NCBI GenBank assembly: GCA_024654525.1 | Contig: JANLHI010000013.1 | Span: 18,036 to 82,035 of the forward strand | Source of the DNA: Patescibacteria group bacterium | GTDB taxonomy: Bacteria; Patescibacteriota; Minisyncoccia; UBA6257; 2-01-FULL-56-20 | DNA length: 64,000 nucleotides | Direction: 5' to 3' | In this document: piece by piece, positions 1 to 64,000 of the stretch | Numbering within the stretch: the first letter of the stretch is position 1 | Layout of the letters: the number at the start of each line of letters is the position of its first letter | Program-made: the position numbers and the translations under genes | Notes under the pieces: generated by a model | What the model saw: only the letters and a program-made list of their open reading frames with translations | Database searches by the model: none | What the model was told of the DNA's origin: nothing

Positions 1-98
1 AACACCATCACGCGCAACACGATTCTATCGTGCAGTTGCGCCTTGATTCGACACAAAAAACATGGAAGGTCTTGTCTGTGGTAGCAGATAAGACCTTT

Positions 99-383
99 TT
101 ATTTTAACCCTTTTCTCTTTCTGAAATATCCAACGAATGTGCCAATGAGTGAGCCGAGGAGGAACCAAATGATTGTTCCCGTAATAAGAAAGATTGTGGT
201 GTTGGCAATTTTGTAAGACCAAAATATAGGCCAAAGTGGTGCCCATGGAGCTGCTAAAAATATACAAATAAGACCGACAACAGATCCACAAAACTCAGTG
301 AGGGCAGCTGATAAAACCGCAACCCCTCCCCCTATCACCCCTCCCCTCAACCAATATGGCCACTTTTTCCAGTTTAAACGCAT
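99..383 (-). CDS. small integral membrane protein (hypothetical)
   Basis: 94-aa ORF with two or three hydrophobic helices. Sits directly downstream of recA on the same strand. Confidence 0.4.
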   Translation of the reverse strand: MRLNWKKWPYWLRGGVIGGGVAVLSAALTEFCGSVVGLICIFLAAPWAPLWPIFWSYKIANTTIFLITGTIIWFLLGSLIGTFVGYFRKRKGLK

Positions 384-399
384 GGTGCGGGATGTTATT

Positions 400-1479
400 T
401 TATTCCGTTTCTTCCTTCCCTCCCCCCGAGGGCGTTCCTCCGGTTTTTTCGAATAAGAGAACTGCCTGCACGGTTTTTGATTTAATTGCGTTTAGAAGCT
501 TTTTATCTTCTTTGAGCTTAAGACGCACTGTTTCAAAACCCGTACCGAGACGTTCTCCTTCAAATGAATAACTTGCACCTGATTTGGTTGCGGTACCGTA
601 TTTTATTGCGGCGTTCAATACATCTGCTTCGTAAGAAATACCTTCGTTATACATAATATCGAACTCTGCGGTGCGGAAAGGAGGCGCTACTTTATTTTTG
701 ACTACTTTTGCTTTTACGCGACTACCCACCACCATTTCTCCTTTTTTTACCTGCGCAATGCGGCGAATATCGAGACGGACGGACGCCGCAAATTTGAGTG
801 CCATGCCTCCCGGCGTGGTTTCTGGGTTGCCGAACATCACGCCGATTTTCATGCGAAGTTGGTTGATGAAGATAACAAGAGTTTGCGTTTGATTCGCAAT
901 CGCGGTGAGTTTGCGAAGCGCTTGCGCCATCATGCGTGCTTGCCGTCCCACATGTTGCGCTCCCATTTCTCCTTCAAGTTCCGCGCGAGGGGTAAGTGCC
1001 GCAACCGAATCCACCACAATCACCGAGATAATTCCCGATCGCACCAGACTTTCCAGAATGTTAAGCGCTTCTTCGCCGTTATCCGGTTGGGAAATAAGAA
1101 GGTCATTTATTTTTACACCGAGCCGCGCGGCATACTCGGGGTCCATTGCATGTTCCGCATCAATAAAAGCAGTTTTCCCTCCTTGCTTTTGCGCTTGCGC
1201 CACCACGTTCAATGCGAGTGTAGTCTTTCCGCTTGATTCCGGTCCATAAATTTCGACAACGCGTCCACGGGGAAGACCTCCCACGCCAAGTGCGAGATCC
1301 AGAGAAAACGAGCCCGTAGGAATCACCGCGACGTCAACCTTGCGTGTTTCGCCAAGTTTCATAATCGCGCCATCGCCGAATTTATCGCGGAGCGTGGAAA
1401 TGAGGTTCTCGAGCTCGCCATTGCTTTCCTTCTCATTTTTCCCTTTCATTTCCTTCTTCTCTTTTGTTGCAGGTGTCAT
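400..1479 (-). CDS. recA: recombinase RecA
   Basis: Translation carries the Walker A motif GPESSGKTT and the canonical RecA core ([34 protein letters not shown]). Length is 359 aa. Confidence 0.95.
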
Positions 1480-1543
1480 AACGATAATTATATCACATCA
1501 AGGAAGAGGAAAAGGGCGGAAATTACCAATCAAAACACTATAC

Positions 1544-1572
1544 TTGACATAATGTCAAATATGATGTATAAT
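1544..1572 (+). promoter_or_regulatory. near-consensus sigma70-type promoter with a palindromic -35 region
   Basis: TTGACA (1544-1549), a 17-nt spacer, then TATAAT (1567-1572). The -35 lies inside the palindrome TTGACATAATGTCAA. Confidence 0.5.
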
Positions 1573-1615
1573 ATAGACACCGTTAGACTCGAACATTACC
1601 AATCAAAAAAAGCTT

Positions 1616-1825
1616 ATGAAAAACTTGATGCATACAATTCTCGCTCCCTCACCAACCTTTGCTTCCATCCTCTTTTACTTGCTGTGGACGTTTGCGGTTA
1701 CCGCTTTCATTACTTCGGCAAATGCGGAGTTTGGACTTTTGGAAAGACTGGTCTGTGGGGTAGTCGGTCTCTTCGCAGCCGTTGTGTTGGCAAGCGACGG
1801 GATGCGGCGCAGTTGTCAGCAATGA
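1616..1825 (+). CDS. small hydrophobic protein (hypothetical, 69 aa)
   Basis: ORF sits between the consensus promoter and a hairpin terminator. Two predicted TM helices. No clear RBS. Confidence 0.35.
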   Translation: MKNLMHTILAPSPTFASILFYLLWTFAVTAFITSANAEFGLLERLVCGVVGLFAAVVLASDGMRRSCQQ

Positions 1826-1847
1826 GGAATGAATCAATCAAAAAAAG

Positions 1848-1878
1848 GCGACTCACATAACGAGTCGCTTTTTTCATT
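1848..1878. terminator. rho-independent terminator hairpin
   Basis: GCGACTC-acataac-GAGTCGC stem followed by TTTTTTCATTTTTT. An A-run lies upstream, so it may act bidirectionally. Confidence 0.55.
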
Positions 1879-1921
1879 TTTTTAATGCGTCGGGGGCAAT
1901 GGATATGATATACTTTTATTA

Positions 1922-2746
1922 ATGGTGAAGAACGTATTTTTTTGGCGAAATATAATTTTTCTTCTTGGTGTCGTGTTTGCGGTGGCGATAGTTTCTACTT
2001 CTTATGGTAAAGGAGGTCTTGTCAATGATCCTCCCTCGGTACATCGAAAACAAGTTGTCCAAAATCCCATGGGAGGCACAAGTACTCCCACGCAAACGCA
2101 GATCAGTAGCGCAAGTTGTCCCGATGGTTCCGTGATGGTGGGATTTAACCTGGAAAATATGGGAAGTAATTTTTCTCAGTTTGGAGATGTGTATTGCCAT
2201 CCTGTAGTGAGTGGCATAACTCTTGGAGAGGTAACCACATGGCGCAAAACCACTGTGGAAAATCCGTGGGGTGGAGATGATTTATCCACTACGCAGTTAA
2301 AGGTTGACGATGCAAGTTGTCCTAGTGGTTCTGTCATAGTGGGTTTTAGTTTGGATAATTTGGGAAGTAATTATTCGCGACAGGCATCGCTTTATTGCCG
2401 TGATGTGAAAGCAGGATCTTCAGAAAAATATTCAAGAACAGTCGCGGAAAATCCATGGGGAGGAACTACGTCGCCGACCAATGAGCAAATAACAAGTGCA
2501 AGTTGTCCTGAAGGATATGCGATTGGCGGTTTTAATCTTATCAACATGGGAAGTAATTACTCAAAGAGTAATGTCCTTTATTGTCGTTCGGTGCCTGGCG
2601 TAATATCGGTAACACCTCCGTCATCCAAAGCGCACACGCCCAAAGTAGATTTTTATATTAGCGCAACAGGAAGCTGTGATAGCAAAGCGAAAACTGCGGA
2701 AATACAAAAAGGCGCCACCGCAAAACTTTGTTGGGATGCAAAATAA
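1922..2746 (+). CDS. secreted/anchored protein with three tandem ~57-aa Cys-pair repeats
   Basis: N-terminal hydrophobic segment. Three repeats of ENPWGG..T....SASCP.GS..GF.L.N.GSN.S......YC are visible in the translation. Confidence 0.6.
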   Translation: MVKNVFFWRNIIFLLGVVFAVAIVSTSYGKGGLVNDPPSVHRKQVVQNPMGGTSTPTQTQISSASCPDGSVMVGFNLENMGSNFSQFGDVYCHPVVSGITLGEVTTWRKTTVENPWGGDDLSTTQLKVDDASCPSGSVIVGFSLDNLGSNYSRQASLYCRDVKAGSSEKYSRTVAENPWGGTTSPTNEQITSASCPEGYAIGGFNLINMGSNYSKSNVLYCRSVPGVISVTPPSSKAHTPKVDFYISATGSCDSKAKTAEIQKGATAKLCWDAK

Positions 2747-2758
2747 AAACGTACACGC

Positions 2759-4543
2759 ATGAGAATAAGCACACACATAAAATTAATCGCATCTCTCGCG
2801 GTGCTTGGTGTGGTGGCGATGATTGTATCTTCTCCTCAAAGCCACGCAGAACAAAATGTGATAATGGATACGCCGGGAAATTATATATGGACGGTTCCCG
2901 AGGGCATCACCAATATAAAAGTAAAAGTGTGGGGTGCGGGGGGAGCCGGAGGAACAGGGTATCAGGGCGATAACAAATATCTTCGCGGTGCCGGCGGTGG
3001 CGGGGGAGGCGGAGGATATGCGGAAGCAACTCTCGAGGTTACCCCCGGCGCAACATATTCCATCATCGTGGGGGAAGGAGGTATTTCGGAAATAGGGAAA
3101 TCAATTCTTATAAAAACAGAAGGAGCAGGCAACAGTGAATTTGGCACGGTGTGGCAGGGACAATCCTATGCGGTAGGTGCGGGTGGTGGCGGCAGTGGAG
3201 CCACGCCGCAGATAGGGACGGTCAATACGGGTTCCTTTCCGGTAAGTGTTCCCGGTCTTGGCTATGGTGGTGTGGCATACGCGCCGGGCGCGGGAAATGG
3301 AGGAAATGCATCGGGCGGAGGAGGCGGAGGATCGGGATATTTTATCGGGTGGGCTCAAGACCAAATTAGTGGTGTTTCAAAAACTGGGGAGCAAGGGAAA
3401 GATGCAATTGCGAGTGCGGCAGGAAAGGGTGGCGACGGCGCAGAAGGTGGCGCAGGGGGCATTGCCGGGAAGGGTGCGGGGGACGCAAGAAATGGAGAGC
3501 TTCCCGGAGGAGGCGGAGGAGGTTCATGGTCGGGTATTACAGACTATAAAAATCAAAAATATGTTCCTGCGGCGAATGGCGCACACGGAAAAGTGGAAAT
3601 TGAGGTACTCTCCGCAGAAGAAGGGATTGCATGTCGTCCCGCAATTGGTTCGGAGTCAGGAGAGTTTCAAGGAAATTTAAATAAAGAAGGGAATGCAACT
3701 ACTGCGCCGCTCAACGCAAGTCAAACATTTACTATTGAGTGTTGGAATACTGCAAATCCCGCAGGAACCAAGGTAACCGAAACGGTAACCGCAACAGTTG
3801 CAATGCCTCCTCCGGAAGAAGTAGTAGCAGTAGTGTCTACCCCTTCAGAAAATCCGTGGGACGGATGGATAAAATTGTCGGGGACGACGAAAGATGGTAA
3901 CTCGTACGGTGTACGGTATGATCCCGAAACCACCCGTTTCTGCGGCTACGCGTGGGGCGGTGAGGTGGTGGGATGGGTGGAATTCGGACCGTTGCCGACA
4001 AGCCAGAGTCCGAAGCAAGAGGAGGGATGTGATCGCACGCCGGTGAAATATGATTGGGTGAGGCTGGGGAATACGATGCCAGTAATGAAACCAGTGGTGA
4101 ATGGAAAGCAGGATCCGCCATATATGATTGATGTTGATAAACAAAAGTTACCTTTCGACATTCAGCCCTATGACGGCCTCCGCACGAGCGAAGCTCCCTA
4201 CCAACTTACCGGCTGGGCATGGTCATCAAATATAGGGTGGATTAGTTTTTCGAATGAAAATCACGCGGGAAGCGTGAACTATGGTGTAAGTATGGAGGTG
4301 AAGGGACCTGATGTTGATAAAGCGTCAGGGCGCGCGCTCACCGGCTGGGCGTGGAGTCCGAACATAGGGTGGGTGAAGTTTGACGAGTCACTAAAAGTGA
4401 GAAGCGAAAGCTATCCAGAAGCTCCTGAAAATGGAGGAGTTCTTAATATCAAAAAAAGTATTCTTGAAGGATGGGCACGTGTGTGCTCGGCAACTGTGAA
4501 TGGAGATTGCGCAAATACTACTGGAGAGTATAGAGGAAATTAA
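2759..4543 (+). CDS. secreted glycine-rich domain protein with C-terminal GWAW repeats
   Basis: Signal peptide. Motif TVPEGITNIKVKVWGAGGAGG...GGGGGGGGY, typical of glycine-rich-domain proteins. Three C-terminal repeats (L/F)(T/C)G(W/Y)AWS.NIGW..F. Confidence 0.7.
   Translation: MRISTHIKLIASLAVLGVVAMIVSSPQSHAEQNVIMDTPGNYIWTVPEGITNIKVKVWGAGGAGGTGYQGDNKYLRGAGGGGGGGGYAEATLEVTPGATYSIIVGEGGISEIGKSILIKTEGAGNSEFGTVWQGQSYAVGAGGGGSGATPQIGTVNTGSFPVSVPGLGYGGVAYAPGAGNGGNASGGGGGGSGYFIGWAQDQISGVSKTGEQGKDAIASAAGKGGDGAEGGAGGIAGKGAGDARNGELPGGGGGGSWSGITDYKNQKYVPAANGAHGKVEIEVLSAEEGIACRPAIGSESGEFQGNLNKEGNATTAPLNASQTFTIECWNTANPAGTKVTETVTATVAMPPPEEVVAVVSTPSENPWDGWIKLSGTTKDGNSYGVRYDPETTRFCGYAWGGEVVGWVEFGPLPTSQSPKQEEGCDRTPVKYDWVRLGNTMPVMKPVVNGKQDPPYMIDVDKQKLPFDIQPYDGLRTSEAPYQLTGWAWSSNIGWISFSNENHAGSVNYGVSMEVKGPDVDKASGRALTGWAWSPNIGWVKFDESLKVRSESYPEAPENGGVLNIKKSILEGWARVCSATVNGDCANTTGEYRGN
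3917..4041 (+). repeat. copy A of a duplicated ~125-nt segment (inside the Gly-rich protein gene)
   Basis: About 85% identical to 6534-6658 by manual alignment. Encodes RYDPETTRFCGYAWGGEVVGWVEFGPLPTSQSPKQEEGCDRTP. Confidence 0.7.
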
Positions 4544-4564
4544 AATAGTATTGACTAGAAATTT

Positions 4565-4600
4565 AAAGACCCTTGCATGAAGCTTGGGTCTTTATTTGTT
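4565..4600. terminator. bidirectional terminator between convergent genes
   Basis: AAAGACCC-ttgcatgaagctt-GGGTCTTT hairpin with T-rich flanks on both strands. Confidence 0.55.
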
Positions 4601-4633
4601 GGGTTGCGTGAAAAATTTGAAACAGATGCAACC

Positions 4634-5761
4634 TTATCTGTTATATCTTGTTCGGAAGAAACTGAGAGGTTTGAGAGCACCATGTACTCCGAGAGTGCCA
4701 CTCTCAACATTAGCATTTGGTCCGAGTGGGACTGACTGCCAGTGTATGAGGTCTTGCGATTGCTCGAATACGACCTCATCTCCTGCTTCTCCTGAAACAA
4801 AGATCTCCGCTGCTGGGTTTTTTCCGTCCCACAGCTGCGGTGTCCATCGGATGGCGGTGATAAGCGGCTCCCTCTCCTCTTGCTCTCCCATGAGCCGTGT
4901 TCCCGTGCGCGCGTCGTACCGTGCTATGATGCCAGTTAAGTTCACGTCATCCCAAAACTCAAGAGTGAGAATCCCGAGGGATTGTTCAAAGATGGGTTTT
5001 GCGGGAAGAGCGAGTACTCCCGCGCCGCTGACGAACACACTGTAAGGCGAGCCTTCAAACTCTGATTTTTTTCCGACGTTGGCCAGCCTAACATTTCGGT
5101 AAGAATAGCCAGGGTTGGAGTCAATGAACTCCGTTCCAGTCCACCATCGAAGGCGAGCGCGTTGGAGTCCGGGGTAACGTACGAATACGCTATTTACGAA
5201 CCCCAGCGAAATATCGCCGAGTACCCATGCTGGAGGAGACCACGTGCCGTCGGTGCCTTGTATAAGTTTGAAGGAGTCCACATTATACCGGAACGCCTGG
5301 TATCCCGTGATCTCGTTTCCCCAATTCACACCGAACCCATAGTCGGCTTTGGGATGCGCCGCGAAGAAAGAGGGTAAGGCAAGGAAGACAGAAAGAATTC
5401 CTTGTTTTACTTCTTCTCCTCTGAAATGAGCGGCGATGAGTTTTCTGGGGAATTCAATCGCTTCCGATTCGCTCCAGTCGCTATCAGCGTTGATCTCAAC
5501 TTCAAACGATAAGTCACGTCCGAACATCCCGACAAGGTCGTATGATATTCCATCTATATCGGTACAACCAAACCCCCACCCCACACTCTTTACCAGCTTC
5601 GCCCCCTCCTTACGAAAGAAAGATTTCCCCTCTTTTCCTACCTTCAGGATTTCGGGAATTTTGGGTTTTTCGAATGTGATTGGTGTGCCGGACGCGAAAG
5701 CCCCGACCAGCGCGTAGGCGAAGAAAAGAATGGCGGTGAATCCGCCAGTCAGAGTTTTCAT
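4634..5761 (-). CDS. secreted protein (hypothetical)
   Basis: 375-aa ORF with an N-terminal signal peptide (MKTLTGGFTAILFFAYALVGAFASG). No motif I can name. Confidence 0.55.
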   Translation of the reverse strand: MKTLTGGFTAILFFAYALVGAFASGTPITFEKPKIPEILKVGKEGKSFFRKEGAKLVKSVGWGFGCTDIDGISYDLVGMFGRDLSFEVEINADSDWSESEAIEFPRKLIAAHFRGEEVKQGILSVFLALPSFFAAHPKADYGFGVNWGNEITGYQAFRYNVDSFKLIQGTDGTWSPPAWVLGDISLGFVNSVFVRYPGLQRARLRWWTGTEFIDSNPGYSYRNVRLANVGKKSEFEGSPYSVFVSGAGVLALPAKPIFEQSLGILTLEFWDDVNLTGIIARYDARTGTRLMGEQEEREPLITAIRWTPQLWDGKNPAAEIFVSGEAGDEVVFEQSQDLIHWQSVPLGPNANVESGTLGVHGALKPLSFFRTRYNR

Positions 5762-6020
5762 TGTAAAATCCTTTCGAATCTATCATTGCAGTCCTTTGCA
5801 GGCACAAGTTTTTTGCCCTTTCATCCGAGAGAACACTTATGCCAATTTACATTGAACTAACCCCAGTATAGCACATAAAATAGGAAAAAGTCAATCCATG
5901 ATTAGACATTGCGGCGTATGGGTTGGAGAGGCGGAAGTACACAGATTGTGCACAGTATAGTCATTAGGACTCAGAGGACGATGATTGATGTTTCGGGCGT
6001 TCCTGTGGTAGGATGTGAAC

Positions 6021-6227
6021 ATGGCAACCGTTACGATCCCGAAACAAATAACTAAGGGCGAAGAGTTGGTGGTGCTTACCCGAAAAGAGTATGAGAAGTT
6101 TCTTGATGCGACAGTTCGAGAAAAAGAGGTCAGTGCCGCCGACATGTTGCGATGGTCACGGGAAGCGAAACAACTAAAGAAGCAAGGCAAGCTGCCGGTT
6201 CTCCGTTCCCTTAAGGATTTGCGGTGA
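6021..6227 (+). CDS. putative antitoxin of a type II TA pair
   Basis: 68-70 aa ORF immediately upstream of a RelE/ParE-like toxin gene, coupled to it by an overlapping stop/RBS. AGGA lies 7 nt upstream of the ATG. Confidence 0.5.
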   Translation: MATVTIPKQITKGEELVVLTRKEYEKFLDATVREKEVSAADMLRWSREAKQLKKQGKLPVLRSLKDLR

Positions 6228-6233
6228 GTGAAT

Positions 6234-6488
6234 ATGAAAATCTACTATCACCCACGGTTTGCGAAATCATATCGTAAGTTGCCGTCGCTTTTGCGCGCGA
6301 AAGCAGAAGCGCGAGAAGCGATATTCAGGAAGAATTCCTTTGACCCGCGACTTGATACGCACAAACTCCACGGCAAACTCAAGCGTCAGTGGAGTTTTTC
6401 TATTGGTTGGAAATATCGCATCCTCTTCGAGTTTGTGGATGATGGTGTTATTTTCCTTGATGTTGATGATCACGAAATTTATGCATAG
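6234..6488 (+). CDS. RelE/ParE-family toxin (YafQ/RelE-like)
   Basis: 84-aa translation with the RelE/ParE pattern HPRF.K.YRKL....AIF..N.FDPRL..HKL.G.....SF.I...YRILFEF.DDGVIFLDV.DH.IY. Confidence 0.7.
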   Translation: MKIYYHPRFAKSYRKLPSLLRAKAEAREAIFRKNSFDPRLDTHKLHGKLKRQWSFSIGWKYRILFEFVDDGVIFLDVDDHEIYA

Positions 6489-6533
6489 TGACAGGAAATG
6501 TAAGGGGACATCCGCCTTCGGCGGGACGCAGTC

Positions 6534-6635
6534 CGCTACGACCCCGAAACCACGCGTTTCTGCAGCTATGCATGGGGTGGTGAAATAGTAGGATGGATTA
6601 AATTCGGACCATTGCCGACAAGTCAGAGTCCCAAA
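6534..6635 (+). pseudogene. degenerate paralogous fragment of the Gly-rich protein C-terminal repeat
   Basis: Encodes RYDPETTRFCSYAWGGEIVGWIKFGPLPTSQSPK followed by a stop. No start codon and stops upstream in frame. About 85% DNA identity to 3917-4041. Confidence 0.6.
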
Positions 6636-6805
6636 TAAGAGGAGGGATGCGACCGAACGCCTTCCAAATAAAGTTCCGTCGCCTCCTTAATGTTTTCAGC
6701 AAGCTTATCAAATGTTTTCGCTTGCGTAACAATGGGGACATCGACCCCCTGCGCGATGTAGTGAATATCTCCTTTTGAGATGGAAAATTGAAGAATGTGT
6801 TTCAT
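6623..6805 (-). CDS. HicB-like (UPF0150) antitoxin-domain protein, probably C-terminally truncated or replaced
   Basis: HicB N-domain pattern (KGD.HYIAQGVDVPIVTQAKTFD.L.ENIKEATELYLEG). The last 13 codons are encoded by the reverse strand of the duplicated fragment. No hicA partner is present. Confidence 0.45.
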   Translation of the reverse strand: MKHILQFSISKGDIHYIAQGVDVPIVTQAKTFDKLAENIKEATELYLEGVRSHPSSYLGL

Positions 6806-6912
6806 GGTACTTTGATTATATTACAGTTATAACATCTGTATATATCAAAGCTTGTCCAGCTTTTGTTTCAATTTCGATGCTGGAGCAACATGGGCAATGA
6901 GAACCACCGCAT

Positions 6913-7365
6913 TTACCCGCGTATCTTTTTCGCGAGTTCGGCAAGGCGGGAATCGTCCGCGCGGGCGCCATCGTGCGATGAAATATATCCCTCGTATTGC
7001 TCAAAATATTTATTAGAGATGTTGGATTTGATGGGTTTCCAGTCCTTCATTTTTGTGCCGTGCATCGGGAAGAGTTTTGCATGAAGATGATCTACGGCAA
7101 ATCCTTCGAAGATGAGTCCTGTTCTGCCGACGTCGTCAAGCTTCGCATCAAGGAGTTTTGCCACTTTTTTCGCGGCAAGAATAAGCGATGTGAGTACGTC
7201 ATCGGGAACGTCAAAGGCATAGCTCGGATAGTGAGTTTTTGGAATTACCACAGAAAACCCCTCGGTGTTTGGAAAAATAGTGAGGAATGCAAGGTGTGTA
7301 GCATCTTCCCAAATTGTGTGCGATGGTAATTTTTTAGAAACGATATCGCAAAAGAGGCAGGACAT
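6913..7365 (-). CDS. HIT-family (histidine triad) nucleotide hydrolase
   Basis: N-terminal CLFCDI and the histidine-triad motif VDHLHAKLFP in the translation. Confidence 0.8.
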   Translation of the reverse strand: MSCLFCDIVSKKLPSHTIWEDATHLAFLTIFPNTEGFSVVIPKTHYPSYAFDVPDDVLTSLILAAKKVAKLLDAKLDDVGRTGLIFEGFAVDHLHAKLFPMHGTKMKDWKPIKSNISNKYFEQYEGYISSHDGARADDSRLAELAKKIRG

Positions 7366-7451
7366 AGTAAATATAAGAATAGTATACGTGTAGAGACAAC
7401 GGGGGACAACTCCCCCTTTTTGAGGGAAAGAATGTGATATAATTACTACAA

Positions 7452-8003
7452 ATGAGAAGGAATTTTATGAATAGATTTGATATTTCCAAAAAAATAAAAT
7501 TAAGTAAGCATGTTCGGTGGATTGGAGGTGGAATACTTATGGCGTGTGCCGTAGTGGTATTCGCAGTGATGAATTTTCAATATGAGGCGCAAGCGCAGAG
7601 TGCGATTGCAAATAGCGGAAGGCAAGTGAGATATCCGTTTGGGACTTCGAAAGTAACCCTCAATTGGGCGACATGGGGGAGCGGTGAGTTCGCTCGCGCA
7701 TTCCGAAAGTGCAGGGTAACCGTGAATGCTACGGATTCAAAAAACAAAGGAGGAGTTGCCACGTCAACATTATGCAATACCGATCCAGAGGGGTTTCCGG
7801 TGTCGGTGACTAATGGAGCTGAATACAAAGCAACAATCAATGTAGAATCAATAATCCCGGGAGCGGTCAGTGTGGGGGGCGCACCGCTTGTCACGAATGA
7901 TAATATTGCCTTTATTATTGATGATAAGCCCGAGGGTGCGACGTCAACGCCCGCGTTACCAAAGCCACCGGAACGTCCCGCGCCGAACTATAGAGAGCTT
8001 TAG
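7452..8003 (+). CDS. secreted or membrane-anchored hypothetical protein
   Basis: 183-aa ORF with an N-terminal TM/signal segment. Confidence 0.45.
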   Translation: MRRNFMNRFDISKKIKLSKHVRWIGGGILMACAVVVFAVMNFQYEAQAQSAIANSGRQVRYPFGTSKVTLNWATWGSGEFARAFRKCRVTVNATDSKNKGGVATSTLCNTDPEGFPVSVTNGAEYKATINVESIIPGAVSVGGAPLVTNDNIAFIIDDKPEGATSTPALPKPPERPAPNYREL

Positions 8004-8044
8004 AAAGTTGAAGGATAGAAAAATAGAATATAATAAAAATATCA

Positions 8045-8311
8045 ATGGAGAACGAGACGCAGAACAATGTAATCAAGCAGAACACATGGGTGATTATTGG
8101 TGTTGCAGTATTCATTGTAATCGTGGCAGGGGTGAGTCTCCGTTCATTTTTTAATCGTCCGCAAGAAGAAACAATACCGGGTCTTACCGCGGGACAAGTG
8201 GCAACACTCAACGCGCTTGCGGCTCGGGCGGAAGCGAAAAAAGTTCACGCAGGAAAATTGCCGACATTGACACAATCGCAATCGCAAACGCTTAACGATC
8301 TTTCAAATTAA
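8045..8311 (+). CDS. small membrane protein (hypothetical)
   Basis: 88-aa ORF with a single TM helix. Confidence 0.4.
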   Translation: MENETQNNVIKQNTWVIIGVAVFIVIVAGVSLRSFFNRPQEETIPGLTAGQVATLNALAARAEAKKVHAGKLPTLTQSQSQTLNDLSN

Positions 8312-8314
8312 TTA

Positions 8315-8905
8315 ATGAAAAAAGAAAAAAACAATATTGCATTTCTTGTGGTAGCGGTGGTCGCGCTTTTTGCGGGGTGGAATACATCGTCTCTTTTTGC
8401 ATGGGATAAGCCGACATTGCCACCAACAAGCGGAAATACTTCCGCACCTATTCACGAGGGATCGTTGGTGCAAGCCAAGTCGGGGAAGTTGATTGTAGGA
8501 GGTCTTGGAATTCATTCGTGGCAATTTATTCCTTCGAGCGATTGCCTTTCTCTTGGTGGTGCGCAAGCGTGGTCGCGAACGGGTGTATCTGTCGGATCGG
8601 GAACATGCCCCGCGGCGGGTACCGCATTTTCCGTTGAAGGAGGCCTCCTTATTGAAGGAGGAGATATGGGGGATGTACTTACCAACGTCGGCGATGGCGT
8701 GGTGCAGTGGAAAAAGTTTGTTGCACCGATTGTGAAAATCATCGCAGGTTCGAACACGCGCATCACTCCCGAAGCGGGTACCGGGGATGTGACAATAAAT
8801 GCCATTATGCCCTCAATGCCTTCGGTTCCAAGCTGGGTTACTAATCGTTCGGGGGGGGTTCCTCATGCAGACGCACAAGGGAATGTATCATGGGGATCAT
8901 TATAA
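8315..8905 (+). CDS. secreted protein, short paralog of the next gene
   Basis: N-terminal hydrophobic anchor. Shares the GDVLTN.GDGV..W.K.VAP and PS.P.VP.WV.....GV...D..GNVSW blocks with 8929-9888. Confidence 0.55.
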   Translation: MKKEKNNIAFLVVAVVALFAGWNTSSLFAWDKPTLPPTSGNTSAPIHEGSLVQAKSGKLIVGGLGIHSWQFIPSSDCLSLGGAQAWSRTGVSVGSGTCPAAGTAFSVEGGLLIEGGDMGDVLTNVGDGVVQWKKFVAPIVKIIAGSNTRITPEAGTGDVTINAIMPSMPSVPSWVTNRSGGVPHADAQGNVSWGSL

Positions 8906-8928
8906 AAAATGATATACTATAACTATTC

Positions 8929-9888
8929 ATGAGTATTAAAAAAATATCCTCATTTGTTGCCGTGGGAATCGTGGCGTTTATGATAGGTTCCGGTGCGCGA
9001 TATCTTTCGGCGCAAACGTTTAATGCGCCCACGCAAACTCCTCCTTCGGAAAATGTTCCCGCGCCGATTAATGTGGGGAGTATTACGCAAACAAAAATAG
9101 GAGGGCTCAATCTCGAAGGCAATTTTGCTATTAAAGCGGGGTCAAGCGAGGAATGGGCTTTTGATGTGCAAAGAGGAAGTTTACGGCTTGGGTCTGCGCA
9201 AGCGTGGGGTCCCGACGGTACGGTGATGATTGGCAGTGTGCCGGAAAATTGGAGCAATCCGAGCGGTGTTGTGTTGAATATCAATGGAGGAGTTCGTATT
9301 CAAGGAGGAAACAGCGGTGATGTGCTTACCAACAAAGGAGGTGGCGTGGCAAGTTGGGAAAAGCCGGTGGCGCCTGTAACCAGTATTCTTGCAGGATCAT
9401 ATATCACAGTGACTCCTTCAGCGGGAGGAGTGGTGACGGTGAGTGCGATTCAACCCTCGGCGCCCGATGTTCCCGGATGGGTAAATCCCGGTTCGGGAAG
9501 TTCTAATCGTGTGCCGGTAGCGGATTCAAACGGAAATGTGTCGTGGCGCGTAGTACGCGCAGTGGTAAGCGGCGGAGGAAGTTCTTCTATAGATGTAAAT
9601 TCCGCATATGAATCAATCCGACAGCCCAGTGATCCCCTTCTTCATGAAAATGGAATAGACCGAGCAGTGTATCACGATTCTTCGACACTCAACCGAATAT
9701 GTGTGCAGAAAGGATATGAGCGTTATGTGGGCGGAGGAACTTTCAAAATATGGACAAGCCCGGAAGATAACGGAGTAGTGGCGTGGGGCGGTTCTCAATG
9801 GGTAAAATATGATGGGGATAATAAGGAACATGTAGAAGGAGCTATCACGTGTGAAACAACAGGAAGCGCGCGTCTTATTCTGGAGTAG
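8929..9888 (+). CDS. secreted protein, long paralog (possible fibre/adhesin-like)
   Basis: Paralogous to 8315-8905 with an extra ~120-aa C-terminal domain. Signal anchor present. Confidence 0.6.
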   Translation: MSIKKISSFVAVGIVAFMIGSGARYLSAQTFNAPTQTPPSENVPAPINVGSITQTKIGGLNLEGNFAIKAGSSEEWAFDVQRGSLRLGSAQAWGPDGTVMIGSVPENWSNPSGVVLNINGGVRIQGGNSGDVLTNKGGGVASWEKPVAPVTSILAGSYITVTPSAGGVVTVSAIQPSAPDVPGWVNPGSGSSNRVPVADSNGNVSWRVVRAVVSGGGSSSIDVNSAYESIRQPSDPLLHENGIDRAVYHDSSTLNRICVQKGYERYVGGGTFKIWTSPEDNGVVAWGGSQWVKYDGDNKEHVEGAITCETTGSARLILE

Positions 9889-9917
9889 ATAGTTTTTCTG
9901 AATATCGTAGGTATATC

Positions 9918-9948
9918 AAAAAAAACACCGGATCCCGGTGTTTTTTTG
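9918..9948. terminator. bidirectional rho-independent terminator
   Basis: ACACCGG-atc-CCGGTGT hairpin flanked by an A-run and TTTTTTT. Confidence 0.6.
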
Positions 9949-9961
9949 ATGAGTATAAATT

Positions 9962-10624
9962 TTACTGAGCGGTACTAGTAGTAATAACGATTGCCGGAGT
10001 GTAGAGCACTTGGCGGGTTACATTTGCAGTGCTTCCTAAGAAGCGTGTCCCCGTCACTTCGATAGTATTGAGTCCTTCGTGGAGCATGACGCGTTTTTCC
10101 CAATCACCTTGGTCATTCACAGGCACGGATTCGCCATTTACGGTTGCTTTCTCTCCGTACGAGAGAGAACCGCGAACCGTAATTTCCTCCGTCTCGGCGG
10201 GAGTAATGCCGCGCGGAGGATATTCCACGATGAGAAGCGGTGTACCGAAGATTGCGACAAAACGTACGCCAAGATAAATAAGTAACACCACTCCCACTCC
10301 GGCAATCCACATGGGAGCTGACGATTTTTCCTTAAACCTGTTTATGGGGAGGGCATCTGAAGATCCGGACGCCCTTACCACTCCTTCCGCTTTTAATTCG
10401 CGCCACCATGCTTCTCCGTCGAAATCAAGTACGGTACCGAGTTTATGAAGATACCCATGCACATATGGGGAAGGTGGGAGCGCCTCAAAATTCCCCGCAA
10501 TAAGGTGCTCAAGGTGGGCAATTGAAATGTTCGACATTTGAGAAAGCTTCTCAACAGTCCAGTTTTTATCGCGGACTCGTTCATGGAGAAAAGTTCCAAA
10601 TTGCTGAGGGGAAGTTTCGGTCAT
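9962..10624 (-). CDS. HTH-domain membrane protein (RodZ-like architecture)
   Basis: N-terminal XRE-type HTH (TVEKLSQMSNISIAHLEHL), one TM helix, then an extracytoplasmic domain. Confidence 0.5.
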   Translation of the reverse strand: MTETSPQQFGTFLHERVRDKNWTVEKLSQMSNISIAHLEHLIAGNFEALPPSPYVHGYLHKLGTVLDFDGEAWWRELKAEGVVRASGSSDALPINRFKEKSSAPMWIAGVGVVLLIYLGVRFVAIFGTPLLIVEYPPRGITPAETEEITVRGSLSYGEKATVNGESVPVNDQGDWEKRVMLHEGLNTIEVTGTRFLGSTANVTRQVLYTPAIVITTSTAQ

Positions 10625-10707
10625 AGTACTTATAACTTATAACGTCTTATCAATAACCGCAATCTACGCGGTAAGAGGGTATGCACGAGAATTAAGAATT
10701 ATTCCTT

Positions 10708-12849
10708 TTACGCGGGAGATTCGTTGCCCTGTTCAAACTTCTCGAAATATACATCGCGAGGTTTTGCGCCATCGCCGGGACCGATAAGTCCCCGTTCTTC
10801 CATAATATCAAGAAGACGTGCGGCGCGCGCATAGCCGACTTTCAATCGCCGTTGGAGAAGAGAGGCGGATGCCCGTTTTGCCTCAAATACCACGGTAGAT
10901 GCTTCGTCGAGAAGTTCGTCGTCATCATCATTCGCGAAATCTTCAAAATTCACCTCATTATTGGGAATGCCTCCGGGAGGAAGATTGTTATTGGAAAGAG
11001 GCATCTCTTCGCTCGGCAACGGTTCGTTATTATCACGGATAAAATCCGCGACCGCATTAATTTCCGCTTCCGAGATGTAGGATCCTTGAATACGTTTCGG
11101 TTTAGAAATGTCGGAGCTAATCATAAGAAGATCTCCGCCGCCGAGAAGTTTTTCTGCACCCGCCGTGTCAAGAATTGTCCGTGAGTCTATTTGGCTTGCG
11201 ACTTGGAGTGCGATACGGCAAGTAATGTTTGCTTTGATAAGTCCGGTAATGACTTCCACAGAGGGGCGTTGTGTGGAGAGTACCAAGTGAATACCGGTTG
11301 CACGCGCCATTTGTGCAAGGCGGACGATTGATCCTTCAACTTCGCGGCCATATGAGGTCATAAGATCGGCGAGCTCATCGACAACGATGACAAGATACGA
11401 AAGCGAATCTTCTTTGTGGGTGGAATTGTAGCTTTTAATATCCCTACACCCGGCTTTAAGGAGAATATCGTAGCGTCGATCCATTTCCGCAATCGCCCAG
11501 CGGAAAACCCCAATGGCCTTCTTGTTTTCCGTGATAACCGGAGAGATAAGGTGGGGGATGTGTTCATAGATGGAAAGTTCTACGCGTTTTGGGTCAATAA
11601 GAATGAGTTTCAACGTTGAAGGTGAATTTTTATACAAGAGAGAAATAATAAGTGAGTGGATTGTTACCGATTTCCCGGAGCCGGTGGAACCCGCAATAAG
11701 TACATGAGGCATTTTTTCTATATTGGTGAATATGGGTTCTCCTGTTACGTCGCGGCCAATAGCAAATGAAAGCAATCCTGCCGATTGAAATTCGGGATAT
11801 GTCATAAGGCTTCCTAATCGAACAAGTGCGGCTGTTTTGTTTGGAACCTCAATCCCTACGAGCGACTTTCCGGGGATTGGTGCTTCTATACGGATGGGAT
11901 GCGCGGCAAGCGAAAGCGCCAAATCTTGGTGCAGCGCGGTAATGCGCGAGAGCTTCATTCCTTCCGCGGGTTTTAATGTATAGCGGGTTACTTTGGGACC
12001 GATGTTAATTTCCCCCATTTCAACCGAGATGCCGAATGATTCAAGAGTGCGCTTGATAATGTTCGCATTTGCGCGAAGGTCTCCCGTGGTGGGTTTTTCA
12101 ATGCCGGAGAGAAGGAGAGAGAGGGGAGGAGGAGTGTAATTGCTGGGCATTGAAATCTTTGCGGTATGCGCTTTACCTGTTGGCGCTTTCATAGAGTGAG
12201 GTTCTGCAATGACAACATCCTCATCCTCTTCCTCTTTTTCGGATGGCTCTGCGGGAATCACCTGTTTTTTTCTGGGAGCTACTTCTTTTTCCTCTCCACC
12301 ATCATCAGGGAATTCTATTTCTGCTTTTGATGTATACGATTGATCTTTGTTGTGCGCAAAGAGTTTTTGGAGACGGGAAAAATTAAGGGGTATATTGGCG
12401 GCAACAAGGATTCCTACCACAAGAAATACCGTATTGAGAATAAGTGCGGCGGTGTCGCCAAAGGGGATTCTCAATGAGCCGAACACCAGTCCCACCCACC
12501 CTCCTTTTCCGGGAAGTATTATTTCGATAAGACCGAGAAGAGAAAGTAGGACAAGCGCACCCCCGAGAGAAGTAGTGGCAACGATCCTTTTTCCTTCGGA
12601 GAAGAGCAATACTCCCGATGCGAACAAAAGCGTCGCGGGAAGCACTATATATCCTGCGCCGAGAAATGTTTCAAATACCTTGTAAAGCAATACTCCCGCA
12701 GGGCCCGATTTTCCGAACTGAGCAAGGACGAGTATCGCGGCGATGCCTATGAATATGATGGCAAGAATACTTTTTTTGGTAGCATCGTGCAGACGTGATT
12801 GGAGAGATTGTTCCTCTCCATTTCGTTTTTTCGTTTTATCTCTCGACAT
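10708..12849 (-). CDS. ftsK: DNA translocase FtsK/SpoIIIE
   Basis: N-terminal TM helices, Walker A GSTGSGKSV, and a C-terminal gamma winged-helix (LLQRRLKVGYARAARLLDIMEERGLI). The ORF is open back to 12978. The start was chosen at MSRDK to avoid a divergent overlap with the next gene. Confidence 0.85.
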   Translation of the reverse strand: MSRDKTKKRNGEEQSLQSRLHDATKKSILAIIFIGIAAILVLAQFGKSGPAGVLLYKVFETFLGAGYIVLPATLLFASGVLLFSEGKRIVATTSLGGALVLLSLLGLIEIILPGKGGWVGLVFGSLRIPFGDTAALILNTVFLVVGILVAANIPLNFSRLQKLFAHNKDQSYTSKAEIEFPDDGGEEKEVAPRKKQVIPAEPSEKEEEDEDVVIAEPHSMKAPTGKAHTAKISMPSNYTPPPLSLLLSGIEKPTTGDLRANANIIKRTLESFGISVEMGEINIGPKVTRYTLKPAEGMKLSRITALHQDLALSLAAHPIRIEAPIPGKSLVGIEVPNKTAALVRLGSLMTYPEFQSAGLLSFAIGRDVTGEPIFTNIEKMPHVLIAGSTGSGKSVTIHSLIISLLYKNSPSTLKLILIDPKRVELSIYEHIPHLISPVITENKKAIGVFRWAIAEMDRRYDILLKAGCRDIKSYNSTHKEDSLSYLVIVVDELADLMTSYGREVEGSIVRLAQMARATGIHLVLSTQRPSVEVITGLIKANITCRIALQVASQIDSRTILDTAGAEKLLGGGDLLMISSDISKPKRIQGSYISEAEINAVADFIRDNNEPLPSEEMPLSNNNLPPGGIPNNEVNFEDFANDDDDELLDEASTVVFEAKRASASLLQRRLKVGYARAARLLDIMEERGLIGPGDGAKPRDVYFEKFEQGNESPA

Positions 12850-12962
12850 AGTTGGATTATGTGTAGTGTCTATATTCTCGTACAGAATCGGCAAAGTGTG
12901 AAGTGTCCGCGCATCGATGAGAATGCAGTATAATGCTATTAGCGTTATAATGCCACGAATAT

Positions 12963-14402
12963 ATGAATATAAATCCAAGAATTTTCAGAGGATATGACCT
13001 TAGGGGTCTTGTAGGGAAAGACTTGAGCCCCGAAGTTGCAGAGCATCTTGGGAGAGCATACGGGACATATATGAAGCGTCATGGAATTACACGGCTTGTG
13101 GTGGGGCGAGACTCGCGAGCGACGGGTCCTACCTACAGCGCGGCGCTTATTCAAGGACTTTTATGGACGGGCGCTGAGGTGGTTGATATTGGAATGACGC
13201 TTGTGGGGACATTTTATTGGTCTCAATACCATCTTACCTGCAAAGGAGGAGTATTTGTTTCGGCGTCTCATAATCCTCCCGAATACAACGGGTTTAAATT
13301 TGCAAATGATTTTTCCGAAACGCTTGTGAGTGATGGGATGCAGGAGTTAAGGAGAATGGTACAAGAAGAAGATTATGAAGAAGGGCCGGTGCATGGGAGT
13401 GTTGCCGTGCAAGATATACGCGAAGAATATTATCGCGATCTTCTTTCTCGTATAATGATAGGAAAAAAACTTCGAGTGGTAGTGGATGCGAGCTGTTCTA
13501 CTGCGGGGGCATTTGCGCCGGATCTTTTAAGGCGTGCGGGATGCGAGGTGATTGAGAAGAATTGCGAAGTTGACCCGTCGTTTCCTTTGGGGGTTGCCGA
13601 TCCTACGTCGTCGATAATTGCGACGCGTGTCCGCGGGGAGGTGCTTGAGGCGCATGCGGATATAGGATTTACCTATGATGCCGATGGGGACCGTATCGGT
13701 ATCGTGGATGAAAAAGGGGATATCATTTGGAATGATGTACTCACTGCAATATTTGCTACGGACGTATTACACAATCATCCGGGAGCGACAATTATGTACA
13801 ACATCCTTTGTTCCAAGACCGTCGAAGAAACCATTGTGCGGCACAGAGGAATTCCCTTCATGTGGCGCGTAGGACATTCGTTCCTCAAGAAAAAAAATCA
13901 GGAAATTGGGGCGGCGTTTATTGGTGAGCTTTCCGGGCATTTCTTTTTCTCGAAAGATTTTTACAATCATGATGACGGATTATATGCGACACTGCGACTC
14001 TTGAGTTACTTGGCGCGTACGCAACAAACATTATCGCAGGCGGTTGCCGTCTTGCCGCACTATGCTTCAAGTCCAGAAATCAAAGTGTATTGCGCAGATG
14101 AAAATAAGGAAGCATTGATAAAAAAAATAAGCCCGATACTTCGCACGGCGTATCCTGATGCGCAAGTGATTGATGATGAGCGTGCGGGTGATGGGGTGCG
14201 TCTTAATCTTCCCGATGCGATGTTTGTGGTGCGCTATTCACAGAACGGACCATACCTCACCATTAAATTTGAAGGGAAGACGAACGAAAGATATCACGAG
14301 CTCGCAAAATTTATTCACGATCTTCTGAAGAAATTTCCGGAAATAGATTGGAATTCATCTATCAACTTGAATGTGGAAGCACTCAAAGAGGAAGGCGAAT
14401 GA
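12963..14402 (+). CDS. phosphohexomutase (phosphomannomutase/phosphoglucomutase family)
   Basis: N-terminal IFRGYDLRG, active-site SASHNP and the overall alpha-D-phosphohexomutase layout. Confidence 0.85.
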   Translation: MNINPRIFRGYDLRGLVGKDLSPEVAEHLGRAYGTYMKRHGITRLVVGRDSRATGPTYSAALIQGLLWTGAEVVDIGMTLVGTFYWSQYHLTCKGGVFVSASHNPPEYNGFKFANDFSETLVSDGMQELRRMVQEEDYEEGPVHGSVAVQDIREEYYRDLLSRIMIGKKLRVVVDASCSTAGAFAPDLLRRAGCEVIEKNCEVDPSFPLGVADPTSSIIATRVRGEVLEAHADIGFTYDADGDRIGIVDEKGDIIWNDVLTAIFATDVLHNHPGATIMYNILCSKTVEETIVRHRGIPFMWRVGHSFLKKKNQEIGAAFIGELSGHFFFSKDFYNHDDGLYATLRLLSYLARTQQTLSQAVAVLPHYASSPEIKVYCADENKEALIKKISPILRTAYPDAQVIDDERAGDGVRLNLPDAMFVVRYSQNGPYLTIKFEGKTNERYHELAKFIHDLLKKFPEIDWNSSINLNVEALKEEGE

Positions 14403-14512
14403 CATGTTTTTGTTCGAAAGAGTGCTGGGGGTACAATGTGGGAAGCACTGAGGTTTATAGCCTTAGAATAATATGGCGAGTGTTGCCATAGAAATTAACA
14501 AATGGAGGTTTT

Positions 14513-14782
14513 ATGAATCTAGAGTTCATTATTAGAATAATTGCAATCTTTATCTTATATGTTGTCGTAGGAATGTTGGCGATAGGCGTAACCTTGGGCA
14601 TCGTTATTTTTATGGCATTAGGAGGATTATGGCTTGCAGAGAAATCAGGCATGAGTCTTCCTTATATTGCAGAATCATCATTTATTCCGAATCTTACGAT
14701 GACGATTGCGCTTATTTTGTATATTTCTGCGCTGGTCGCCGGGGTTATCGAAGTCAAGAAAAGAAAAAAATATGTTTTATGA
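14513..14782 (+). CDS. small membrane protein (hypothetical)
   Basis: 89-aa two-TM ORF. Its TGA stop overlaps the next gene's ATG (ATGA). Confidence 0.45.
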   Translation: MNLEFIIRIIAIFILYVVVGMLAIGVTLGIVIFMALGGLWLAEKSGMSLPYIAESSFIPNLTMTIALILYISALVAGVIEVKKRKKYVL

Positions 14783-15339
14783 GAATGATAATGCTCGCAC
14801 GGAATGTGCGGGCATTTTTATTGACGCTTGCTCTTTCGTTGGAGTATAGTGGGGATGCAATGCAAGATTTTTTCAACAGTTCTCTTGGTATGAATCTTTC
14901 CGTGCCACAGGTGGTGCGGGAGGTTATTCGTTTTATGAAAGAGGATGAGACACGGGCATATAAAGTAATTATCGGTACCGATTCGGAGAGACTTCCCGAA
15001 AACAAAGCGGACTTTGTTACGGCGATCGTGGTACACCGAATAGGAAATGGAGGAAGATATTTTTGGAAACGAGTTGAGCATGCTTCAATTCACACGCTTC
15101 GAAATCGTATTATTAAGGAAGCGCTTATGTCACTTGATATCGCAAAAGAGGTATTGATGGAGCTTAAGGCTGCATCTGCTCCGGAATTCGGTTTTGAAAT
15201 TCATGTGGATGTCGGTGAACATGGCCCGACGAAAGTGATGATTCAAGAGGTAGTGGGAATGGTTCGTGCGCACAACTTTGAGGCGAAAACAAAACCTGAA
15301 AGTTATGCGGCATCGAATGTGGCGGATAGGCACGTGTAG
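14779..15339 (+). CDS. YkuK-family RNase H-like protein (DUF458)
   Basis: YKVIIGTDSE...FVTAIVVHRIGNGGRYFWKRV and a C-terminal KPESYAASNVADRH. Assignment is from memory of the YkuK family. Confidence 0.65.
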   Translation: MRMIMLARNVRAFLLTLALSLEYSGDAMQDFFNSSLGMNLSVPQVVREVIRFMKEDETRAYKVIIGTDSERLPENKADFVTAIVVHRIGNGGRYFWKRVEHASIHTLRNRIIKEALMSLDIAKEVLMELKAASAPEFGFEIHVDVGEHGPTKVMIQEVVGMVRAHNFEAKTKPESYAASNVADRHV

Positions 15340-15429
15340 GAGTAATCGCGAATAATGCGAATCGCAGGCAAATAACACAAATGGATTTGCATTATTAAAA
15401 TCAAAATTCGCATTATTCGTGATTACTCC
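15339..15429. repeat. 24-bp near-perfect inverted repeat (large hairpin) in the intergenic region
   Basis: GGAGTAATCGCGAATAATGCGAAT (15339-15362) pairs with ATTCGCATTATTCGTGATTACTCC (15406-15429), one mismatch, ~43-nt loop. Confidence 0.7.
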
Positions 15430-15430
15430 T

Positions 15431-16015
15431 ATGGATACTTTAGTGTTCGACATAGAAACGCAAAACTTCTTTACCGATCCCGGCGTGGGGTGGGATAATT
15501 TTGAGGCGCTTAAAATTTCTGTAGTGGGGATATATTCCTATAACCAAGATAACTATATATGTCTTGAGGAGTCCGAAATGCGCGCAGTAGCCGACCTTTT
15601 TGAAGGTGCGAATCGCATCGTGGGATTCAGCATCAATAGATATGACGTTCCGGTACTCCAAGCATATTTCAATCGTTTTAAAGAAGGGGGAAAACCGGAT
15701 CTTTGGAAAAAAGACCGTGTCGACTTGCTTAAAGAAATTGAAATGGCAACAGGATCACGAATAAGCTTAAACAAAGTAGCGGAAGCGAATCTTGGAGGAG
15801 GGAAGGATAAAAAAGGATCCGAGGCTCCCGAGCTTTACCGTGCAGGGAAAATTGACGAACTCAAAGAATATTGTTTGAAGGATGTGAGACTTACGAAGGA
15901 TCTTTATGATTTGTATCGGCGGCAGGGGTTTCTTATGGTGCCGGAACGAGGGACGGGAAAATTGCGTAAGGTTACTTTTCCCGAACTTCAGGTTCCTACG
16001 GTGCGACTTTTCTAG
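15431..16015 (+). CDS. RNase H-fold 3'-5' exonuclease-like protein (YprB/PolB-exo-like)
   Basis: N-terminal LVFDIET motif and exonuclease-like spacing of acidic residues. An internal ATG start was chosen. Confidence 0.6.
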   Translation: MDTLVFDIETQNFFTDPGVGWDNFEALKISVVGIYSYNQDNYICLEESEMRAVADLFEGANRIVGFSINRYDVPVLQAYFNRFKEGGKPDLWKKDRVDLLKEIEMATGSRISLNKVAEANLGGGKDKKGSEAPELYRAGKIDELKEYCLKDVRLTKDLYDLYRRQGFLMVPERGTGKLRKVTFPELQVPTVRLF

Positions 16016-16036
16016 ATTATTGTTATAAGGAAGGAT

Positions 16037-17368
16037 ATGCGGAATGGACGCATGAGAAAGATATATTTGGATTATGCGGCGACAACCCCGATTGCCCCGG
16101 AGGTTTTGCGTGCGATGACTCCTTATTTTTCGAATATGTTCGGTAATTCGGGTTCGTTGCATGGATTCGGACAAGAAGCGGTTTCCGCAATCGATAATGC
16201 GCGAGAGGTGGTTGCTCGAATTATCAGTACGGATTTCGAAGGGGTGGTGTATACCAGTTCCGCAACAGAGGCGAATAATCTTGTATTACGAGGAGTGGTG
16301 AAAGCGTTGCGAACCACGAATCATGAATCACACGAAATTCGCAATTCAAAATTCGTTATTCGTCCTCGTATTATCATTTCCTCTTTAGAGCATGAATCGA
16401 TACAAAAAACCGCGTACGATCTTGAGAGGGAAGGATGCGAAGTTATAGAAATTCCGGTAAATTGCGAAGGAGTGATTGATATAACAAAGTTGAAACAGGC
16501 GTTGAATGAGCGAACGATACTGGTTTCGGTAATGTATGCAAACAATGAGATAGGCACGGTGCAACCAATTGCTGAAATTGCAGAGGTCATCCGCAGTTTC
16601 AGAGAAGAAAGGAATAAAAATCATGAAAAAAGAAAAAATTTTCTATTCTCTACTCCTTATTCCTTATTCCCGTTATTCCACACCGATGCGGTACAAGCAT
16701 TCCAATTTTTAGAGTGCGATATGAAGAAACTTGAAGTTGATATGATAACGCTTTCCGCTCATAAAATATATGGACCGAAGGGAGTGGGAGTACTGTGTAT
16801 ACGCAAAAAACCACACGAAGTAGGAATAAGGAATCAGGAATCAGGCATAACTTCCAATTCTCCATTTCTTATTCCAGTAATGACCGGGGGTGGGCAGGAG
16901 TTCGGATTGCGGTCAGGTACGGAAAATGTTTCCGGTATTGTGGGATTTGCCGAAGCAGTACGACGCGTAACAACAATGCGTATGCGCGAAACGCGGAGAA
17001 TTGCAAAACTTCGAGAGAAATTGTGGTGCGATATTAAGAAGATTTGTCCGAAGGTGAAAATAAATGGAATAGATGAATTCAAAATTCAAAATTCCAAATT
17101 CCGGACGTTGCCTAATATTCTGAATGTTTATTTCCCGGGGATGTACGCCGAGGAGATGTTGGTAAGATTCGGCACAATGGGAGTGGCGGTGTCTGCGGGA
17201 CCTGCGTGCAGTAGCAGGGCAACAGAGCCATCACGAATAATTCGGGCACTTGGGTATTCGGCGACGCGCGCACGGCAAAGCATCAGATTCAGTTTTGGCG
17301 CTTATACCACCGAAGATGAGATTGTTCGCGCGGGAAACGCTGTAAGAAAAATAGTGCGACAAATGTAA
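16037..17368 (+). CDS. cysteine desulfurase (class V aminotransferase, NifS/IscS-like) with low-complexity inserts
   Basis: IYLDYAATTP start, PLP-lysine SAHKIYGPKGVG and the catalytic-Cys region GPACSS. Four short inserts are encoded by heptamer repeat tracts. Confidence 0.9.
   Translation: MRNGRMRKIYLDYAATTPIAPEVLRAMTPYFSNMFGNSGSLHGFGQEAVSAIDNAREVVARIISTDFEGVVYTSSATEANNLVLRGVVKALRTTNHESHEIRNSKFVIRPRIIISSLEHESIQKTAYDLEREGCEVIEIPVNCEGVIDITKLKQALNERTILVSVMYANNEIGTVQPIAEIAEVIRSFREERNKNHEKRKNFLFSTPYSLFPLFHTDAVQAFQFLECDMKKLEVDMITLSAHKIYGPKGVGVLCIRKKPHEVGIRNQESGITSNSPFLIPVMTGGGQEFGLRSGTENVSGIVGFAEAVRRVTTMRMRETRRIAKLREKLWCDIKKICPKVKINGIDEFKIQNSKFRTLPNILNVYFPGMYAEEMLVRFGTMGVAVSAGPACSSRATEPSRIIRALGYSATRARQSIRFSFGAYTTEDEIVRAGNAVRKIVRQM
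16334..16361 (+). repeat. heptanucleotide tandem tract (NNNATTC x4) inside the coding sequence
   Basis: gaaattc gcaattc aaaattc gttattc. Similar tracts at 16641-16678, 16821-16858 (reverse orientation GGAATNA) and 17073-17105. Confidence 0.6.
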
Positions 17369-17440
17369 TAATGGTTGCGGGATGTCGGGCCTGCTCATAT
17401 AATAGAGAAGAGCTTCTCGTAGGCTCTTTTATAGAGTGTC

Positions 17441-18703
17441 ATGAAGAAAAATATTACAATTTTTGTTACAGGGCTTGCGATTGGGGCGATTTTCCTCTCT
17501 TACATGGGAGCCTCGCGGGTGCAGGCAAATTTTTTCGACGATATATTAAAGGGTGTCTCGTCACTTTTCCAACCGTCAGCGACAAGCACCTCGGAATCTG
17601 CTACAAGCATTGTTTCTTCCGAAAAAACCGTACCGCTTTATCAACCGGTTCTTGATTATGAAAAAGCAGTGATTGCTGCAGTGAAGAAAGCAGAACCGGC
17701 AGTGGTTTCTATCACTGTCACAAAGAATGTCCCAGTTATCGAGAACTGTGCATCTAATCCGTTTGGAGACCTTCCTCCTGAGTTTCAAGATTTTTTCGGA
17801 GGAATGCAATTTTTTACGCCATGTCAGAAAGGAGTGCGCTCGCAGGATGTGGGGGGAGGGAGTGGGTTTATTATTTCGGCTGACGGGATGGTAATTACAA
17901 ACAAGCACGTAGTAAGCGATGAGAAAGCGTCATACACCGTATTTATGAACGACGGAAAGAAGTATGATGCGAAGGTGCTGGCGAGAGATCCGGTACAAGA
18001 CCTCGCGATTTTAAAAATAGAAGGAATGGATTTTGCTACGGTAACTATCGGAGATTCCGATTCGGTGGAGTTGGGACAGACCGCAATCGCGATTGGAAAC
18101 GCGCTTGGGGAATTTCGGAACACCGTTTCTGTGGGAGTCATCTCGGGGCTTGCGCGTACTGTTACCGCATCGGGAGGGGGAACCGTTGAAACTATTACAG
18201 GTGTTTTTCAAACCGACACCGCAATCAATCCCGGGAATTCCGGAGGACCCCTCCTGAGTTTGAAAGGAGAAGTCATTGGCATTAACACTGCCGTGGCATC
18301 GGGTGCTCAGAACGTGGGGTTTGCAATACCCGTAAATCGAGCAAAAAGAGCAATTACATCGGTAAAAAATACCGGCGAGATACAGACTCCGTTTTTGGGA
18401 GTGCGATATGCTTCAATAACTCCCGATATCGTCAAAGAACAGAAATTGGCGGTTGAATACGGTGCGTTAGTGCGAGGATCGGAGAGTGGACCAGCGGTTA
18501 CTCCGGGATCTCCTGCGGAGAAGGCAGGAATACTTGCAGAGGATATTATTTTGGAGATTGATGGGAGGAAAGTTGACAAAGACCATAGTCTTGGAGATAT
18601 GATAGCTACTCACGAGGTGGGTGATGTGGTTGCACTTAAGATTCAACGCGGGGGGAAGGTAATTACGCTCAACGCTACGCTCGCAAAGAGACCAATCGAA
18701 TAA
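17441..18703 (+). CDS. htrA: HtrA/DegP-family serine protease with PDZ domain
   Basis: Signal peptide, catalytic GNSGGPL, trypsin-like His/Asp regions and a C-terminal PDZ domain. Confidence 0.9.
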   Translation: MKKNITIFVTGLAIGAIFLSYMGASRVQANFFDDILKGVSSLFQPSATSTSESATSIVSSEKTVPLYQPVLDYEKAVIAAVKKAEPAVVSITVTKNVPVIENCASNPFGDLPPEFQDFFGGMQFFTPCQKGVRSQDVGGGSGFIISADGMVITNKHVVSDEKASYTVFMNDGKKYDAKVLARDPVQDLAILKIEGMDFATVTIGDSDSVELGQTAIAIGNALGEFRNTVSVGVISGLARTVTASGGGTVETITGVFQTDTAINPGNSGGPLLSLKGEVIGINTAVASGAQNVGFAIPVNRAKRAITSVKNTGEIQTPFLGVRYASITPDIVKEQKLAVEYGALVRGSESGPAVTPGSPAEKAGILAEDIILEIDGRKVDKDHSLGDMIATHEVGDVVALKIQRGGKVITLNATLAKRPIE

Positions 18704-18779
18704 AATGAAAGTGCAAAAGTCAAAATATAAAGTTACGGAGTTTGCGGAACGAACAGTTTTCATTTTTTAATTTTTTATC

Positions 18780-21428
18780 ATGCCTCAATTTCATCGTTTT
18801 ACCATTAAAGCCCAAGAAGCTCTTCAGAACGCGCAAGAACTTGCCGCGCGGAATAATCATGGCGAGTTGAAAGTAATTCACCTGCTTTCCGCGTTACTTG
18901 ATGATTCTCAATCATTGGTAGGGCCGGTGCTTACACGTCTTGGGGTAAATCTCGAGAAACTTCACGAACAGCTTAGCCTCGAGTTGGATAAAATTCCAAA
19001 AATGGTTGGCGGTTCAAGCGTGGGGCAGCTCTATCTGTCTCACGAAATCATGAGAGTGCTCGATCAGGCGGCAAAGATAGCTGCGCAACAGAAAGACGAA
19101 TTTGTGTCATGCGAACATCTTCTTCTTGCGGTGTTTGATGTCGCATCATCGGCGAAAGCGACACTGGAACAATTTGGTGCGCGAAAAGACGCGGCATTTC
19201 GGGTACTCGCGCAACTTCGTGGTTCTACACGCGTAACGGACGAGACGCCGGAAAGCAAGTTTCAAGTATTGGAGAAATATGCCATCAATATTACGGAAAA
19301 AGCGCGTATGCGCGAGCTTGATCCGGTAATAGGACGAGGAGAGGAATTGCGCCGTGTGATGCAGGTTCTTTCGCGACGTACCAAAAATAATCCCGTGCTT
19401 ATTGGTGAGCCGGGCGTGGGAAAAACCGCAATCGTAGAAGGGCTTGCACAGCGCATTGTACAGGGAGATGTTCCTGAGCCTTTGAAGGGGAAAGAAATTC
19501 TTATGCTTGATCTTGGTGCGCTTATTGCAGGAACAAAATTCCGCGGAGAGTTTGAGGACCGGCTTAAAGCATTTATGAAAGAAATAAAGAATGCGAGCGG
19601 ACGACTCATCCTCTTTATTGACGAGATTCATACCATTGTGGGTGCGGGAGCTGCCGAAGGAGCGGTAGATGCGTCTAATCTTCTCAAGCCCTCGCTTGCG
19701 CGCGGAGAACTTCATGCGATCGGAGCGACAACAATTCGGGAATACCAGCGATATATAGAGAAAGATTCCGCGCTCGAGCGGAGATTCCAGCCGATCATTG
19801 TGGAAGAGCCGACTATTGAAGATAGCATCGCGATTTTGCGAGGGCTTAAGGAGAAATATGAAATCCATCACGGTCTTCGCATTAGCGATGAGGCAATTGT
19901 AGAAGCGGTCAATCTTTCGGCGCGGTATATCACCGACCGTTTTTTACCCGACAAGGCGGTGGATTTGATTGATGAGGCGGCTGCGGCACGTCGTCTTGAA
20001 TCCGAAAGTTTACCGAAAGAGATTGATACGGTGAGAAGGGAATTAACGCGTTTAGAAATAGAGAGACAGGCATTGGCGCGCGAGCCAAAGAGCGCATCTC
20101 GTCTTAAAGAGATTGATGCTTCGCTTAAGGAGTTCAAAGAAAAGAATGACGAACTTTCGGGAAGATGGCATACGGAAAAAATTAAGTTTGAAACTTTGCA
20201 CGAACTTCGCCGCAAGATAGACACGCTTAAAAAAGATGCGGATATCGCGGAGCGCGAGGGTAATCTTGAGCGGGTTGCGCAGATTATGTATGGCGAATTA
20301 CCGCAGGCGGAAAAAGATTATATGTTGTTTGAAAAGAAGCATTTTGGAACAGGGAAGAAAAATAAGAAAAAAACAGAGGGAGAAGACGAGGGATTTCTTA
20401 AAGAATCAGTGGATAAAGAGGATGTGGCGGCGGTGGTGGCAGTATGGACCGGAGTTCCTATTACTCGCGTCTTGGAATCCGAAAGCGCAAAACTTACTCG
20501 AATTGAAGAGGTGCTTGAAAAACGCGTAGTGGGGCAACGGGATGCGATTACTGCGGTGGCAAACGCACTTCGTCGCGCACGTGCGGGACTCTCCGACGAG
20601 AACCGTCCGCTTGGTTCGTTTATGTTTTTGGGACCCACGGGAGTGGGGAAGACCGAGCTTGCAAGAACACTTGCGGAATTTATGTTTAATGACGAAAAAG
20701 CTCTTGTGAGAATCGATATGTCCGAATACATGGAAAGGCATACGGTAAGTCGACTTATCGGTTCTCCTCCCGGATATGTAGGGCATGAAGATGGAGGTCA
20801 ACTTACGGAAATAGTAAGACACCGGCCGTACAGCCTTATTCTTTTTGATGAAATAGAAAAAGCTCACCCGGAAGTATTCAATGTGTTGCTTCAGGTGCTT
20901 GATAACGGTAGGTTGACCGATGCGAAGGGGAAGCGGGTCAACTTCAAGAATGCCATTATCATTATGACTTCGAATGTCGGAAGCGATCATTTGCGTGCAA
21001 TGGCATCTTTGGGATTCGCATTGGAGGATGGTGTTGCGGCACGCGTCACTGAAGAATCGGAATATAAGAACAAAGTAATGGTAGCGCTTAAGGAAAATTT
21101 TCGCCCCGAGTTTCTTAACCGTATTGATGAGACTATTATTTTTAACCCACTTGGTAAAAATGACATCTCAAAAATAGTCGATATTCAAATCAGTCTTTTG
21201 GAGAGAAGACTTGCGGCCAGTCATATCGGGATTCGAGTGGACAGTGCCGCGAGGCAGTATATTGCCAAAGAGGGATTTAGCGCGGAATTTGGAGCGCGTC
21301 CTTTGAAGAGGCTTGTACAGAAAGTGATTCTCGATAAACTTGCGGATAAAATTATCAGAGGAGAGATAAAGGATGGTGACAAAGTTAAAATCAATTTCAA
21401 ATCAAATTCCCTGGTGGTTAGCGTGTAG
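18780..21428 (+). CDS. clpB: chaperone ClpB
   Basis: 882 aa. Two AAA+ modules (GEPGVGKT and GPTGVGKT), a middle coiled-coil domain and Clp N-domain repeats. Confidence 0.95.
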   Translation: MPQFHRFTIKAQEALQNAQELAARNNHGELKVIHLLSALLDDSQSLVGPVLTRLGVNLEKLHEQLSLELDKIPKMVGGSSVGQLYLSHEIMRVLDQAAKIAAQQKDEFVSCEHLLLAVFDVASSAKATLEQFGARKDAAFRVLAQLRGSTRVTDETPESKFQVLEKYAINITEKARMRELDPVIGRGEELRRVMQVLSRRTKNNPVLIGEPGVGKTAIVEGLAQRIVQGDVPEPLKGKEILMLDLGALIAGTKFRGEFEDRLKAFMKEIKNASGRLILFIDEIHTIVGAGAAEGAVDASNLLKPSLARGELHAIGATTIREYQRYIEKDSALERRFQPIIVEEPTIEDSIAILRGLKEKYEIHHGLRISDEAIVEAVNLSARYITDRFLPDKAVDLIDEAAAARRLESESLPKEIDTVRRELTRLEIERQALAREPKSASRLKEIDASLKEFKEKNDELSGRWHTEKIKFETLHELRRKIDTLKKDADIAEREGNLERVAQIMYGELPQAEKDYMLFEKKHFGTGKKNKKKTEGEDEGFLKESVDKEDVAAVVAVWTGVPITRVLESESAKLTRIEEVLEKRVVGQRDAITAVANALRRARAGLSDENRPLGSFMFLGPTGVGKTELARTLAEFMFNDEKALVRIDMSEYMERHTVSRLIGSPPGYVGHEDGGQLTEIVRHRPYSLILFDEIEKAHPEVFNVLLQVLDNGRLTDAKGKRVNFKNAIIIMTSNVGSDHLRAMASLGFALEDGVAARVTEESEYKNKVMVALKENFRPEFLNRIDETIIFNPLGKNDISKIVDIQISLLERRLAASHIGIRVDSAARQYIAKEGFSAEFGARPLKRLVQKVILDKLADKIIRGEIKDGDKVKINFKSNSLVVSV

Positions 21429-22092
21429 GGCGGGAATCGCAGGTGTTGCATGGTATCTTTTTCCGGCGTGGCTTTTTGTGGCGGTGGCATGTTATCTCTA
21501 TGGAAGGTCTTTTTTTCAAGCGGGACGGCTATTGTGGTTGTTTCTCGTGATGTTATTTCTGAGTCTTGGCCTTGGAGTTTCGTGGTGGGGATTTGTAATT
21601 GTATGTTTTTTGTTTTTTTTCTTGTTAGGGATAAAAGATTTGGTATTCATCGATCGCAAACAAATGGTGGAAGTTCTTGGTGTAAGCATGCTTTTTCTCG
21701 GATCACTTGAAATGGGGATGCTCATCGAAGGAGTGGCGTATCACCTGTTGCCGTTACTATTTGTAATCCCGACGTTTGTTTTTTTCTTGATTCGTAGCAG
21801 TGCGACGCGGTACACGACATCGCAAGTTCCGAAGATAACGCATAGGGAAGGAAAACAGCGTTTTTTGCGGAATGCGCTCGGTGCGTTCTTAGTGGGGGAA
21901 TACGGGGTTGTCGTTGCAAGTCTGCCTTTAGAGGTCATTGGTACAAGTACTCTTTTATTTATGGGATTTGTCGCAATTTTTTTTGCGACAGGAGAGGAAA
22001 GAGGGGTAGTGGAAGCAAAAGCATCTCTTTGGATAGGTATTATTGCGGCAATCGCGGTGATAGCACTCGCGGTTATGAATTGGACGTTGTAA
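21373..22092 (+). CDS. polytopic membrane protein (hypothetical; start uncertain)
   Basis: ORF with 7 or more hydrophobic helices. The first ATG overlaps the clpB end by 56 nt, so a later start is possible. Confidence 0.45.
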   Translation: MVTKLKSISNQIPWWLACRAGIAGVAWYLFPAWLFVAVACYLYGRSFFQAGRLLWLFLVMLFLSLGLGVSWWGFVIVCFLFFFLLGIKDLVFIDRKQMVEVLGVSMLFLGSLEMGMLIEGVAYHLLPLLFVIPTFVFFLIRSSATRYTTSQVPKITHREGKQRFLRNALGAFLVGEYGVVVASLPLEVIGTSTLLFMGFVAIFFATGEERGVVEAKASLWIGIIAAIAVIALAVMNWTL

Positions 22093-22097
22093 GGAGC

Positions 22098-22856
22098 ATG
22101 TCATACTATGTGTCTATGATTGCAATTATTCTGGCTGCGGGATATGCAACACGCCTATACCCTCTTACACTTACTACACCGAAACATCTGCTTGTGGTTG
22201 CGGGACGTCCCATTATAGATTATGTGATAGATCGTCTTGAGGAGATACAAGGAATTTCGCAGATAATCGTGGTAACCAATGAAAAATTTTTACCTCTTTT
22301 TGTTGCATGGCATAAAGAAAGAGAGGAATCTCTGCTCCCCCTTAACGTTATAAGTGATTGTTCTACGGATGATACGAATAAACTCGGCGCATTAGGTGAT
22401 ATCCGTTTTATACTCGACAAAGAGAAGATTGACGACGATATTGTGGTGATTGCGGGAGATAACCTTATAAGCGGGAGTTTCAGTGATTTCGGAGATGTGT
22501 GTGCGGAAAAACATGCTCCGGTGTTGGGAGTGTATGATGTGGGGGATAAAAATACCGCAAAGAAATTTGGTGTGGTGAGTGTCGATGAGAAAGGTATTAT
22601 TTCGGTATTCGAGGAAAAGCCGGAAAATCCATCGGGTACGCTTGTGGCTACCGCACTTTATTTTTATCCCCGTAATATTCTCCCCTTGTTTCGCGAATAT
22701 CTTGACGAGGGTAACAGTCAAGATCAGCCGGGACGTTTTATACAATGGCTTTATACAAAAGTTCCCGTATATGCATGGCGCACACCGGGAGCTTGGTACG
22801 ATATTGGTTCTCCGGAAACCCTTAAAGAAGCAGGCGAGGTGTTTGGTAAAAAATAG
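22098..22856 (+). CDS. sugar-phosphate nucleotidyltransferase
   Basis: N-terminal IAIILAAGYATRLYPLT..PKHLL motif of NTP-transferase (G1P thymidylyl/uridylyltransferase-like) enzymes. Confidence 0.75.
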   Translation: MSYYVSMIAIILAAGYATRLYPLTLTTPKHLLVVAGRPIIDYVIDRLEEIQGISQIIVVTNEKFLPLFVAWHKEREESLLPLNVISDCSTDDTNKLGALGDIRFILDKEKIDDDIVVIAGDNLISGSFSDFGDVCAEKHAPVLGVYDVGDKNTAKKFGVVSVDEKGIISVFEEKPENPSGTLVATALYFYPRNILPLFREYLDEGNSQDQPGRFIQWLYTKVPVYAWRTPGAWYDIGSPETLKEAGEVFGKK

Positions 22857-22922
22857 TTTATAGAGCTCGAGTTTGCTGGTTTTTGTTTGACAAACAAATA
22901 AGAGGGGAATATATTCGGCAAT

Positions 22923-23588
22923 ATGAAGGATGTCGGAAAGGTAATAATAGATAAAAAGGCATATGAGATAAGTTACGCGCTTTGCCGTATTGCCGCATAT
23001 GCAAGACCAGCATTCGCATCAAAGATAGAAAGCTGTGCATTGGATATTTTAGAGTCTTCTATAAACAAGGATTCGAAAGAGCTTCATAATATAACCAATA
23101 GGGCGGTTTCATATCTCCGCATGGGATCTGATTTAGGTAATTTGAATAAAGCAAATGTTGATATTATTTTGAGGGAAATAGGACTATTTAAATCGGCAAT
23201 TAGTAGTGGTGTACACGAAGATTCGGAAATAGAAGGAATATTTTCTTCGGGTCATGATTCTGAAAAAAACAAACAACGTTCCATCAATACTTCCGTGTCG
23301 GAAAGCGGCAAAGATGTTCCTGCGCCGGAAGATAGGCAATCGGCAAAAACACGGCAAGACTCAATTGCCGAATTTGTCGAAGAAATCGGCAATTGCCGTA
23401 TGAAGGATTTACTTGAGCATTTCCCCTCTATAAGTGAGCGGACGCTACGCTATGATTTACAAAATCTTGTCGAATCGGGGGTTCTAGATCGTATGGGGGA
23501 GGGTGGTCCCGGAATATCGTATCAAAAGAAGATGCATGAAGATTCTCTTGAAAGTATGGAAAGTGGTATGTATCCGGAAGTGGTATAG
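22923..23588 (+). CDS. putative transcriptional regulator with a C-terminal DeoR-type HTH
   Basis: C-terminal SERTLRYDLQNLVESGVLDRMGEGGPG resembles the DeoR HTH. The N-terminal helical domain is unassigned. Confidence 0.45.
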   Translation: MKDVGKVIIDKKAYEISYALCRIAAYARPAFASKIESCALDILESSINKDSKELHNITNRAVSYLRMGSDLGNLNKANVDIILREIGLFKSAISSGVHEDSEIEGIFSSGHDSEKNKQRSINTSVSESGKDVPAPEDRQSAKTRQDSIAEFVEEIGNCRMKDLLEHFPSISERTLRYDLQNLVESGVLDRMGEGGPGISYQKKMHEDSLESMESGMYPEVV

Positions 23589-23630
23589 TAACCTTTTTAG
23601 TACATCCTCGTTCTCATTAGTAGCTGGATA

Positions 23631-23659
23631 TTGGCACAATTTCAAGGTTGTGGTATAGT
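23631..23659 (+). promoter_or_regulatory. sigma70-like promoter
   Basis: TTGGCA, 17 nt, TATAGT. Confidence 0.45.
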
Positions 23660-23665
23660 GTCCGG

Positions 23666-23840
23666 CAAGTGGTTCAGGTTCCAATTCGCCGAAAGGCGAG
23701 TATGGGGCGTGAGGCTGAGCCAAAGAACAGTTTTAAATTTGCGACTGATGGAATTTGGGTTGGGGAATATATCCCAAGACAGATACCATAGTAGTTGGAG
23801 TTTATGCTGTTTGCTTAGCCTCGCGAAAGCGAGTTTTTTT
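23666..23840 (+). ncRNA. candidate small RNA (~175 nt) of unknown class
   Basis: Bounded by the promoter above and a CTCGC-GAAA-GCGAG + T7 terminator (23820-23840). Contains GNRA-capped hairpins (TCGCC-GAAA-GGCGA; TTGGG-gaatatat-CCCAA). The overlapping 89-aa ORF is not protein-like. Confidence 0.3.
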
Positions 23841-24097
23841 GTTTTTATAGTCCTATCGCTTTTTGATCCACGGGTTATGTTATTAAAACTCTTTTTCTGA
23901 CAATCCTCCTGTTATCCTCACGGACAAAGAGGGTCGAATTGAAAGGGGAAGAGTTATGGAAATTTTGGAAAGGTCGACGGCTAAAATAATCATTGGAATT
24001 TACAAAACAATCTGGATTTTTCTATGTGCGTTTTGTAATGCCATTGATGATTAAGGTCGATAATTGGATAAATGTCGAAAATAAGAAACTAAACTAA

Positions 24098-27000
24098 ATG
24101 AGTACATTCGGTAAGAAATTTGTTTCAATTGCGCTCATGGCGACCGTCACTGTATGGGCGTCAGGAGCACTTCTTTTCGTGCCGGCAGCGAATGCACAAT
24201 CATCGTCTGATCTTCAGGCGCAGATTGCGCAACTTCTGGCGCAGATTCAGCAACTCCAAGCGCAGCTTAATACTGCACAAGGAGGGACAGCTATGATGTC
24301 TTCATCTCTTGATATTACTCGCGACCTCACCGTGGGAAGTACGGGGGACGATGTCAAAAAACTTCAGCAATGGTTGAACGCAAACGGCGCAAAGATTGCT
24401 GACAGTGGTGCGGGTTCTCCGGGGAACGAAACTACGTTTTTCGGTCCTTTGACGCAAACTTCACTTGGAAAGTGGCAGGCGGCGCACAATGTGTCGCCAC
24501 CAGCGGGATACTTCGGGCCTGTGACACGTGCGAAGATTTCTTCGCTCGCGTCCGCAACCCCGTCGACACCGCCGTCAACTCCGAACACCCCGTCGACACC
24601 GCCGTCAACTCCGTCAGTTCCAGCTCCATCAGCCGGTTTGGCGGTAGGCATTTCTTCGCAGAATCCGGCAGCGGGTTCTCTTATCTCGTCTTCGGGGAGT
24701 GCGGCGGCACGGGTTCCCGTGCTTGCAGTAAGCCTTACGGCGGGAACGGCGAGTGGTATGACAGTGAACGCGCTTAAGTTTCACAAAACAGGCGTGCTTT
24801 CCGACAGTTCAATTTCAGGCGCATACGTTGAAGAAAGTGGCAAGGTTCTCTCACAATACACGTCGATTTCAAACGGCGTGGTTTCGTTCCCGGGGCTTTC
24901 GTTAAACATTGCCGCGGGACAGACAAGACACCTTACTCTTTCGATTGACCCTGCGCAGGCATTGTATGCGGGAAATACGGTTGGATTTGCTATGACTAGC
25001 ACTTCTGACGTATCGGCGACAGATGCCACAGGTGCGGCGGTTACCCCTTCGGGCAGCTTCCCTCTTAACGGCAACACGTTCACGGTTACTTCTGTATCAA
25101 ACCCATCAATCGCATCGTTGACGGTTGCATCGTCCTCGATCGGTACGACGGTATATGCAGGAACCAAGAATGTAATCGTCGGTGCATGGAGCTTGACGGG
25201 TTCAAACAGCAAAATCTGGCTTAAAGGTATCAACTTTAAAGTAATCGGTTCTGCCAATAAGTCGGATATACAGAACATCAAGCTTTATGTGAATGGCACG
25301 CAAACAGGACAGACCATTCCGGTTCTTTCTGCTGACGGCCAAGCATATTTTGATCTTTCGGCGGCTCCCGGAACCATCAACACGGGCTCGAACAATGTTC
25401 AGGTCTATGCTGATGTCATGGGTTCTCCGAACTTCAATTTCCAGTTCGAAATCTTGAACGCGTATGACATTCTCGCGGTTGACTCACAATACAATGTGCC
25501 GGTTACTGCGGGGTCGAATACGGGAACACAGGTTTCGATCAACGCAGGAAGCGTAACGGTGACTGCGGCGTCTGATACGCCGACAGGAAACATTGCAACG
25601 GGACAAACAAGTGTCACGCTTGCAAAATACACCGTATACGCGGCGGGTGAACCGGTAAAAGTAAAGTGGCTTACGTTCCAGCTTGCATTTACATCCGCGA
25701 CAAGCACGCTTGATAACATGATCAAGAATGTGCACTTGGATGACGATGCGGGTGGGCAGGTAGGAACGACAATCTCGTCGCTTCAAACCACCGCCACTTG
25801 TACGGGTACCGCGTTCTCCTCGGCAACTACGACGGCAACCAACTGTTTCGGATCTTCGGGTTCTCCGATTAACTACATCATTCCGGCAAACACCACACGG
25901 GTGCTTTCCTTGAAGGGTGACGTGCAATCGGTAACCGCGGCATTCTCGACAGTAAAAGCGACTCTCACCGCAGGTTCGTCGAACTTGCAGGGGTTGATTT
26001 CTTCGGCGACTGCTTCAAGCGGTTCAGCATCGGGTAGTGCATTGACGCTCGCGTCAAGCGCGCTTACGGTGGCGAAGAATTCTGCCGTAGGTTCGGTAAC
26101 TGTTGCAAAAGGCGCCGGCAATCAGAAGGTTGGATCGTACGCGTTCTCGGCTTCATCGGCTGAAGGCGTGACGGTTTCAAACCTTACGGTTGCATTGGGT
26201 GCCGCTGGCGCGCTGTTCCAGAACTTGAAAGTAAAAATTGGCGACAGCCAGTTCGGAAACACGACGCAAACGCTTGCAAACAGCGGATCATACTCGTTCT
26301 CCGGGACACCGTTTACGGTGCCTGCAGGAAACACGACGTATGTTGACGTGTATGCAGACGTACTCTCGTCAGCATCGGCGGGAACCAAAACCGCGATCAC
26401 CACGCTTAGTGGTTGTTCAGGTTCTGGATTGTCTTCGTATACCGCGGTAAGCTGTACCTCAACAGCCGGTCAAGATGTGGTGGTTGCGGGCCAGTCCACG
26501 GTGGATGTATCGCTTGACTCATCGCTTACTCCGGCAGCCGGACAAATAGTGATGGGATCGAACGGCATCACACTCGCCGCATTCCGTCTTACGGAAACAA
26601 CGAACATCGAAGACATAAAGATTACGGACTTGAATGTCTTTCAACAGGTAGCCGCAACGTCCACTACAAAGTCGGCGTTCGGAAACTTGAAGCTTTACAC
26701 GTCTGACGATCTTGTGAATGCGATCGCAACAGCGGGTTCAGCAAACGAAGCGGCATCAAGTTCGAATCCTGGTTTCGGGTACTACTATGCGTTCCACTTC
26801 ACAAGTCCGGTCGTAGTGCCGCAGTCTAATGCGGTCTCGCTTGTCTTGAAGGGTGATGTGTCGTCCTACAACTCCTCGGGAGCAACAGACAACACGACTC
26901 ACGTCTTCAAGATCGCGACTTCGACCGATACGGCAAACGACACGCTTGCCGAAACGATAGTGGCGCTTGGATCCACTTCGAACAACACGTCTTCAATCTC

Positions 27001-27565
27001 GTTTACCACGCCGAATGCCAACGCTTTAACAGTATTGCGCACGAAGCTTACGGTAACGGGTACGAATGCGGCAACAACTGCACGCACGCAAACTGCAGTT
27101 GACGATATCGGTACGATTAACTTCGCCGCCGATTCAGCGGGAGCATTGCAACTTAGTTCGGTCACTATCACGTTTGCGGGGTCAGCTCCGTCAACGACGA
27201 ACTTCTACAATGCAACCTCGACAGCAACGGGAGCGTGTGCCACTTGTTACGTGACACTTTACGACACGAACAATGGGACAACATATAACCCGATTGCATC
27301 GTCAACGACAAGCTTGTCCTTTGATCTTGGCAATTACAGTCTGACTGCCAATACGTCAAAGAGCTTTACGCTCCGCCTCAACACTGCGCAATCCGGCGTA
27401 TTGGTTGCAGCCGGATCGGCAAGCACGGCGCACAGCTTGTCTGCAACGATTTCTGCTGCGGGTAACGTGACATGGGTTGACGCGTTGTCGGGAGGCTCTA
27501 CAGGACTTTCACTTCCTGCGGCAGCCGTACCGGTTACAATCAGTTCTGTCTCGTACACCTACTAG
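24098..27565 (+). CDS. giant cell-surface protein with a peptidoglycan-binding domain and Ser/Thr/Ala-rich beta-rich region
   Basis: Signal peptide, Q/A-rich coiled segment, PG_binding_1-like block (GDDVKKLQQWLNANG...FGPLTQTSLGKWQ), PSTP linker, then ~900 aa of low-complexity S/T/A/G/V-rich sequence. Confidence 0.85.
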   Translation: MSTFGKKFVSIALMATVTVWASGALLFVPAANAQSSSDLQAQIAQLLAQIQQLQAQLNTAQGGTAMMSSSLDITRDLTVGSTGDDVKKLQQWLNANGAKIADSGAGSPGNETTFFGPLTQTSLGKWQAAHNVSPPAGYFGPVTRAKISSLASATPSTPPSTPNTPSTPPSTPSVPAPSAGLAVGISSQNPAAGSLISSSGSAAARVPVLAVSLTAGTASGMTVNALKFHKTGVLSDSSISGAYVEESGKVLSQYTSISNGVVSFPGLSLNIAAGQTRHLTLSIDPAQALYAGNTVGFAMTSTSDVSATDATGAAVTPSGSFPLNGNTFTVTSVSNPSIASLTVASSSIGTTVYAGTKNVIVGAWSLTGSNSKIWLKGINFKVIGSANKSDIQNIKLYVNGTQTGQTIPVLSADGQAYFDLSAAPGTINTGSNNVQVYADVMGSPNFNFQFEILNAYDILAVDSQYNVPVTAGSNTGTQVSINAGSVTVTAASDTPTGNIATGQTSVTLAKYTVYAAGEPVKVKWLTFQLAFTSATSTLDNMIKNVHLDDDAGGQVGTTISSLQTTATCTGTAFSSATTTATNCFGSSGSPINYIIPANTTRVLSLKGDVQSVTAAFSTVKATLTAGSSNLQGLISSATASSGSASGSALTLASSALTVAKNSAVGSVTVAKGAGNQKVGSYAFSASSAEGVTVSNLTVALGAAGALFQNLKVKIGDSQFGNTTQTLANSGSYSFSGTPFTVPAGNTTYVDVYADVLSSASAGTKTAITTLSGCSGSGLSSYTAVSCTSTAGQDVVVAGQSTVDVSLDSSLTPAAGQIVMGSNGITLAAFRLTETTNIEDIKITDLNVFQQVAATSTTKSAFGNLKLYTSDDLVNAIATAGSANEAASSSNPGFGYYYAFHFTSPVVVPQSNAVSLVLKGDVSSYNSSGATDNTTHVFKIATSTDTANDTLAETIVALGSTSNNTSSISFTTPNANALTVLRTKLTVTGTNAATTARTQTAVDDIGTINFAADSAGALQLSSVTITFAGSAPSTTNFYNATSTATGACATCYVTLYDTNNGTTYNPIASSTTSLSFDLGNYSLTANTSKSFTLRLNTAQSGVLVAAGSASTAHSLSATISAAGNVTWVDALSGGSTGLSLPAAAVPVTISSVSYTY

Positions 27566-27616
27566 TAGAGTGTGCAGAGAAAAAGATTCGGTGGCGTAAT
27601 TGCGTCGAATCTGAAA

Positions 27617-27653
27617 ACAATAACAGCCCGAAAGGGCTGTTATTGTTTTTTTG
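27617..27653 (+). terminator. rho-independent terminator
   Basis: ACAATAACAGCCC-GAAA-GGGCTGTTATTGT followed by TTTTTTT. Confidence 0.7.
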
Positions 27654-27725
27654 CATTCTCCATTGCTGGTTGCTGATTTATGCGTGCGTTGCTATATTGA
27701 GCAAGATTGAAAGGGGAATATATCC

Positions 27726-30035
27726 ATGCATCGAAACACACTCATCGCTATTATCAAAACGCTGGTTTTCGCGGTGATTATAGGTACGCCTCTTCTCTAT
27801 TTTCCGTGGGGAGTATATCCCTATATTATCGTGAAGCAATCGTTTTTTCAGGCATTGATTGAAGTTATGTTTGCGTTATGGGCGATACTCGCCTATACCA
27901 CGCCGAAGTATCGTCCCCGCAAAACCCCCTTGCTTATTGCAGGAGGAGTGTTCCTTATGGTACTTTCTCTTGCGGCGCTATTCGGCGCAGATCCGTGGAG
28001 GAGTTTTTGGTCATCCTACGAACGTGGCGCCGGTGTGGTGGCTTTTTACCATCTTTTTGCTTTTGCGCTTATTCTCTCTTCTCTCACGAAAGAAATTCCT
28101 TGGAAAAAATTGTGGTATTCCTCAATTGCCGTGTCGCTATGTCTGGACGTGATTGCGTTCGTCCAACTTCATATTCCTGCGCTATTACTTATTGAAGATC
28201 CGGGAAGCCGTCCGGGGGCCACGTTTGGGAATCCGACGTTTCTCACGGGATATCTGGTATTTCAAGTGTTTTTGATTGTCTATCTTGTATTGGATATGGC
28301 GAGAGGTATGCAGAAAGAGGATGAATCTCCTCGGTATTTCAAATCGAAAATGATTTTTCTCGGAGTCGCATTTATAGCCGATATCGTCATGATTTTCTTT
28401 GCGCAAACACGAGGAGATATCGTGGCGCTCATGGCGGGATTCCTTGTCCTTTTTATTGCGCTGTTTCTTTCTCCTCCTCATTTTTTTCCACGCCCGTGGA
28501 ATTCGCGAAGAGCATATGCAATTTGTCTTACTGTACTGCTTGTGTCGGGCGGAATATTTTTTGTCACGCGCTCGTCTCCGGTATGGTCTTATGTGCCGGG
28601 GCTTTCTCGTTTCCAGTCCATCCCCCTTTCTCTTGATGCGCTGGAACACTCTGGAATCGCGCCGCGTATTTTTGCGCTTCGCGCGGCATGGCTCGGATTT
28701 CTTGAGAGGCCAATTTTGGGATGGGGTCCCGAAAACTACAATATTGTATTCAATAAGCATTACGATCCGCGCAGTTTGGAATATTCATATAATGAAACTC
28801 TTTTCGATAAACCTCACAATACATTAGTGGAATATCTTGTCGGAGGAGGAATTCTTTTGTTCCTTGCATTATGCGCACTATTCGCGAGCGCAACATACGA
28901 GGCGTTGCGATGCGGAGATAAAATATGGATACTTGTCTTCCCTGCTCTTTTGGTTGCGTATATTACCGGCGGACTTTTCATATTTGAGACAATAGGAGTG
29001 CTTGTTATGGTGTATGCGGTATTTGGCATGATAGATGGAATGCACAAGAGTTACACTTCTCGTTCCATGAAGGAAGAAAAAATAAATGCTTTATTATCGC
29101 ATTCCCGAAGGGATATTCGGAGTGTCACGGTTGCGGTGGCGGTGATTGGAAGCGGTATTCTTGCGTGGTATGTGAATGGGGGGCAGGTAATGGCATCGTA
29201 TCGGGGATACCGGAGTTTCAGTTATTTTTTACAACAAGATATTAAAGAAGGAATAAAGAGTTTCAAAGATTCGGTAGCAATACCAAATCCGTATTCATGG
29301 AACTTTGCGAGAGATTATGCGATTGCGGTTGCAGGCCAATATTTTAATTATCCGGGAACCGTGTCAGACGCCGATGTGCTTGATGCTGTTGCCGCAATGG
29401 AGTCAGTGAGGGATGAGCATCCTCATGACGCGTTTAATCACTACGAACTTGCAAATCTTTACAATGAAGTGGCGCGTATAGATATAGAAAAATATACGGC
29501 AGCCGCGGAACGAGAATTGGATATTGCGTTTACACAAAGTCCGCGTAGACAGGTGATATATTTCTATTTAGCGAAGACGTTCACTATAAAAGGGGAATAT
29601 GATCGTGCATTTATTGCGCTTAAAAAAGCGCTCGACGAAGATCCTAAAGTCCCCGATGCACATTTCTATTATGGGATTTTGGCATATGGCACGGGAGATT
29701 TCGATCTTGGATATAAGGAAATTAAAACCGCAATTGATATGGGGAGGGAATGGATAAATTTCAATGAAGCGAGAGTGGTGGGGAATTTCTTTGCAGGGTC
29801 GGGGCATGTCGATGATGCGATACTTGCCTATCATACTGCGCTTGGCATTAACTCCGATGACCTACAGTCGGCAACAAGCCTTGGATTGGCGTATTATCAA
29901 AAAAAAGATATCGTGAATGCGCATAAGTATTTAAGTGATGTTGCCGCTCGTGTGAACATGAGTAAGTTGCCAGATTACGCCGTGCGTATAAAGCCGGTGT
30001 TGGATGCCTTGGGAATTTCGAATTCCCCTCAATAG
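27726..30035 (+). CDS. O-antigen-ligase-like (Wzy_C) membrane protein with C-terminal TPR repeats
   Basis: About 10 TM helices. Wzy_C signature FDKPHNTLVEYLVGGGILLF. C-terminal TPR-like repeats. Confidence 0.8.
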   Translation: MHRNTLIAIIKTLVFAVIIGTPLLYFPWGVYPYIIVKQSFFQALIEVMFALWAILAYTTPKYRPRKTPLLIAGGVFLMVLSLAALFGADPWRSFWSSYERGAGVVAFYHLFAFALILSSLTKEIPWKKLWYSSIAVSLCLDVIAFVQLHIPALLLIEDPGSRPGATFGNPTFLTGYLVFQVFLIVYLVLDMARGMQKEDESPRYFKSKMIFLGVAFIADIVMIFFAQTRGDIVALMAGFLVLFIALFLSPPHFFPRPWNSRRAYAICLTVLLVSGGIFFVTRSSPVWSYVPGLSRFQSIPLSLDALEHSGIAPRIFALRAAWLGFLERPILGWGPENYNIVFNKHYDPRSLEYSYNETLFDKPHNTLVEYLVGGGILLFLALCALFASATYEALRCGDKIWILVFPALLVAYITGGLFIFETIGVLVMVYAVFGMIDGMHKSYTSRSMKEEKINALLSHSRRDIRSVTVAVAVIGSGILAWYVNGGQVMASYRGYRSFSYFLQQDIKEGIKSFKDSVAIPNPYSWNFARDYAIAVAGQYFNYPGTVSDADVLDAVAAMESVRDEHPHDAFNHYELANLYNEVARIDIEKYTAAAERELDIAFTQSPRRQVIYFYLAKTFTIKGEYDRAFIALKKALDEDPKVPDAHFYYGILAYGTGDFDLGYKEIKTAIDMGREWINFNEARVVGNFFAGSGHVDDAILAYHTALGINSDDLQSATSLGLAYYQKKDIVNAHKYLSDVAARVNMSKLPDYAVRIKPVLDALGISNSPQ

Positions 30036-30047
30036 ACGCATATTTCA

Positions 30048-32291
30048 ATGCAATCAAAAACACTTCTCAAAATAACCAATTTTTTCTTCTATGTGCTGAT
30101 TGTAGGTACCCCCCTTTTTTATTATAGGTGGGGAGTATATCCTTACGGACTTTCAAAGAGCTTGTTTTTCCAAGGAGTAGCCGAATGTTTTTTCGTGTCA
30201 TGGCTTATTCTTGCGATATATGACAAGCGGTTCCGTCCTTCGTGGACACCGCTTATGAAGGTGTTCGCGGGTTTTGGAACAGTATTGATTATTACCACGG
30301 TTGCCGGAGTGGATCCGTGGAGGAGTTTTTGGTCTACGCAGGAACGTGCCGTTGGCGTATTTACCATACTTCATCTTCTCGCAATAACCGTTGCGATAAG
30401 CGGACTTGCTCGCGTGATCAAAATGAATAAGTTTCTCTATGTGTCGCTTGGTACTGCGGCAATAGTGGGAATCATCTCATTTTTTCAGGTGTATGACCCC
30501 GGATTTCTTATAAGCGCTGATGGAGGAAAGCGTCCGGGAAGCACGTTCGGAAACCCCACATTTCTCGCGGGGTATATTGTGCCACATATTTTTCTTACCC
30601 TATATTTATTTTTACAATTATGGCAAGCGCGCATAGGAAAAAAAATGGCGTATTGGGGTCTTGCATTGCTCCTTGCGGTAAATGTGGGGACATTGTTTGT
30701 TACGCAAACGCGAGGTGATATTCTTGGGGTGATAGCAGGAGCCGTAGCATTGCTTATAATTTTTGCCGTACGCCCTCTTTCTCTCTCCGGAGTATTTGGA
30801 AAGAGAACGATATATATTGCGATATGCGTTTTAATACTTATTTCAGGAAGTGTGTTTTGGATCACGCGTACACACTCATTGTGGAGCGTGGTTCCTGGTC
30901 TTGAGCGGTTTCAGAGTGTTTCCCTTAATGACCGCTCTCTTGTGCCTCGTTTTATTGCACTTAATGCGGCATGGGAAGGATTCAAAGAGCGTCCGTTGCT
31001 TGGATGGGGATGGGATAACTTCAACATAGTATTCAATAAGCATTATGATCCTCGTGCGCTTGAGTCGGATTATGGAGAGACTCGCTTTGATAAACCTCAT
31101 AATTTTGTATTGGAATACCTTGTGATAGGAGGCGTGTTGCTGGGATTTGCATATTTGGCGGTGTTCGTTGCGTTATTTTTTGGATTATGGCGGATGCGCA
31201 ATCGTATATGGGGGAGTATTATGGTTGCCGCGATTGTAGCGTATATTGTAAGAAGTCTTTTTGTGTTTGAAACCATAGGACCTCTTCTCATGCTATATCT
31301 CGTAATAGGACTTACGGATGGCATGCGCGTGCGGGAAAAAAGCGACGCCAGCGTTTTAGAGGAAGGAAATGTCCGAGTGTCTCAAGGAATGCTCGTTGCG
31401 GGAGTTGTTGCCGTTATCATCCCTCTCTATGGAGTGAATATACTTTCGTTCCAAGCGTCACATTATCAGTTCCTTGGATTTAATAGTTTCTCCAACGGGC
31501 ACCCCACTGTTGCTATTCAAAACTTTAAAAAAGCATTGAATAATTGGAGTCCATACAGATGGAATCTTAAGCGTGATTATGCGACTGCGGTCGCGGAGGC
31601 GTATTTTTACAATCCCGACAAAATATCTTCCGATGATGCATGGAGGGCTATTCGTGCGATGGAGGAAGTAGTGCAGGAGCATCCGCAGGACGCATATAAC
31701 CACTATGCGCTGGTGGATATGTATAACCAGATATCCGATCTTTCTCCGGAGGTGCTTCTTCCTGCGGCGGAACGAGAAGCGGCGATTGCGTTGCAATTAA
31801 GTCCTCAAAGACAAGAGGTTTATTTTTCACTTGCGAAAACCTATGTGCTTGAAGGAAGAAATGAGGAGGCTCAAGCATTGTTGGAAAAAGCCATAGCGCT
31901 CGATCCGGATGTAGCCGATGCCCATTTTTATTACGGACTTGTGTTATTTACCACAAACAATCTTACTAAGGGGTATGACGAGATACAAAAGGGTCAAGCA
32001 TTGGGAAGAATATGGAAAAATCATAATGAAATGCGTGTGGTGGCGAATTATTTTGCCGATGCAGGACACCTTAATGAAGCAATCGCGTTATATGAAAAAG
32101 TGGTAGTAATTGACGTGAAAGATTTGGAAGCACGATCAAAACTTGGGATAGCGTATTTTATACAAGGGGATAGAGATCGTGCAAAACTGCATCTCGAAAT
32201 AGTGAATCGTGAGTTTGATCTCACAAAAAGTCCTTCGTATCAGGACATCAAACCGATACTTGACGCATTGGGTATTACGTTGGATAAATGA
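30048..32291 (+). CDS. O-antigen-ligase-like (Wzy_C) + TPR membrane protein, paralog of the previous gene
   Basis: Same architecture and clear sequence similarity to 27726-30035 (FDKPHNFVLEYLVIGGVLLGF). Tandem duplication. Confidence 0.8.
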   Translation: MQSKTLLKITNFFFYVLIVGTPLFYYRWGVYPYGLSKSLFFQGVAECFFVSWLILAIYDKRFRPSWTPLMKVFAGFGTVLIITTVAGVDPWRSFWSTQERAVGVFTILHLLAITVAISGLARVIKMNKFLYVSLGTAAIVGIISFFQVYDPGFLISADGGKRPGSTFGNPTFLAGYIVPHIFLTLYLFLQLWQARIGKKMAYWGLALLLAVNVGTLFVTQTRGDILGVIAGAVALLIIFAVRPLSLSGVFGKRTIYIAICVLILISGSVFWITRTHSLWSVVPGLERFQSVSLNDRSLVPRFIALNAAWEGFKERPLLGWGWDNFNIVFNKHYDPRALESDYGETRFDKPHNFVLEYLVIGGVLLGFAYLAVFVALFFGLWRMRNRIWGSIMVAAIVAYIVRSLFVFETIGPLLMLYLVIGLTDGMRVREKSDASVLEEGNVRVSQGMLVAGVVAVIIPLYGVNILSFQASHYQFLGFNSFSNGHPTVAIQNFKKALNNWSPYRWNLKRDYATAVAEAYFYNPDKISSDDAWRAIRAMEEVVQEHPQDAYNHYALVDMYNQISDLSPEVLLPAAEREAAIALQLSPQRQEVYFSLAKTYVLEGRNEEAQALLEKAIALDPDVADAHFYYGLVLFTTNNLTKGYDEIQKGQALGRIWKNHNEMRVVANYFADAGHLNEAIALYEKVVVIDVKDLEARSKLGIAYFIQGDRDRAKLHLEIVNREFDLTKSPSYQDIKPILDALGITLDK

Positions 32292-32415
32292 GGAAAAATG
32301 AATTCAGGTTTCAGATGTGCAAAGAGGGGTTGATTTTGCTACACTAATTGGTAGAGTAAATGTGTTGCGAGGTTGAAAGACAAAAGGTCGCTTAATTGTT
32401 TGGTAATAAATATCA

Positions 32416-32691
32416 ATGACAAAAGATGGATTGGTAGAAGCGGTAATGAAAGCCGCAGAAATTGAAACGAAAGCTGCAGCGCATCGTGCGGTGGAAGGAG
32501 TTTTCGACACGATTACCAAGGCATTAGGCCGTGGAGAGGATGTAGCAATCACGGGCTTTGGTACATTCCGCATAGTGAAGCGTGCCGCTCGACAAGGTAG
32601 GAATCCTAAAACGGGAGAGACCATCCAAATTGCCGCGTCGACAAAGCCTAAGTTTCGAGCAGGAAAGCTTTTGAAAGAGGCAGTTCAATAA
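32416..32691 (+). CDS. hup: DNA-binding protein HU
   Basis: 91 aa with the HU/IHF signature (GFGTFRIVKRAARQGRNPKTGETIQIAASTKPKFRAGK). Confidence 0.9.
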   Translation: MTKDGLVEAVMKAAEIETKAAAHRAVEGVFDTITKALGRGEDVAITGFGTFRIVKRAARQGRNPKTGETIQIAASTKPKFRAGKLLKEAVQ

Positions 32692-32713
32692 GCCTTTTCT
32701 TTAGTTGAATTTA

Positions 32714-32750
32714 AAACACCGCCTTGTGAGGAGGCGGTGTTTTGATTTTA
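32714..32750 (+). terminator. rho-independent terminator
   Basis: AACACCGCC-ttgtgagga-GGCGGTGTT hairpin then TTTGATTTT. Confidence 0.65.
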
Positions 32751-32767
32751 GGAGTTTGTGTAATCTC

Positions 32768-33529
32768 TTATTTATTCCTTTGAGGAAGAATTACGTTGAT
32801 AGAGTCACTTAATTTGATGAATGTCTGATAGGTGATTGCCAGTGCATCAAGGGAATATTTTATAAACGAAGAAGGATTACTTCCATTGATAAGTGCGGAT
32901 CCCGCTTGTGCATTGAATCCTTGCGCAGTTTGGAAATGAGAGGCAGATTCCTCGAATAGGGCTTGTATACCAGTTTGGTCAATTATCTTGAGAAGTTGTA
33001 CATTTCTGCGAAGTTCCTGCAATCGATTGGAAGCGATATCCATAAATCTTTTATTGTTAGCCCATGCAATAAACATGCGAATACGTTCTTGTTGGGGAAG
33101 GAAGGTGTTCATTCTCCATTCTCTCACATCACGGGCGATGTCTTTAGATCCTTGAATTCCTGCAGTGGCAATGTATTCGCGTTCCGTTTGATAGTATCGC
33201 GAAGCGTCATTGAGGGAAATGATGAGGTGTTCATACACGGTTTGCATTGTGGTGTCGTTCACGTGGATGCCTTCCATGTCTGTGCGGAGTCTTTGCACTT
33301 CCTCGTCAAGACAATCAAGGATGGAAAAAATGGCGCTTCTGCGCACTTCAAGTTCTTCGCGTATCGCATCTTGGCTGTTCGAGTTTGAAAATTTTCGCAA
33401 TGCGTCGAATACCTTTGTGTCAACAACACATGAAGACGACTGAAGGGGGGATTCCGCATGTGCAATCATATGGGAGGATGCAAAAGAAAGTGCGGTTACG
33501 CAGAGAGCGATACGTGCAATGTATTTCAT
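32768..33529 (-). CDS. secreted protein (hypothetical), last gene of the ECF-sigma operon
   Basis: Signal peptide MKYIARIALCVTALSFASSHMIAHA. The ORF is open upstream to 33568. Confidence 0.5.
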   Translation of the reverse strand: MKYIARIALCVTALSFASSHMIAHAESPLQSSSCVVDTKVFDALRKFSNSNSQDAIREELEVRRSAIFSILDCLDEEVQRLRTDMEGIHVNDTTMQTVYEHLIISLNDASRYYQTEREYIATAGIQGSKDIARDVREWRMNTFLPQQERIRMFIAWANNKRFMDIASNRLQELRRNVQLLKIIDQTGIQALFEESASHFQTAQGFNAQAGSALINGSNPSSFIKYSLDALAITYQTFIKLSDSINVILPQRNK

Positions 33530-33536
33530 AAGTATG

Positions 33537-34052
33537 TTATTCCGAGAGTTGTCGCAATGCTTCATCAAGAGTAAGAGGGGCTGTACTGGTTGTATCGTCG
33601 CTTGTGGACGAAGAAATCACAGAAGAGGAGTCAGGAGTTTGAGAGGAGACGGTTGCTGACTGGAAGGGAATCACCTCCGCGATGGTGGTCTCGACGCTGG
33701 AGACGGGTGTGATTATGGGGAGAGCCGATTCTTCGTAGCGAAGACCCGCGAGTTTAATTTGTATATCTATTGCTTGTGCTTCCGCCCGGAGTCCCGCAAG
33801 GTCAAGGCGAGAAATGCTCAATGGAGAGAATGATCTCCATACTGAAAATCCGGCAAAAAGAAGGAAAATACATAATCCCGCCAAGGCAACCGATGCGCCC
33901 ACTTCAAGATTTTCCAAAAACCAACCCCACACTATTCGAGGACGGCTTACTTTGGGAGAGGTATTCAAAATGACGCTACGGGAGTGAGCGTGATATTCGG
34001 GACTAGATTCGATTGCCCGAAGACTTTTAAGTGTGGTGAAAATATTTTTCAT
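33537..34052 (-). CDS. putative anti-sigma factor (single-pass membrane protein)
   Basis: Overlaps the sigma factor gene by 4 nt (ATGA). Cytoplasmic N-terminus, one TM helix, S/T-rich extracytoplasmic tail. Assignment is by context only. Confidence 0.4.
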   Translation of the reverse strand: MKNIFTTLKSLRAIESSPEYHAHSRSVILNTSPKVSRPRIVWGWFLENLEVGASVALAGLCIFLLFAGFSVWRSFSPLSISRLDLAGLRAEAQAIDIQIKLAGLRYEESALPIITPVSSVETTIAEVIPFQSATVSSQTPDSSSVISSSTSDDTTSTAPLTLDEALRQLSE

Positions 34053-34591
34053 GATTCTTGAGAGAGAATCGCGTGTAACGATTTTATAGCCCGATGTTGC
34101 ATAAGTTTTACTGCACCCTCTGTTTTTTCTAGAAGCATCGCCGTTTCCTTTATAGAGAGTTCTTCGATGAATCGGGTGATAATAATATCTTGATATTCCG
34201 GCTTCAACTTTTTCAATGCGACACGCACTTTATCGAGTTCAAGTTTGTGTTCCAGCGACAATGCATCACGCGAAGGAGATGGAAAATTTTCAGGGTCAAG
34301 CGCGTCTATAGAAATTGTCGGCTTTGCGGTGCGATAGTGGTCAATGATGCGGTTCCGTGCAATGCGGTATAACCAGCTTGAAAACGGAAACCCGAAATCC
34401 TTATAGTCGCCGATGTTGTGCCATGCGGAGAGAAACACTTCATGGGTGAGGTCCTCGGCTTCCTCACGGTGGCCTACTTTAAACAGTACAAACCGGTATA
34501 TTTTCGGTTGGTAAAAGTCATAGAGTTTGCCAAAAGCTGAGGCCTCACCCCTGACGGCGTTCTTGATTATTGTTTTCTCGCCATCCAGCAT
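34049..34591 (-). CDS. ECF-type RNA polymerase sigma-70 factor
   Basis: Sigma-70 region 2 (FGKLYDFYQPKIYRFVLFKV...EDLTHEVFLSAW) and region 4 (EYQDIIITRFIEELSIKETAMLLEKTEGAVKLMQHRAIKSL). The upstream part of the long ORF was rejected; start placed at MLDGEK. Confidence 0.8.
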   Translation of the reverse strand: MLDGEKTIIKNAVRGEASAFGKLYDFYQPKIYRFVLFKVGHREEAEDLTHEVFLSAWHNIGDYKDFGFPFSSWLYRIARNRIIDHYRTAKPTISIDALDPENFPSPSRDALSLEHKLELDKVRVALKKLKPEYQDIIITRFIEELSIKETAMLLEKTEGAVKLMQHRAIKSLHAILSQES

Positions 34592-34709
34592 AGGTAACGA
34601 ATAAATGAGTATTTGGTTACGGGTTATTATATGGAGTAATTGTACAACACTTATGGGGGTTGAGGGGTGTGAGTGTACGAGAAAAAGTACGCGGTGTAGG
34701 ATGTATGGT

Positions 34710-35168
34710 ATGAGTAGCGCGATACATTGGAAAGCCCCCGAGTATGAATATCGGGAAAAGGGAATCTCGTGGTATTGGATCACCATGATTGTCGCGGTGG
34801 GGTTTGTCGCGCTCGCCGCGTGGCAGAGAAATTTTCTTTTCGGAACATTTGTGGTGATTGCGGAATTGCTGGTGCTGATATGGGGGCATCGCGAACCAAA
34901 CATTATTGAATTTTCCGCCGACGAAAAAGAACTTGCGATTAATAACACGCGCTACGAGTGGGACGAGTTTTCAAGTTTTAGCGTGAGAGAGAGTGAAAAA
35001 GATTTAGTGTTTACGTTTCGTCCGCGAGGACGCATACGCATTGTCTTGCATGTGAGAGTTCCTCAAAGGCATATTGGAGATTTCAATGCGCTGATTAATG
35101 AAAAAGTTGTTCATGCGCAGGAAGATAGGTCATTGGTCGAGGTACTTGAAGAATTGCTTCGTTTTTAG
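34710..35168 (+). CDS. membrane protein (hypothetical)
   Basis: Divergent from the sigma factor gene. Two TM helices. Start chosen at an internal ATG. Confidence 0.4.
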   Translation: MSSAIHWKAPEYEYREKGISWYWITMIVAVGFVALAAWQRNFLFGTFVVIAELLVLIWGHREPNIIEFSADEKELAINNTRYEWDEFSSFSVRESEKDLVFTFRPRGRIRIVLHVRVPQRHIGDFNALINEKVVHAQEDRSLVEVLEELLRF

Positions 35169-35195
35169 GATAATACCCCGGCACACAGATAAGAT

Positions 35196-35267
35196 GTCCC
35201 CATAGCTCAACGGATAGAGCGTATCCCTGCGAAGGATGAGATAGAGGTTCAATTCCTCTTGGGGACA
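35196..35267 (+). tRNA. tRNA-Arg (anticodon GCG)
   Basis: Manual cloverleaf: acceptor GTCCCCA/TGGGGAC, D arm GCTC/GAGC, anticodon stem TATCC/GGATG with loop CTGCGAA, T arm AGAGG-TTCAATT-CCTCT. No CCA encoded. Confidence 0.8.
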
Positions 35268-35435
35268 CAATCGTTGTTTATAATTAGTGTCCCGAGGAAT
35301 TGAATGGGAAGGGGGTCGGGGAAACGGGAGTTTCACCGTGGCGGAAGCGTTGAAACCGCAGGGTTTCAAGGAGCGTAGCGACGTGAAATTCCTCTTGGGG
35401 ACACAATCGTTGTTTATAATTAGTGTCCCGAGGAA
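35251..35435 (+). repeat. 49-bp direct repeat pair (35251-35299 and 35387-35435) duplicating the tRNA-Arg 3' end plus 30 nt downstream
   Basis: AATTCCTCTTGGGGACACAATCGTTGTTTATAATTAGTGTCCCGAGGAA occurs twice 136 bp apart. Each copy contains the hairpin GGGACAC...GTGTCCC. Confidence 0.75.
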
Positions 35436-35456
35436 GGTAATATAATATTTATAAAT

Positions 35457-36032
35457 ATGACCACTAATCTCACGGAGCTTCCCTTTGATCTACCTCGCCC
35501 GCTCGACGATGGGGGAGCAGATCACCTAGTTTCCCTCCCAGTTCCAATAATGGATTTACCATCCACGAGCGGGAAATTAGTTTCAACCTCTCAATTCAAA
35601 AAAGGATTACATATTCTCTTCTGCTACCCCATGACCGGGAAGCCCGGTGTTGATTTGCCAAGTAGCTGGAACATTATTCCCGGCGCACGAGGATGCACCC
35701 CGGAGTGCTTAAAGTTTGCAATCCAGTATGGCGAGTTGTCCAAGTTGGGATTTTCTTTGTTTGGGGTAAGTACCCAGGGGCAGGAGTATCAGAAGGAGAT
35801 GACGGCACGTTTAGGTTTGCCCTTTGAAGTCTTGAGTGATGAGAAAATGCTTTTAACTAGGGCACTCCGACTTTCCACTATGGAAGTTGAAGGTAGAATT
35901 TTTCTGAAGAGGCTTACGCTTGTGATTAAGGACGGAGTTATTATTAAAATGTTTTATCCCGTGTTCCCTCCGGATAAGCACCCCGAGGAAGTGGCTTATT
36001 GGGCAAAGTGTTTTGTAAATCGTCAGAAATAA
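35457..36032 (+). CDS. peroxiredoxin (AhpC/TSA / Bcp-like thioredoxin-fold)
   Basis: Redoxin-like fold with the GCTPEC active-site region. Confidence 0.75.
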   Translation: MTTNLTELPFDLPRPLDDGGADHLVSLPVPIMDLPSTSGKLVSTSQFKKGLHILFCYPMTGKPGVDLPSSWNIIPGARGCTPECLKFAIQYGELSKLGFSLFGVSTQGQEYQKEMTARLGLPFEVLSDEKMLLTRALRLSTMEVEGRIFLKRLTLVIKDGVIIKMFYPVFPPDKHPEEVAYWAKCFVNRQK

Positions 36033-36166
36033 TTCCATTTTTTTTGTTTATCGAACCATTTGCGGAGTTTGCTGAATATTTTTTCAAAAGTTCGAGGCCT
36101 GTCTTGATATGGGGCATTCCTATAGAACAGACAAAAAGTAAATTCGAATTGTTATAATAAAAATAT

Positions 36167-36385
36167 ATGCATAATCCTCGGAGAATAATTTGGGTTGTGA
36201 TTGCGTTTGTGATTGCGGTGGTTGCATGGATGTGGTGGCAGAATGCCGCTATAAATAAGGGAAGTGAAAACGGAGAAACGTGGCAACCTCCATCTTTACA
36301 ATCGAATGGCGAGCCTTTTCGGGGTCCCGTGGGAGATCCTTTTATAGTGGGGCCTACAGAACCGCCTCCCGGGACCAGCCGTTGA
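36167..36385 (+). CDS. small membrane protein (hypothetical)
   Basis: 72-aa ORF with one TM helix and a Pro/Gly-rich tail. Confidence 0.3.
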   Translation: MHNPRRIIWVVIAFVIAVVAWMWWQNAAINKGSENGETWQPPSLQSNGEPFRGPVGDPFIVGPTEPPPGTSR

Positions 36386-36522
36386 GAATTTGGAATGAAG
36401 AATGTAGAATGGGGAGGCTAAAACTCACCGTCGCGGGTTACGCGGGCTTGTCCGAAGAAGTAGCGCGCCATGGTGAGTAAAAGCTTTCCTTCGCTAAAAT
36501 TACGGAGGGCAATGCGGGCGTC

Positions 36523-36594
36523 GTATAGTGGCCATTATATTTCCTTGCCAAGGAAAAGATGGGAGTTCGATTCTCCTCGCCCGCTCACTAAAAA
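36523..36594 (+). tRNA. tRNA-Gly (anticodon GCC)
   Basis: Acceptor GCGGGCG/CGCCCGC, anticodon stem TTTCC/GGAAA with loop TTGCCAA, T arm GGGAG-TTCGATT-CTCCT, discriminator U. Confidence 0.8.
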
Positions 36595-36604
36595 ATGTTT
36601 TGTA

Positions 36605-37294
36605 TTATGCGCGCGTAGTCGCGAGAGCAACAATACGCCGAGCTCCCGCGTGTTTGAGTGCGGTTGATGCTTCAAAGAACGTGGACCCGGAAGTAATCAC
36701 GTCATCGAGAAGAATGAAATTTTTTCCTTGCGCGAGGGATGTGACGGGTACGATAAATGCTCCCGCGATATTTTTTCGTCGTGCATCCCAATCGGGAAGA
36801 TGGCTTTGAGGTTGTGTGTGTAGCGTCCTTACTAATATGTCAGTTGCCACAGGCAGTTCCAGTGCGGCGCCAATGCGTGTTGCGATGAGTTCGGAGTGAT
36901 TATATCCCCGTTCTCTCTCGCGTCGTGTGGAAAGCGGTATGGGAAGAATAGTGAAGGATTGTAAGGGCAGAGGAATATCTCGGCAGTAGCGCACGGTGAT
37001 TTCCGCGAGCGTTGTTGCGGCGGCGTGCGCATGGTGAAACTTAAGTCCGTGAATCAATGCACGTATTCGCGCGTCGTGATAGCGCGTGGCGGCGCCGAGA
37101 ATATAAGGAAATTTTTTATGGCAGATTTTTTTTCCTTCAGGAAGTCGCGCGAAACATTCGCCGCAACGGAGGTTGGAATCTCGTGAAATAGAAGATGTGC
37201 ATGATGCGCAAAGACCTTGCGACGCATCGGGGAGCGGAGCATGGCACGCGAGGCAGAAGGGAGGAAAAAAGAAGTCCGTGATACGTGGCCACAT
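36605..37294 (-). CDS. comF: ComF-family competence protein (double zinc ribbon + phosphoribosyltransferase domain)
   Basis: N-terminal CLAC...C..C zinc ribbons and a C-terminal PRTase motif (ILLDDVITSGSTF). Confidence 0.75.
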   Translation of the reverse strand: MWPRITDFFFPPFCLACHAPLPDASQGLCASCTSSISRDSNLRCGECFARLPEGKKICHKKFPYILGAATRYHDARIRALIHGLKFHHAHAAATTLAEITVRYCRDIPLPLQSFTILPIPLSTRRERERGYNHSELIATRIGAALELPVATDILVRTLHTQPQSHLPDWDARRKNIAGAFIVPVTSLAQGKNFILLDDVITSGSTFFEASTALKHAGARRIVALATTRA

Positions 37295-37404
37295 GTCGAT
37301 ATTAGTATATCGCGCGAATCGCAATCGTAAAAAAATGAAAAGAGTATTGCGCGATGTTGCGTGGTAATGTTAGTGCGTGTATCAAGAGGGGGTATAATAG
37401 AAAT

Positions 37405-38493
37405 ATGTGGAATATATTTCACAACCTGCAACAAGCGACATTTCCTCTCTACCTCGGAGTGGATATCGGCACGACTTCCATCAAGGCGGTCGAGGTAAAA
37501 CAAGGGGAGCATCTTCCTTTACTTGTAAATTACGGGATGCTTGAGTTGGGAGGGTATTTAATGCGTGCAAACAATGCGCTTCAAACAAGCACGCTGAAAA
37601 TTTTTGAAGAGGAGGCGGCGGAACTTTTGAAAATTCTTGTGAGAAAAATGAAGCCAAAGGCGCGCGAAGTAATTGCGTCGTTTCCCGCATTTGCGGCGTT
37701 TACCACGGTGTTGGATTTTCCCGTGATGAGTCCCGAGGAACTTAAGAAAACCATTGCGTTTCAGGCAAAGGATTATATTCCCCAGCCTCTCTCCGAAGTG
37801 GCGCTTGATTGGATGAAAGTGGGAGAGTTTAGTGATGCAAAAGGAGTCCGTCACAACCAAATTCTTCTTATCTCGGTACCGCGCGAACAGATTAAACGAT
37901 ATCAAAAGCTATTTACCCTTGCAGGTCTTCGGCTTCGAGCGCTTGAGATAGAAAATTTAAGTTTGGCAAGAATTCTTACCATGGGAGATCCTACTCCGGC
38001 GATGATAGTGGATATCGGGAGTCGATCAACAAGTATTTCATTCGCCACAAAGGGCTCTCTTCATTTTGTGAGTCAAAGTGATTTTGCGGGTTCATCGCTT
38101 ACACAAGCGCTTGCGCAAGGGCTTAATATCAATCCTTTACGCGCGGAAGAGTTGAAAAAGGAAAGGGGTATTGGAAATGCCGGACAGGGTTATGAATTAT
38201 CCACAATCATGTTGCCGTTTTTGGATGCTATAATTAATGAGATTAAAAAGGCACAGTTTAATTACGAGAGTCAGTTTCCCGGCGCCCCAAAGCCGGAACG
38301 TGTGGTACTTGCGGGAGGAGGAGCAAATCTCTCCGGCATTGAAAATTATTTTGAGCGGGATATGGGGTTGCCTATCGTGAAGGCATTACCGCTTGAACGG
38401 TTCGAGTATGCTCCTTCGTTACAACCGATAGCGTCCGAAATTGGGCCGGTGCTTTCCGTAGCGATGGGTCTTGCGATGCGGGAATTTATATAA
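37405..38493 (+). CDS. pilM: type IV pilus assembly protein PilM
   Basis: Actin-like ATPase fold start LGVDIGTTSIKAVEV and PilM-like length. Internal ATG with a GAGGGGG RBS was chosen. Confidence 0.85.
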   Translation: MWNIFHNLQQATFPLYLGVDIGTTSIKAVEVKQGEHLPLLVNYGMLELGGYLMRANNALQTSTLKIFEEEAAELLKILVRKMKPKAREVIASFPAFAAFTTVLDFPVMSPEELKKTIAFQAKDYIPQPLSEVALDWMKVGEFSDAKGVRHNQILLISVPREQIKRYQKLFTLAGLRLRALEIENLSLARILTMGDPTPAMIVDIGSRSTSISFATKGSLHFVSQSDFAGSSLTQALAQGLNINPLRAEELKKERGIGNAGQGYELSTIMLPFLDAIINEIKKAQFNYESQFPGAPKPERVVLAGGGANLSGIENYFERDMGLPIVKALPLERFEYAPSLQPIASEIGPVLSVAMGLAMREFI

Positions 38494-38521
38494 TATCAAG
38501 CTTCCATTTTGAATTTTTATC

Positions 38522-39082
38522 ATGCCACTTCCTCAAAAAGTCATTGACCGTTTAAGCCGCGAACCTTCCGGAACTCCGGGGTGGTCGTCGCAACTTCTTA
38601 TGTTTTCTGGAACGTTGTTCATTATCAGTATTTTGGTATACGGAGGAATCGCAATAGGATTTAAGCCGTATTTTGAATCCAAACAGAGAGATTTGGATAA
38701 AAAGATACAGGTATTCACACAGCAGATACCGCTTGCGGAGCAAGAGAAAATAACTTCGTTCTATTCGCAAATCGTAAATATAAAATCTCTTTTGGATAAT
38801 CATGTGGTGATAACTCCATTTTTTAAGTGGTTTGAAGAACACACGCAACAGAATGTGGTATATCAGAGCCTTTCCGCCACCATAGAATCTGAAAAAATAA
38901 CAATGAGCGGAGTAGCAAAGAGCATCGGGGATGTGGAGGAGCAACTTGCGGTGTTCGAAAAAGATGAAGTTATAGAGAATGTATCGTTCGGTAATATTGC
39001 GGTAAATGACAAAGGAGGGTGGTCGTTCCAAGTATCCATTACATTTACCCCGGGGTTTTTAGAGGGGCATGCAAATAACTAG
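38522..39082 (+). CDS. pilN: PilN-like pilus assembly protein
   Basis: Short cytoplasmic N-terminus, one TM helix, periplasmic domain. Sits immediately after pilM. Confidence 0.55.
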   Translation: MPLPQKVIDRLSREPSGTPGWSSQLLMFSGTLFIISILVYGGIAIGFKPYFESKQRDLDKKIQVFTQQIPLAEQEKITSFYSQIVNIKSLLDNHVVITPFFKWFEEHTQQNVVYQSLSATIESEKITMSGVAKSIGDVEEQLAVFEKDEVIENVSFGNIAVNDKGGWSFQVSITFTPGFLEGHANN

Positions 39083-39097
39083 TACGAGCATAACTCA

Positions 39098-39709
39098 ATG
39101 AAACAAACCACAAAACGCTTTTTAAGCCTTATCGTATCGCTCCTTCTTATTGCGGCGGCATTCGTGGCGTTTCTGAATTTTATTCAACCGGCATACGGAG
39201 AAGTGCAAAAACTTAAAAGTGAAGTAACCACACGCGAAGAGTTTGTAGCGAGTCAGCAGGAAGCGGTGCGCAAGGTACAGGGGTTGATCAGTGCATATAA
39301 TACTCAGGGCGAATTGAGGGGAGTCATTAATCTTACGCTTCCGTTTGAGCAAGATGTAGCAGGAGCGCTTACGCAACTTGCGGGGTTAATTCAAGACTCG
39401 ACATTGGGAGGGAAATCTTTCACAATCTCGACTCCGGATGAAAACGGCGGCGCACCCATAAGAGATTCAAAAGGCAATGAATCCAAGGATTTAGTCTCTC
39501 TACACGATCTTGGCAGGGTTGTGTTCGTGACACGGTTTTCGGGGAGTTATGATAATATAAAAAATTTTTTCGAAAAACTCGAATTAAACGTCAGGGTGTT
39601 TGATATTATTGCGTTATCTATCGCACCTGTGGCATCAGAGAAGCAGACGAAACAAGATATTTATGAGGTCGATTTGCAGGTTATGACGTATTATCAAAAA
39701 GATAAATAA
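39098..39709 (+). CDS. pilO: PilO-like pilus assembly protein
   Basis: TM anchor plus coiled-coil, in the canonical position after pilN. Confidence 0.5.
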   Translation: MKQTTKRFLSLIVSLLLIAAAFVAFLNFIQPAYGEVQKLKSEVTTREEFVASQQEAVRKVQGLISAYNTQGELRGVINLTLPFEQDVAGALTQLAGLIQDSTLGGKSFTISTPDENGGAPIRDSKGNESKDLVSLHDLGRVVFVTRFSGSYDNIKNFFEKLELNVRVFDIIALSIAPVASEKQTKQDIYEVDLQVMTYYQKDK

Positions 39710-39715
39710 TTTTTC

Positions 39716-40012
39716 ATGGCCATTATTATTGAAGAAGAACAGCAACAAAGCACCATCAGTATCGTGAGTATATTTGTATGGGTGGTTATTCTTGGCGTGG
39801 TAGGTGCCTCGGTATATTATCTTTTTTTCAAAAATCCCGATTTCACTTTGTTTGTAACACCCGAGGGTTTTAAAAACACGGAAGCACTTTCAAAAATCAA
39901 TCTGAATCCGGGACAGGTGGTAACCAGCCCCGCGTTTAAAGCATTGCGACAATACACGGCGCTTCCCGAGCCTTTGAATGTCGGAAGAAAAAATCCGTTT
40001 CTTGAGCTATGA
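39716..40012 (+). CDS. small membrane protein in the pilus operon (hypothetical)
   Basis: 98-aa one-TM ORF. Its stop overlaps the pilB start (ATGA). Confidence 0.45.
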   Translation: MAIIIEEEQQQSTISIVSIFVWVVILGVVGASVYYLFFKNPDFTLFVTPEGFKNTEALSKINLNPGQVVTSPAFKALRQYTALPEPLNVGRKNPFLEL

Positions 40013-41733
40013 CGAACGACCGATTGCTCCAAGAGCTTGAGAAAGCAACGCTGATTGATGCGGGTACGGTGATGAAGGTCCAGCGCGAGGCGTTGCTTAC
40101 CGGCAAGTCGGCTGAAGATATTCTTTATACGAAGCGACTTGCGGATGATGTGAAAGTTGCGCAAGTAAAGAGTGCCATTCTTAAGGTTCCTTATCAAAAA
40201 ATAGATTTCAGCAAGTTCGATGAAAAAATGTTGCAGATTATTCCGGAGACCACCGCGCGAACGTACGGAGTGGTTCCTTTGGGGAGGAAGAACGATCTGC
40301 TCATTGTGGGAATGATGAATCCCGACGATCAAAAGGCGCAAGAAGCGCTTAAATTTGTTGCTCGTGCGAATAAGGCAAGTCTTGGTGTCTATGTCATCGC
40401 ATGGGGGGATTGGCAACAGGTACTCCAAAAATATTCACCGTATCGCAACGACATAGATGACGCGGTGAAATCATTACGCATAAAGCCGGAGGGGAAAAGT
40501 AGGAGTGCAATACGGCTTGAAGAAATGGCGGAAACCGATATGGAGAATGCTCCGGTAATACGAGTGGTGGCGCGCACGTTCGAGGAGGCGGTGATACAGC
40601 GAGTATCGGACGTGCATATAGAACCGCAGGAGGATTATCTCCGCGTGCGGTTTCGTATCAACGGAGAATTGCAGGAAACGGCATCGCTTCCCATCGAGCT
40701 TGCACATCCGGTCATATCTCGCATCAAAGTATTGTCGAATCTTAAAATAGATGAAACACGCATACCGCAGGACGGTCGTTTTCGCACGACGGTGCAAAAC
40801 AGAGATATCGATTTTCGAGTTGCGACGTTTCCCACGCCGGCAGGGGAAAAAGTGGCGGTGCGCGTACTTGATCCTTCCGTGGGATTAAAATCATTTGATG
40901 GATTAGGATTGACCGGAAGGAACCTTGCGGTGATAGAAAAAAATCTTTCGCGTCCATATGGGATGATTTTAGTGAGTGGTCCGACCGGGTCTGGGAAAAC
41001 CACTACGCTTTATGCCGTATTGCAACGGTTAAACAGTGACAAGGTGAATATCGTAAGTTTGGAAGACCCTGTTGAATATTTGGTATCAGGCGTAAATCAG
41101 TCTCAAGTACATCCCGAAATAGGATATGATTTTGCATCGGGACTTCGGCAAATTCTTCGGCAAGATCCCGATGTAATTATGGTGGGAGAAATTCGCGACA
41201 GCGAAACCGCCGAGCTTGCGGTGCGTGCGGCGCTTACCGGACACATCGTACTTTCGACATTGCACACAAACAACTCGATAGGTGTGGTATCGCGTCTTAT
41301 GGATATGAAGGTGGAACCGTTCCTTTTGCCGGTATCGGTGAATATTATGCTTTCCCAGCGTTTAGTCGGAGAATTATGTATCGCATGCAAAGTGAGTGAA
41401 CCTGCGTCTCCCGGAGTGGTAAAGGTAATTACCGAAGCGCTTCAGGGACTTCCGGAGGATATTCGAAGTCGGTATCGCGAGCCATATAAAATTTTCCATG
41501 CGCCGGGATGTAATGTGTGTAAGGGAAGGGGAATTACCGGGCGTATTGCGCTCTTTGAAATACTTGAAATGACTGATGCGCTTAAAGAGATTATTACCAC
41601 CTCTCCTTCCATTCAGCGTATTGCAAAGGAGGCAAAGGATCAGGGAATGATAACAATGAGACAGGATGGTGTCATGAAAGCGCTTGAGGGACTTGTGATG
41701 ATTGAAGAGGTGGTGCGAGAAACGGAAGAATAA
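40009..41733 (+). CDS. pilB: type IV pilus assembly ATPase PilB (GspE family)
   Basis: N-terminal GspE-N domains, Walker A GPTGSGKTTT, the tetracysteine motif CIAC...CNVCKGRG and an Asp/His box. Confidence 0.92.
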   Translation: MTNDRLLQELEKATLIDAGTVMKVQREALLTGKSAEDILYTKRLADDVKVAQVKSAILKVPYQKIDFSKFDEKMLQIIPETTARTYGVVPLGRKNDLLIVGMMNPDDQKAQEALKFVARANKASLGVYVIAWGDWQQVLQKYSPYRNDIDDAVKSLRIKPEGKSRSAIRLEEMAETDMENAPVIRVVARTFEEAVIQRVSDVHIEPQEDYLRVRFRINGELQETASLPIELAHPVISRIKVLSNLKIDETRIPQDGRFRTTVQNRDIDFRVATFPTPAGEKVAVRVLDPSVGLKSFDGLGLTGRNLAVIEKNLSRPYGMILVSGPTGSGKTTTLYAVLQRLNSDKVNIVSLEDPVEYLVSGVNQSQVHPEIGYDFASGLRQILRQDPDVIMVGEIRDSETAELAVRAALTGHIVLSTLHTNNSIGVVSRLMDMKVEPFLLPVSVNIMLSQRLVGELCIACKVSEPASPGVVKVITEALQGLPEDIRSRYREPYKIFHAPGCNVCKGRGITGRIALFEILEMTDALKEIITTSPSIQRIAKEAKDQGMITMRQDGVMKALEGLVMIEEVVRETEE

Positions 41734-41826
41734 GACTTGGTTCTTGCGAGTTGCGGGCGCACCGTCATGGTATGGTAGTATTTAATGGTATCAATAAGAA
41801 AAATAAGATTTCGGAGGATTTAAAAA

Positions 41827-42897
41827 ATGGATTATCACGAACAATTAAAAGGACTTCTTGTAGCGGCGGCGAGACAGAACGCTTCGGATCTGCATATTGC
41901 GGTAGGAAGAAGGCCTACGCTTCGCGTTGACGGTGCGCTGGTACCGCTTCAACAAGAACAGATTATGACTCCCGAATCCGCAGAAGGGCTTGTATTCGGA
42001 CTTCTTACGCCGGAACAAAAAGAGCGTTTTATTAAAGAGCGTCAGCTTGACTTCGCCTACAATTTGGAAGATAAAGTACGGTTTCGTGTGAATGTGTATT
42101 ATCAACGCGGGTACGTGGCGGCGGCGCTTCGGGTCATTCCCGGAAGAATTAGTACCATAGAAGAACTTGGGCTTCCCCCTATTCTTCATGACTTTTCAAA
42201 TCTTTCGCAGGGATTCGTGTTGGTGGTAGGTCCCGCGGGACACGGGAAATCCACATCGCTTGCGGCAGTACTCGACGAAGTGAATCATACGCGCGCCGAT
42301 CATATCGTGACCGTTGAAGATCCGATTGAGTATCTCTTTACGCAAGACAAAGCAATCATCTCTCAGCGTGAGGTGGGAAACGATACGCAAACATTCGATG
42401 ACGCGTTGCGTACGGTGCTCCGGCAAGACCCGGATGTCATCATGATAGGAGAGATGCGGGATGCGGCTTCTATTGCCACCGCAATGACTGCGGCGGAAAC
42501 GGGCCACCTTGTATTTTCCACGCTTCACACCAATTCCGCATCGCAGACGATAGATCGGATTATCGACAGCTTTGCGCCGGAACAGCAGGGGCAGGTGGTT
42601 TCCCAGCTCGCCGCTACACTTGTCGCGATTGTGTCCCAACGCCTGTTGCCGCGCATATCGGGCGGAAGAATTCCTGCTGCGGAAATAATGTTGGTCAATC
42701 CGGCGATTCGAAATCTTATTCGGGAGCGGAAAATATATCAGATTGATTTGGTGATTGAAACAAGCTTGCAGGAGGGAATGATTACGTTGAATCGCGCACT
42801 GGCAACATTGGTGAAGAATAAAGAAATATCGCTTGAGAACGCAGAGTTATATTCCATGAATCCGGCGGAGTTAAGAATACTTCTCGAAAGGTTTTAG
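41827..42897 (+). CDS. pilT: twitching-motility retraction ATPase PilT
   Basis: About 356 aa with GPAGHGKSTS Walker A and PilT-like motifs (IMIGEMRD, TLHTNSA). Confidence 0.9.
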   Translation: MDYHEQLKGLLVAAARQNASDLHIAVGRRPTLRVDGALVPLQQEQIMTPESAEGLVFGLLTPEQKERFIKERQLDFAYNLEDKVRFRVNVYYQRGYVAAALRVIPGRISTIEELGLPPILHDFSNLSQGFVLVVGPAGHGKSTSLAAVLDEVNHTRADHIVTVEDPIEYLFTQDKAIISQREVGNDTQTFDDALRTVLRQDPDVIMIGEMRDAASIATAMTAAETGHLVFSTLHTNSASQTIDRIIDSFAPEQQGQVVSQLAATLVAIVSQRLLPRISGGRIPAAEIMLVNPAIRNLIRERKIYQIDLVIETSLQEGMITLNRALATLVKNKEISLENAELYSMNPAELRILLERF

Positions 42898-43007
42898 CGT
42901 AGTGCAAGAAGCGTAGTCGCGAGGATGATTATTTTTTCATACAAAGCAATGTATAGAATGTATGACAACCCCAATGGCGCAATAACCGTAACGTGGTCCC
43001 ACACGGA

Positions 43008-44219
43008 ATGAAATTCCACTATCAAGCAAAAACCAAAGATGGAGAGGATCAGGTGGGGTTTGTAGAAGCTCCGAATCGTGAATCGGCAACCGCTATTTTA
43101 TCGGGACACGGGCTTTTTATTTTAAGTATCGAAGCAACGAAGAAGGAAGCGTGGTATGAAAGAATCGGAGGAATTTTCACAGGGGTGAAAAGAAAAGATA
43201 AGGTTATTTTCTTTCGCCAACTTTCCACACTTCTTGAGGCGCGTATTCCTTTGAATGCGGCGTTGCGTAGTTTGCAGGCGCAAACGGTAAACCCCACATT
43301 GAAAGAGGCTGTGTTTGAGGTTGCGGAAAGTATTGATTCGGGACTTTCTTTCTCGCAGGCGCTTGAGCGTAGGCAAGGCGTTTTCTCCGAGTTCTATGTG
43401 GCGATGGTGCGTGCGGCGGAGACCACCGGCAAACTCGACGAAATTATAGATTTTCTTGCAGACTATACAGAAAAAGAAGATTTGATTGCGCGGAAAACCA
43501 TGGGGGCGATGGCGTATCCGGCACTTGTCGTGGGGATGTTCGGTGTTGTAGCGCTTGTGCTGGTGGTGTTTGTATTTCCTCAAATCCGCCCCGTATTCGA
43601 GCAGTCCGGTATTGATTTGCCGTTTACTACGCGAATTCTTCTCGGGAGCGGAGAATTTTTGGGAGCATGGTGGCCATTGGTGCTTATTGGGGTAATATTC
43701 GGCGGGATTGTGGGTATTGATTACTTCCGCTCGAAAGAAGGGCGTGCGGTGCTCGACGATGCAAAGGTGCGTTTCCCGCTGATACATAGAATTTACTTGC
43801 CACTGGTGCTTACGCGGTTTTCGTATACCACCTCGCTTCTTTTAAAAGGAGGTATTCCTGTTGCGCAAGCGCTTGAGATTGTAAGTCATGTGGTGGCAAA
43901 TGCGTTATATCAAGAATTATTGCATGAGGTATCGGAATCGGTGCGGGGAGGAGAGACTATTTCCCAAGCAATTTCGCGGTATCCCGACTACTTTCCGAAA
44001 CTGGTACCGCAAATGCTTGCGGTGGGAGAACAGAGCGGGCAGTTAAGTCAGATTTTCAGTCGTGTAGCGACATTTTATGAACGTGAAGCGGATGATGTGA
44101 TTAATAATATCGTAAATCTCATACAACCGCTTCTTATCGCGGTAGTGGGTATCTTTGTGGGGCTTCTCTTCGCCTCTATCTTGCTTCCGCTCTATCAACT
44201 CACTTCGTCTTTCGGATAG
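43008..44219 (+). CDS. pilC: type IV pilus platform protein PilC (GspF family)
   Basis: Two GspF-like repeats, each followed by TM helices. An upstream in-frame GTG start at 42993 is possible. Confidence 0.85.
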   Translation: MKFHYQAKTKDGEDQVGFVEAPNRESATAILSGHGLFILSIEATKKEAWYERIGGIFTGVKRKDKVIFFRQLSTLLEARIPLNAALRSLQAQTVNPTLKEAVFEVAESIDSGLSFSQALERRQGVFSEFYVAMVRAAETTGKLDEIIDFLADYTEKEDLIARKTMGAMAYPALVVGMFGVVALVLVVFVFPQIRPVFEQSGIDLPFTTRILLGSGEFLGAWWPLVLIGVIFGGIVGIDYFRSKEGRAVLDDAKVRFPLIHRIYLPLVLTRFSYTTSLLLKGGIPVAQALEIVSHVVANALYQELLHEVSESVRGGETISQAISRYPDYFPKLVPQMLAVGEQSGQLSQIFSRVATFYEREADDVINNIVNLIQPLLIAVVGIFVGLLFASILLPLYQLTSSFG

Positions 44220-44273
44220 AAATGGCAGTGTGATATACTTATCCACAAGTATGGAAAGGTCGGAAATGATATA

Positions 44274-44789
44274 ATGGAAAACATGAAAACATATTCGAGA
44301 GGCGGGTTTACACTTATCGAAATATTGATTGTAGTCGCTATAATAGGTATCTTGGCTTCCGTCATTTTAGTGGGTCTTGGTCCGACACAGCGTGCGGGGC
44401 GTGATGCCAGGCGTGTTGCGGATTTAAAGAGCGTACAGACTGGATTGGAGCTGTATTTCCAGAAGAACGGTGAGTATCCCGCAGCTGCAAGCGGGTGGAC
44501 TGCCTTGTCCCAGACCCTTGAAGGCGCGGGCGTAGGGGCAGGGAAAATTCCCAATGATCCGAATTATAACAGTGCCGTAGGAACGAGTCCCATTTACCAC
44601 TATTCTCGTCCTGCATACAATGCCTATTATTTAGGCGCGTTGCTTGAGGATCCGAATAACAAGGCGATGAAGTCTTCATTGTCGGGAACATCTGATGGAG
44701 GAAATCCTCCTGTAATAACCGGAGTGTCGATTGATGGCACAGCATGCGGAGGTAGCGGAGGGTTTTATTGCGTAGGAAACGGAAATTAG
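44274..44789 (+). CDS. type IV (major) pilin with prepilin N-methylation motif
   Basis: Class III signal RGGFTLIEILIVVAIIGILA in the translation. Confidence 0.8.
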   Translation: MENMKTYSRGGFTLIEILIVVAIIGILASVILVGLGPTQRAGRDARRVADLKSVQTGLELYFQKNGEYPAAASGWTALSQTLEGAGVGAGKIPNDPNYNSAVGTSPIYHYSRPAYNAYYLGALLEDPNNKAMKSSLSGTSDGGNPPVITGVSIDGTACGGSGGFYCVGNGN

Positions 44790-44918
44790 TTTTAAAAGAG
44801 AAAGTGGCAAAAGCCGATGGTTTTCACCGTCGGTTTTTGTTTTTCACAGTGACTTTTACATTCTTGAATATGTGTGAGGGCTTTCTCCCTTTTAAAGAGA
44901 AAGGTAGAATGAGTCAAT

Positions 44919-45779
44919 ATGGTGTCGATTATCCTTTTTGTTTTAGGACTGTCTTTCGGAAGTTTTATAAATGTGATTGCGCTTCGTTATAATCCGGATC
45001 GATTTTTGTTTTCGCGCACCGCGCTTGGCGGACGTTCTCGATGTGCTCATTGTAAAAAAACGCTTCGATGGTTCGAACTTGTACCGCTCATAAGTTTCTT
45101 GTTCCAGCGGGGACGGTGCCGTTCATGTCACACGCGACTTTCCCCACAATATATGTTCGCTGAAATCATTGCGGGCGCCATATTTGTACTCGTTCCCATT
45201 CGTATTGCATCGTTATACCTCCTACCTCCTACCTCCTACTATCTTCTTGTTACTGTTTGGATTTTTGTGTTGCTGATTCTGCTTCTCCTCTCTCTTATCG
45301 ATGTCCGTTTTCGTATTATTCCCGATGAGTGCAACGTGGCGCTTATCGGAGCGGGAATGGCAATCGCAATTCTTACACCGGTAATGAATGGAACGGGCGG
45401 TTCGTTTCTTGGAGCGTATGGAATTTTACTTCTCGCGCAATCGCACATATGGGTTAATAAACTTTTAGGGTTTCTTGCGGGGGCGTTCGGGCTTGGGATA
45501 CTTGCGGTGGCAACTCGAGGGAAAGGAATGGGCATGGGGGATATAAAACTTGCGGCGGCGCTTGGTGTGGTTTTCGGATGGCCTGATATTGCGGTATTGC
45601 TTGGTATCGCGTTCGTCCTTGGGGCGATTGCCGGAATACTTGAGATAGCGACTGCAAAAAATACGCTTAATGGGACTCTTCCTTTCGGACCGTTTATTGC
45701 GCTTGGCGCTACAATGCTTTTCTTTGGCGGATCGGAGCTTGTGAAGTGGTACTTCGGTGTATTTGCGGGATGGTGGTGA
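44919..45779 (+). CDS. pilD: prepilin peptidase PilD (A24 family)
   Basis: N-terminal C..C...C..C zinc site. Conserved Asp-containing TM regions. Contains an LPPTSYYLL insert encoded by a CCTACCT heptamer tract. Confidence 0.85.
   Translation: MVSIILFVLGLSFGSFINVIALRYNPDRFLFSRTALGGRSRCAHCKKTLRWFELVPLISFLFQRGRCRSCHTRLSPQYMFAEIIAGAIFVLVPIRIASLYLLPPTSYYLLVTVWIFVLLILLLLSLIDVRFRIIPDECNVALIGAGMAIAILTPVMNGTGGSFLGAYGILLLAQSHIWVNKLLGFLAGAFGLGILAVATRGKGMGMGDIKLAAALGVVFGWPDIAVLLGIAFVLGAIAGILEIATAKNTLNGTLPFGPFIALGATMLFFGGSELVKWYFGVFAGWW
45217..45243 (+). repeat. CCTACCT heptamer tandem tract inside pilD
   Basis: tatacct cctacct cctacct cctacta. The related tract GGTAGGT x3 lies at 59838-59862 inside murD in the same coding orientation. 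Confidence 0.6.
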
Positions 45780-45820
45780 TTCGGTGCGGGATGCACGCGT
45801 AGTGGGGTATAATAAAGCAA

Positions 45821-46468
45821 ATGAGTTTGTCTACCATCACTCGTTGCATATCGCGTCTTCGGAAACGCTCGGGGTTTTCTCTTGTCGAGTCGTTAGTGAT
45901 TATTTCCATCGTGGGGTTGCTTTCTGCGTATACGATTTCTTATTCGAATGTAAGTCGAAGACAAACCGAGATGTATGTGTCGAAAGCCCAGATAGGGCAA
46001 TTTATCCTCAAGGCAAAATCACTTACACTAAATACGCGTACTCGCGGGTCGTTGGGGCGTCCGTGTGGATATGGAGTGGACGTAAATGAAGCGCTACCTC
46101 CTTCCCGATCTTCACTCACGCTTTTTTCGTATTCCGTACCTACCGCAGAGGTATCGCAAGGGCTTGGGGGGTCGTGTCTTAAGGATGGCGTATTAAGGAA
46201 AGAGCAAGTGGAGATAGGAAGAAACGGTCTCGAAAAGAATACGGTTGAGTCGTTTGAATTGCCCCAAGAAGTGGAATTTTTTAACAGTGCAACCCGAGTG
46301 GGAATGGTAAAGCGCATATTTTTCCTCGCACCCGATCCCCAGACATTCATTTGGGTGGATGGAAGTGCAGACCCCGGCGCGCTTTCTGGAAGAATATATC
46401 TTATCACGGAAGACGAGCGTGCGTCGTCATCAATATTTGTTACGTCCGCAGGTGAAGTAAGTTTCTGA
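45821..46468 (+). CDS. minor pilin / pseudopilin
   Basis: Prepilin-type N-terminus KRSGFSLVESLVIISIVGLL. Confidence 0.6.
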   Translation: MSLSTITRCISRLRKRSGFSLVESLVIISIVGLLSAYTISYSNVSRRQTEMYVSKAQIGQFILKAKSLTLNTRTRGSLGRPCGYGVDVNEALPPSRSSLTLFSYSVPTAEVSQGLGGSCLKDGVLRKEQVEIGRNGLEKNTVESFELPQEVEFFNSATRVGMVKRIFFLAPDPQTFIWVDGSADPGALSGRIYLITEDERASSSIFVTSAGEVSF

Positions 46469-46476
46469 ATAACCGT

Positions 46477-47055
46477 ATGAGGATATACAGACATATGCGC
46501 ATACTGCAGGCACAAAAAGGATTTTTTATCATCGAGGCAATGATTTCTTTGAGTTTACTCACGGTGGGATTTTTAGGGTTACTTACCTTGCTTGCGAGTT
46601 CATTGGGACTTAATCGTGTAGTAACGGATACCTATATTGCGAATTATCTTGCCATAGAGGGGGTAGAGATTATAAAAAATGTAATAGATGCGAATGTTGC
46701 GCACGGGCAGAATTTTAACAAAAATTGCATATGGAGTACGGGGTTTAATGCCGAGAAAACATACGAAATTGATGCGCAGATACCATCGGTGACCCCGAGT
46801 GATTCCGGTTGCCCCGGAGAAGTGCTGGTGGGGGATATTATGATTGGTGCGGGACGTCCACTAAAATTTGATGTGTCTTCCGGTGAATATGAGTATGATA
46901 CGGGGACAAACTCCGTGTTTCGAAGGCGAGTAACGGTGTCACCGGTAAACGATAATGAATTACGTGTTAACTCTGTGGTGGCATGGACCACGCGCGGAGG
47001 AGGAAATTTTACGGTAAATGTCGAAGACCACTTGTATAACTGGTCAAGACCATGA
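46477..47055 (+). CDS. minor pilin / pseudopilin
   Basis: Prepilin-type N-terminus QKGFFIIEAMISLSLL. Confidence 0.6.
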   Translation: MRIYRHMRILQAQKGFFIIEAMISLSLLTVGFLGLLTLLASSLGLNRVVTDTYIANYLAIEGVEIIKNVIDANVAHGQNFNKNCIWSTGFNAEKTYEIDAQIPSVTPSDSGCPGEVLVGDIMIGAGRPLKFDVSSGEYEYDTGTNSVFRRRVTVSPVNDNELRVNSVVAWTTRGGGNFTVNVEDHLYNWSRP

Positions 47056-48116
47056 ATATAAAAAATTCCAAATTGCGGCGTGAGGGGTATACGCTTATTG
47101 AGCTTTTGGTGGCGATAGGGCTCTTTGGGGTGGTAACGGCGATTGCGGTGGGGGGATTCGCTCGTGCGCTTCGCACGCAACGGCAGGCACAACTTCTTCT
47201 TGTATCGAACGGAAACGTAAGTGAGGCGATAGAGGGGATTGCACGTGAACTGCGTGTGGCAAGAGATTTTCAAACCGATGTCGGTGGTTTTGGCAGTACC
47301 TGTTTCGGTGTCGTGGATGGAGCGCCGGCTATTATCCCCTTACAAGGCAATGCGCTCCGATTTAAAAATCCGAAAAATGAAGATGTGATATATCGTGCGT
47401 GTAATAATCGCCTTGAGCGTGGATTGACCGCGGGGGGCAAATTTGCACTCACTGTGTTTAAGCAAGTTTCATCAGGATCCGTAAAGGTTCAAAATCTGGA
47501 ATTTTCTATTTCCGGAAACAAACCGGGTTCCGATGTTTCCAGCGTAAGCAATCAGCCCGATGGATATCCTCCTCGGATTACCATAAAGATTAGCGTGGCT
47601 CCCAATTCGGATGATCCGGGTATCTCGGGGAGCGCGATGAGTCTTCAAACAACCGTAAGCGCACGGCTTATTGATGATCAGCCACCCGCACTCCGAGTAC
47701 GAAAATTTGTACAAAATACCGAAGGAACTGCAGAGCCGAAAGATTTCATGATGGCGGTTGTGGGGAATAAAGTGAGGCCATGCACTCGCTGGGAGGATCT
47801 TACGGATGCTCAAAGGGGAAATATTCCCCGTGAGAGTCTTCTTGTGGAACCGGGCACGGTAGAGGGGAATCCCGACGGTGGCGCGTGCCGTGATATGATT
47901 GCTCCCCTAATGGACAATGTGTGTTATTTCAGAGGATCCGAAGAAGGAACGATTGTAACGCTTGCAGAAGGGGCGTTTTGCGTGGATGAATTGCCAAATT
48001 CTTCGTACGAAAAGTTTTTTGATGATGATTGCAGGAATTCCGAGGGACATGGTTCAGTGCAGGTGGGCGAGACAAAAACATGTTCTCTTATTAATGTAGG
48101 GAAGACAACAAATTAG
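47052..48116 (+). CDS. minor pilin-like protein (PilW/FimT-like)
   Basis: Prepilin-type N-terminus REGYTLIELLVAIGLFGVV. Start overlaps the previous stop (ATGA). Confidence 0.6.
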   Translation: MNIKNSKLRREGYTLIELLVAIGLFGVVTAIAVGGFARALRTQRQAQLLLVSNGNVSEAIEGIARELRVARDFQTDVGGFGSTCFGVVDGAPAIIPLQGNALRFKNPKNEDVIYRACNNRLERGLTAGGKFALTVFKQVSSGSVKVQNLEFSISGNKPGSDVSSVSNQPDGYPPRITIKISVAPNSDDPGISGSAMSLQTTVSARLIDDQPPALRVRKFVQNTEGTAEPKDFMMAVVGNKVRPCTRWEDLTDAQRGNIPRESLLVEPGTVEGNPDGGACRDMIAPLMDNVCYFRGSEEGTIVTLAEGAFCVDELPNSSYEKFFDDDCRNSEGHGSVQVGETKTCSLINVGKTTN

Positions 48117-48119
48117 AGT

Positions 48120-48560
48120 ATGAATATGAGAGAAAAAATGGCACATGTAAAAGTTCGCACACGAGAAGGACAGGTGATGATGCTCTCTATTCTTGCATTG
48201 GGAGGGATATTTCTTGCGGCAACCACCGTTGCGGGAATGTTGATGGTGGCGCAAATACGGCAGTCGGCGGATTTTCAATCTTCAACCCGGGCAATCGCTG
48301 CGGCGGACACGGGAATTGAATGGGCGCTCTATAGCAGAACACACCCCGATCCAAACGATGCACTTCCGATGCCATCACTCCTTAGCAATGGAGCTACGGT
48401 GGACGTGCGTTGTTTCAATGAGTTGCAGCAAGAAATTTTAGAAAGTGACGGAGGATGCAGTAACGCGTCGACGACCATTATCCAATCAAGCGGGACTTTT
48501 TTGGATGCAAGTCGTATTTTCCAAGTGCAGGACGTAAATCCGTTTATTCCGGGTTTTTAG
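48120..48560 (+). CDS. minor pilin-like protein (PilX-like)
   Basis: Hydrophobic N-terminus GQVMMLSILALGGIFLAAT. Last gene of the pilin block. Confidence 0.45.
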   Translation: MNMREKMAHVKVRTREGQVMMLSILALGGIFLAATTVAGMLMVAQIRQSADFQSSTRAIAAADTGIEWALYSRTHPDPNDALPMPSLLSNGATVDVRCFNELQQEILESDGGCSNASTTIIQSSGTFLDASRIFQVQDVNPFIPGF

Positions 48561-50636
<2,076 letters not shown>

Positions 50637-50644
50637 CCGGATCA

Positions 50645-50682
50645 CTACACCATTCGACGATCGGCGGATGGTGTAGTGAGTC
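50645..50682 (+). terminator. hairpin downstream of ligA (weak terminator)
   Basis: CACTACACCAT-14 nt-ATGGTGTAGTG stem with a poor T-run (AGTCCTCTGTTTG). Confidence 0.3.
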
Positions 50683-50729
50683 CTCTGTTTGAAAAATAAA
50701 GGAGAGTTCCTTATACTGTGTGGGGCTAT

Positions 50730-50804
50730 GCGGGCGTGGTGTAGCCCGGTTAACACGTTCCCCTGTCACGGGAAAGATCGCCGGTTCGAATCCGGTCGCC
50801 CGCG
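50730..50804 (+). tRNA. tRNA-Asp (anticodon GTC)
   Basis: Acceptor GCGGGCG/CGCCCGC, D stem GTGT/ACAC, anticodon stem TTCCC/GGGAA with loop CTGTCAC, T loop TTCGAAT, discriminator G. Confidence 0.85.
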
Positions 50805-50805
50805 C

Positions 50806-51250
50806 CGCGTAAAGACTTGCTAAAGCAAGTCCACGCGGCTTCGCCCGAGAAGTCGAAGTGGATGAAGCTGAAGCTTAGTCTTAGCGAGTCGCGTGATGAG
50901 CTTGGCACGTGAGGTAACCCTTTTACGTGCCGTAGCGAATTTTACGCGACAGCGCTAGGATTTATACATGTACTGGGTGTATGTTTTAGAGAATCAGAAT
51001 GACAAGGGCTGGTATATTGGTTATACCATTAATCTTGAGAAGAGGTTAAGGGAACACCAGTCTGGATACGGCTCTCGCACAACAAGTGCCAGGAATAATT
51101 GGGAAATGATATATTACGAAGGTTATAAAAATCAACTAGATGCAAAAGGCAGAGAGAGATTTCTGAAAAGTGGTTCGGGTAGGAAATTTCTGAAGAAGCA
51201 GCTTAAAAATTATTTAGGCGTTGAGTAGTGAACCATCCGGTCGCCCGCGC
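50806..51250 (+). mobile_element. putative ~445-bp mini-element carrying a GIY-YIG gene, inserted at the tRNA-Asp 3' end
   Basis: 16-nt direct repeat ATCCGGTCGCCCGCGC at 50790-50805 (tRNA 3' end) and again at 51235-51250, flanking a single GIY-YIG ORF. Confidence 0.4.
50968..51228 (+). CDS. GIY-YIG nuclease family protein (UPF0213-like)
   Basis: 86 aa with the GIY-YIG motif YWVYVL...KGWYIGYTINLEKRLREH. Confidence 0.75.
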   Translation: MYWVYVLENQNDKGWYIGYTINLEKRLREHQSGYGSRTTSARNNWEMIYYEGYKNQLDAKGRERFLKSGSGRKFLKKQLKNYLGVE

Positions 51251-51263
51251 GTTAGAAATCTGT

Positions 51264-51295
51264 TCGCCCCGCTTTGCGGGGCGTTACAGTTTCTT
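51264..51295 (+). terminator. hairpin downstream of the GIY-YIG element
   Basis: CGCCCCGC-ttt-GCGGGGCG stem followed by TTACAGTTTCTT (weak T-run). Confidence 0.3.
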
Positions 51296-51633
51296 ACGTC
51301 CCGCCGTAGATCGGGAGTAGCGAATATGCGAAGGTGGACAAGTCTGTTCGCCTCCGCATCTTAAAAGGGATGTGAGTAAAAGACAGTCCCACCATAAAAG
51401 TCCAGATAAAATAATCATATGTTGTACTCCTTTTGGCGATAGGACTAGCTTGCCAATGGGAACAATCAAAACTTCTGTGCTTAAGTTTCAGACGGGTGCA
51501 GGAGTTTTGAAGAAAGAAGGAGATGGTTTTATGGAGTGTATTTATTTGCCTTCACAGTGAGAAACTGCAAAAGCCATCTTTGAACCTGTTGGTATTTCGG
51601 GTTTATTAAGAATTTTGATAAAATAAAAATAAT

Positions 51634-52263
51634 ATGAATACCAATGATTCAGCAAAAACAATAGTGTGCTACGGCGACTCAAACACTTGGGGTAGAGCTC
51701 CTAAAGCTGGGCGTTATCCTAGAAGTGTAAGATGGACGGGTTTTTTGCAAAAATTACTGGGGGATAATTATGAGGTGATAAGTGAAGGAGTTAGCGGAAG
51801 AACATTCGTAGTAGTAGACCCAGAAAATCCTTGGAGGTCTGGCATTACGCACTTGAAATCAATTTTAAGAAGCAATTTACCAATTGATGTAATGATAATA
51901 ATGCTTGGGACTAACGATACTAAGGATAAATTTAATCTAGAATTGGAAGATATTGGAAAACATCTGCAACAAACAATTGATTTAATAAGAAAAGAAGATA
52001 TAAAGAATATCTTGATTGTGTGTCCGTCTGATATTGTTATACCTGAAAGTGGCATCGCAGACCCAAGGTATATAGGGGGTTCAGATAAAATGAAAAAATT
52101 GCCGAAACTCTATAAGGAGGTTGCAGATAAAAATAATTGCCATTTTATAGATGCGGGGCAATATATTGCTTCAAGCACAATAGATGGCCTTCACCTTGAA
52201 CCCGAAGCCCATAAAAAACTTGCGGAGGTGTTAAGAGATGAAATCCTTAAAATGGCAATATAA
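51634..52263 (+). CDS. SGNH/GDSL-family hydrolase
   Basis: GDSNT catalytic-Ser block near the N-terminus and a DGLHL block near the C-terminus. The gene is visibly AT-rich relative to its neighbours. Confidence 0.8.
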   Translation: MNTNDSAKTIVCYGDSNTWGRAPKAGRYPRSVRWTGFLQKLLGDNYEVISEGVSGRTFVVVDPENPWRSGITHLKSILRSNLPIDVMIIMLGTNDTKDKFNLELEDIGKHLQQTIDLIRKEDIKNILIVCPSDIVIPESGIADPRYIGGSDKMKKLPKLYKEVADKNNCHFIDAGQYIASSTIDGLHLEPEAHKKLAEVLRDEILKMAI

Positions 52264-52444
52264 CCATCTATGACCGGTGATTTGGAAAATAAAATAAGGA
52301 GAGCAAAAGAATTTACCACTACTTCGAGGTAATTTTCAAAAGAGTGTATGGAGTCGAGTATTCCGATGAAGAAGCGCGCGAGTCCGACTATTTTTAACTG
52401 ATTAATCTCGATAAAGATAGGCAAAAAAATGCTATGATAAGCTG

Positions 52445-52825
52445 ATGTTTCAAGAAAAGAAAAAAATTCTTTGGGAAATTGCGCTATCCGTGGGTATTGT
52501 GTTTATTCCCACATATTTTATTTATCAAAGTTTGGCAGAAGTCACCTCATTTTGGGAGGCGCAGAATTTATGGAGTATCGCACTTGCAGTGTGCTGGATA
52601 GTGGTTGCTGCCGGTTATTATCACCAAGGATGGTTAGTGCACACAAAACGAAAATCAGATGATGTGTCTCTTGTGCTTCCTTCTGCAGTGTTTATGGTGC
52701 AATGCATTTTGTTTGTAAAAGGAATTTATTATCAGGATTGGTCTCTCATATGGGGGGCAATAGTGGTCAATTCCGGCGTAGTATTTAGTTTGTTTCAGAT
52801 TTGGAGGGTACGAAAGAATTCATAA
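52445..52825 (+). CDS. membrane protein (hypothetical)
   Basis: 126-aa ORF with four hydrophobic helices. Confidence 0.45.
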   Translation: MFQEKKKILWEIALSVGIVFIPTYFIYQSLAEVTSFWEAQNLWSIALAVCWIVVAAGYYHQGWLVHTKRKSDDVSLVLPSAVFMVQCILFVKGIYYQDWSLIWGAIVVNSGVVFSLFQIWRVRKNS

Positions 52826-52834
52826 TGATATGTT

Positions 52835-53467
52835 ATGAGGAATATGGTTCATTCGAATCTTACAAAAGACGAAATTCGCATATTCAAACGCCTCACCACA
52901 CCCGCGAAAATCCAGGACTTTCTCGATACTATTCCCATCAACTTTGAGAAGCATGGAGAAACTCTTTTTTCACCGCGGTGTGTATTTCGTGAATACAAAG
53001 CGCATTGTTTTGAAGGGGCATTGTGTGCCGCTGCGGTGTTGTGGTTCCATGGCGAGCGTCCGTTGATTATGAATCTCGAAAGTGCAGAGGGAGATGATGA
53101 CCATGTTATCGCGCTCTTTAAGCGTTATGGATGTTGGGGCGCGATTACTAAAACCAATCATGCCGTCTTGCGCTTCCGCGAGCCGGTATATAAGACCGTA
53201 CGGGAACTGGTGATGTCTTTTTTTCACGAATATTTTTTGGACGACGGAAAAAAGACTTTGCGGATGTACTCCGATCCACTGGATCTCTCCAAGAGGCGTT
53301 TTAAAGGATGGGTTACCTCCGAGGAGGGTCTTTGGGGCATCAACGAGGCATTTGATGAGGGACTGTATAATCCGCTTATCAATGCAATGCAGATAAAAAA
53401 TCTTCGCGTTGCGGATTCAATAGAGATACGGGCAGGAAAGTTGGTGATGTGGAAGAAGGGGAGATAG
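52835..53467 (+). CDS. hypothetical protein with a Cys...His pair (possible papain-fold enzyme)
   Basis: HCFEGALCAAAV ... DDHVIAL resembles a Cys/His catalytic dyad. No family could be assigned confidently. Confidence 0.4.
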   Translation: MRNMVHSNLTKDEIRIFKRLTTPAKIQDFLDTIPINFEKHGETLFSPRCVFREYKAHCFEGALCAAAVLWFHGERPLIMNLESAEGDDDHVIALFKRYGCWGAITKTNHAVLRFREPVYKTVRELVMSFFHEYFLDDGKKTLRMYSDPLDLSKRRFKGWVTSEEGLWGINEAFDEGLYNPLINAMQIKNLRVADSIEIRAGKLVMWKKGR

Positions 53468-53505
53468 GCTATGGGATTATTTAATGCGTTTGGTATTCTG
53501 AAGAT

Positions 53506-53772
53506 ATGTCAGAACGCATTACCGCTATCACCGTCACCTGTAAATGCGGGCAAAAACTTTTTAAGTATCAAAAAGCGGGAACGGGAAGATTGATTAAATG
53601 TTTCATTGCTCGTATTCTTGCGGATTACACCGGGATTCCTGAAAAAATAGGACTTGGTATTGCGGTGCTTTGTCCCGCATGCGGGGGGCGTGTAGGCACC
53701 ACGCAGCGGATTCACGGAAGCGTGGCGATAAAATTGAATCAAGGGCAGATTCAGGGAGTGCGAATTGGGTGA
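53506..53772 (+). CDS. small zinc-ribbon protein (hypothetical)
   Basis: C.C near the N-terminus and CPACGG later give a four-Cys zinc-ribbon arrangement. Confidence 0.4.
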   Translation: MSERITAITVTCKCGQKLFKYQKAGTGRLIKCFIARILADYTGIPEKIGLGIAVLCPACGGRVGTTQRIHGSVAIKLNQGQIQGVRIG

Positions 53773-53776
53773 TATA

Positions 53777-54265
53777 ATGCACGCTATGGTTATTCTCTTA
53801 AATGGTTCAATTAATTCAGGAAAAACCACTATCGCAAAGTTGCTTCAGAAGAAGATGTCAGATACCGCTTTTATTGAAGTGGATGACCTGCGCAATTTTG
53901 TTTCTTGGATGCCGCTCGCACAATCCATACCATTGAATTTGCAGAATGCGGTGGCGGTTGCAAATAATTTTCTTAAACGGAAGCTCAACGTGATTATTGC
54001 ATACCCGTTTTCGCAGAAGGGCTATCAGTATTTTCGTAAAAATTTAAAAATAACAAGGAACGCTATTTACGTATTTACCTTGCGACCGCAGGAAGAAATT
54101 GCTTCTCATAACCGCGGGGATCGAACACTTACGAGATGGGAGAAGAAAAGGATTCATGTCCATTACAAAGATGAGATTGCAAATCCCAAGTTCGGAGTTG
54201 TGATTGATAGTAGTGAGCATACTCCCATGCGTACTGCTGCGATAATTCTTAAATATTTAAAGTAA
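53777..54265 (+). CDS. P-loop kinase (CPT/AAA_33-like)
   Basis: Walker A LNGSINSGKTT near the N-terminus and DD after strand 2. Resembles chloramphenicol-phosphotransferase-like and zeta-like kinases. Confidence 0.55.
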   Translation: MHAMVILLNGSINSGKTTIAKLLQKKMSDTAFIEVDDLRNFVSWMPLAQSIPLNLQNAVAVANNFLKRKLNVIIAYPFSQKGYQYFRKNLKITRNAIYVFTLRPQEEIASHNRGDRTLTRWEKKRIHVHYKDEIANPKFGVVIDSSEHTPMRTAAIILKYLK

Positions 54266-54343
54266 TCAAAAATCCCCTTTCTCATAGGACAGCTTCTCAT
54301 TGTCTGTGGTGATTACTAAACAATGGGGTATACTATGTAAAAT

Positions 54344-56182
54344 ATGTTTGTATGCCAAAACTGTAAAAATTCATTTTCCATTACTTCCGAAGACACCGAT
54401 TTCTATAAAAAAATAGGAGTACCACCGCCAACATTTTGTTGGCTATGTCGTGCGCAGCGGAGGATGGCATTCAGAAATGAAAGGATGCTTTACAAAAGAA
54501 AGAGCGATTTTTCAGGGAAAGAAATTTTTTCGATGTATGCACCCGCCTCTACTACTGTTGCGGCGGGCGAGTCCGATTCGGGATATAAAGTATATGAAAA
54601 AGAGGTGTGGGTATCGGATCAGTGGGATCCTCTCCAATATGGAAAGAAGTATGATTTCAGTCGCCCTTTTTTTGAGCAGTTTAACGAGTTGCTTCACGAA
54701 GTTCCGCTTAAAAACCTTAATGTGGTAAACGGTGTCCGGAGTGATTATAGTAATAACTTTACCGAGCCGAAGAATTGTTATTTATGTTTCAACGGCAACA
54801 AATCGGAGGATTGCATGTATAGTCACGGGCTTACGCAATGCAGTGATTGTGTTGATGTATCGCACCTTTCAAAGTGTGAAAGTTGTTATGAAAGCTTTTG
54901 GCTTACGGGGTGTTCCCGCAATGTGGGGTGTGAGAATTGTGAAAACTCTTTCAATCTCTGGTTTTGCAAGAACTGCGTGGGGTGTTCCGACTGTGTAGGA
55001 TGCGTGGGGCTTCGTAAAAAGCAATATTATATTTTCAACCGCCCTTATTCAAAAGAGGAGTATCAAGGAAAATTTAAGGAATTGAATCTCGGTTCGTGGG
55101 AGTCATACCAAAAGATTAAAACGCAGGCAGAGGAATTGCACCTTAATTTTCCAAACAAATTTATTGATGGATTGAATAATGCGCGCGTGAGCGGTAATTA
55201 TGTGGATCATTCAAAAAATGTTCATGATTCCTTCTTTGTACGTGAAGGAGAAAATCTGAAGTTTTGCCAATATCTTCAGGAGCTTCCCGGGTGTAAGGAT
55301 TGTTATGACTGGTCGGTGTGGGGTGACAATGGACAGTTGATGTATGAGTGTCATGCGTGCGGATTAGGAACGCAGAATGTTCGGTTTTCCCTTTTTGTGC
55401 AAGAGGATTCACATGACATCGAATATTCCATGATATGCAGTGGCTCGCATCACTTGTTTGGGTGCGTGGGACTCCGCAAGAAGGAATATTGCATTTTTAA
55501 CACGCAATACCGCAAAGAAGAGTGGGAAGCGCTTGTGCCAAAAATCCGCGAACACATGAATGCAATGCCATATATCGACAAAGCAGGGTGCATATATAAA
55601 TATGGTGAATTTTTCCCTGCGGAACTTGCACCTGTGGCATATGAAGAATCCATGGCGCAGGAGTATTTTCCCTTGAACGAGGAGGAGATTAAGAAAAATG
55701 GGTATGTGTGGCGCGACTTCGGAAATCGGAATTACACTCCTACGCTTACGTTTGAAAAAATCCCTGACAATATTACCGATGTTCCCGATTCTATTACCGA
55801 TGAGGTTATTTCGTGCGCTCATGCAGGAAAGAAGTGCGGGCAATTATGCGTGAGTGCATTCCGCATTACCGTTGATGAGCTTACATTTCACAAAAAATTG
55901 GGAATACCGTTGCCGCGCATGTGCCACAATTGCCGGACGTTTGAGCGTTTGAAACGTCGCACGGGGTTGCAGCTTTTTGAGCGGAGATGTGAGTGCGCCG
56001 GAAGCGTATCAAATAACGGATTATATACAAATACCGTGGTACATTCTCACGGCGAAAATCAGTGTGCTACACGATTTGAGACTGCGTACGGACCAGACCC
56101 GAATTCTGCCGAAAGCTCCCGCGAGGCAAGGCGGAAAGAGATACTATATTGCGAAGAGTGTTATCACGCGGAAGTAGCATAA
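54344..56182 (+). CDS. cysteine-rich, internally duplicated cytoplasmic protein of unknown function
   Basis: 612 aa with more than 50 Cys and no signal peptide. N- and C-terminal zinc-ribbon-like segments are related (FYKKIGVPPPTFCWLCRAQRR vs FHKKLGIPLPRMCHNCRTFER). Two GCVGLRKK(Q/E)Y.IFN..Y.KEE blocks. Central CxxC-8-CxxC ladder. Confidence 0.65.
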   Translation: MFVCQNCKNSFSITSEDTDFYKKIGVPPPTFCWLCRAQRRMAFRNERMLYKRKSDFSGKEIFSMYAPASTTVAAGESDSGYKVYEKEVWVSDQWDPLQYGKKYDFSRPFFEQFNELLHEVPLKNLNVVNGVRSDYSNNFTEPKNCYLCFNGNKSEDCMYSHGLTQCSDCVDVSHLSKCESCYESFWLTGCSRNVGCENCENSFNLWFCKNCVGCSDCVGCVGLRKKQYYIFNRPYSKEEYQGKFKELNLGSWESYQKIKTQAEELHLNFPNKFIDGLNNARVSGNYVDHSKNVHDSFFVREGENLKFCQYLQELPGCKDCYDWSVWGDNGQLMYECHACGLGTQNVRFSLFVQEDSHDIEYSMICSGSHHLFGCVGLRKKEYCIFNTQYRKEEWEALVPKIREHMNAMPYIDKAGCIYKYGEFFPAELAPVAYEESMAQEYFPLNEEEIKKNGYVWRDFGNRNYTPTLTFEKIPDNITDVPDSITDEVISCAHAGKKCGQLCVSAFRITVDELTFHKKLGIPLPRMCHNCRTFERLKRRTGLQLFERRCECAGSVSNNGLYTNTVVHSHGENQCATRFETAYGPDPNSAESSREARRKEILYCEECYHAEVA

Positions 56183-56183
56183 G

Positions 56184-56214
56184 AAAAATCGCCGAGGCCC
56201 CGGCGATTTTTCTT
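56184..56214. terminator. bidirectional terminator between convergent genes
   Basis: AAAATCGCCG-aggccc-CGGCGATTTT hairpin flanked by A- and T-runs. Confidence 0.65.
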
Positions 56215-56232
56215 ATATGCGATAACGAAAAT

Positions 56233-56667
56233 TTATTCCGCGTTCACTTCCACTTTCTTTTTCTTCTCTGCGCCGGACTTGGGAAGTGTGATGGTAAGCA
56301 CTCCATTTTTTGATTTTGCAACCACCTTTTCCGCGTCCACGCGTACAGGAAGCGAAAACGCTCTCCGGAATTCTCCGTATTCCCGTTCGTAGCGGTACAC
56401 TTTTGCATCTTTTTCCTCTTCTTCCTTGCTGATTTTTCCCGAGAGAGAAATTGAGTCTTCGTTTACATCGATTTCAATATCCTTCGGATCAATTCCGGGA
56501 ACATTTGCGGTAATAGTCACTTCGCTCTCGGTTTCCGCAATATCTACTTTGGGAAATGAGGGGCGAAGAGGGGAGAGCGCGAAACTCGTCCTATCACCGA
56601 ACGGATCCCAAAAATCTCCGTCAAAGAAGCGATGCGCCAAAGCGTTGTCTTTGCGAATGATATTCAT
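56233..56667 (-). CDS. small heat-shock protein (Hsp20/alpha-crystallin family)
   Basis: Alpha-crystallin domain (VDIAETESEVTITANVPGIDPKDIEIDV...AFSLP...GVLTITLPK). The ORF is open upstream to 56733. Confidence 0.8.
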   Translation of the reverse strand: MNIIRKDNALAHRFFDGDFWDPFGDRTSFALSPLRPSFPKVDIAETESEVTITANVPGIDPKDIEIDVNEDSISLSGKISKEEEEKDAKVYRYEREYGEFRRAFSLPVRVDAEKVVAKSKNGVLTITLPKSGAEKKKKVEVNAE

Positions 56668-56957
56668 GAAAATAATGTTATGGTGTGTTATGCGCGCGAC
56701 CTTTCCCATTATAATATTCATATTAGCAGTCATGTCAAGAGATTGCTAATTACAAGAGAAAAACAAAGGTCCTTCGTTGAAAAATAGTGAAGGACCTTTT
56801 AAAATTGTACGGCAGATTTGCCGTTAGTTGTTCCTGCTCTCGCAGGAAATATTTTCAGCTATCAAAGAGCTTACTACTATTCTAGATTTTCTTGACAAGA
56901 GGTCAAGTTAAGATTGTGGATAACTGAAAATCGCTTTATTTTGCAAGGCCTTAGAGC

Positions 56958-58412
56958 CTATCGTGATTCTTCGTAAAGTCTTCCAAGTCCCAAAATATCG
57001 GGTTCATGGAAGGGTTTTCCGATGAGTTGGAATCCCACGGGGAGCGTTGAAAATTCTTTATCAACAGGAAGAGAAAGCCCGGGGAGCCCTGCGAGATTCA
57101 GAGAGAGAGTAAAAATATCTTCAAGATACATTGCAAGCGGGTCATTTACCTTTTCCCCTATTTTAAACGGAAGCGTGGGAGTGAGGGGAGTAAGAAGTAC
57201 GTCTACCGACTCAAACGCTTTTTCGAAATCTTGTTTGATAAGTGTGCGTACGCGTTGTGCTTTGTCGTAATATGCATCGTAATAACCGGATGACAAGACG
57301 AATGTACCGAGAATGATGCGGCGTTTCGGTTCCGCGCCAAATCCTTCACCCCGTTGCATGAGATACAGTTCCTGAAGCTGTTTGCCCTCTATTTCCTGCT
57401 TCCTGATTCTTGAATATCGTATTCCATCAAACCGCGCAAGATTTGACGAGGATTCCGCGGGAACAATGATGTAATAGCACGGTACCGCATATTTTGTATG
57501 CGGAAGTGAAACTTCTTGCACAGAAAGACCAAGAGACTTCATTTTTGAAATCGCCTTCTCTATATTTGAGTGTACTGTGGGATCGAGTCCATCGATAAAA
57601 TATTCTTTCGGAAGTCCGATGCGAAGTTTTCTGATACGGGAGAAATCGGGATTCAAAAGTTGTTCGCGGTATGTATCGGAATTTTCCGGATCGGCACTTG
57701 TCGCGTCGAGTGGATCTTTTCCGCGAATCACATCGAATACAATCGCTGCATCTTCTACAGTTTTTGTAATGGGACCGATTTGATCCAAACTTGATGTCAT
57801 CGCAATAAGCCCCGAACGGGAAACTGCGCCATAGGTCGGTTTGAGTCCCACCATACCGCAGAACGCAGAAGGTTGGCGCACAGATCCGCCGGTGTCCGAA
57901 CCCAATGCCGCGATAGCCATATCGGAAGCCACTGCGGCAGCGGAACCGCCGGAAGAACCTCCCGGAACGCGCGTGGGGTCATGAGGGTTTGTGGTTATTT
58001 TAAACGCCGAATTTTCGGTAGAAGATCCCATCGCAAATTCATCAAGATTTGTTTTACCGAGCAATACTGTTTTCTGTTCTTTTAGTTTAGCAATTACAGT
58101 TGCATCATAACTTGAGGTGTAATGTTCCAGTATTTTTGATGCGGCGGTAGTAATTTCGTTTTTTACCAGCATATTATCTTTGACCGCGAAGGGAATTCCC
58201 GCGAGCATGGGAACCTTTTCATTTTTCGCAATTGAGATGTCCACCTGTTCCGCTTCGCGGAGTGCGGTTTCTTCACGTGTACTCAAATAGGCGTTTATCA
58301 CGCCGTCTTTTTCTCGGATGCGAGCATAATAACCCTCCGCAATTTCAAGCGCCGTGAATTCTTTATTTATAAGGCCGTCGTGAAAGTTTTTAATGGTAAG
58401 ATTTTTTGCCAT
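56958..58412 (-). CDS. gatA: Asp/Glu-tRNA amidotransferase subunit A
   Basis: Amidase signature GGSSGGSAAAVA and overall GatA length and layout. Confidence 0.92.
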   Translation of the reverse strand: MAKNLTIKNFHDGLINKEFTALEIAEGYYARIREKDGVINAYLSTREETALREAEQVDISIAKNEKVPMLAGIPFAVKDNMLVKNEITTAASKILEHYTSSYDATVIAKLKEQKTVLLGKTNLDEFAMGSSTENSAFKITTNPHDPTRVPGGSSGGSAAAVASDMAIAALGSDTGGSVRQPSAFCGMVGLKPTYGAVSRSGLIAMTSSLDQIGPITKTVEDAAIVFDVIRGKDPLDATSADPENSDTYREQLLNPDFSRIRKLRIGLPKEYFIDGLDPTVHSNIEKAISKMKSLGLSVQEVSLPHTKYAVPCYYIIVPAESSSNLARFDGIRYSRIRKQEIEGKQLQELYLMQRGEGFGAEPKRRIILGTFVLSSGYYDAYYDKAQRVRTLIKQDFEKAFESVDVLLTPLTPTLPFKIGEKVNDPLAMYLEDIFTLSLNLAGLPGLSLPVDKEFSTLPVGFQLIGKPFHEPDILGLGRLYEESR

Positions 58413-58425
58413 TGGATATATCTCT

Positions 58426-58728
58426 CTATTTAAAAACCGGAGGCACTTTCAAGTAACCGTTTTCCTTTTCCGGAAACAACTCTTCACCCGCGCCTCGGTT
58501 GGTGCTTTCGCGCTCGGTGTCATCGCGGAATACGTTTATAAGAGTAGTTCCACCCGTAAGCGGTGTAACGTTTGTTACTTCGAGCTCTTTTAGAGAGTCA
58601 AAATATCCAAGAATTGCACTAAGGTCCTTAAGGAGTTTAGCCTCTTCCGTGGGGTCAAGCTTGATTCGCGCGAGCTCTGCGAGATGTTCAAGGTCTTTTG
58701 TGGAGATTATATCGGACATTCCCTGCAT
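58426..58728 (-). CDS. gatC: Asp/Glu-tRNA amidotransferase subunit C
   Basis: 100 aa, GatC-like (LAELARIKL...LKDL..IL.Y...L.E.....V.P). Sits immediately upstream of gatA. Confidence 0.8.
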   Translation of the reverse strand: MQGMSDIISTKDLEHLAELARIKLDPTEEAKLLKDLSAILGYFDSLKELEVTNVTPLTGGTTLINVFRDDTERESTNRGAGEELFPEKENGYLKVPPVFK

Positions 58729-58784
58729 TTTACATGTGCTGTGGGGAAATACAAAATCACGCCGATAAAAATAAGTCCGAATGA

Positions 58785-60173
58785 TTATCGGAGTTTGCGC
58801 ACCAATTCTTTGAATTGTTCTCCGCGGTCGGCGTAGTCCTTAAACATATCGAAGCTTGTGGCGCCGGGAGAGAAAAGGATAGTGGTAAATTTTGAATTTG
58901 TTTGCGTATCGGCAGGGTAGGGAGTTTTAAGTTTGGAATAACGATATGCAATGTGCACCGCATTTTTTAGACTACTTGCTACTTGCAGTTCGCAATTCGT
59001 CCCCTGAAGCGCATGTTTAATCTTGTGTGTATTTTCTCCCATAAGCACTACGAGTTTCACCGGATGTTTTTTTAGTGCGTTTGCAAGCGGAGCGTAGTCA
59101 AGATTTTTATCTTGCCCTCCGACAATTACCACCACGGGAATTTTGAGTTTTATACGCAAGTTGGCGGGTTGAATTTGGAATGACTGTATTGCGGCAGCGG
59201 TCGTATGGGGATTGGTTGATGAAGAATCGTTATAAAAACGAACACCGTGAAGCGTACGGACAAGTTCAAGGCGGTGTTCATTGCCCCGAAATGACATCAC
59301 GGTGCGTGTAATAACTGCACGCGAAATTTTAAGCGATCGAGCAATCGTTGCCGCCATTACGGCATTTTTAAAATTATGCATGCCCACGAGTTTTAGATCA
59401 CCAAGAGAGAATATATCGAATTGTGTTTCGTCCACCGCTATTTTTTTCCCCGGACTTTGATATGCAATGCGCCGACTTATAGGATTTTTTGCGAAGAAAA
59501 ATATCGAGTCAGCTTTTTTTTGATGAAACGCAATGTTTTCTTTCGCACGGTAGTATTCCGTCACGCTTGTGTGTGCATCTTGGTGGTCGGGGAACATATC
59601 GAGTACGGCGGCAATATGAGGAGATTGGTTGAGATCTTGAAGCTGAAAGCTGGAAAGTTCCAATATTATACAACTGGTAGCGGGTAGTGAGTAGTGAGTA
59701 GATAAAAGATCGAGGGCGGGTTTGCCGATATTTCCGGCGAGATACACTTTCTTTCCCGCCGCTTTGAGTATTTTGTAGAGGAGCGTGCAGGTAGTACCTT
59801 TTCCTTTCGTGCCGGTGACGCCGATAATGCATGGTGATTGATAGGTGGTAGGTGGTAGGTTTTGGAGGAAGCGTGAGTTCAATTCTTCAAAAAATAATTT
59901 GGTTGCACTCGAAATTTCCACACCATGTTTTTTTGCGGCTTGGATTTCTGGAAGGAGATATGGAATTCCCGGAGAGCGGAATATTATGTTGAATTCCTTG
60001 AGGTGTTCGAGATATTGAGATCCCAAATATGCATGTATGCCGCGGGGAAGCGCGAGTTTTTTCCGTTTATCAAGCATCCATACTTCAGCGTTTTTAAATT
60101 TGGGTGATTGTTTGAAAAAGCGAAGTAGTGACTGTCCCTCGCGCCCAAACCCCAAGATGGCGATTTTTAGCAT
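58785..60173 (-). CDS. murD: UDP-N-acetylmuramoylalanine--D-glutamate ligase
   Basis: Mur ligase P-loop GVTGTKGKGTT, MurD-like N-terminal Rossmann segment and C-terminal domain. Contains an LPPTTY insert from a heptamer tract. Confidence 0.88.
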   Translation of the reverse strand: MLKIAILGFGREGQSLLRFFKQSPKFKNAEVWMLDKRKKLALPRGIHAYLGSQYLEHLKEFNIIFRSPGIPYLLPEIQAAKKHGVEISSATKLFFEELNSRFLQNLPPTTYQSPCIIGVTGTKGKGTTCTLLYKILKAAGKKVYLAGNIGKPALDLLSTHYSLPATSCIILELSSFQLQDLNQSPHIAAVLDMFPDHQDAHTSVTEYYRAKENIAFHQKKADSIFFFAKNPISRRIAYQSPGKKIAVDETQFDIFSLGDLKLVGMHNFKNAVMAATIARSLKISRAVITRTVMSFRGNEHRLELVRTLHGVRFYNDSSSTNPHTTAAAIQSFQIQPANLRIKLKIPVVVIVGGQDKNLDYAPLANALKKHPVKLVVLMGENTHKIKHALQGTNCELQVASSLKNAVHIAYRYSKLKTPYPADTQTNSKFTTILFSPGATSFDMFKDYADRGEQFKELVRKLR

Positions 60174-60199
60174 TTCCTACATCATTCCATTGAATTGAT

Positions 60200-60227
60200 A
60201 CTTTGACAATCTTGGTTTAAAACGTAT
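60200..60227 (+). promoter_or_regulatory. consensus sigma70 promoter for the tRNA gene
   Basis: TTGACA, 16 nt, TATAAT, ending 8 nt before the tRNA 5' end. Confidence 0.55.
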
Positions 60228-60235
60228 AATTTCCC

Positions 60236-60310
60236 CGCGGGGTGGAGCAGCCCGGTTAGCTCGTCAGGCCCATAACCTGAAGGTCGCTGGTTCAAATCCA
60301 GCCCCCGCAA
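60236..60310 (+). tRNA. tRNA-Met (anticodon CAT), initiator-like
   Basis: Cloverleaf with a C1:A72 mismatch and A73. Anticodon loop CCCATAA. T loop TTCAAAT. Confidence 0.75.
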
Positions 60311-60543
60311 CATGCTTCGGTTTCATGGTGAGAGGGACATGTCATTTTTTACTAAAAATATGCATTCTATCTCCTCACCTGCGTTCGTCCGATACGCCCT
60401 CTCAACATGAAATCCTCCGCTTTTATTTTTCTGCTGAAAACACGCCTAAATTTTGTCGTTAAGCTTCTCTGATTACCCTCTCTAAAATAAAAACCTTCGC
60501 TATTCTCATTTCCCCTTTTTCTTGATATTGTGGAAACGCAATT

Positions 60544-60618
60544 GCCGATGTAGCTCAGTGGCAGAGCAGACGTTTCATAAGCGTCAGGTCGCAGGTTCGA
60601 TCCCTGCCGTCGGCACCA
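60544..60618 (+). tRNA. tRNA with CAT anticodon (elongator Met or Ile2/lysidine), CCA encoded
   Basis: Acceptor GCCGATG/CGTCGGC, anticodon loop TTCATAA, T loop TTCGATC, 3' ACCA present. Confidence 0.8.
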
Positions 60619-60658
60619 AAATACAAACCCGCCAAATGATTGGCGGGTTTGTATTTTG
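60619..60658 (+). terminator. strong rho-independent terminator
   Basis: ATACAAACCCGCCAA-atga-TTGGCGGGTTTGTAT followed by TTTTGG. Confidence 0.7.
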
Positions 60659-60865
60659 GTGCCACTGCGGACTCGGTTTTGCGAAAACTATTTTTGGGAT
60701 GAAAAGGATTTTCGCACAATCTCGACTGAATTTTTGTCCGTCCGCAGGAGGGGCTTTGGCCGTAAGCTCATCCGAACGGGTGTGGCTGCCTCGTCGAGAC
60801 GACGAGTCGAGGCCTGGCCAAGGGCGGCAGCGAGGCGAACGAGGAATGCGGGCAGAAAATATATT

Positions 60866-61288
60866 TTAATTTACCTCAGAATTGAGTATCGCGATTAAAT
60901 CTTCCCGAGTCTTATACAAGTAAACCCCCACATTTTTGTTTCCCTTTATCATTGCTGAAAGTTTCAAGGTATCTTCTCCGTTATAGAGAGCGATGACTTT
61001 TTTATTTAAATGAATCGCTTGCGCAATAAGATATCCTACGCCCAGGCTTGGCGTGGTTACTTCAGCGACGACTACGTCGCTTTTGTGAAGTGTATCAAGC
61101 TCCCGATCGTGGATTTCTTCTTTTTCCAGATCAGTTTCGCCGTATTCGCCGAGAGATTTGTCCGCCACATGTTCCGAAAGAACAGTTCCATACTGCTCAA
61201 GGATTTCTACAATCTCAGCATAGTGCGGCTGGTTAACTCTTCCCCCGCGAATTGAGCCCATAAAAAAGATTTTTTTATCAGTTTTCAT
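60866..61288 (-). CDS. DNPH1/Rcl-like 2'-deoxynucleoside 5'-phosphate N-hydrolase (nucleoside 2-deoxyribosyltransferase superfamily)
   Basis: Matches the DNPH1 signature blocks FMGSIRGGR, GTVLSEHVA, DVVVAEVTTPSLGVGY and LSAMIKG. Alignment is from memory of human DNPH1. Confidence 0.75.
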   Translation of the reverse strand: MKTDKKIFFMGSIRGGRVNQPHYAEIVEILEQYGTVLSEHVADKSLGEYGETDLEKEEIHDRELDTLHKSDVVVAEVTTPSLGVGYLIAQAIHLNKKVIALYNGEDTLKLSAMIKGNKNVGVYLYKTREDLIAILNSEVN

Positions 61289-62091
61289 TTTTTGATGAAG
61301 AGAAGACTTTTATCTTTTGCCTTTGGCCATATCGACAGGAAAAGATTTTGCTGCATGGCGTAGAGAGCAATGTCCTCAATAAGGATTGCGGTTGGCTCGC
61401 GCTCATCATAGCTCGCGTAGAGTATTTTACCGTCGTAGAGCATGAGGTCAACGTCAAAGTGCTTCACGATTTTTTCTTCTACGCTTTTGAACTTCGTGAA
61501 ATCATCATATTTTCTTTTTGAAAAGTAGTGTGCCGATTCCTTGTTTTCAGAAAATATGATATTTTTTTGTATTTTCTTCATAATCCGCCTCTGCTCATGG
61601 AGCTCCCGTACCTCAAGTCCGGGTTTCTTCTTTCCCAGTGTTTCGTACGCAAGAATTATTTTTGGCCGGGAAATGATGATGTCCTCAAGTGCTTTTCTGT
61701 ATTCTTCAATGCCCTCAAAGATTCGCACGCCCGGACGAACTCCCCCGAGTCGGTACCGGGTTTTAAGCTCGGGGATAATTTCTCGTACTGCGTGAGCTTG
61801 TTTCTCAAATTCCTTTTCCCGCTCAGCGAGAAGTTCATACAACCGCTCCGGATTCTCTGCGATGTAGAGTGTGCGCCATTTGTCTTTTGAGGTAGAAACC
61901 AACCCCTTCTGGGAGAGCTGGTTCAGCACGTAATAGAGCATGGTGCGTGGGAAAGGAGAACGAGTGGCGAGTTCTTGCACCGTGCTTTTCGGATATTTAA
62001 GCATAACCGAGTAAAGCAGGGCTTCGTTTTCACTTAAGCCGAGCTTTTCTAAAACGCCCACTATATTGTTCTTTTGTTTTGTGTTTTTCAT
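61285..62091 (-). CDS. TrmB-family transcriptional regulator-like protein
   Basis: N-terminal wHTH (LGLSENEALLYSVMLKYPKSTVQELATRSPFPRTMLYYVLNQLSQKGLV) plus a TrmB-like C-domain. The stop overlaps the DNPH1-like start (ATGA). Confidence 0.65.
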   Translation of the reverse strand: MKNTKQKNNIVGVLEKLGLSENEALLYSVMLKYPKSTVQELATRSPFPRTMLYYVLNQLSQKGLVSTSKDKWRTLYIAENPERLYELLAEREKEFEKQAHAVREIIPELKTRYRLGGVRPGVRIFEGIEEYRKALEDIIISRPKIILAYETLGKKKPGLEVRELHEQRRIMKKIQKNIIFSENKESAHYFSKRKYDDFTKFKSVEEKIVKHFDVDLMLYDGKILYASYDEREPTAILIEDIALYAMQQNLFLSIWPKAKDKSLLFIKK

Positions 62092-62299
62092 ATTGTAATT
62101 CCCTCGGTCTTTTAATGGTTGTAAAATAGATATTTACAAACTACCCATGAATCAGTTGAAGTTTCAGCACTATACAATAAGCTCTCCCTAGCTGTCAAGA
62201 ACCTATTTGAACCCGCCGTGTGGCAGGTGTAAGAGTTGGATTGACAGGTTTTTTGATAAAAACAGGTGGCGACAGCCCGCTTGTAAATTAGGAAAAAGT

Positions 62300-62878
62300 A
62301 TGAAAAATCAAACACAAACATTTCATCTTAGCCAAGTCCTTGATGTGTTAGCGCAACGTCTCATCTCTCACACTTCAAAAATCGACGGTCTGGTTGAAAT
62401 ACTTGAGTTCATGACTGGTGATAAAATCTTAGACTTCAATCATTTTCGGATGCTGAAGGACGCATGCGAGGACGCTCTGCTCCAGAAATTTCCAGTGCTC
62501 GGCTCGCCCGAGATGGAAGCGGCGTGGAAGAAGTTGGAGGAGGCGATAAGGGCACAGAAAATCGAACCTACTGATGAAGGGTGCAGCATGTTGCGGAAAA
62601 TAAACAATGATTGGTTGGCGAAAATAGGCGACGGTACCTTCGGTGTTAGGCTGGTCTTGTGTGACCCGCCCTCAGAAGAGGAAGTTCGTACGCGGTGGGA
62701 TTTGTCTTTCATTTTGGGTAGATTGCCTGATAGTCCACACAAATTCCCGCCCCCGATATGTGACTACTTCCTCGAAGTGGCGCAACTGTCGGCAGGTGAG
62801 CACACGCACGTCAACCCGATTCAACAACTCATCGCCATGACGCCGCCCGAGAAGCTCGTCCACGTAATTCTCCCTTGA
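62300..62878 (+). CDS. hypothetical protein (193 aa)
   Basis: ORF divergent from the TrmB-like gene. No recognisable motif. Start chosen at MKNQTQ. Confidence 0.45.
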   Translation: MKNQTQTFHLSQVLDVLAQRLISHTSKIDGLVEILEFMTGDKILDFNHFRMLKDACEDALLQKFPVLGSPEMEAAWKKLEEAIRAQKIEPTDEGCSMLRKINNDWLAKIGDGTFGVRLVLCDPPSEEEVRTRWDLSFILGRLPDSPHKFPPPICDYFLEVAQLSAGEHTHVNPIQQLIAMTPPEKLVHVILP

Positions 62879-62979
62879 AGAATGGCAAATATGGTCAAGG
62901 ATGGCCGCACAAATTGCTGTGCGCCCTCCGACCAAACTCATGAGTACAGAAAGTAATTGAAACTAACGAAAGAAAAGAT

Positions 62980-63744
62980 ATGAAAAGTATGTCATTCGAC
63001 CAGGCGATTGCTGCTTGGCAAAAACGGGAACCCACGAAGCCTCCGCTCACATTGCCGACCCGCCTGCGCGCGGTTGTAGTATGGATGGCGGCGAATACGA
63101 AATTCGCTCAGGGCGTGAAGAGAAATCAAACAACTCGGGAACTAGCTCTGCTTATGCGAGACTACTTTCGAGCTTTCGCGCTTATGGTCGCGCAGTACCC
63201 GAGGCGGAGTGTTGCGCTTGGAATCGCGATCAACTATCCCCCCGGATCATGTACGCGGTGTGGGAAGGACCGATGTAAGTGTCCGCCGGGTCTCAAAACC
63301 AAAATTTTGGACCAGGAGATCAATCCAGAATGGCTGAAAGAGTCTATTTACTCTGTGCAGACGCGCATGCGCAAACTTTACCATGCCGCCAATATGTTAA
63401 ATGGAGGATGGTGGAATATGCTCGCGCGATATTACCTCGAGGTCCACGAGGCATTCGATGAGGATTTAGCCGAGATGGCCGAGTCGCTTAGATTGCTCAC
63501 AGAGGGCGACAACAGCCAATTAAATGGGGATCCGGATGAGAGACAATCTGAAGAAAGCCTCATCAAAAAGAACATAGAGTTTGGGGATTTGATGATTTGG
63601 CTAGCAGTTGTAGCCAACATGCTCGATATCCCGTTAAACAAAGTCGCAGATCCCGAATGGGATATGACCAGCTTCGTCTTTGCAGACGAAATCAAACTGG
63701 CACAGGGCGAGTTCGAGATCAGCGATCAATCACTATCAGTCTAA
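62980..63744 (+). CDS. protein with CxxC..CxC motif and a C-terminal MazG-like NTP-pyrophosphohydrolase domain
   Basis: MazG-type acidic helices YLEVHEAFDED...EFGDLMIWLAVVANMLDIPL. Upstream segment CTRCGKDRCKC. Confidence 0.5.
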   Translation: MKSMSFDQAIAAWQKREPTKPPLTLPTRLRAVVVWMAANTKFAQGVKRNQTTRELALLMRDYFRAFALMVAQYPRRSVALGIAINYPPGSCTRCGKDRCKCPPGLKTKILDQEINPEWLKESIYSVQTRMRKLYHAANMLNGGWWNMLARYYLEVHEAFDEDLAEMAESLRLLTEGDNSQLNGDPDERQSEESLIKKNIEFGDLMIWLAVVANMLDIPLNKVADPEWDMTSFVFADEIKLAQGEFEISDQSLSV

Positions 63745-63762
63745 TAGGAAGGAGACGAATCA

Positions 63763-64000
63763 TGGAAACAAATGAGAATAAGTTCGAAAACTTGATCCGT
63801 GTCAATCTGTCGGTCCGTCCGGTCTATCCTGCCTGGGTGAAGGAGGTAATGCATCCCCACCTCGAAATGACGGGTCTTGCCGAATATTATCTTCGTACCC
63901 TGGGACGGTGGCTGCCGACGGAGAACTATAAGGGGTGCTCTACGTCCGGTTCTATATACAGAGAACTTGTGCAAAAGGCTCTTATCAAGGACTGTTTCGG
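63763..64000 (+). CDS. hypothetical protein, 5' portion only (runs off the window)
   Basis: ATG at 63763 with an AGGAG-like RBS (GGAAGGAGA). Open to the window edge. Confidence 0.4.

Follow-up and report, generated by a model that had tools for sequence, protein, structure and literature searches.

Our best explanation for the 612 aa protein encoded on the forward strand at positions 54344..56182 of the window (the whole stretch of 64,000 nucleotides of Patescibacteria DNA that was analysed), held with less than even confidence, is a zinc-stapled scaffold or adaptor. The protein would carry three Cys4 sites at its ends and two solenoids of 12-residue repeats, and it would work with VirD4-like ATPases. 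No description of the family was found in the literature searched, where it seems to be undescribed.

Gene, product, and probable zinc sites at the ends

The complete gene (612 aa plus stop, from the ORF list) is present at full length on the + strand, as the initial annotation had reported, and its product is 100% identical to the NCBI MAG entry [quoted passage not shown]. The protein is a member of the most widespread subfamily (named F in the analysis) and has at least 6590 homologues, the best 120 being mostly full length with 99-100% coverage. A fusion of two genes, for example through a frameshift, was considered for this frame. Such an artefact of gene calling or assembly has a negligible probability and is refuted by full-length conservation, with nothing found in its favour: more than 100 homologues of 570-612 aa from independent assemblies were aligned end to end over 99-100% of their length, every paralogue subfamily also has thousands of matches of which the best 120 are mostly full length, and the AF2 model of the full-length protein is a single compact unit (pTM 0.86, pLDDT 83).

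The motifs quoted in the initial annotation were all found (aa 4-53, 166-222, 219-240, 373-394, and 491-539). The reported lack of a signal peptide was also observed, since there is no hydrophobic segment (the top 19-residue Kyte-Doolittle mean was 1.14) and the first zinc knuckle starts from residue 4. Membrane segments were found in 0 of 205 family members. Given the absence of both signal peptide and membrane segment, the protein is probably cytoplasmic. No catalytic motif was recognisable in the 612 aa protein. A relaxase-like role was considered and dropped because no His is invariant in the family alignment of 179 sequences. Scanning the surroundings of the gene for promoters and terminators gave results no better than those of shuffled sequences.

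The cysteine count is 38, lower than the more than 50 first stated. Cys forms 6.2% of the protein and 0.85% of the other 48 long ORFs of the window, and there are 14 CxxC motifs, compared with 2.3 ± 1.4 in shuffles of the protein's own composition. This enrichment is far beyond chance. Self-BLASTP gave no matches for repeats in the protein, and these were detected instead by Smith-Waterman alignment with 1000 shuffles and by hhalign. The N-terminal segment is echoed near the C-terminus (aa 1-60 versus 486-545, z = 17.6) and the two internal blocks repeat (aa 136-250 versus 296-405, z = 15.1), both as originally described. In the profile-profile comparison the N finger matched the C finger with 99.2% probability (E 2.2e-19) and module 1 matched module 2 with 99.9% (E 5.9e-37, 99 columns), the negative controls giving 0.3% and 2.1%. 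By these sequence comparisons, both echoes are real duplications.

The N-terminal domain (aa 1-52; 54344..54499, + strand) has the pattern of a treble-clef zinc finger, C4-x2-C7 and C32-x2-C35 followed by a basic helix (CRAQRRMAFRNER), with a net charge of +6; its four cysteines are invariant in the family alignment (179/179). A linker with an aromatic-rich cap follows (aa 53-135; 54500..54748, + strand), in which W89, D92, W94, F109, Q112, and P121 are conserved. This region keeps the remnant of an optional fourth zinc site, represented in this protein by S54, S57, E85, and V88. Across the 179 sequences, positions 54/57/85/88 read CCCC in 67, none in 66, and C... in 45, and the presence of Cys at 57, 85, and 88 is correlated with phi of 0.99-1.0, so that among paralogues the site is all-or-none. 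It served as a positive control for genuine Cys4 behaviour within the same alignment.

The C-terminal treble-clef finger (aa 488-545; 55805..55978, + strand) is the duplicate of the N finger, with an expanded first knuckle; its cysteines are C491, C498, C502, and C527-x2-C530, and its net charge is +8. Of these, C491 is present in 179/179 sequences, C502 and C527 in 171 each, and C530 in 167 (93-96%). A plain CxxC first knuckle is seen in the C finger of some paralogues. The zinc-ribbon tail (aa 546-612; 55979..56179, + strand) contains C549 (and C551), C574, and C603-x2-C606, and ends in the near-invariant Y-C-E-x-C-Y-x-x-E-V. Its cysteines C549, C574, C603, and C606 are found in 179/179 sequences, and Y602, Y607, and E610 in at least 97%; no other block of the family is as conserved as the tail (block conservation 0.87 and 0.76). 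It is unrelated to the fingers (hhalign 0.3%).

The ends had been called zinc-ribbon-like, and what was found is zinc-finger-like, with conserved Cys4 sets and a marginal Pfam match. The N-terminal 52 aa alone matched zf_Tbcl (PF13451) with 24.2 bits (E 3.3e-5), where the curated cutoff is 24, and in the full-length protein the score was 17.2 bits, below that cutoff. Isolated N or C fingers matched zf_Tbcl at E < 1 in 19 of 23 cases, and some paralogues have a precomputed PF13451 match. As in zf_Tbcl and zf_Tbcl_2 (PF23477), described as "probable treble clef", each end domain pairs two CxxC knuckles, some 24 residues apart, with a basic helix after them; the two conserved knuckles of each domain could hold one putative zinc ion. 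However, the zf_Tbcl domain, itself of no known function, accounts for only some 100 of the 612 residues, and the expanded knuckle C491/C498/C502 sets the C finger apart from it. Profile searches of PDB found nothing significant, whether the query was the whole protein or the finger. From the conservation of the cysteines it is strongly implied that three Cys4 sites, one in each finger and one in the C-terminal ribbon, staple the ends of the protein, and only there is metal binding well supported.

Central ladder and probable solenoids

Solenoid module 1 (aa 136-236; 54749..55051, + strand) is made of repeats of about 12 residues and ends in GCVGLRKKQYYIFN; Cys, Ser, or a small aliphatic residue occupies every third position, and the AF2 pLDDT is 65-71. 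The helical connector (aa 237-280; 55052..55183, + strand) starts with YSKEEY, is modelled by AF2 with helices at 237-247 and 252-266, and is among the least conserved stretches of the family (block conservation 0.39). Module 2 (aa 281-390; 55184..55513, + strand), the duplicate of module 1, ends in GCVGLRKKEYCIFN and has its coupling peak at separations 11-13. It is followed by a helix and an acidic α/β region (aa 391-487; 55514..55804, + strand) with a net charge of -10 and a conserved Y-x-YGEFFP motif, where Y420, G421, E422, and P425 are conserved in the family alignment; AF2 pLDDT is 83-98 over aa 391-490. In the family as a whole, the most conserved blocks are the ends and the module caps and the least conserved are the solenoid faces and the connector. 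The median charge of each finger is +5 and the core is acidic.

The profile autocorrelation was highest at lags 12 and 24. The coevolution signal was taken as a mean for each sequence separation, from sparsely gapped columns, the top individual pairs being indel artefacts, and its mean coupling peaked at separation 12 (0.75, versus 0.17 at 18). A sub-period of 3/6 residues is also visible in the sequence. It is strongly implied, by the sequence periodicity and by the models, that the centre is a duplicated pair of narrow solenoids in which a turn takes about 12 residues, the geometry coming from AF2 models of moderate confidence in this part (pLDDT 65-75). Restricting AF2 to the core, with a more diverse alignment, lowered the quality of the model relative to the full-length one (pLDDT 73 versus 83), and the core-only model had no PDB match in Foldseek.

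The statement that the protein could not be placed in a known family still stands for the core, which has no covering match in Pfam, NCBIfam, PADLOC, PDB sequences, or Foldseek against PDB and BFVD. No confident HMM match covers it, only the end domains reaching zf_Tbcl, marginally, and the Foldseek search with the AF2 model that had been suggested gave no PDB match at E 1e-3 or better. The sole high-probability Foldseek matches were BFVD "putative zinc-ribbon domain" proteins (0.99 and 0.77), but with E of 0.048 and 2.3. The PADLOC defence-system HMMs did not match the 612 aa protein or two paralogues, and no family member was found in phage genomes (tblastn) or viral contigs. Among PHROGs, one of unknown function gave a weak match to aa 140-220 (E 1.9e-5).

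Nearly all the PDB entries that Foldseek lists for the full-length model are left-handed β-helices (LpxA, GlmU, CysE, γ-carbonic anhydrase), whose 3/6-residue sub-period is also seen here, and the top BFVD match is a "Hexapeptide repeat" protein. A divergent enzyme of this hexapeptide-repeat type, such as an acyltransferase or a γ-carbonic anhydrase, is nevertheless very improbable. The matches are not significant (E 0.035-5, none passing 1e-3; TM-scores ≤0.2, rmsd about 10-19 Å) and vanish with the core-only model, the period is 12 and not 18 by both profile and coevolution, and Pfam Hexapep gave no match at E up to 10 for the 612 aa protein or up to 0.1 for 67 orthologues. The family alignment also lacks an invariant His or any other catalytic set. 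The antifreeze protein of the beetle Tenebrio molitor is a narrow β-helix of 12 residues per turn with a cysteine ladder, and the present protein resembles it in its repeat length of about 12 residues and in the regular inward placing of Cys or Ser, which would suit a coil without the width for an ordinary hydrophobic core. The likeness is in geometry only: there is no Foldseek match to it, the 612 aa protein has neither a signal peptide nor a Thr-x-Thr ice-binding face, and at positions i/i+6 Cys is mostly opposite Leu, Val, or Ile and not a disulfide partner.

The initial annotation saw in the centre a regular CxxC-(8)-CxxC ladder and took it for a metal-binding repeat scaffold built by internal duplication. 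This sequence does show the ladder, but most of its pairs have a first Cys that is not conserved family-wide. Across the 179 members single ladder cysteines give way to Ser, Leu, Val, Ile, Ala, or Thr, with no correlation between the presence of one and another (phi ≤0.44, all combinations occurring), unlike the genuine optional site in the same proteins, which is all-or-none. The duplication was confirmed; the central ladder as a metal scaffold was not supported. That the ladder lines up zinc or iron ions to store or buffer them or to transfer electrons is in our judgement improbable, in spite of the 38 cysteines, the 14 CxxC motifs, and a CutA1 "divalent ion tolerance" gene that adjoins arrays of the family in 5 loci. 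The run C211-x2-C214-x2-C217-x2-C220 is all Cys in 57/67 close orthologues, and because of this one extra metal site in module 1 may exist. Against a row of sites, the four are all retained in only 106/179 members, with losses often to Leu or Val, and the equivalent positions of module 2 read C/S/L/C. No ferredoxin-type family matched the full-length protein or its orthologues, and the DnaJ CXXCXGXG model matched only 1 of 23 isolated fingers (E 0.011). Since the buried positions of the solenoid hold Cys, Ser, or small aliphatic residues, the central ladder has the look of core packing inside a narrow coil and not of a chain of metal sites.

Family, gene arrays, and VirD4-like ATPases

The phyletic spread, whose definition had been recommended, was found to cover thousands of homologues, with 1986 cluster representatives (50% identity) at E ≤1e-30 and 564 confirmed loci in species-representative genomes. 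All named sources are Patescibacteria or unclassified bacteria with the exception of one (a 2.6 kb contig), and all the annotations read "hypothetical". The family appears so far only in Parcubacteria-type Patescibacteria. The number of copies per locus ranges from 1 to 8, with 2-8 copies on one strand in 54 of 83 loci; the median gap between the copies of an array is 23 nt and 30% overlap. A near-complete contig of 738 kb has at least 9 copies, and one array contains 8 of these. For 99% of the copies there is a closer relative in another genome than within their own array. The best family identity between genome pairs was 0.57, near that of CysRS (0.61), and in the same comparison FtsW, MurG, PGK, and the sigma factor gave 0.38-0.41. 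On these identities, the array paralogues are ancient and about as conserved as CysRS. The copy in the window is solitary within the 64 kb, as are its closest orthologues (64-71% identity, L003-L005).

Arrays of distinct ancient paralogues are also seen where multi-subunit complexes are assembled from paralogous proteins. As many as 8 ancient paralogues occur in one array, each with its own orthologues across genomes, and arrays are placed inside division and chaperone gene blocks (ftsW-murG and dnaK-dnaJ), which would be consistent with several paralogues forming a filament, ring, or cage of solenoids independently of the neighbouring ATPases. We consider such a structural assembly unlikely, given that the copies per locus vary so widely, with a lone copy in the lineage of the window, that nothing points to polymerisation, and that Foldseek gave no structural match to a bactofilin-type or other filament-forming solenoid.

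Of 113 runs of the family, 31 directly abut a VirD4-like ATPase, and for 52 of 63 ATPase genes a family member is no more than two genes away, a link which is one of gene neighbourhood only, in loci that were chosen by similarity to the 612 aa protein. The ATPases match Pfam TrwB_AAD_bind, TraG-D_C, T4SS-DNA_transf, and DUF87, all above the cutoffs, and in PADLOC the neighbouring ATPase matches only the mad8 and HerA models. A CxxC-x17-CxxC finger of their own is found in 20/63. A finger shared with the family was considered and dropped, as the finger and tail HMMs of the family do not match the neighbouring ATPases; the ATPase finger is therefore only a loose parallel. No VirD4-like ATPase is encoded within the 64 kb of the window, and among loci with an orthologue of at least 50% identity only 8/28 have one within three genes. 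Since the window copy is encoded alone, any ATPase partner would be elsewhere in that genome.

Among the known systems that come nearest are the type IV coupling proteins (VirD4/TrwB/TraG) with their substrates and adaptors, as in many genomes the family is tightly linked to and co-oriented with the VirD4-like ATPases. The differences are that most of the neighbouring ATPases lack a membrane anchor, that there is no relaxase or known effector domain, and that the gene in the window has no ATPase neighbour. A membrane-like N-terminal segment, as in classical coupling proteins, is present in 16/57 ATPases, the other 41 being soluble, and this segment is as compatible with export as with a cytoplasmic role.

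Signals for type IV secretion usually lie at the C-terminus, and the extreme C-terminus is the most conserved part of this protein. The family could thus be cargo of the VirD4-like ATPases that leaves the cell as a surface structure or a host-directed effector, with disulfides stiffening a narrow helix as in the beetle protein, an extracellular antifreeze helix which the 12-residue Cys-rich coil resembles. A small membrane protein (c7) lies between the ATPases in 7 loci, and since the signal peptide is absent any export would need a dedicated route. We find this reading unlikely. Conservation at the level of an aminoacyl-tRNA synthetase and ancient paralogues are unlike host-facing effectors or surface proteins, and few disulfide pairs are possible because the coil cysteines mostly face Leu, Val, or Ile. 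The fingers here are invariant, and a Cys4 finger with a basic helix is a feature typical of proteins inside the cell. To the predominance of soluble ATPases is added the distance of nearly all the VirD4-like genes of Patescibacteria from virB4. A 2025 survey (PMC12102498) counted 5,713 VirD4-like genes in 2,918 genomes of the group, about two per genome, with only 148 near virB4; its authors left open the role of these genes away from a type IV secretion system and wrote that a different function "cannot be ruled out".

Proposed role

In the zinc-stapled adaptor that we favour, the two strongly basic fingers and the invariant tail would dock every paralogue onto one common partner, which could be the ATPase itself or a polyanion, for instance nucleic acid. 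Each paralogue would owe its own specificity to the solenoid faces, which are more variable. From the gene neighbourhood, the VirD4-like ATPases would have the proteins of the family as their adaptors or clients, and the process they serve would be constrained at a housekeeping level.

As a wider and more speculative proposal, which is possible though we would not expect it, the family and the "orphan" VirD4-like ATPases of Parcubacteria would form an undescribed ATP-driven machine under housekeeping-level constraint, for export or nucleic-acid handling, with ancient paralogous zinc-capped solenoids of about 12 residues per turn as cargo or specificity adaptors. If true, it would explain the purpose of the thousands of VirD4-like genes that are far from virB4, and a new intracellular solenoid fold would be added.

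A striking cysteine pattern need not signify metal binding, and conservation patterns compared inside one alignment separate true Cys4 sites from core packing. The genomes of Parcubacteria are tiny, yet many of them retain several copies of this 1.7 kb gene, and the frequent pairing with VirD4-like ATPases is a concrete lead to the role of the family.

An internally duplicated protein in a very large family

The ORF lies at 54344..56182 on the + strand and encodes 612 aa, exactly as placed in the initial annotation. Its cysteines, put there at more than 50, number 38 (6.2%), about 7 times the content of the window's other long ORFs (0.85%), and 14 CxxC motifs are present against 2.3 ± 1.4 in shuffled sequences of equal composition. 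No hydrophobic segment was found in the query (the highest Kyte-Doolittle mean in 19-residue windows was 1.14), which agrees with the claimed absence of a signal peptide. Residue 4 is the start of the first zinc knuckle, and it is strongly implied that the protein carries neither signal peptide nor membrane segment.

The internal echoes described earlier are true duplications. Smith-Waterman comparison against 1000 shuffles gave z=17.6 for aa 1-60 versus 486-545 and z=15.1 for aa 136-250 versus 296-405. Profile-profile comparison matched the N finger (aa 1-52) with the C finger (aa 488-545) at a probability of 99.2% (E 2.2e-19) and central module 1 (aa 136-236) with module 2 (aa 281-390) at 99.9% (E 5.9e-37), unrelated control pairs reaching only 0.3% and 2.1%. 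The sole Pfam match of the full-length query was zf_Tbcl, at aa 2-41, with 17.2 bits and thus below the cutoff of 24; NCBIfam, PADLOC and PDB sequences gave no match, so that the assignment to no known family stands. Taken alone, the N-terminal 52 residues barely reached the zf_Tbcl cutoff (24.2 bits), and 19 of the 23 N- or C-terminal fingers scanned in isolation matched the model. By these matches the ends, originally called zinc-ribbon-like, are read as divergent "probable treble clef" fingers; zf_Tbcl is a domain without known function of its own.

A homologue search of 5.8 billion proteins, with 8000 candidates scored, returned at least 6590 homologues, with "hypothetical protein" from a Patescibacteria MAG as every source name; the best 120 of them were mostly 570-612 aa long with 99-100% query coverage. 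Database entry NUV53_01125 is 100% identical to the query. Searched with a profile, 1.84 billion cluster representatives yielded 4670 matches at E<=1e-3, of which 1986 were at E<=1e-30, and two divergent paralogue subfamilies, used as separate queries, gave 2109 and 5175 further matches, all hypothetical. The query is a real gene of a very large family without description. A fusion artefact was ruled out because full-length homologues occur across many MAGs, and also by the separately queried subfamilies; an artefact is accordingly very unlikely. Scanning one genome per species confirmed 564 family loci, 80 of which were fetched. Their hosts were Staskawicz- (Parcubacteria group according to NCBI), Nomura-, Lipton-, Wolfe-, Jorgensen- and Sungii-bacteria, Paceibacterota, generic Patescibacteria and unclassified "bacterium" MAGs. 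One 2.6 kb contig with two family copies (JAPLUX010000038.1) was binned as an Aenigmatarchaeota archaeon, which is probably a binning error and not an archaeal occurrence.

Putative metal sites, cysteine ladder and solenoid core

Conservation was analyzed in 179 full-length members with 33-73% identity to the query. C4, C7, C32, C35, C491, C549, C574, C603 and C606 were invariant, and C502, C527 and C530 were kept in 93-96%, a pattern which strongly implies three putative Cys4 sites, one in each finger and one in the tail ribbon (aa 546-612). Positions 54/57/85/88 served as an internal control: all four were Cys in 67 members, none in 66, and C54 alone in 45, with phi 0.99-1.0 among positions 57/85/88, the all-or-none pattern expected of a real, optional zinc site. 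This apparent fourth CxxC...CxxC site disappeared as a whole from other subfamilies, among them that of the query (S54, S57, E85, V88), and it could mark subfamilies for classification.

The central ladder of CxxC cysteines, interpreted initially as a metal-binding scaffold, behaved unlike this control. Its cysteines were swapped singly for Ser, Leu, Val, Ile, Ala or Thr, all combinations were seen, and their presence was uncorrelated (phi <= 0.44). Of the 179 members, 106 have the densest motif, C211-x2-C214-x2-C217-x2-C220, complete, single cysteines being replaced in others by Leu, Val or Ser, and its module-2 counterparts are C/S/L/C. From these substitution patterns, the ladder is best taken as a set of buried core positions, and a metal ladder is improbable. 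Within the query's own subfamily C211-C220 was complete in 57 of 67 members, where an extra metal site may exist.

Profile autocorrelation over aa 140-236 peaked at multiples of 3, lags 12 and 24 being the highest. Mean-field coevolution analysis was performed with 641 sequences (effective number 472); the top individual pairs were rejected as indel artefacts, and coupling was averaged by sequence separation in low-gap columns only. Mean coupling in module 1 showed a sharp peak at separation 12 (0.75, versus 0.17 at 18), and that in module 2 peaked at 11-13. These two independent signals both speak for a solenoid with a turn of about 12 residues, and a duplicated core of this kind with a structural Cys/Ser ladder is strongly implied. 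A 12-residue coil leaves no room for a normal hydrophobic core, which accounts for Cys, Ser and small aliphatic residues being preferred. The 12-residue period argues against the 18-residue left-handed beta-helix hinted at by weak Foldseek matches, and a hexapeptide-type enzyme is very unlikely. Both fingers carry a net positive charge (family median +5 for each; +6 for N and +8 for C in the query), and the core is mildly acidic. The best-conserved blocks, headed by the last 30 residues, also comprised the N finger, both GCVGLRKK-x-Y-x-IFN module ends and the YGEFFP region; variability was greatest on the solenoid faces and in the connector (aa 237-280).

Arrays and VirD4-like ATPases

In other genomes, 54 of 83 loci hold between 2 and 8 family copies, which in every case share one strand, with a median gap of 23 nt and 30% overlapping. 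For 99% of copies the closest relative was in another genome and not in their own array (median best identity 45% within the locus versus 60% in other loci), which strongly implies that the array paralogues are ancient. Between the same genome pairs, best identity was 0.57 for the family, near CysRS (0.61) and above FtsW, MurG, PGK and sigma factor (0.38-0.41); such values indicate strong purifying selection and not arms-race evolution. That these ancient, tightly constrained paralogues build a structural assembly is rather improbable.

The sole recurrent partner was an ATPase above the Pfam cutoffs for TrwB_AAD_bind, TraG-D_C, T4SS-DNA_transf and DUF87. It directly adjoins 31 of 113 family runs, and 52 of 63 ATPase genes lie within 2 genes of a family member, so that gene linkage to VirD4-like ATPases is strongly implied. 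Typical orders (A, ATPase; F, family) were dnaK..A-F-F-F-A-dnaJ, ftsW-F..F-murG and secF-secF-sigma-A-A-F..F-pgk. At the C-terminal end, 20 of the 63 ATPases (among them L024:7772-9973 and L036:6124-8127, from two family loci) carry their own CxxC-x17-CxxC finger, with the consensus C-S-x-C-G-K-x-T-T-V-P-F-K-P-x-x-G-R-P-V-Y-C-K-D-C; the ATPase ending locus L001 has the precomputed Pfam annotation zf_Tbcl_2. A membrane-like N-terminal segment was present in 16 of 57 ATPases, the other 41 being apparently soluble. The main rival, that the family proteins are exported cargo of these ATPases, is unlikely. According to a 2025 survey (PMC12102498), which left their role open, VirD4-like genes number 5,713 across 2,918 genomes of Patescibacteria, and just 148 of these genes lie near virB4.

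Two further genes were seen in the arrays. One, present in 7 loci (for example L038:1680-2222), encodes a protein of 180 aa with a membrane segment at its N-terminus and lies between two ATPase genes at the array head; the protein had no Pfam match, and its R-N-Q-L-V-H motif is similar to the R-x4-H signature of HEPN. The other, a CutA1 "divalent ion tolerance" gene of 102 aa (Pfam E 3.5e-13), occurs in 5 loci (among them L036:15525-15833) and always directly adjoins an ATPase or family member, a possible metal link of the arrays.

The query's locus and a proposed role

The window holds one family copy and no VirD4-like ATPase within 64 kb. The gene upstream of the query encodes a small P-loop kinase, and the one downstream is an hsp20 in convergent orientation; ligA and gatA/gatC are close by. 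Its closest orthologues (64-71% identity) are likewise solitary, and of the 28 loci whose orthologue has >=50% identity, 14 had an adjacent family copy and 8 an ATPase no more than three genes away. Linkage to the ATPase thus characterizes the family and is not established at the query's locus.

Two genes upstream, just before the kinase, an 88-aa ORF (53506-53772, +) without Pfam match is a possible zinc ribbon with CxC ... CxxC (TCKCGQ ... CPACGG). A 210-aa ORF (52835-53467, +), for which there is no Pfam model, is a clear homologue of CPR-C4 (E 5e-60), a conserved Candidate Phyla Radiation protease of solved structure (PDB 7ob6 and 7pjo). The window also contains ClpB (18780-21428) and a type IV pilus cluster (37354-48560, +), in which Pfam confirmed PilM, PilB (T2SSE + MshEN), PilT, PilC (T2SSF), a prepilin peptidase and one pilin with N-methylation motif, further ORFs being pilin-like. 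GC skew was positive in almost every 2 kb bin (1-64000) and the + strand carries most long ORFs, which suggests that a single replication arm contains the whole window.

Considering the family as a whole, we tentatively propose, at somewhat less than even confidence, that the invariant basic fingers and the tail would dock all paralogues onto a shared partner, be it nucleic acid or the ATPase, that the variable solenoid faces would provide paralogue-specific recognition, and that the family proteins may thus act as adaptors or clients of VirD4-like ATPases.

Follow-up and report, generated by a model that had tools for sequence, protein, structure and literature searches.

Does a TrmB-family regulator coupled to a DNPH1/Rcl-like nucleotide N-glycosidase in a tiny-genome bacterium serve antiphage defence or ordinary nucleotide metabolism, and which of the genes transcribed away from the pair belong with it? 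These questions are raised by a locus in the stretch of DNA analysed here (the window; 64,000 nt from a Patescibacteria group bacterium, assembly GCA_024654525.1, contig JANLHI010000013.1, positions 18,036-82,035 of the forward strand). We consider it rather probable, going by sequence comparison, that the locus is a clade-specific regulon for nucleotide catabolism or pool sanitation in Patescibacteria, built on a self-repressed operon, and not an immunity system. The features referred to below are the following.

60544-60618, plus strand: tRNA-Met (CAT), the boundary of the unit (ARAGORN; Rfam tRNA, 68.9 bits)
about 60612-60662: perfect hairpin with a 22-bp stem, after tRNA-Met
60866-61288, minus strand: DNPH1/Rcl-family nucleotide N-glycosidase, 140 aa, 'Glu/Phe-type' subfamily, assigned by homology
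61285-62091, minus strand: TrmB-family regulator, 268 aa, with winged HTH, long helix and C-terminal domain (TrmBL2-like architecture)
62120-62138, read on the minus strand: candidate operator palindrome, TGTAAA-N7-TTTACA, 19 bp, TGTAAATATCTATTTTACA
62169-62198, minus strand: sigma-70-like promoter, TTGACA, 18 nt, TATAGT, placed to drive trmB-dnph1
62228-62246, read on the minus strand: weak operator-like second site, TGTCAATCCAACTCTTACA (PWM score 10.9)
62300-62878, plus strand: P3, orphan, 192 aa
62980-63744, plus strand: P4, 254 aa, Cys4 knuckle and probably a MazG-like all-alpha domain
63762-64000, plus strand: P5, ORF of 79 aa or more, continuing past the window end

The trmB-dnph1 operon and its candidate operator

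The stop codon of the regulator gene and the ATG of dnph1 overlap by 4 nt (ATGA, 61285-61288). The coordinates thus uphold the translational coupling claimed in the initial annotation, and the overlap recurs in relatives, where it is likewise 4 nt, or 1 nt. The divergent ORFs listed there are also all present, including the one that leaves the window from 63762, save that P3, counted from its ATG at position 62300, has 192 aa and not 193; P4 is called by NCBI as 251 aa from 62989. Housekeeping genes flank the locus (MurD, GatCA, tRNAs, ribosomal proteins). By blastn the tRNA-Met region of the window matches positions 8654-8731 of a related locus, L004. In the closest relative, tRNA-Met likewise adjoins DNPH1.

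The regulator matched the TrmB family PF01978 over residues 14-82 (E 1e-15; 57.8 bits, cut-off 25.6), and TrmB and TrmBL2 entries in the PDB with E values of 0.0009-0.003, the TrmBL2 alignment being weak but full-length (E 0.002). The winged-helix gene proposed earlier is thereby confirmed. Matches to the NCBIfam models of TrmBL1, TrmB and TrmBL2 all lay far below the equivalog cut-offs (TrmBL2, E 0.013), the Pfam TrmB sugar-binding C-domain found no match in the regulator, and AlphaFold, run on the single sequence, gave a model of low quality (pLDDT 44). The regulator has the PF01978 winged helix of the archaeal proteins TrmB, TrmBL1 and TrmBL2, aligns co-linearly with TrmBL2 (about 265 aa) from end to end and shares with them, as a candidate, a palindrome with a 7-nt spacer in the promoter region of its own gene; it differs in its bacterial host, in the operator TGTAAA-N7-TTTACA and in a predicted nucleotide target instead of a sugar gene. 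TrmB-family regulators classically control sugar metabolism, and we know of no ligand for TrmBL2-type proteins. The neighbourhood is conserved: each of the approximately 25 closest Patescibacteria loci, down to about 50% DNPH1 identity, has a TrmB gene directly upstream of DNPH1.

The promoter of the pair matches the consensus at 11 of 12 positions, and its -35 and -10 boxes, as well as their spacing to the operator, are kept in L004 and in a second related locus, L006. Downstream of it the palindrome occupies approximately +25 to +43 of the predicted transcription start, 29 nt ahead of the TrmB ATG. The exact pattern occurs once in the 64-kb window, against 0.1 occurrences expected by chance. 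Of 19 genome loci, 16 have the motif (consensus TGTMAW-N7-WTKACA across loci) at the same position, as do L084, L085, L087 and L089; in almost all TrmB-DNPH1 loci it follows a sigma-70-like promoter and precedes the TrmB start, holding this fixed place while the neighbouring intergenic DNA diverges. No site with a PWM score of 17 or more was present in 800 kb of DNPH1 loci without TrmB. We read the palindrome as a candidate autoregulatory operator of the TrmB-like protein.

Further strong candidate operators precede other genes in three relatives: a P4-like gene in L004 (score 19.1), where a promoter-operator segment has been duplicated, a MazG-like-HD pair in L006 (22.6) and a gene of the Cys family in L085 (22.9). 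The weak second site in the window is identical in 18 of 19 bases to a site at L004:5915, upstream of the P4-like gene. It overlaps a plus-strand TTGACA, possibly the -35 box of a divergent P3-P4-P5 transcript, and its assignment as operator or promoter element is ambiguous.

An altered DNPH1-family active site

The signature blocks previously attributed to DNPH1/Rcl were corroborated. The 140-aa protein matched Pfam PF05014 (Nuc_deoxyrib_tr) with 36.7 bits, cut-off 28.8, and a phmmer search of the PDB returned 12 DNPH1/Rcl sequences (E 9e-27 to 7e-26) and no other kind, with neither an NDT nor MilB at E<=1. Identity to DNPH1/Rcl was about 50% over 114 residues, and the blocks GSIRGGR, EHVAD, VVAEVTxPSLGVGY and LSAMI aligned with the known structures. 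Shared with the mammalian enzyme are the GSIRGG phosphate loop, the serines of PS(81)LG and LS(111)AM and the nucleophile Glu in VVAEVT, where E76 aligns with human Glu104; this position is Glu or Asp throughout the clade members. In DNPH1 the 5'-phosphate is bound by the Ile29-Arg30-Gly31 loop, by Ser98/Gly100 and by Ser128 of the partner subunit (PMC10483697). The window enzyme keeps these residues as S12-I13-R14-G15, S81/G83 and S111, and both serines are retained in all 23 TrmB-linked and all 61 unlinked homologues. Owing to the homology to DNPH1, a dimeric NDT-superfamily fold is expected.

Two catalytic positions differ from DNPH1. Tyr24, which hydrogen-bonds the nucleophile and whose replacement by Phe in the rat enzyme lowers kcat/KM 280-fold, and Asp80 are described as highly conserved among DNPH1 orthologues (PMC10483697); the window has Phe (F8) and Glu (E63) in their place. 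At the Tyr24 site the TrmB-linked clade has Phe in 15 members, Tyr in 3, Leu in 2, and Gln and His in one each; Tyr occupies it in 59 of 61 unlinked homologues, and among the best 120 homologues Phe does so in 87, Tyr in 23 and Leu in 8. The Asp80 site, the proposed general acid/base, is Glu in 23/23 linked, Asp in 61/61 unlinked and Glu in 119 of the best 120 homologues. The linked loci (20 or 23 depending on the count, compared with 61 unlinked DNPH1 loci) form one clade, and these counts are therefore not of independent events. The TrmB-linked enzymes form, in these alignments, a distinct DNPH1 subfamily, set apart from the mammalian enzyme also by its bacterial host and its coupling to a dedicated regulator. 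Asp80 to Glu is a conservative change, so that function may be retained; on the other hand, with Phe8 in place of the Tyr and Glu in place of Asp80, the substrate may not be a dNMP at all. The earlier suggestion of dNMPs, notably hmdUMP, as substrates is weakened accordingly.

The divergent arm in the window and in relatives

Across the clade the divergent arm is hypervariable: the genes adjoining TrmB vary among relatives, and the arm includes orphans as well as a fast-evolving Cys4-knuckle all-alpha family. Within this variation some partners recur. A gene for an HD 5'-nucleotidase (HD_3/YfbR-like, E 6e-29; HDDC2, E 1e-16; Pfam and PDB) was found in 13 of 20 TrmB-linked loci and in none of the 61 unlinked ones. 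Proteins with the Cys motif are encoded divergently from TrmB in 8 of 20 linked versus 0 of 61 unlinked loci, the motif being absent from the 782 ORFs of the latter. Relatives also carry a small MazG-like gene (108 aa; weak Pfam MazG and MazG-like matches), and in some of them dUTPase, TK and NUDIX genes were recognised (Pfam, PDB); thymidylate and dNTP genes among the recurring partners are dUTPase, TK, ThyA, DHFR and Tmk. The visible 64 kb of the window contain no HD gene and no small MazG gene, and in this genome both may lie past base 64000.

Of the three window ORFs, P3 had no homologue but itself among 5.8 billion proteins, and no profile link to the neighbour proteins of relatives. Its N-terminal part resembles DUF7736 (about 60-85 aa; 24.7 bits, cut-off 25) and the phage family phrog_15963 (E 7.5e-8). 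P5 showed no recognisable family, no homologues and no link to the module. By tblastn, P3, P4 and P5 found nothing in 83 DNPH1 loci.

P4 has only three close homologues, all on contigs no longer than about 1 kb, one family member being named 'NTP pyrophosphatase' by JGI. Its Cys4 knuckle reads C91-x2-C94-x4-C99-x-C101, and all four family sequences share the acidic residues E154-x2-E157-x2-D160 and E200-x2-D203. Neither P4 nor its three homologues had a match at E<=1 in Pfam, NCBIfam or PHROG, and P4 had none in PADLOC. A four-member profile retrieved a single PDB entry, the MazG-like YpjD of B. subtilis (2gta; E 0.0011, 21.6 bits, residues 153-224); AlphaFold gave a model of low quality (pLDDT 53), and fold searches were uninformative. 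Besides the profile match to YpjD, P4 resembles YpjD, MazG and DCTPP1 in its acidic ExxE...ExxD residues, which fall on long helices in the prediction, and it differs from them by the lack of a Pfam match, the inserted Cys4 knuckle, an extra N-terminal helical region and the tiny size of its family. Of the Cys cluster and MazG domain first assigned to P4, the Cys cluster stands, and MazG ancestry is only borderline.

In hhalign, P4 matched the relative P0128 with 95.6% probability (P0128 itself matches MazG at E 0.12), a 348-aa neighbour in L004 with 76% (blastp against 305 proteins, E 6e-4) and the c5/c10 Cys family with 26-36%. The knuckle, a Y-x3-N-x11-R-x3-E core and the position are common to TrmB neighbours in seven other loci. 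P4 probably belongs, on these profile matches and the common motif and position, to the fast-evolving Cys4-knuckle all-alpha family of the relatives.

Defence, salvage or a bare gene pair

The antiphage part of the initial annotation is not supported. On a defence reading, infection would derepress the operon, and DNPH1, MazG-like and HD enzymes would then deplete dNTPs and dNMPs or destroy phage-specific modified nucleotides of the hmdUMP type. Several deoxynucleotide-pool enzymes under one regulator are what such a system would look like, an orphan-rich, hypervariable arm is also the appearance expected of an arms-race locus, and the resemblance of P3 to a phage family fits as well. Mammalian DNPH1 moreover prefers hmdUMP as substrate (PMC10483697). 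Against this, PADLOC-DB v2 had no match for DNPH1, P3, P4 or P5, only generic wHTH matches (Csa3, CasR) for TrmB and chance-level ones (E about 2e-3) for the relatives' partner proteins, and DNPH1, P3 and P4 had no homologues in phages or viruses. The locus lies amid housekeeping genes and in no defence island, its partners include ordinary thymidylate-pathway genes, its enzyme subfamily is abundant (the best 120 homologue clusters all belong to it), and it lacks a sensor, a toxin and any effector of the abortive-infection type. The hmdUMP base does occur in some phages, and nucleotide-depletion antiphage systems, with their dCTP deaminase and dGTPase defence genes, would share with the window an action on deoxynucleotide pools; the window has no component homologous to theirs, and a putative classical autorepressor instead of an infection sensor. 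We regard a defence role as very improbable.

Two other readings deserve more weight, and both remain doubtful. One accepts the operon and changes the chemistry: the enzyme would be a ribonucleoside 5'-monophosphate N-glycosidase, or relaxed for the sugar, yielding ribose 5-phosphate and base from scavenged NMPs, and a repressor from a sugar-regulator family would gate nucleotide-derived pentose phosphate. It would explain the Phe at the Tyr24 site in the window and in most of the linked clade. The (hm)CMP N-glycosidases MilB, BcmB and BlsM, of the same superfamily and likewise acting on nucleoside 5'-monophosphates (a prediction for the window enzyme), also have this Phe, followed by Arg or Lys in the next loop (F8...R14 in the window, F17...R23 in MilB); in MilB this Phe opens the corresponding motif F-L-(G/A)-(G/A)-P-F-(R/K). 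Phe for Tyr favours ribo substrates in related enzymes: the F17Y exchange flips MilB from CMP to dCMP, according to a passage of PMC4081090 that cites Sikowitz 2013, and Tyr to Phe improves ribonucleoside use by NDTs (PMC12645435). However, the recurring partners (YfbR/HDDC2-like, dUTPase, TK, ThyA, DHFR, Tmk) are deoxynucleotide enzymes, the window protein is far nearer to DNPH1 than to MilB/BlsM, three clade members keep the Tyr, and the equivalence of F8 and MilB F17 comes from a motif alignment, not from structure. The MilB-type genes belong to secondary-metabolite clusters for nucleoside antibiotics, where TrmB, HD and MazG neighbours are missing; some are linked to ThyA-like genes (PMC4081090).

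The other, which we hold to be about equally uncertain, takes TrmB-DNPH1 alone as the unit and P3, P4 and P5 as unrelated neighbours in a variable insertion hotspot, so that the window would contain no multi-enzyme module. The empty tblastn searches, the orphan status of P3, the scarcity of P4 homologues, the changing genes beside TrmB and the single strong operator of the intergenic region, next to TrmB, all speak for it. The position, knuckle and core that P4 shares with TrmB neighbours elsewhere, its match to the L004 348-aa protein, whose gene follows a duplicated window-like promoter-operator, and the absence of the Cys motif from unlinked loci speak against it. The idea of nucleotide-pool enzymes under a dedicated regulator was right in spirit, since the pair is conserved, hydrolase partners recur and extra operators precede partners; it is overstated for P3 and the truncated ORF, which have no detectable link to the module.

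In the pool-sanitation regulon that we favour, the promoter at 62198-62169 (minus strand) would drive the repressor and the coupled N-glycosidase, and a repressor dimer would bind TGTAAA-N7-TTTACA in the 5' leader (62138-62120), blocking transcription until released by a ligand. The enzyme would split the base-sugar bond of a nucleoside 5'-monophosphate to give free base and (deoxy)ribose 5-phosphate, a reaction suggested by the approximately 50% identity to DNPH1 and by conservation of the nucleophile Glu and of the residues that bind the phosphate. The operon would anchor a clade-specific regulon that degrades or sanitises scavenged (deoxy)nucleotides. In relatives, the small MazG-like NTP pyrophosphatase would convert (d)NTPs to (d)NMPs and the HDDC2/YfbR-like 5'-nucleotidase dNMPs to nucleosides, some divergent-arm genes being under their own operator copy; the visible arm of the window would comprise the orphan P3, P4 as a Cys-knuckle/MazG-like member and the truncated P5. 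For a host without de novo nucleotide synthesis, the likely role would be a housekeeping one, in which unwanted or non-canonical nucleotides are cleared and their bases and sugar phosphate recovered. The relatives' HD partner resembles the 5'-deoxynucleotidases YfbR of E. coli and HDDC2 of human, and in them it lies within a TrmB/DNPH1-linked cluster.

The TrmB-DNPH1 operon and its flanks

Features of the locus
60236-60311 and 60544-60618: tRNA-Met pair, left of the 140-aa ORF
60866-61288, minus strand: 140-aa ORF, DNPH1/Rcl homologue
61285-62091, minus strand: 268-aa ORF, TrmB-family; an ATGA is common to its stop and the DNPH1 start
62300 (ATG) to 62878, plus strand: 192-aa ORF, P3
62980-63744, plus strand: 254-aa ORF, P4
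from 63762, plus strand: ORF P5, continuing off the window

The 140-aa protein scored above the Pfam Nuc_deoxyrib_tr cut-off (36.7 bits versus 28.8), its PDB matches were DNPH1/Rcl chains only (E 9e-27, approximately 50% identity), and the GSIRGG phosphate loop, EHVAD, the nucleophile motif VVAEVT, PSLGVGY and LSAMI could all be aligned with DNPH1/Rcl. The 268-aa protein contains a TrmB winged helix (E 1e-15) and aligns end to end, albeit weakly, with TrmBL2; its single-sequence AlphaFold model was unusable (pLDDT 44). The initial annotation, which had proposed a DNPH1/Rcl homologue coupled to a TrmB-like regulator gene through a 4-nt overlap, was borne out. Proteins identical to those of the window are also recorded from a 121-kb contig of a Patescibacteria MAG, with locus tags NUV53_01170 and NUV53_01175.

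A scan of a genome collection with a DNPH1 alignment gave 80 loci. TrmB is found directly upstream of DNPH1 in the closest of these, down to approximately 50% DNPH1 identity, and is not present at 61 more distant loci. Five further close relatives have the pair too, with an overlap of 4 nt or 1 nt. TrmB and DNPH1 are a conserved unit.

Further to the left, beyond the tRNA-Met pair, lie genes for MurD, GatC, GatA and Hsp20. The 230-bp spacer between the tRNA-Met genes (60312-60543) contained no ORF or RNA-family match, and an Rfam scan returned the two tRNAs only, plus a spurious miRNA match (mir-B8) on a hairpin. The source of this match is a perfect inverted repeat of about 22 bp at 60612-60662, GGCACCAAAATACAAACCCGCC...GGCGGGTTTGTATTTTGGTGCC, which starts inside the 3' acceptor end of tRNA-Met (GGCACCA), folds back on it, and may act as a terminator in both directions, separating the tRNA gene from the DNPH1 operon. 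The possibility that tRNA-Met is the integration site of a mobile element carrying the operon was rejected for the operon itself, since tRNA-Met flanks DNPH1 in the closest relative (L004) as well and no integrase was visible.

The active site of the TrmB-linked enzymes

The catalytic residues of human DNPH1 were mapped onto all loci, comprising 23 TrmB-linked genes and 61 unlinked genes, i.e. genes without TrmB beside them. Every mapped locus keeps the nucleophile Glu and the phosphate-binding serines. At the position of Asp80, Glu is found in 23/23 linked genes versus Asp in 61/61 unlinked genes; at the position of Tyr24, the linked genes encode Phe (15), Leu (2), Tyr (3), Gln or His, and the unlinked genes Tyr in 59/61. 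Among the best 120 database homologues, 119 have Glu at the Asp80 site and 87 have Phe at the Tyr24 site. Since the linked loci form one clade, the shift from Asp to Glu and from Tyr to Phe is a single evolutionary event and not 23.

Tyr24, Asp80 and Glu104 are highly conserved among DNPH1 orthologues, and kcat/KM of the rat enzyme drops 280-fold when Phe replaces Tyr (PMC10483697). Phe at the position matching Tyr24 marks the ribonucleotide-specific MilB, and F17Y flips its preference from CMP to dCMP (mentioned in a passage of PMC4081090 citing Sikowitz 2013). In NDTs, a Tyr to Phe exchange gives better use of ribonucleosides (PMC12645435). The window enzyme is a DNPH1 homologue, yet it differs from DNPH1 in having Phe at the Tyr24 position and Glu at the Asp80 position. 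As judged from their sequences, the TrmB-linked enzymes are a distinct DNPH1 subfamily with consistent replacement of two of the three catalytic residues of DNPH1. Because of the two changes neither dNMPs nor hmdUMP should be assumed to be the substrate of the window enzyme; the earlier pointer to DNPH1 enzymes, which cleave dNMPs and notably hmdUMP, holds as to homology and is weakened as to substrate. Exchanging Tyr for Phe is known to switch sugar specificity in the superfamily. The subfamily could thus add to the reactions catalysed by DNPH1, an enzyme that currently attracts biomedical interest.

A candidate operator and the divergent genes

Alignment of the 220 bp upstream of TrmB across the loci revealed a palindrome, TGTMAW-N7-WTKACA, located 30-50 bp before the TrmB start codon in nearly all of them. 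A search for inverted repeats in the intergenic region, run with default extension, had not picked it up. The 64-kb window has a single exact match to the pattern, at 62120-62138 (0.1 expected), and 16/19 genome loci have one before TrmB. Only 3 were found across 800 kb of unlinked loci, where a weight matrix gave no site scoring at least 17. A near-consensus promoter, TTGACA-18-TATAGT, is found at 62198-62169 with the palindrome approximately 30 nt downstream, where a roadblock set up by an autorepressor would be expected to lie. A weaker second site is present 87-91 bp further upstream in many loci, and its counterpart in the window (62228-62246, score 10.9), which overlaps a plus-strand TTGACA, is ambiguous.

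Strong extra operator-like sites lie upstream of a P4-like gene in L004 (score 19.1), a MazG-like-HD gene pair in L006 (22.6) and a Cys-family gene in L085 (22.9). In L004 the P4-like gene is preceded by a 137-bp duplicate of a promoter-operator segment like that of the window, and a 291-aa orphan gene sits between TrmB and the P4-like gene; insertion and duplication together point to a recent rearrangement at this spot (L004:5906-6160). A second operator-like site in the window, TGTAAAAATTCATTTTCCA at 54362-54380 (PWM score 17.3; none of at least 17 in the 800-kb controls), lies inside ORF 54344-56182, 18 nt past its start. The 612-aa product of this ORF has a great many CxxC motifs, and its only family match is a weak zf_Tbcl treble-clef. 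The site could mark a further regulon member or be a coincidence within coding sequence. Just upstream of this ORF, a 166-aa P-loop kinase-like ORF (53765-54265) has an N-terminus resembling chloramphenicol phosphotransferase and Zeta toxin (E 4e-9).

The ORFs of 20 linked loci were clustered, and the clusters were searched against Pfam and PDB. An HD_3/YfbR-like 5'-nucleotidase (HDDC2, E 1e-16) is divergent from TrmB in 13/20 linked loci and was not found among the 61 unlinked loci. A 108-aa MazG-like protein, dUTPase, thymidine kinase and Nudix are also encoded on the divergent arm of linked loci, and ThyA, DHFR, Tmk, NDK and UDG were noted by eye near them. The gathering of several nucleotide enzymes proposed earlier is thus seen in the relatives; within the 64-kb window the HD, small MazG and dUTPase genes are all absent. 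In relatives these three are located 2-4 kb away along the divergent arm, and here they could therefore come just past base 64000.

P4 had been described as a protein with a Cys cluster and a MazG-type domain. Neither Pfam, NCBIfam, PHROGs nor PADLOC matched it, and its close homologues number just three; a profile of the four sequences, in which E154, E157, D160, E200 and D203 are invariant, retrieved a single PDB entry, the MazG-type YpjD (E 0.0011). Structure prediction for P4 was poor, fold searches were unspecific, and hhalign detected no relationship to the small MazG-like family of relatives (probability 0.5%). The Cys cluster was verified, and 'MazG-like' is a plausible but borderline description.

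A C-x2-C-x4/5-C-x-C protein, of which P4 is one, adjoins TrmB in 8/20 linked loci, and none of 782 ORFs at the 61 unlinked loci carries the motif. Exhaustive searching with a profile of the P4 family returned, besides itself, one real distant relative (P0128, 237 aa) and two proteins, P0126 (568 aa, a tandem repeat) and P0127 (4625 aa), which were rejected as apparent repeat or low-complexity artefacts. By hhalign probability, P4 matches P0128 at 95.6% and a 348-aa neighbour in L004 at 76% (the latter also by blastp, E 6e-4 in a 305-protein database), but the long Cys-knuckle proteins (385-436 aa), which chain together by BLAST, at only 26-36%. All share the core (K/N)Y(G/P)...CxxCx4CxC...Y-x3-N-x11-R-x3-E. 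The Cys proteins beside TrmB evidently diverge fast, and P4 is probably a member of a recurrent, co-regulated partner family. A conclusion from tblastn, that P3-P5 never co-localise with DNPH1 and the module is refuted, was too hasty for P4 and was revised after the Cys-motif, profile and operator analyses. One Cys-knuckle member (L014:5745-6908) has weak JetD/DUF3322-type (PADLOC E 0.002) and DUF3323 (Pfam E 0.07) matches, both at residues 45-140 and probably due to chance.

Nucleotide catabolism versus defence

The N-terminal stretch of P3 resembles DUF7736 (24.7 bits versus a cut-off of 25) and the phage family phrog_15963 (E 7.5e-8), and a search among 5.8 billion proteins found P3 itself only. 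Profiles of P3 and P5 were unrelated to all neighbour families of relatives, and the earlier inclusion of these two in the module was not upheld. That P3-P5 are bystanders is a minority possibility, which applies mainly to P3 and P5. A leaning towards conflict biology is limited to the phage-family domain in P3 and the fast-evolving, orphan-rich stretch beside TrmB. PADLOC matched no component in the window or relatives, no homologues were found by tblastn against phage GenBank entries (DNPH1, P3) or in viral-contig scans (P3, P4), the flanks are housekeeping genes that differ from genome to genome, and the recurring partners are ordinary enzymes of deoxynucleotide metabolism. The antiphage role suggested initially is thus very improbable, and these same observations lead us to favour, with somewhat better than even confidence, an inducible nucleotide catabolism or pool-sanitation regulon. 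A variant of the nucleotide-catabolism model, with chemistry directed at ribonucleotides, is a minority possibility.

The kinds of component are already known (a DNPH1-family N-glycosidase, a TrmB-family repressor, HD and MazG nucleotide hydrolases), and the locus is not a new class of system or a new kind of immune system. A full-text literature search found no description of the TrmB-DNPH1 operon, and none of the operator, the clade's Asp to Glu and Tyr to Phe change or the Cys4-knuckle MazG-like partner family was found described. Patescibacteria do not make nucleotides de novo and depend on components scavenged from nucleic acids, a supply whose regulation and quality control are to our knowledge little described. 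We propose, as a tentative idea, that the Glu/Phe-type enzymes make up a branch of the NDT superfamily with a new function and a substrate unlike that of canonical DNPH1 (e.g. ribonucleotides or an environmental modified nucleotide), and that together with a Cys4-knuckle MazG-like protein, an HD nucleotidase and a ligand-sensing TrmB they would form an undescribed inducible pathway for scavenged nucleic acid in these ultra-small nucleotide auxotrophs. The pathway might at the same time protect against modified bases of the phage type. Its candidate operator, dedicated predicted repressor and altered DNPH1 subfamily make the locus a concrete regulon candidate that can be tested directly, in organisms that are difficult to work on. 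For DNPH1 catalysis it amounts to a natural experiment.

Four TrmB-like paralogues are found within 10 kb in one relative (L013:3381-13024), one of them paired with DNPH1, which suggests that this regulator family has expanded in some Patescibacteria. Six loci from third-party assemblies (L008, L010, L012, L014, L019 and L030) are titled 'uncultured Gammaproteobacteria' despite a Patescibacteria-type TrmB-DNPH1 operon, and these labels are probably taxonomic mis-assignments.
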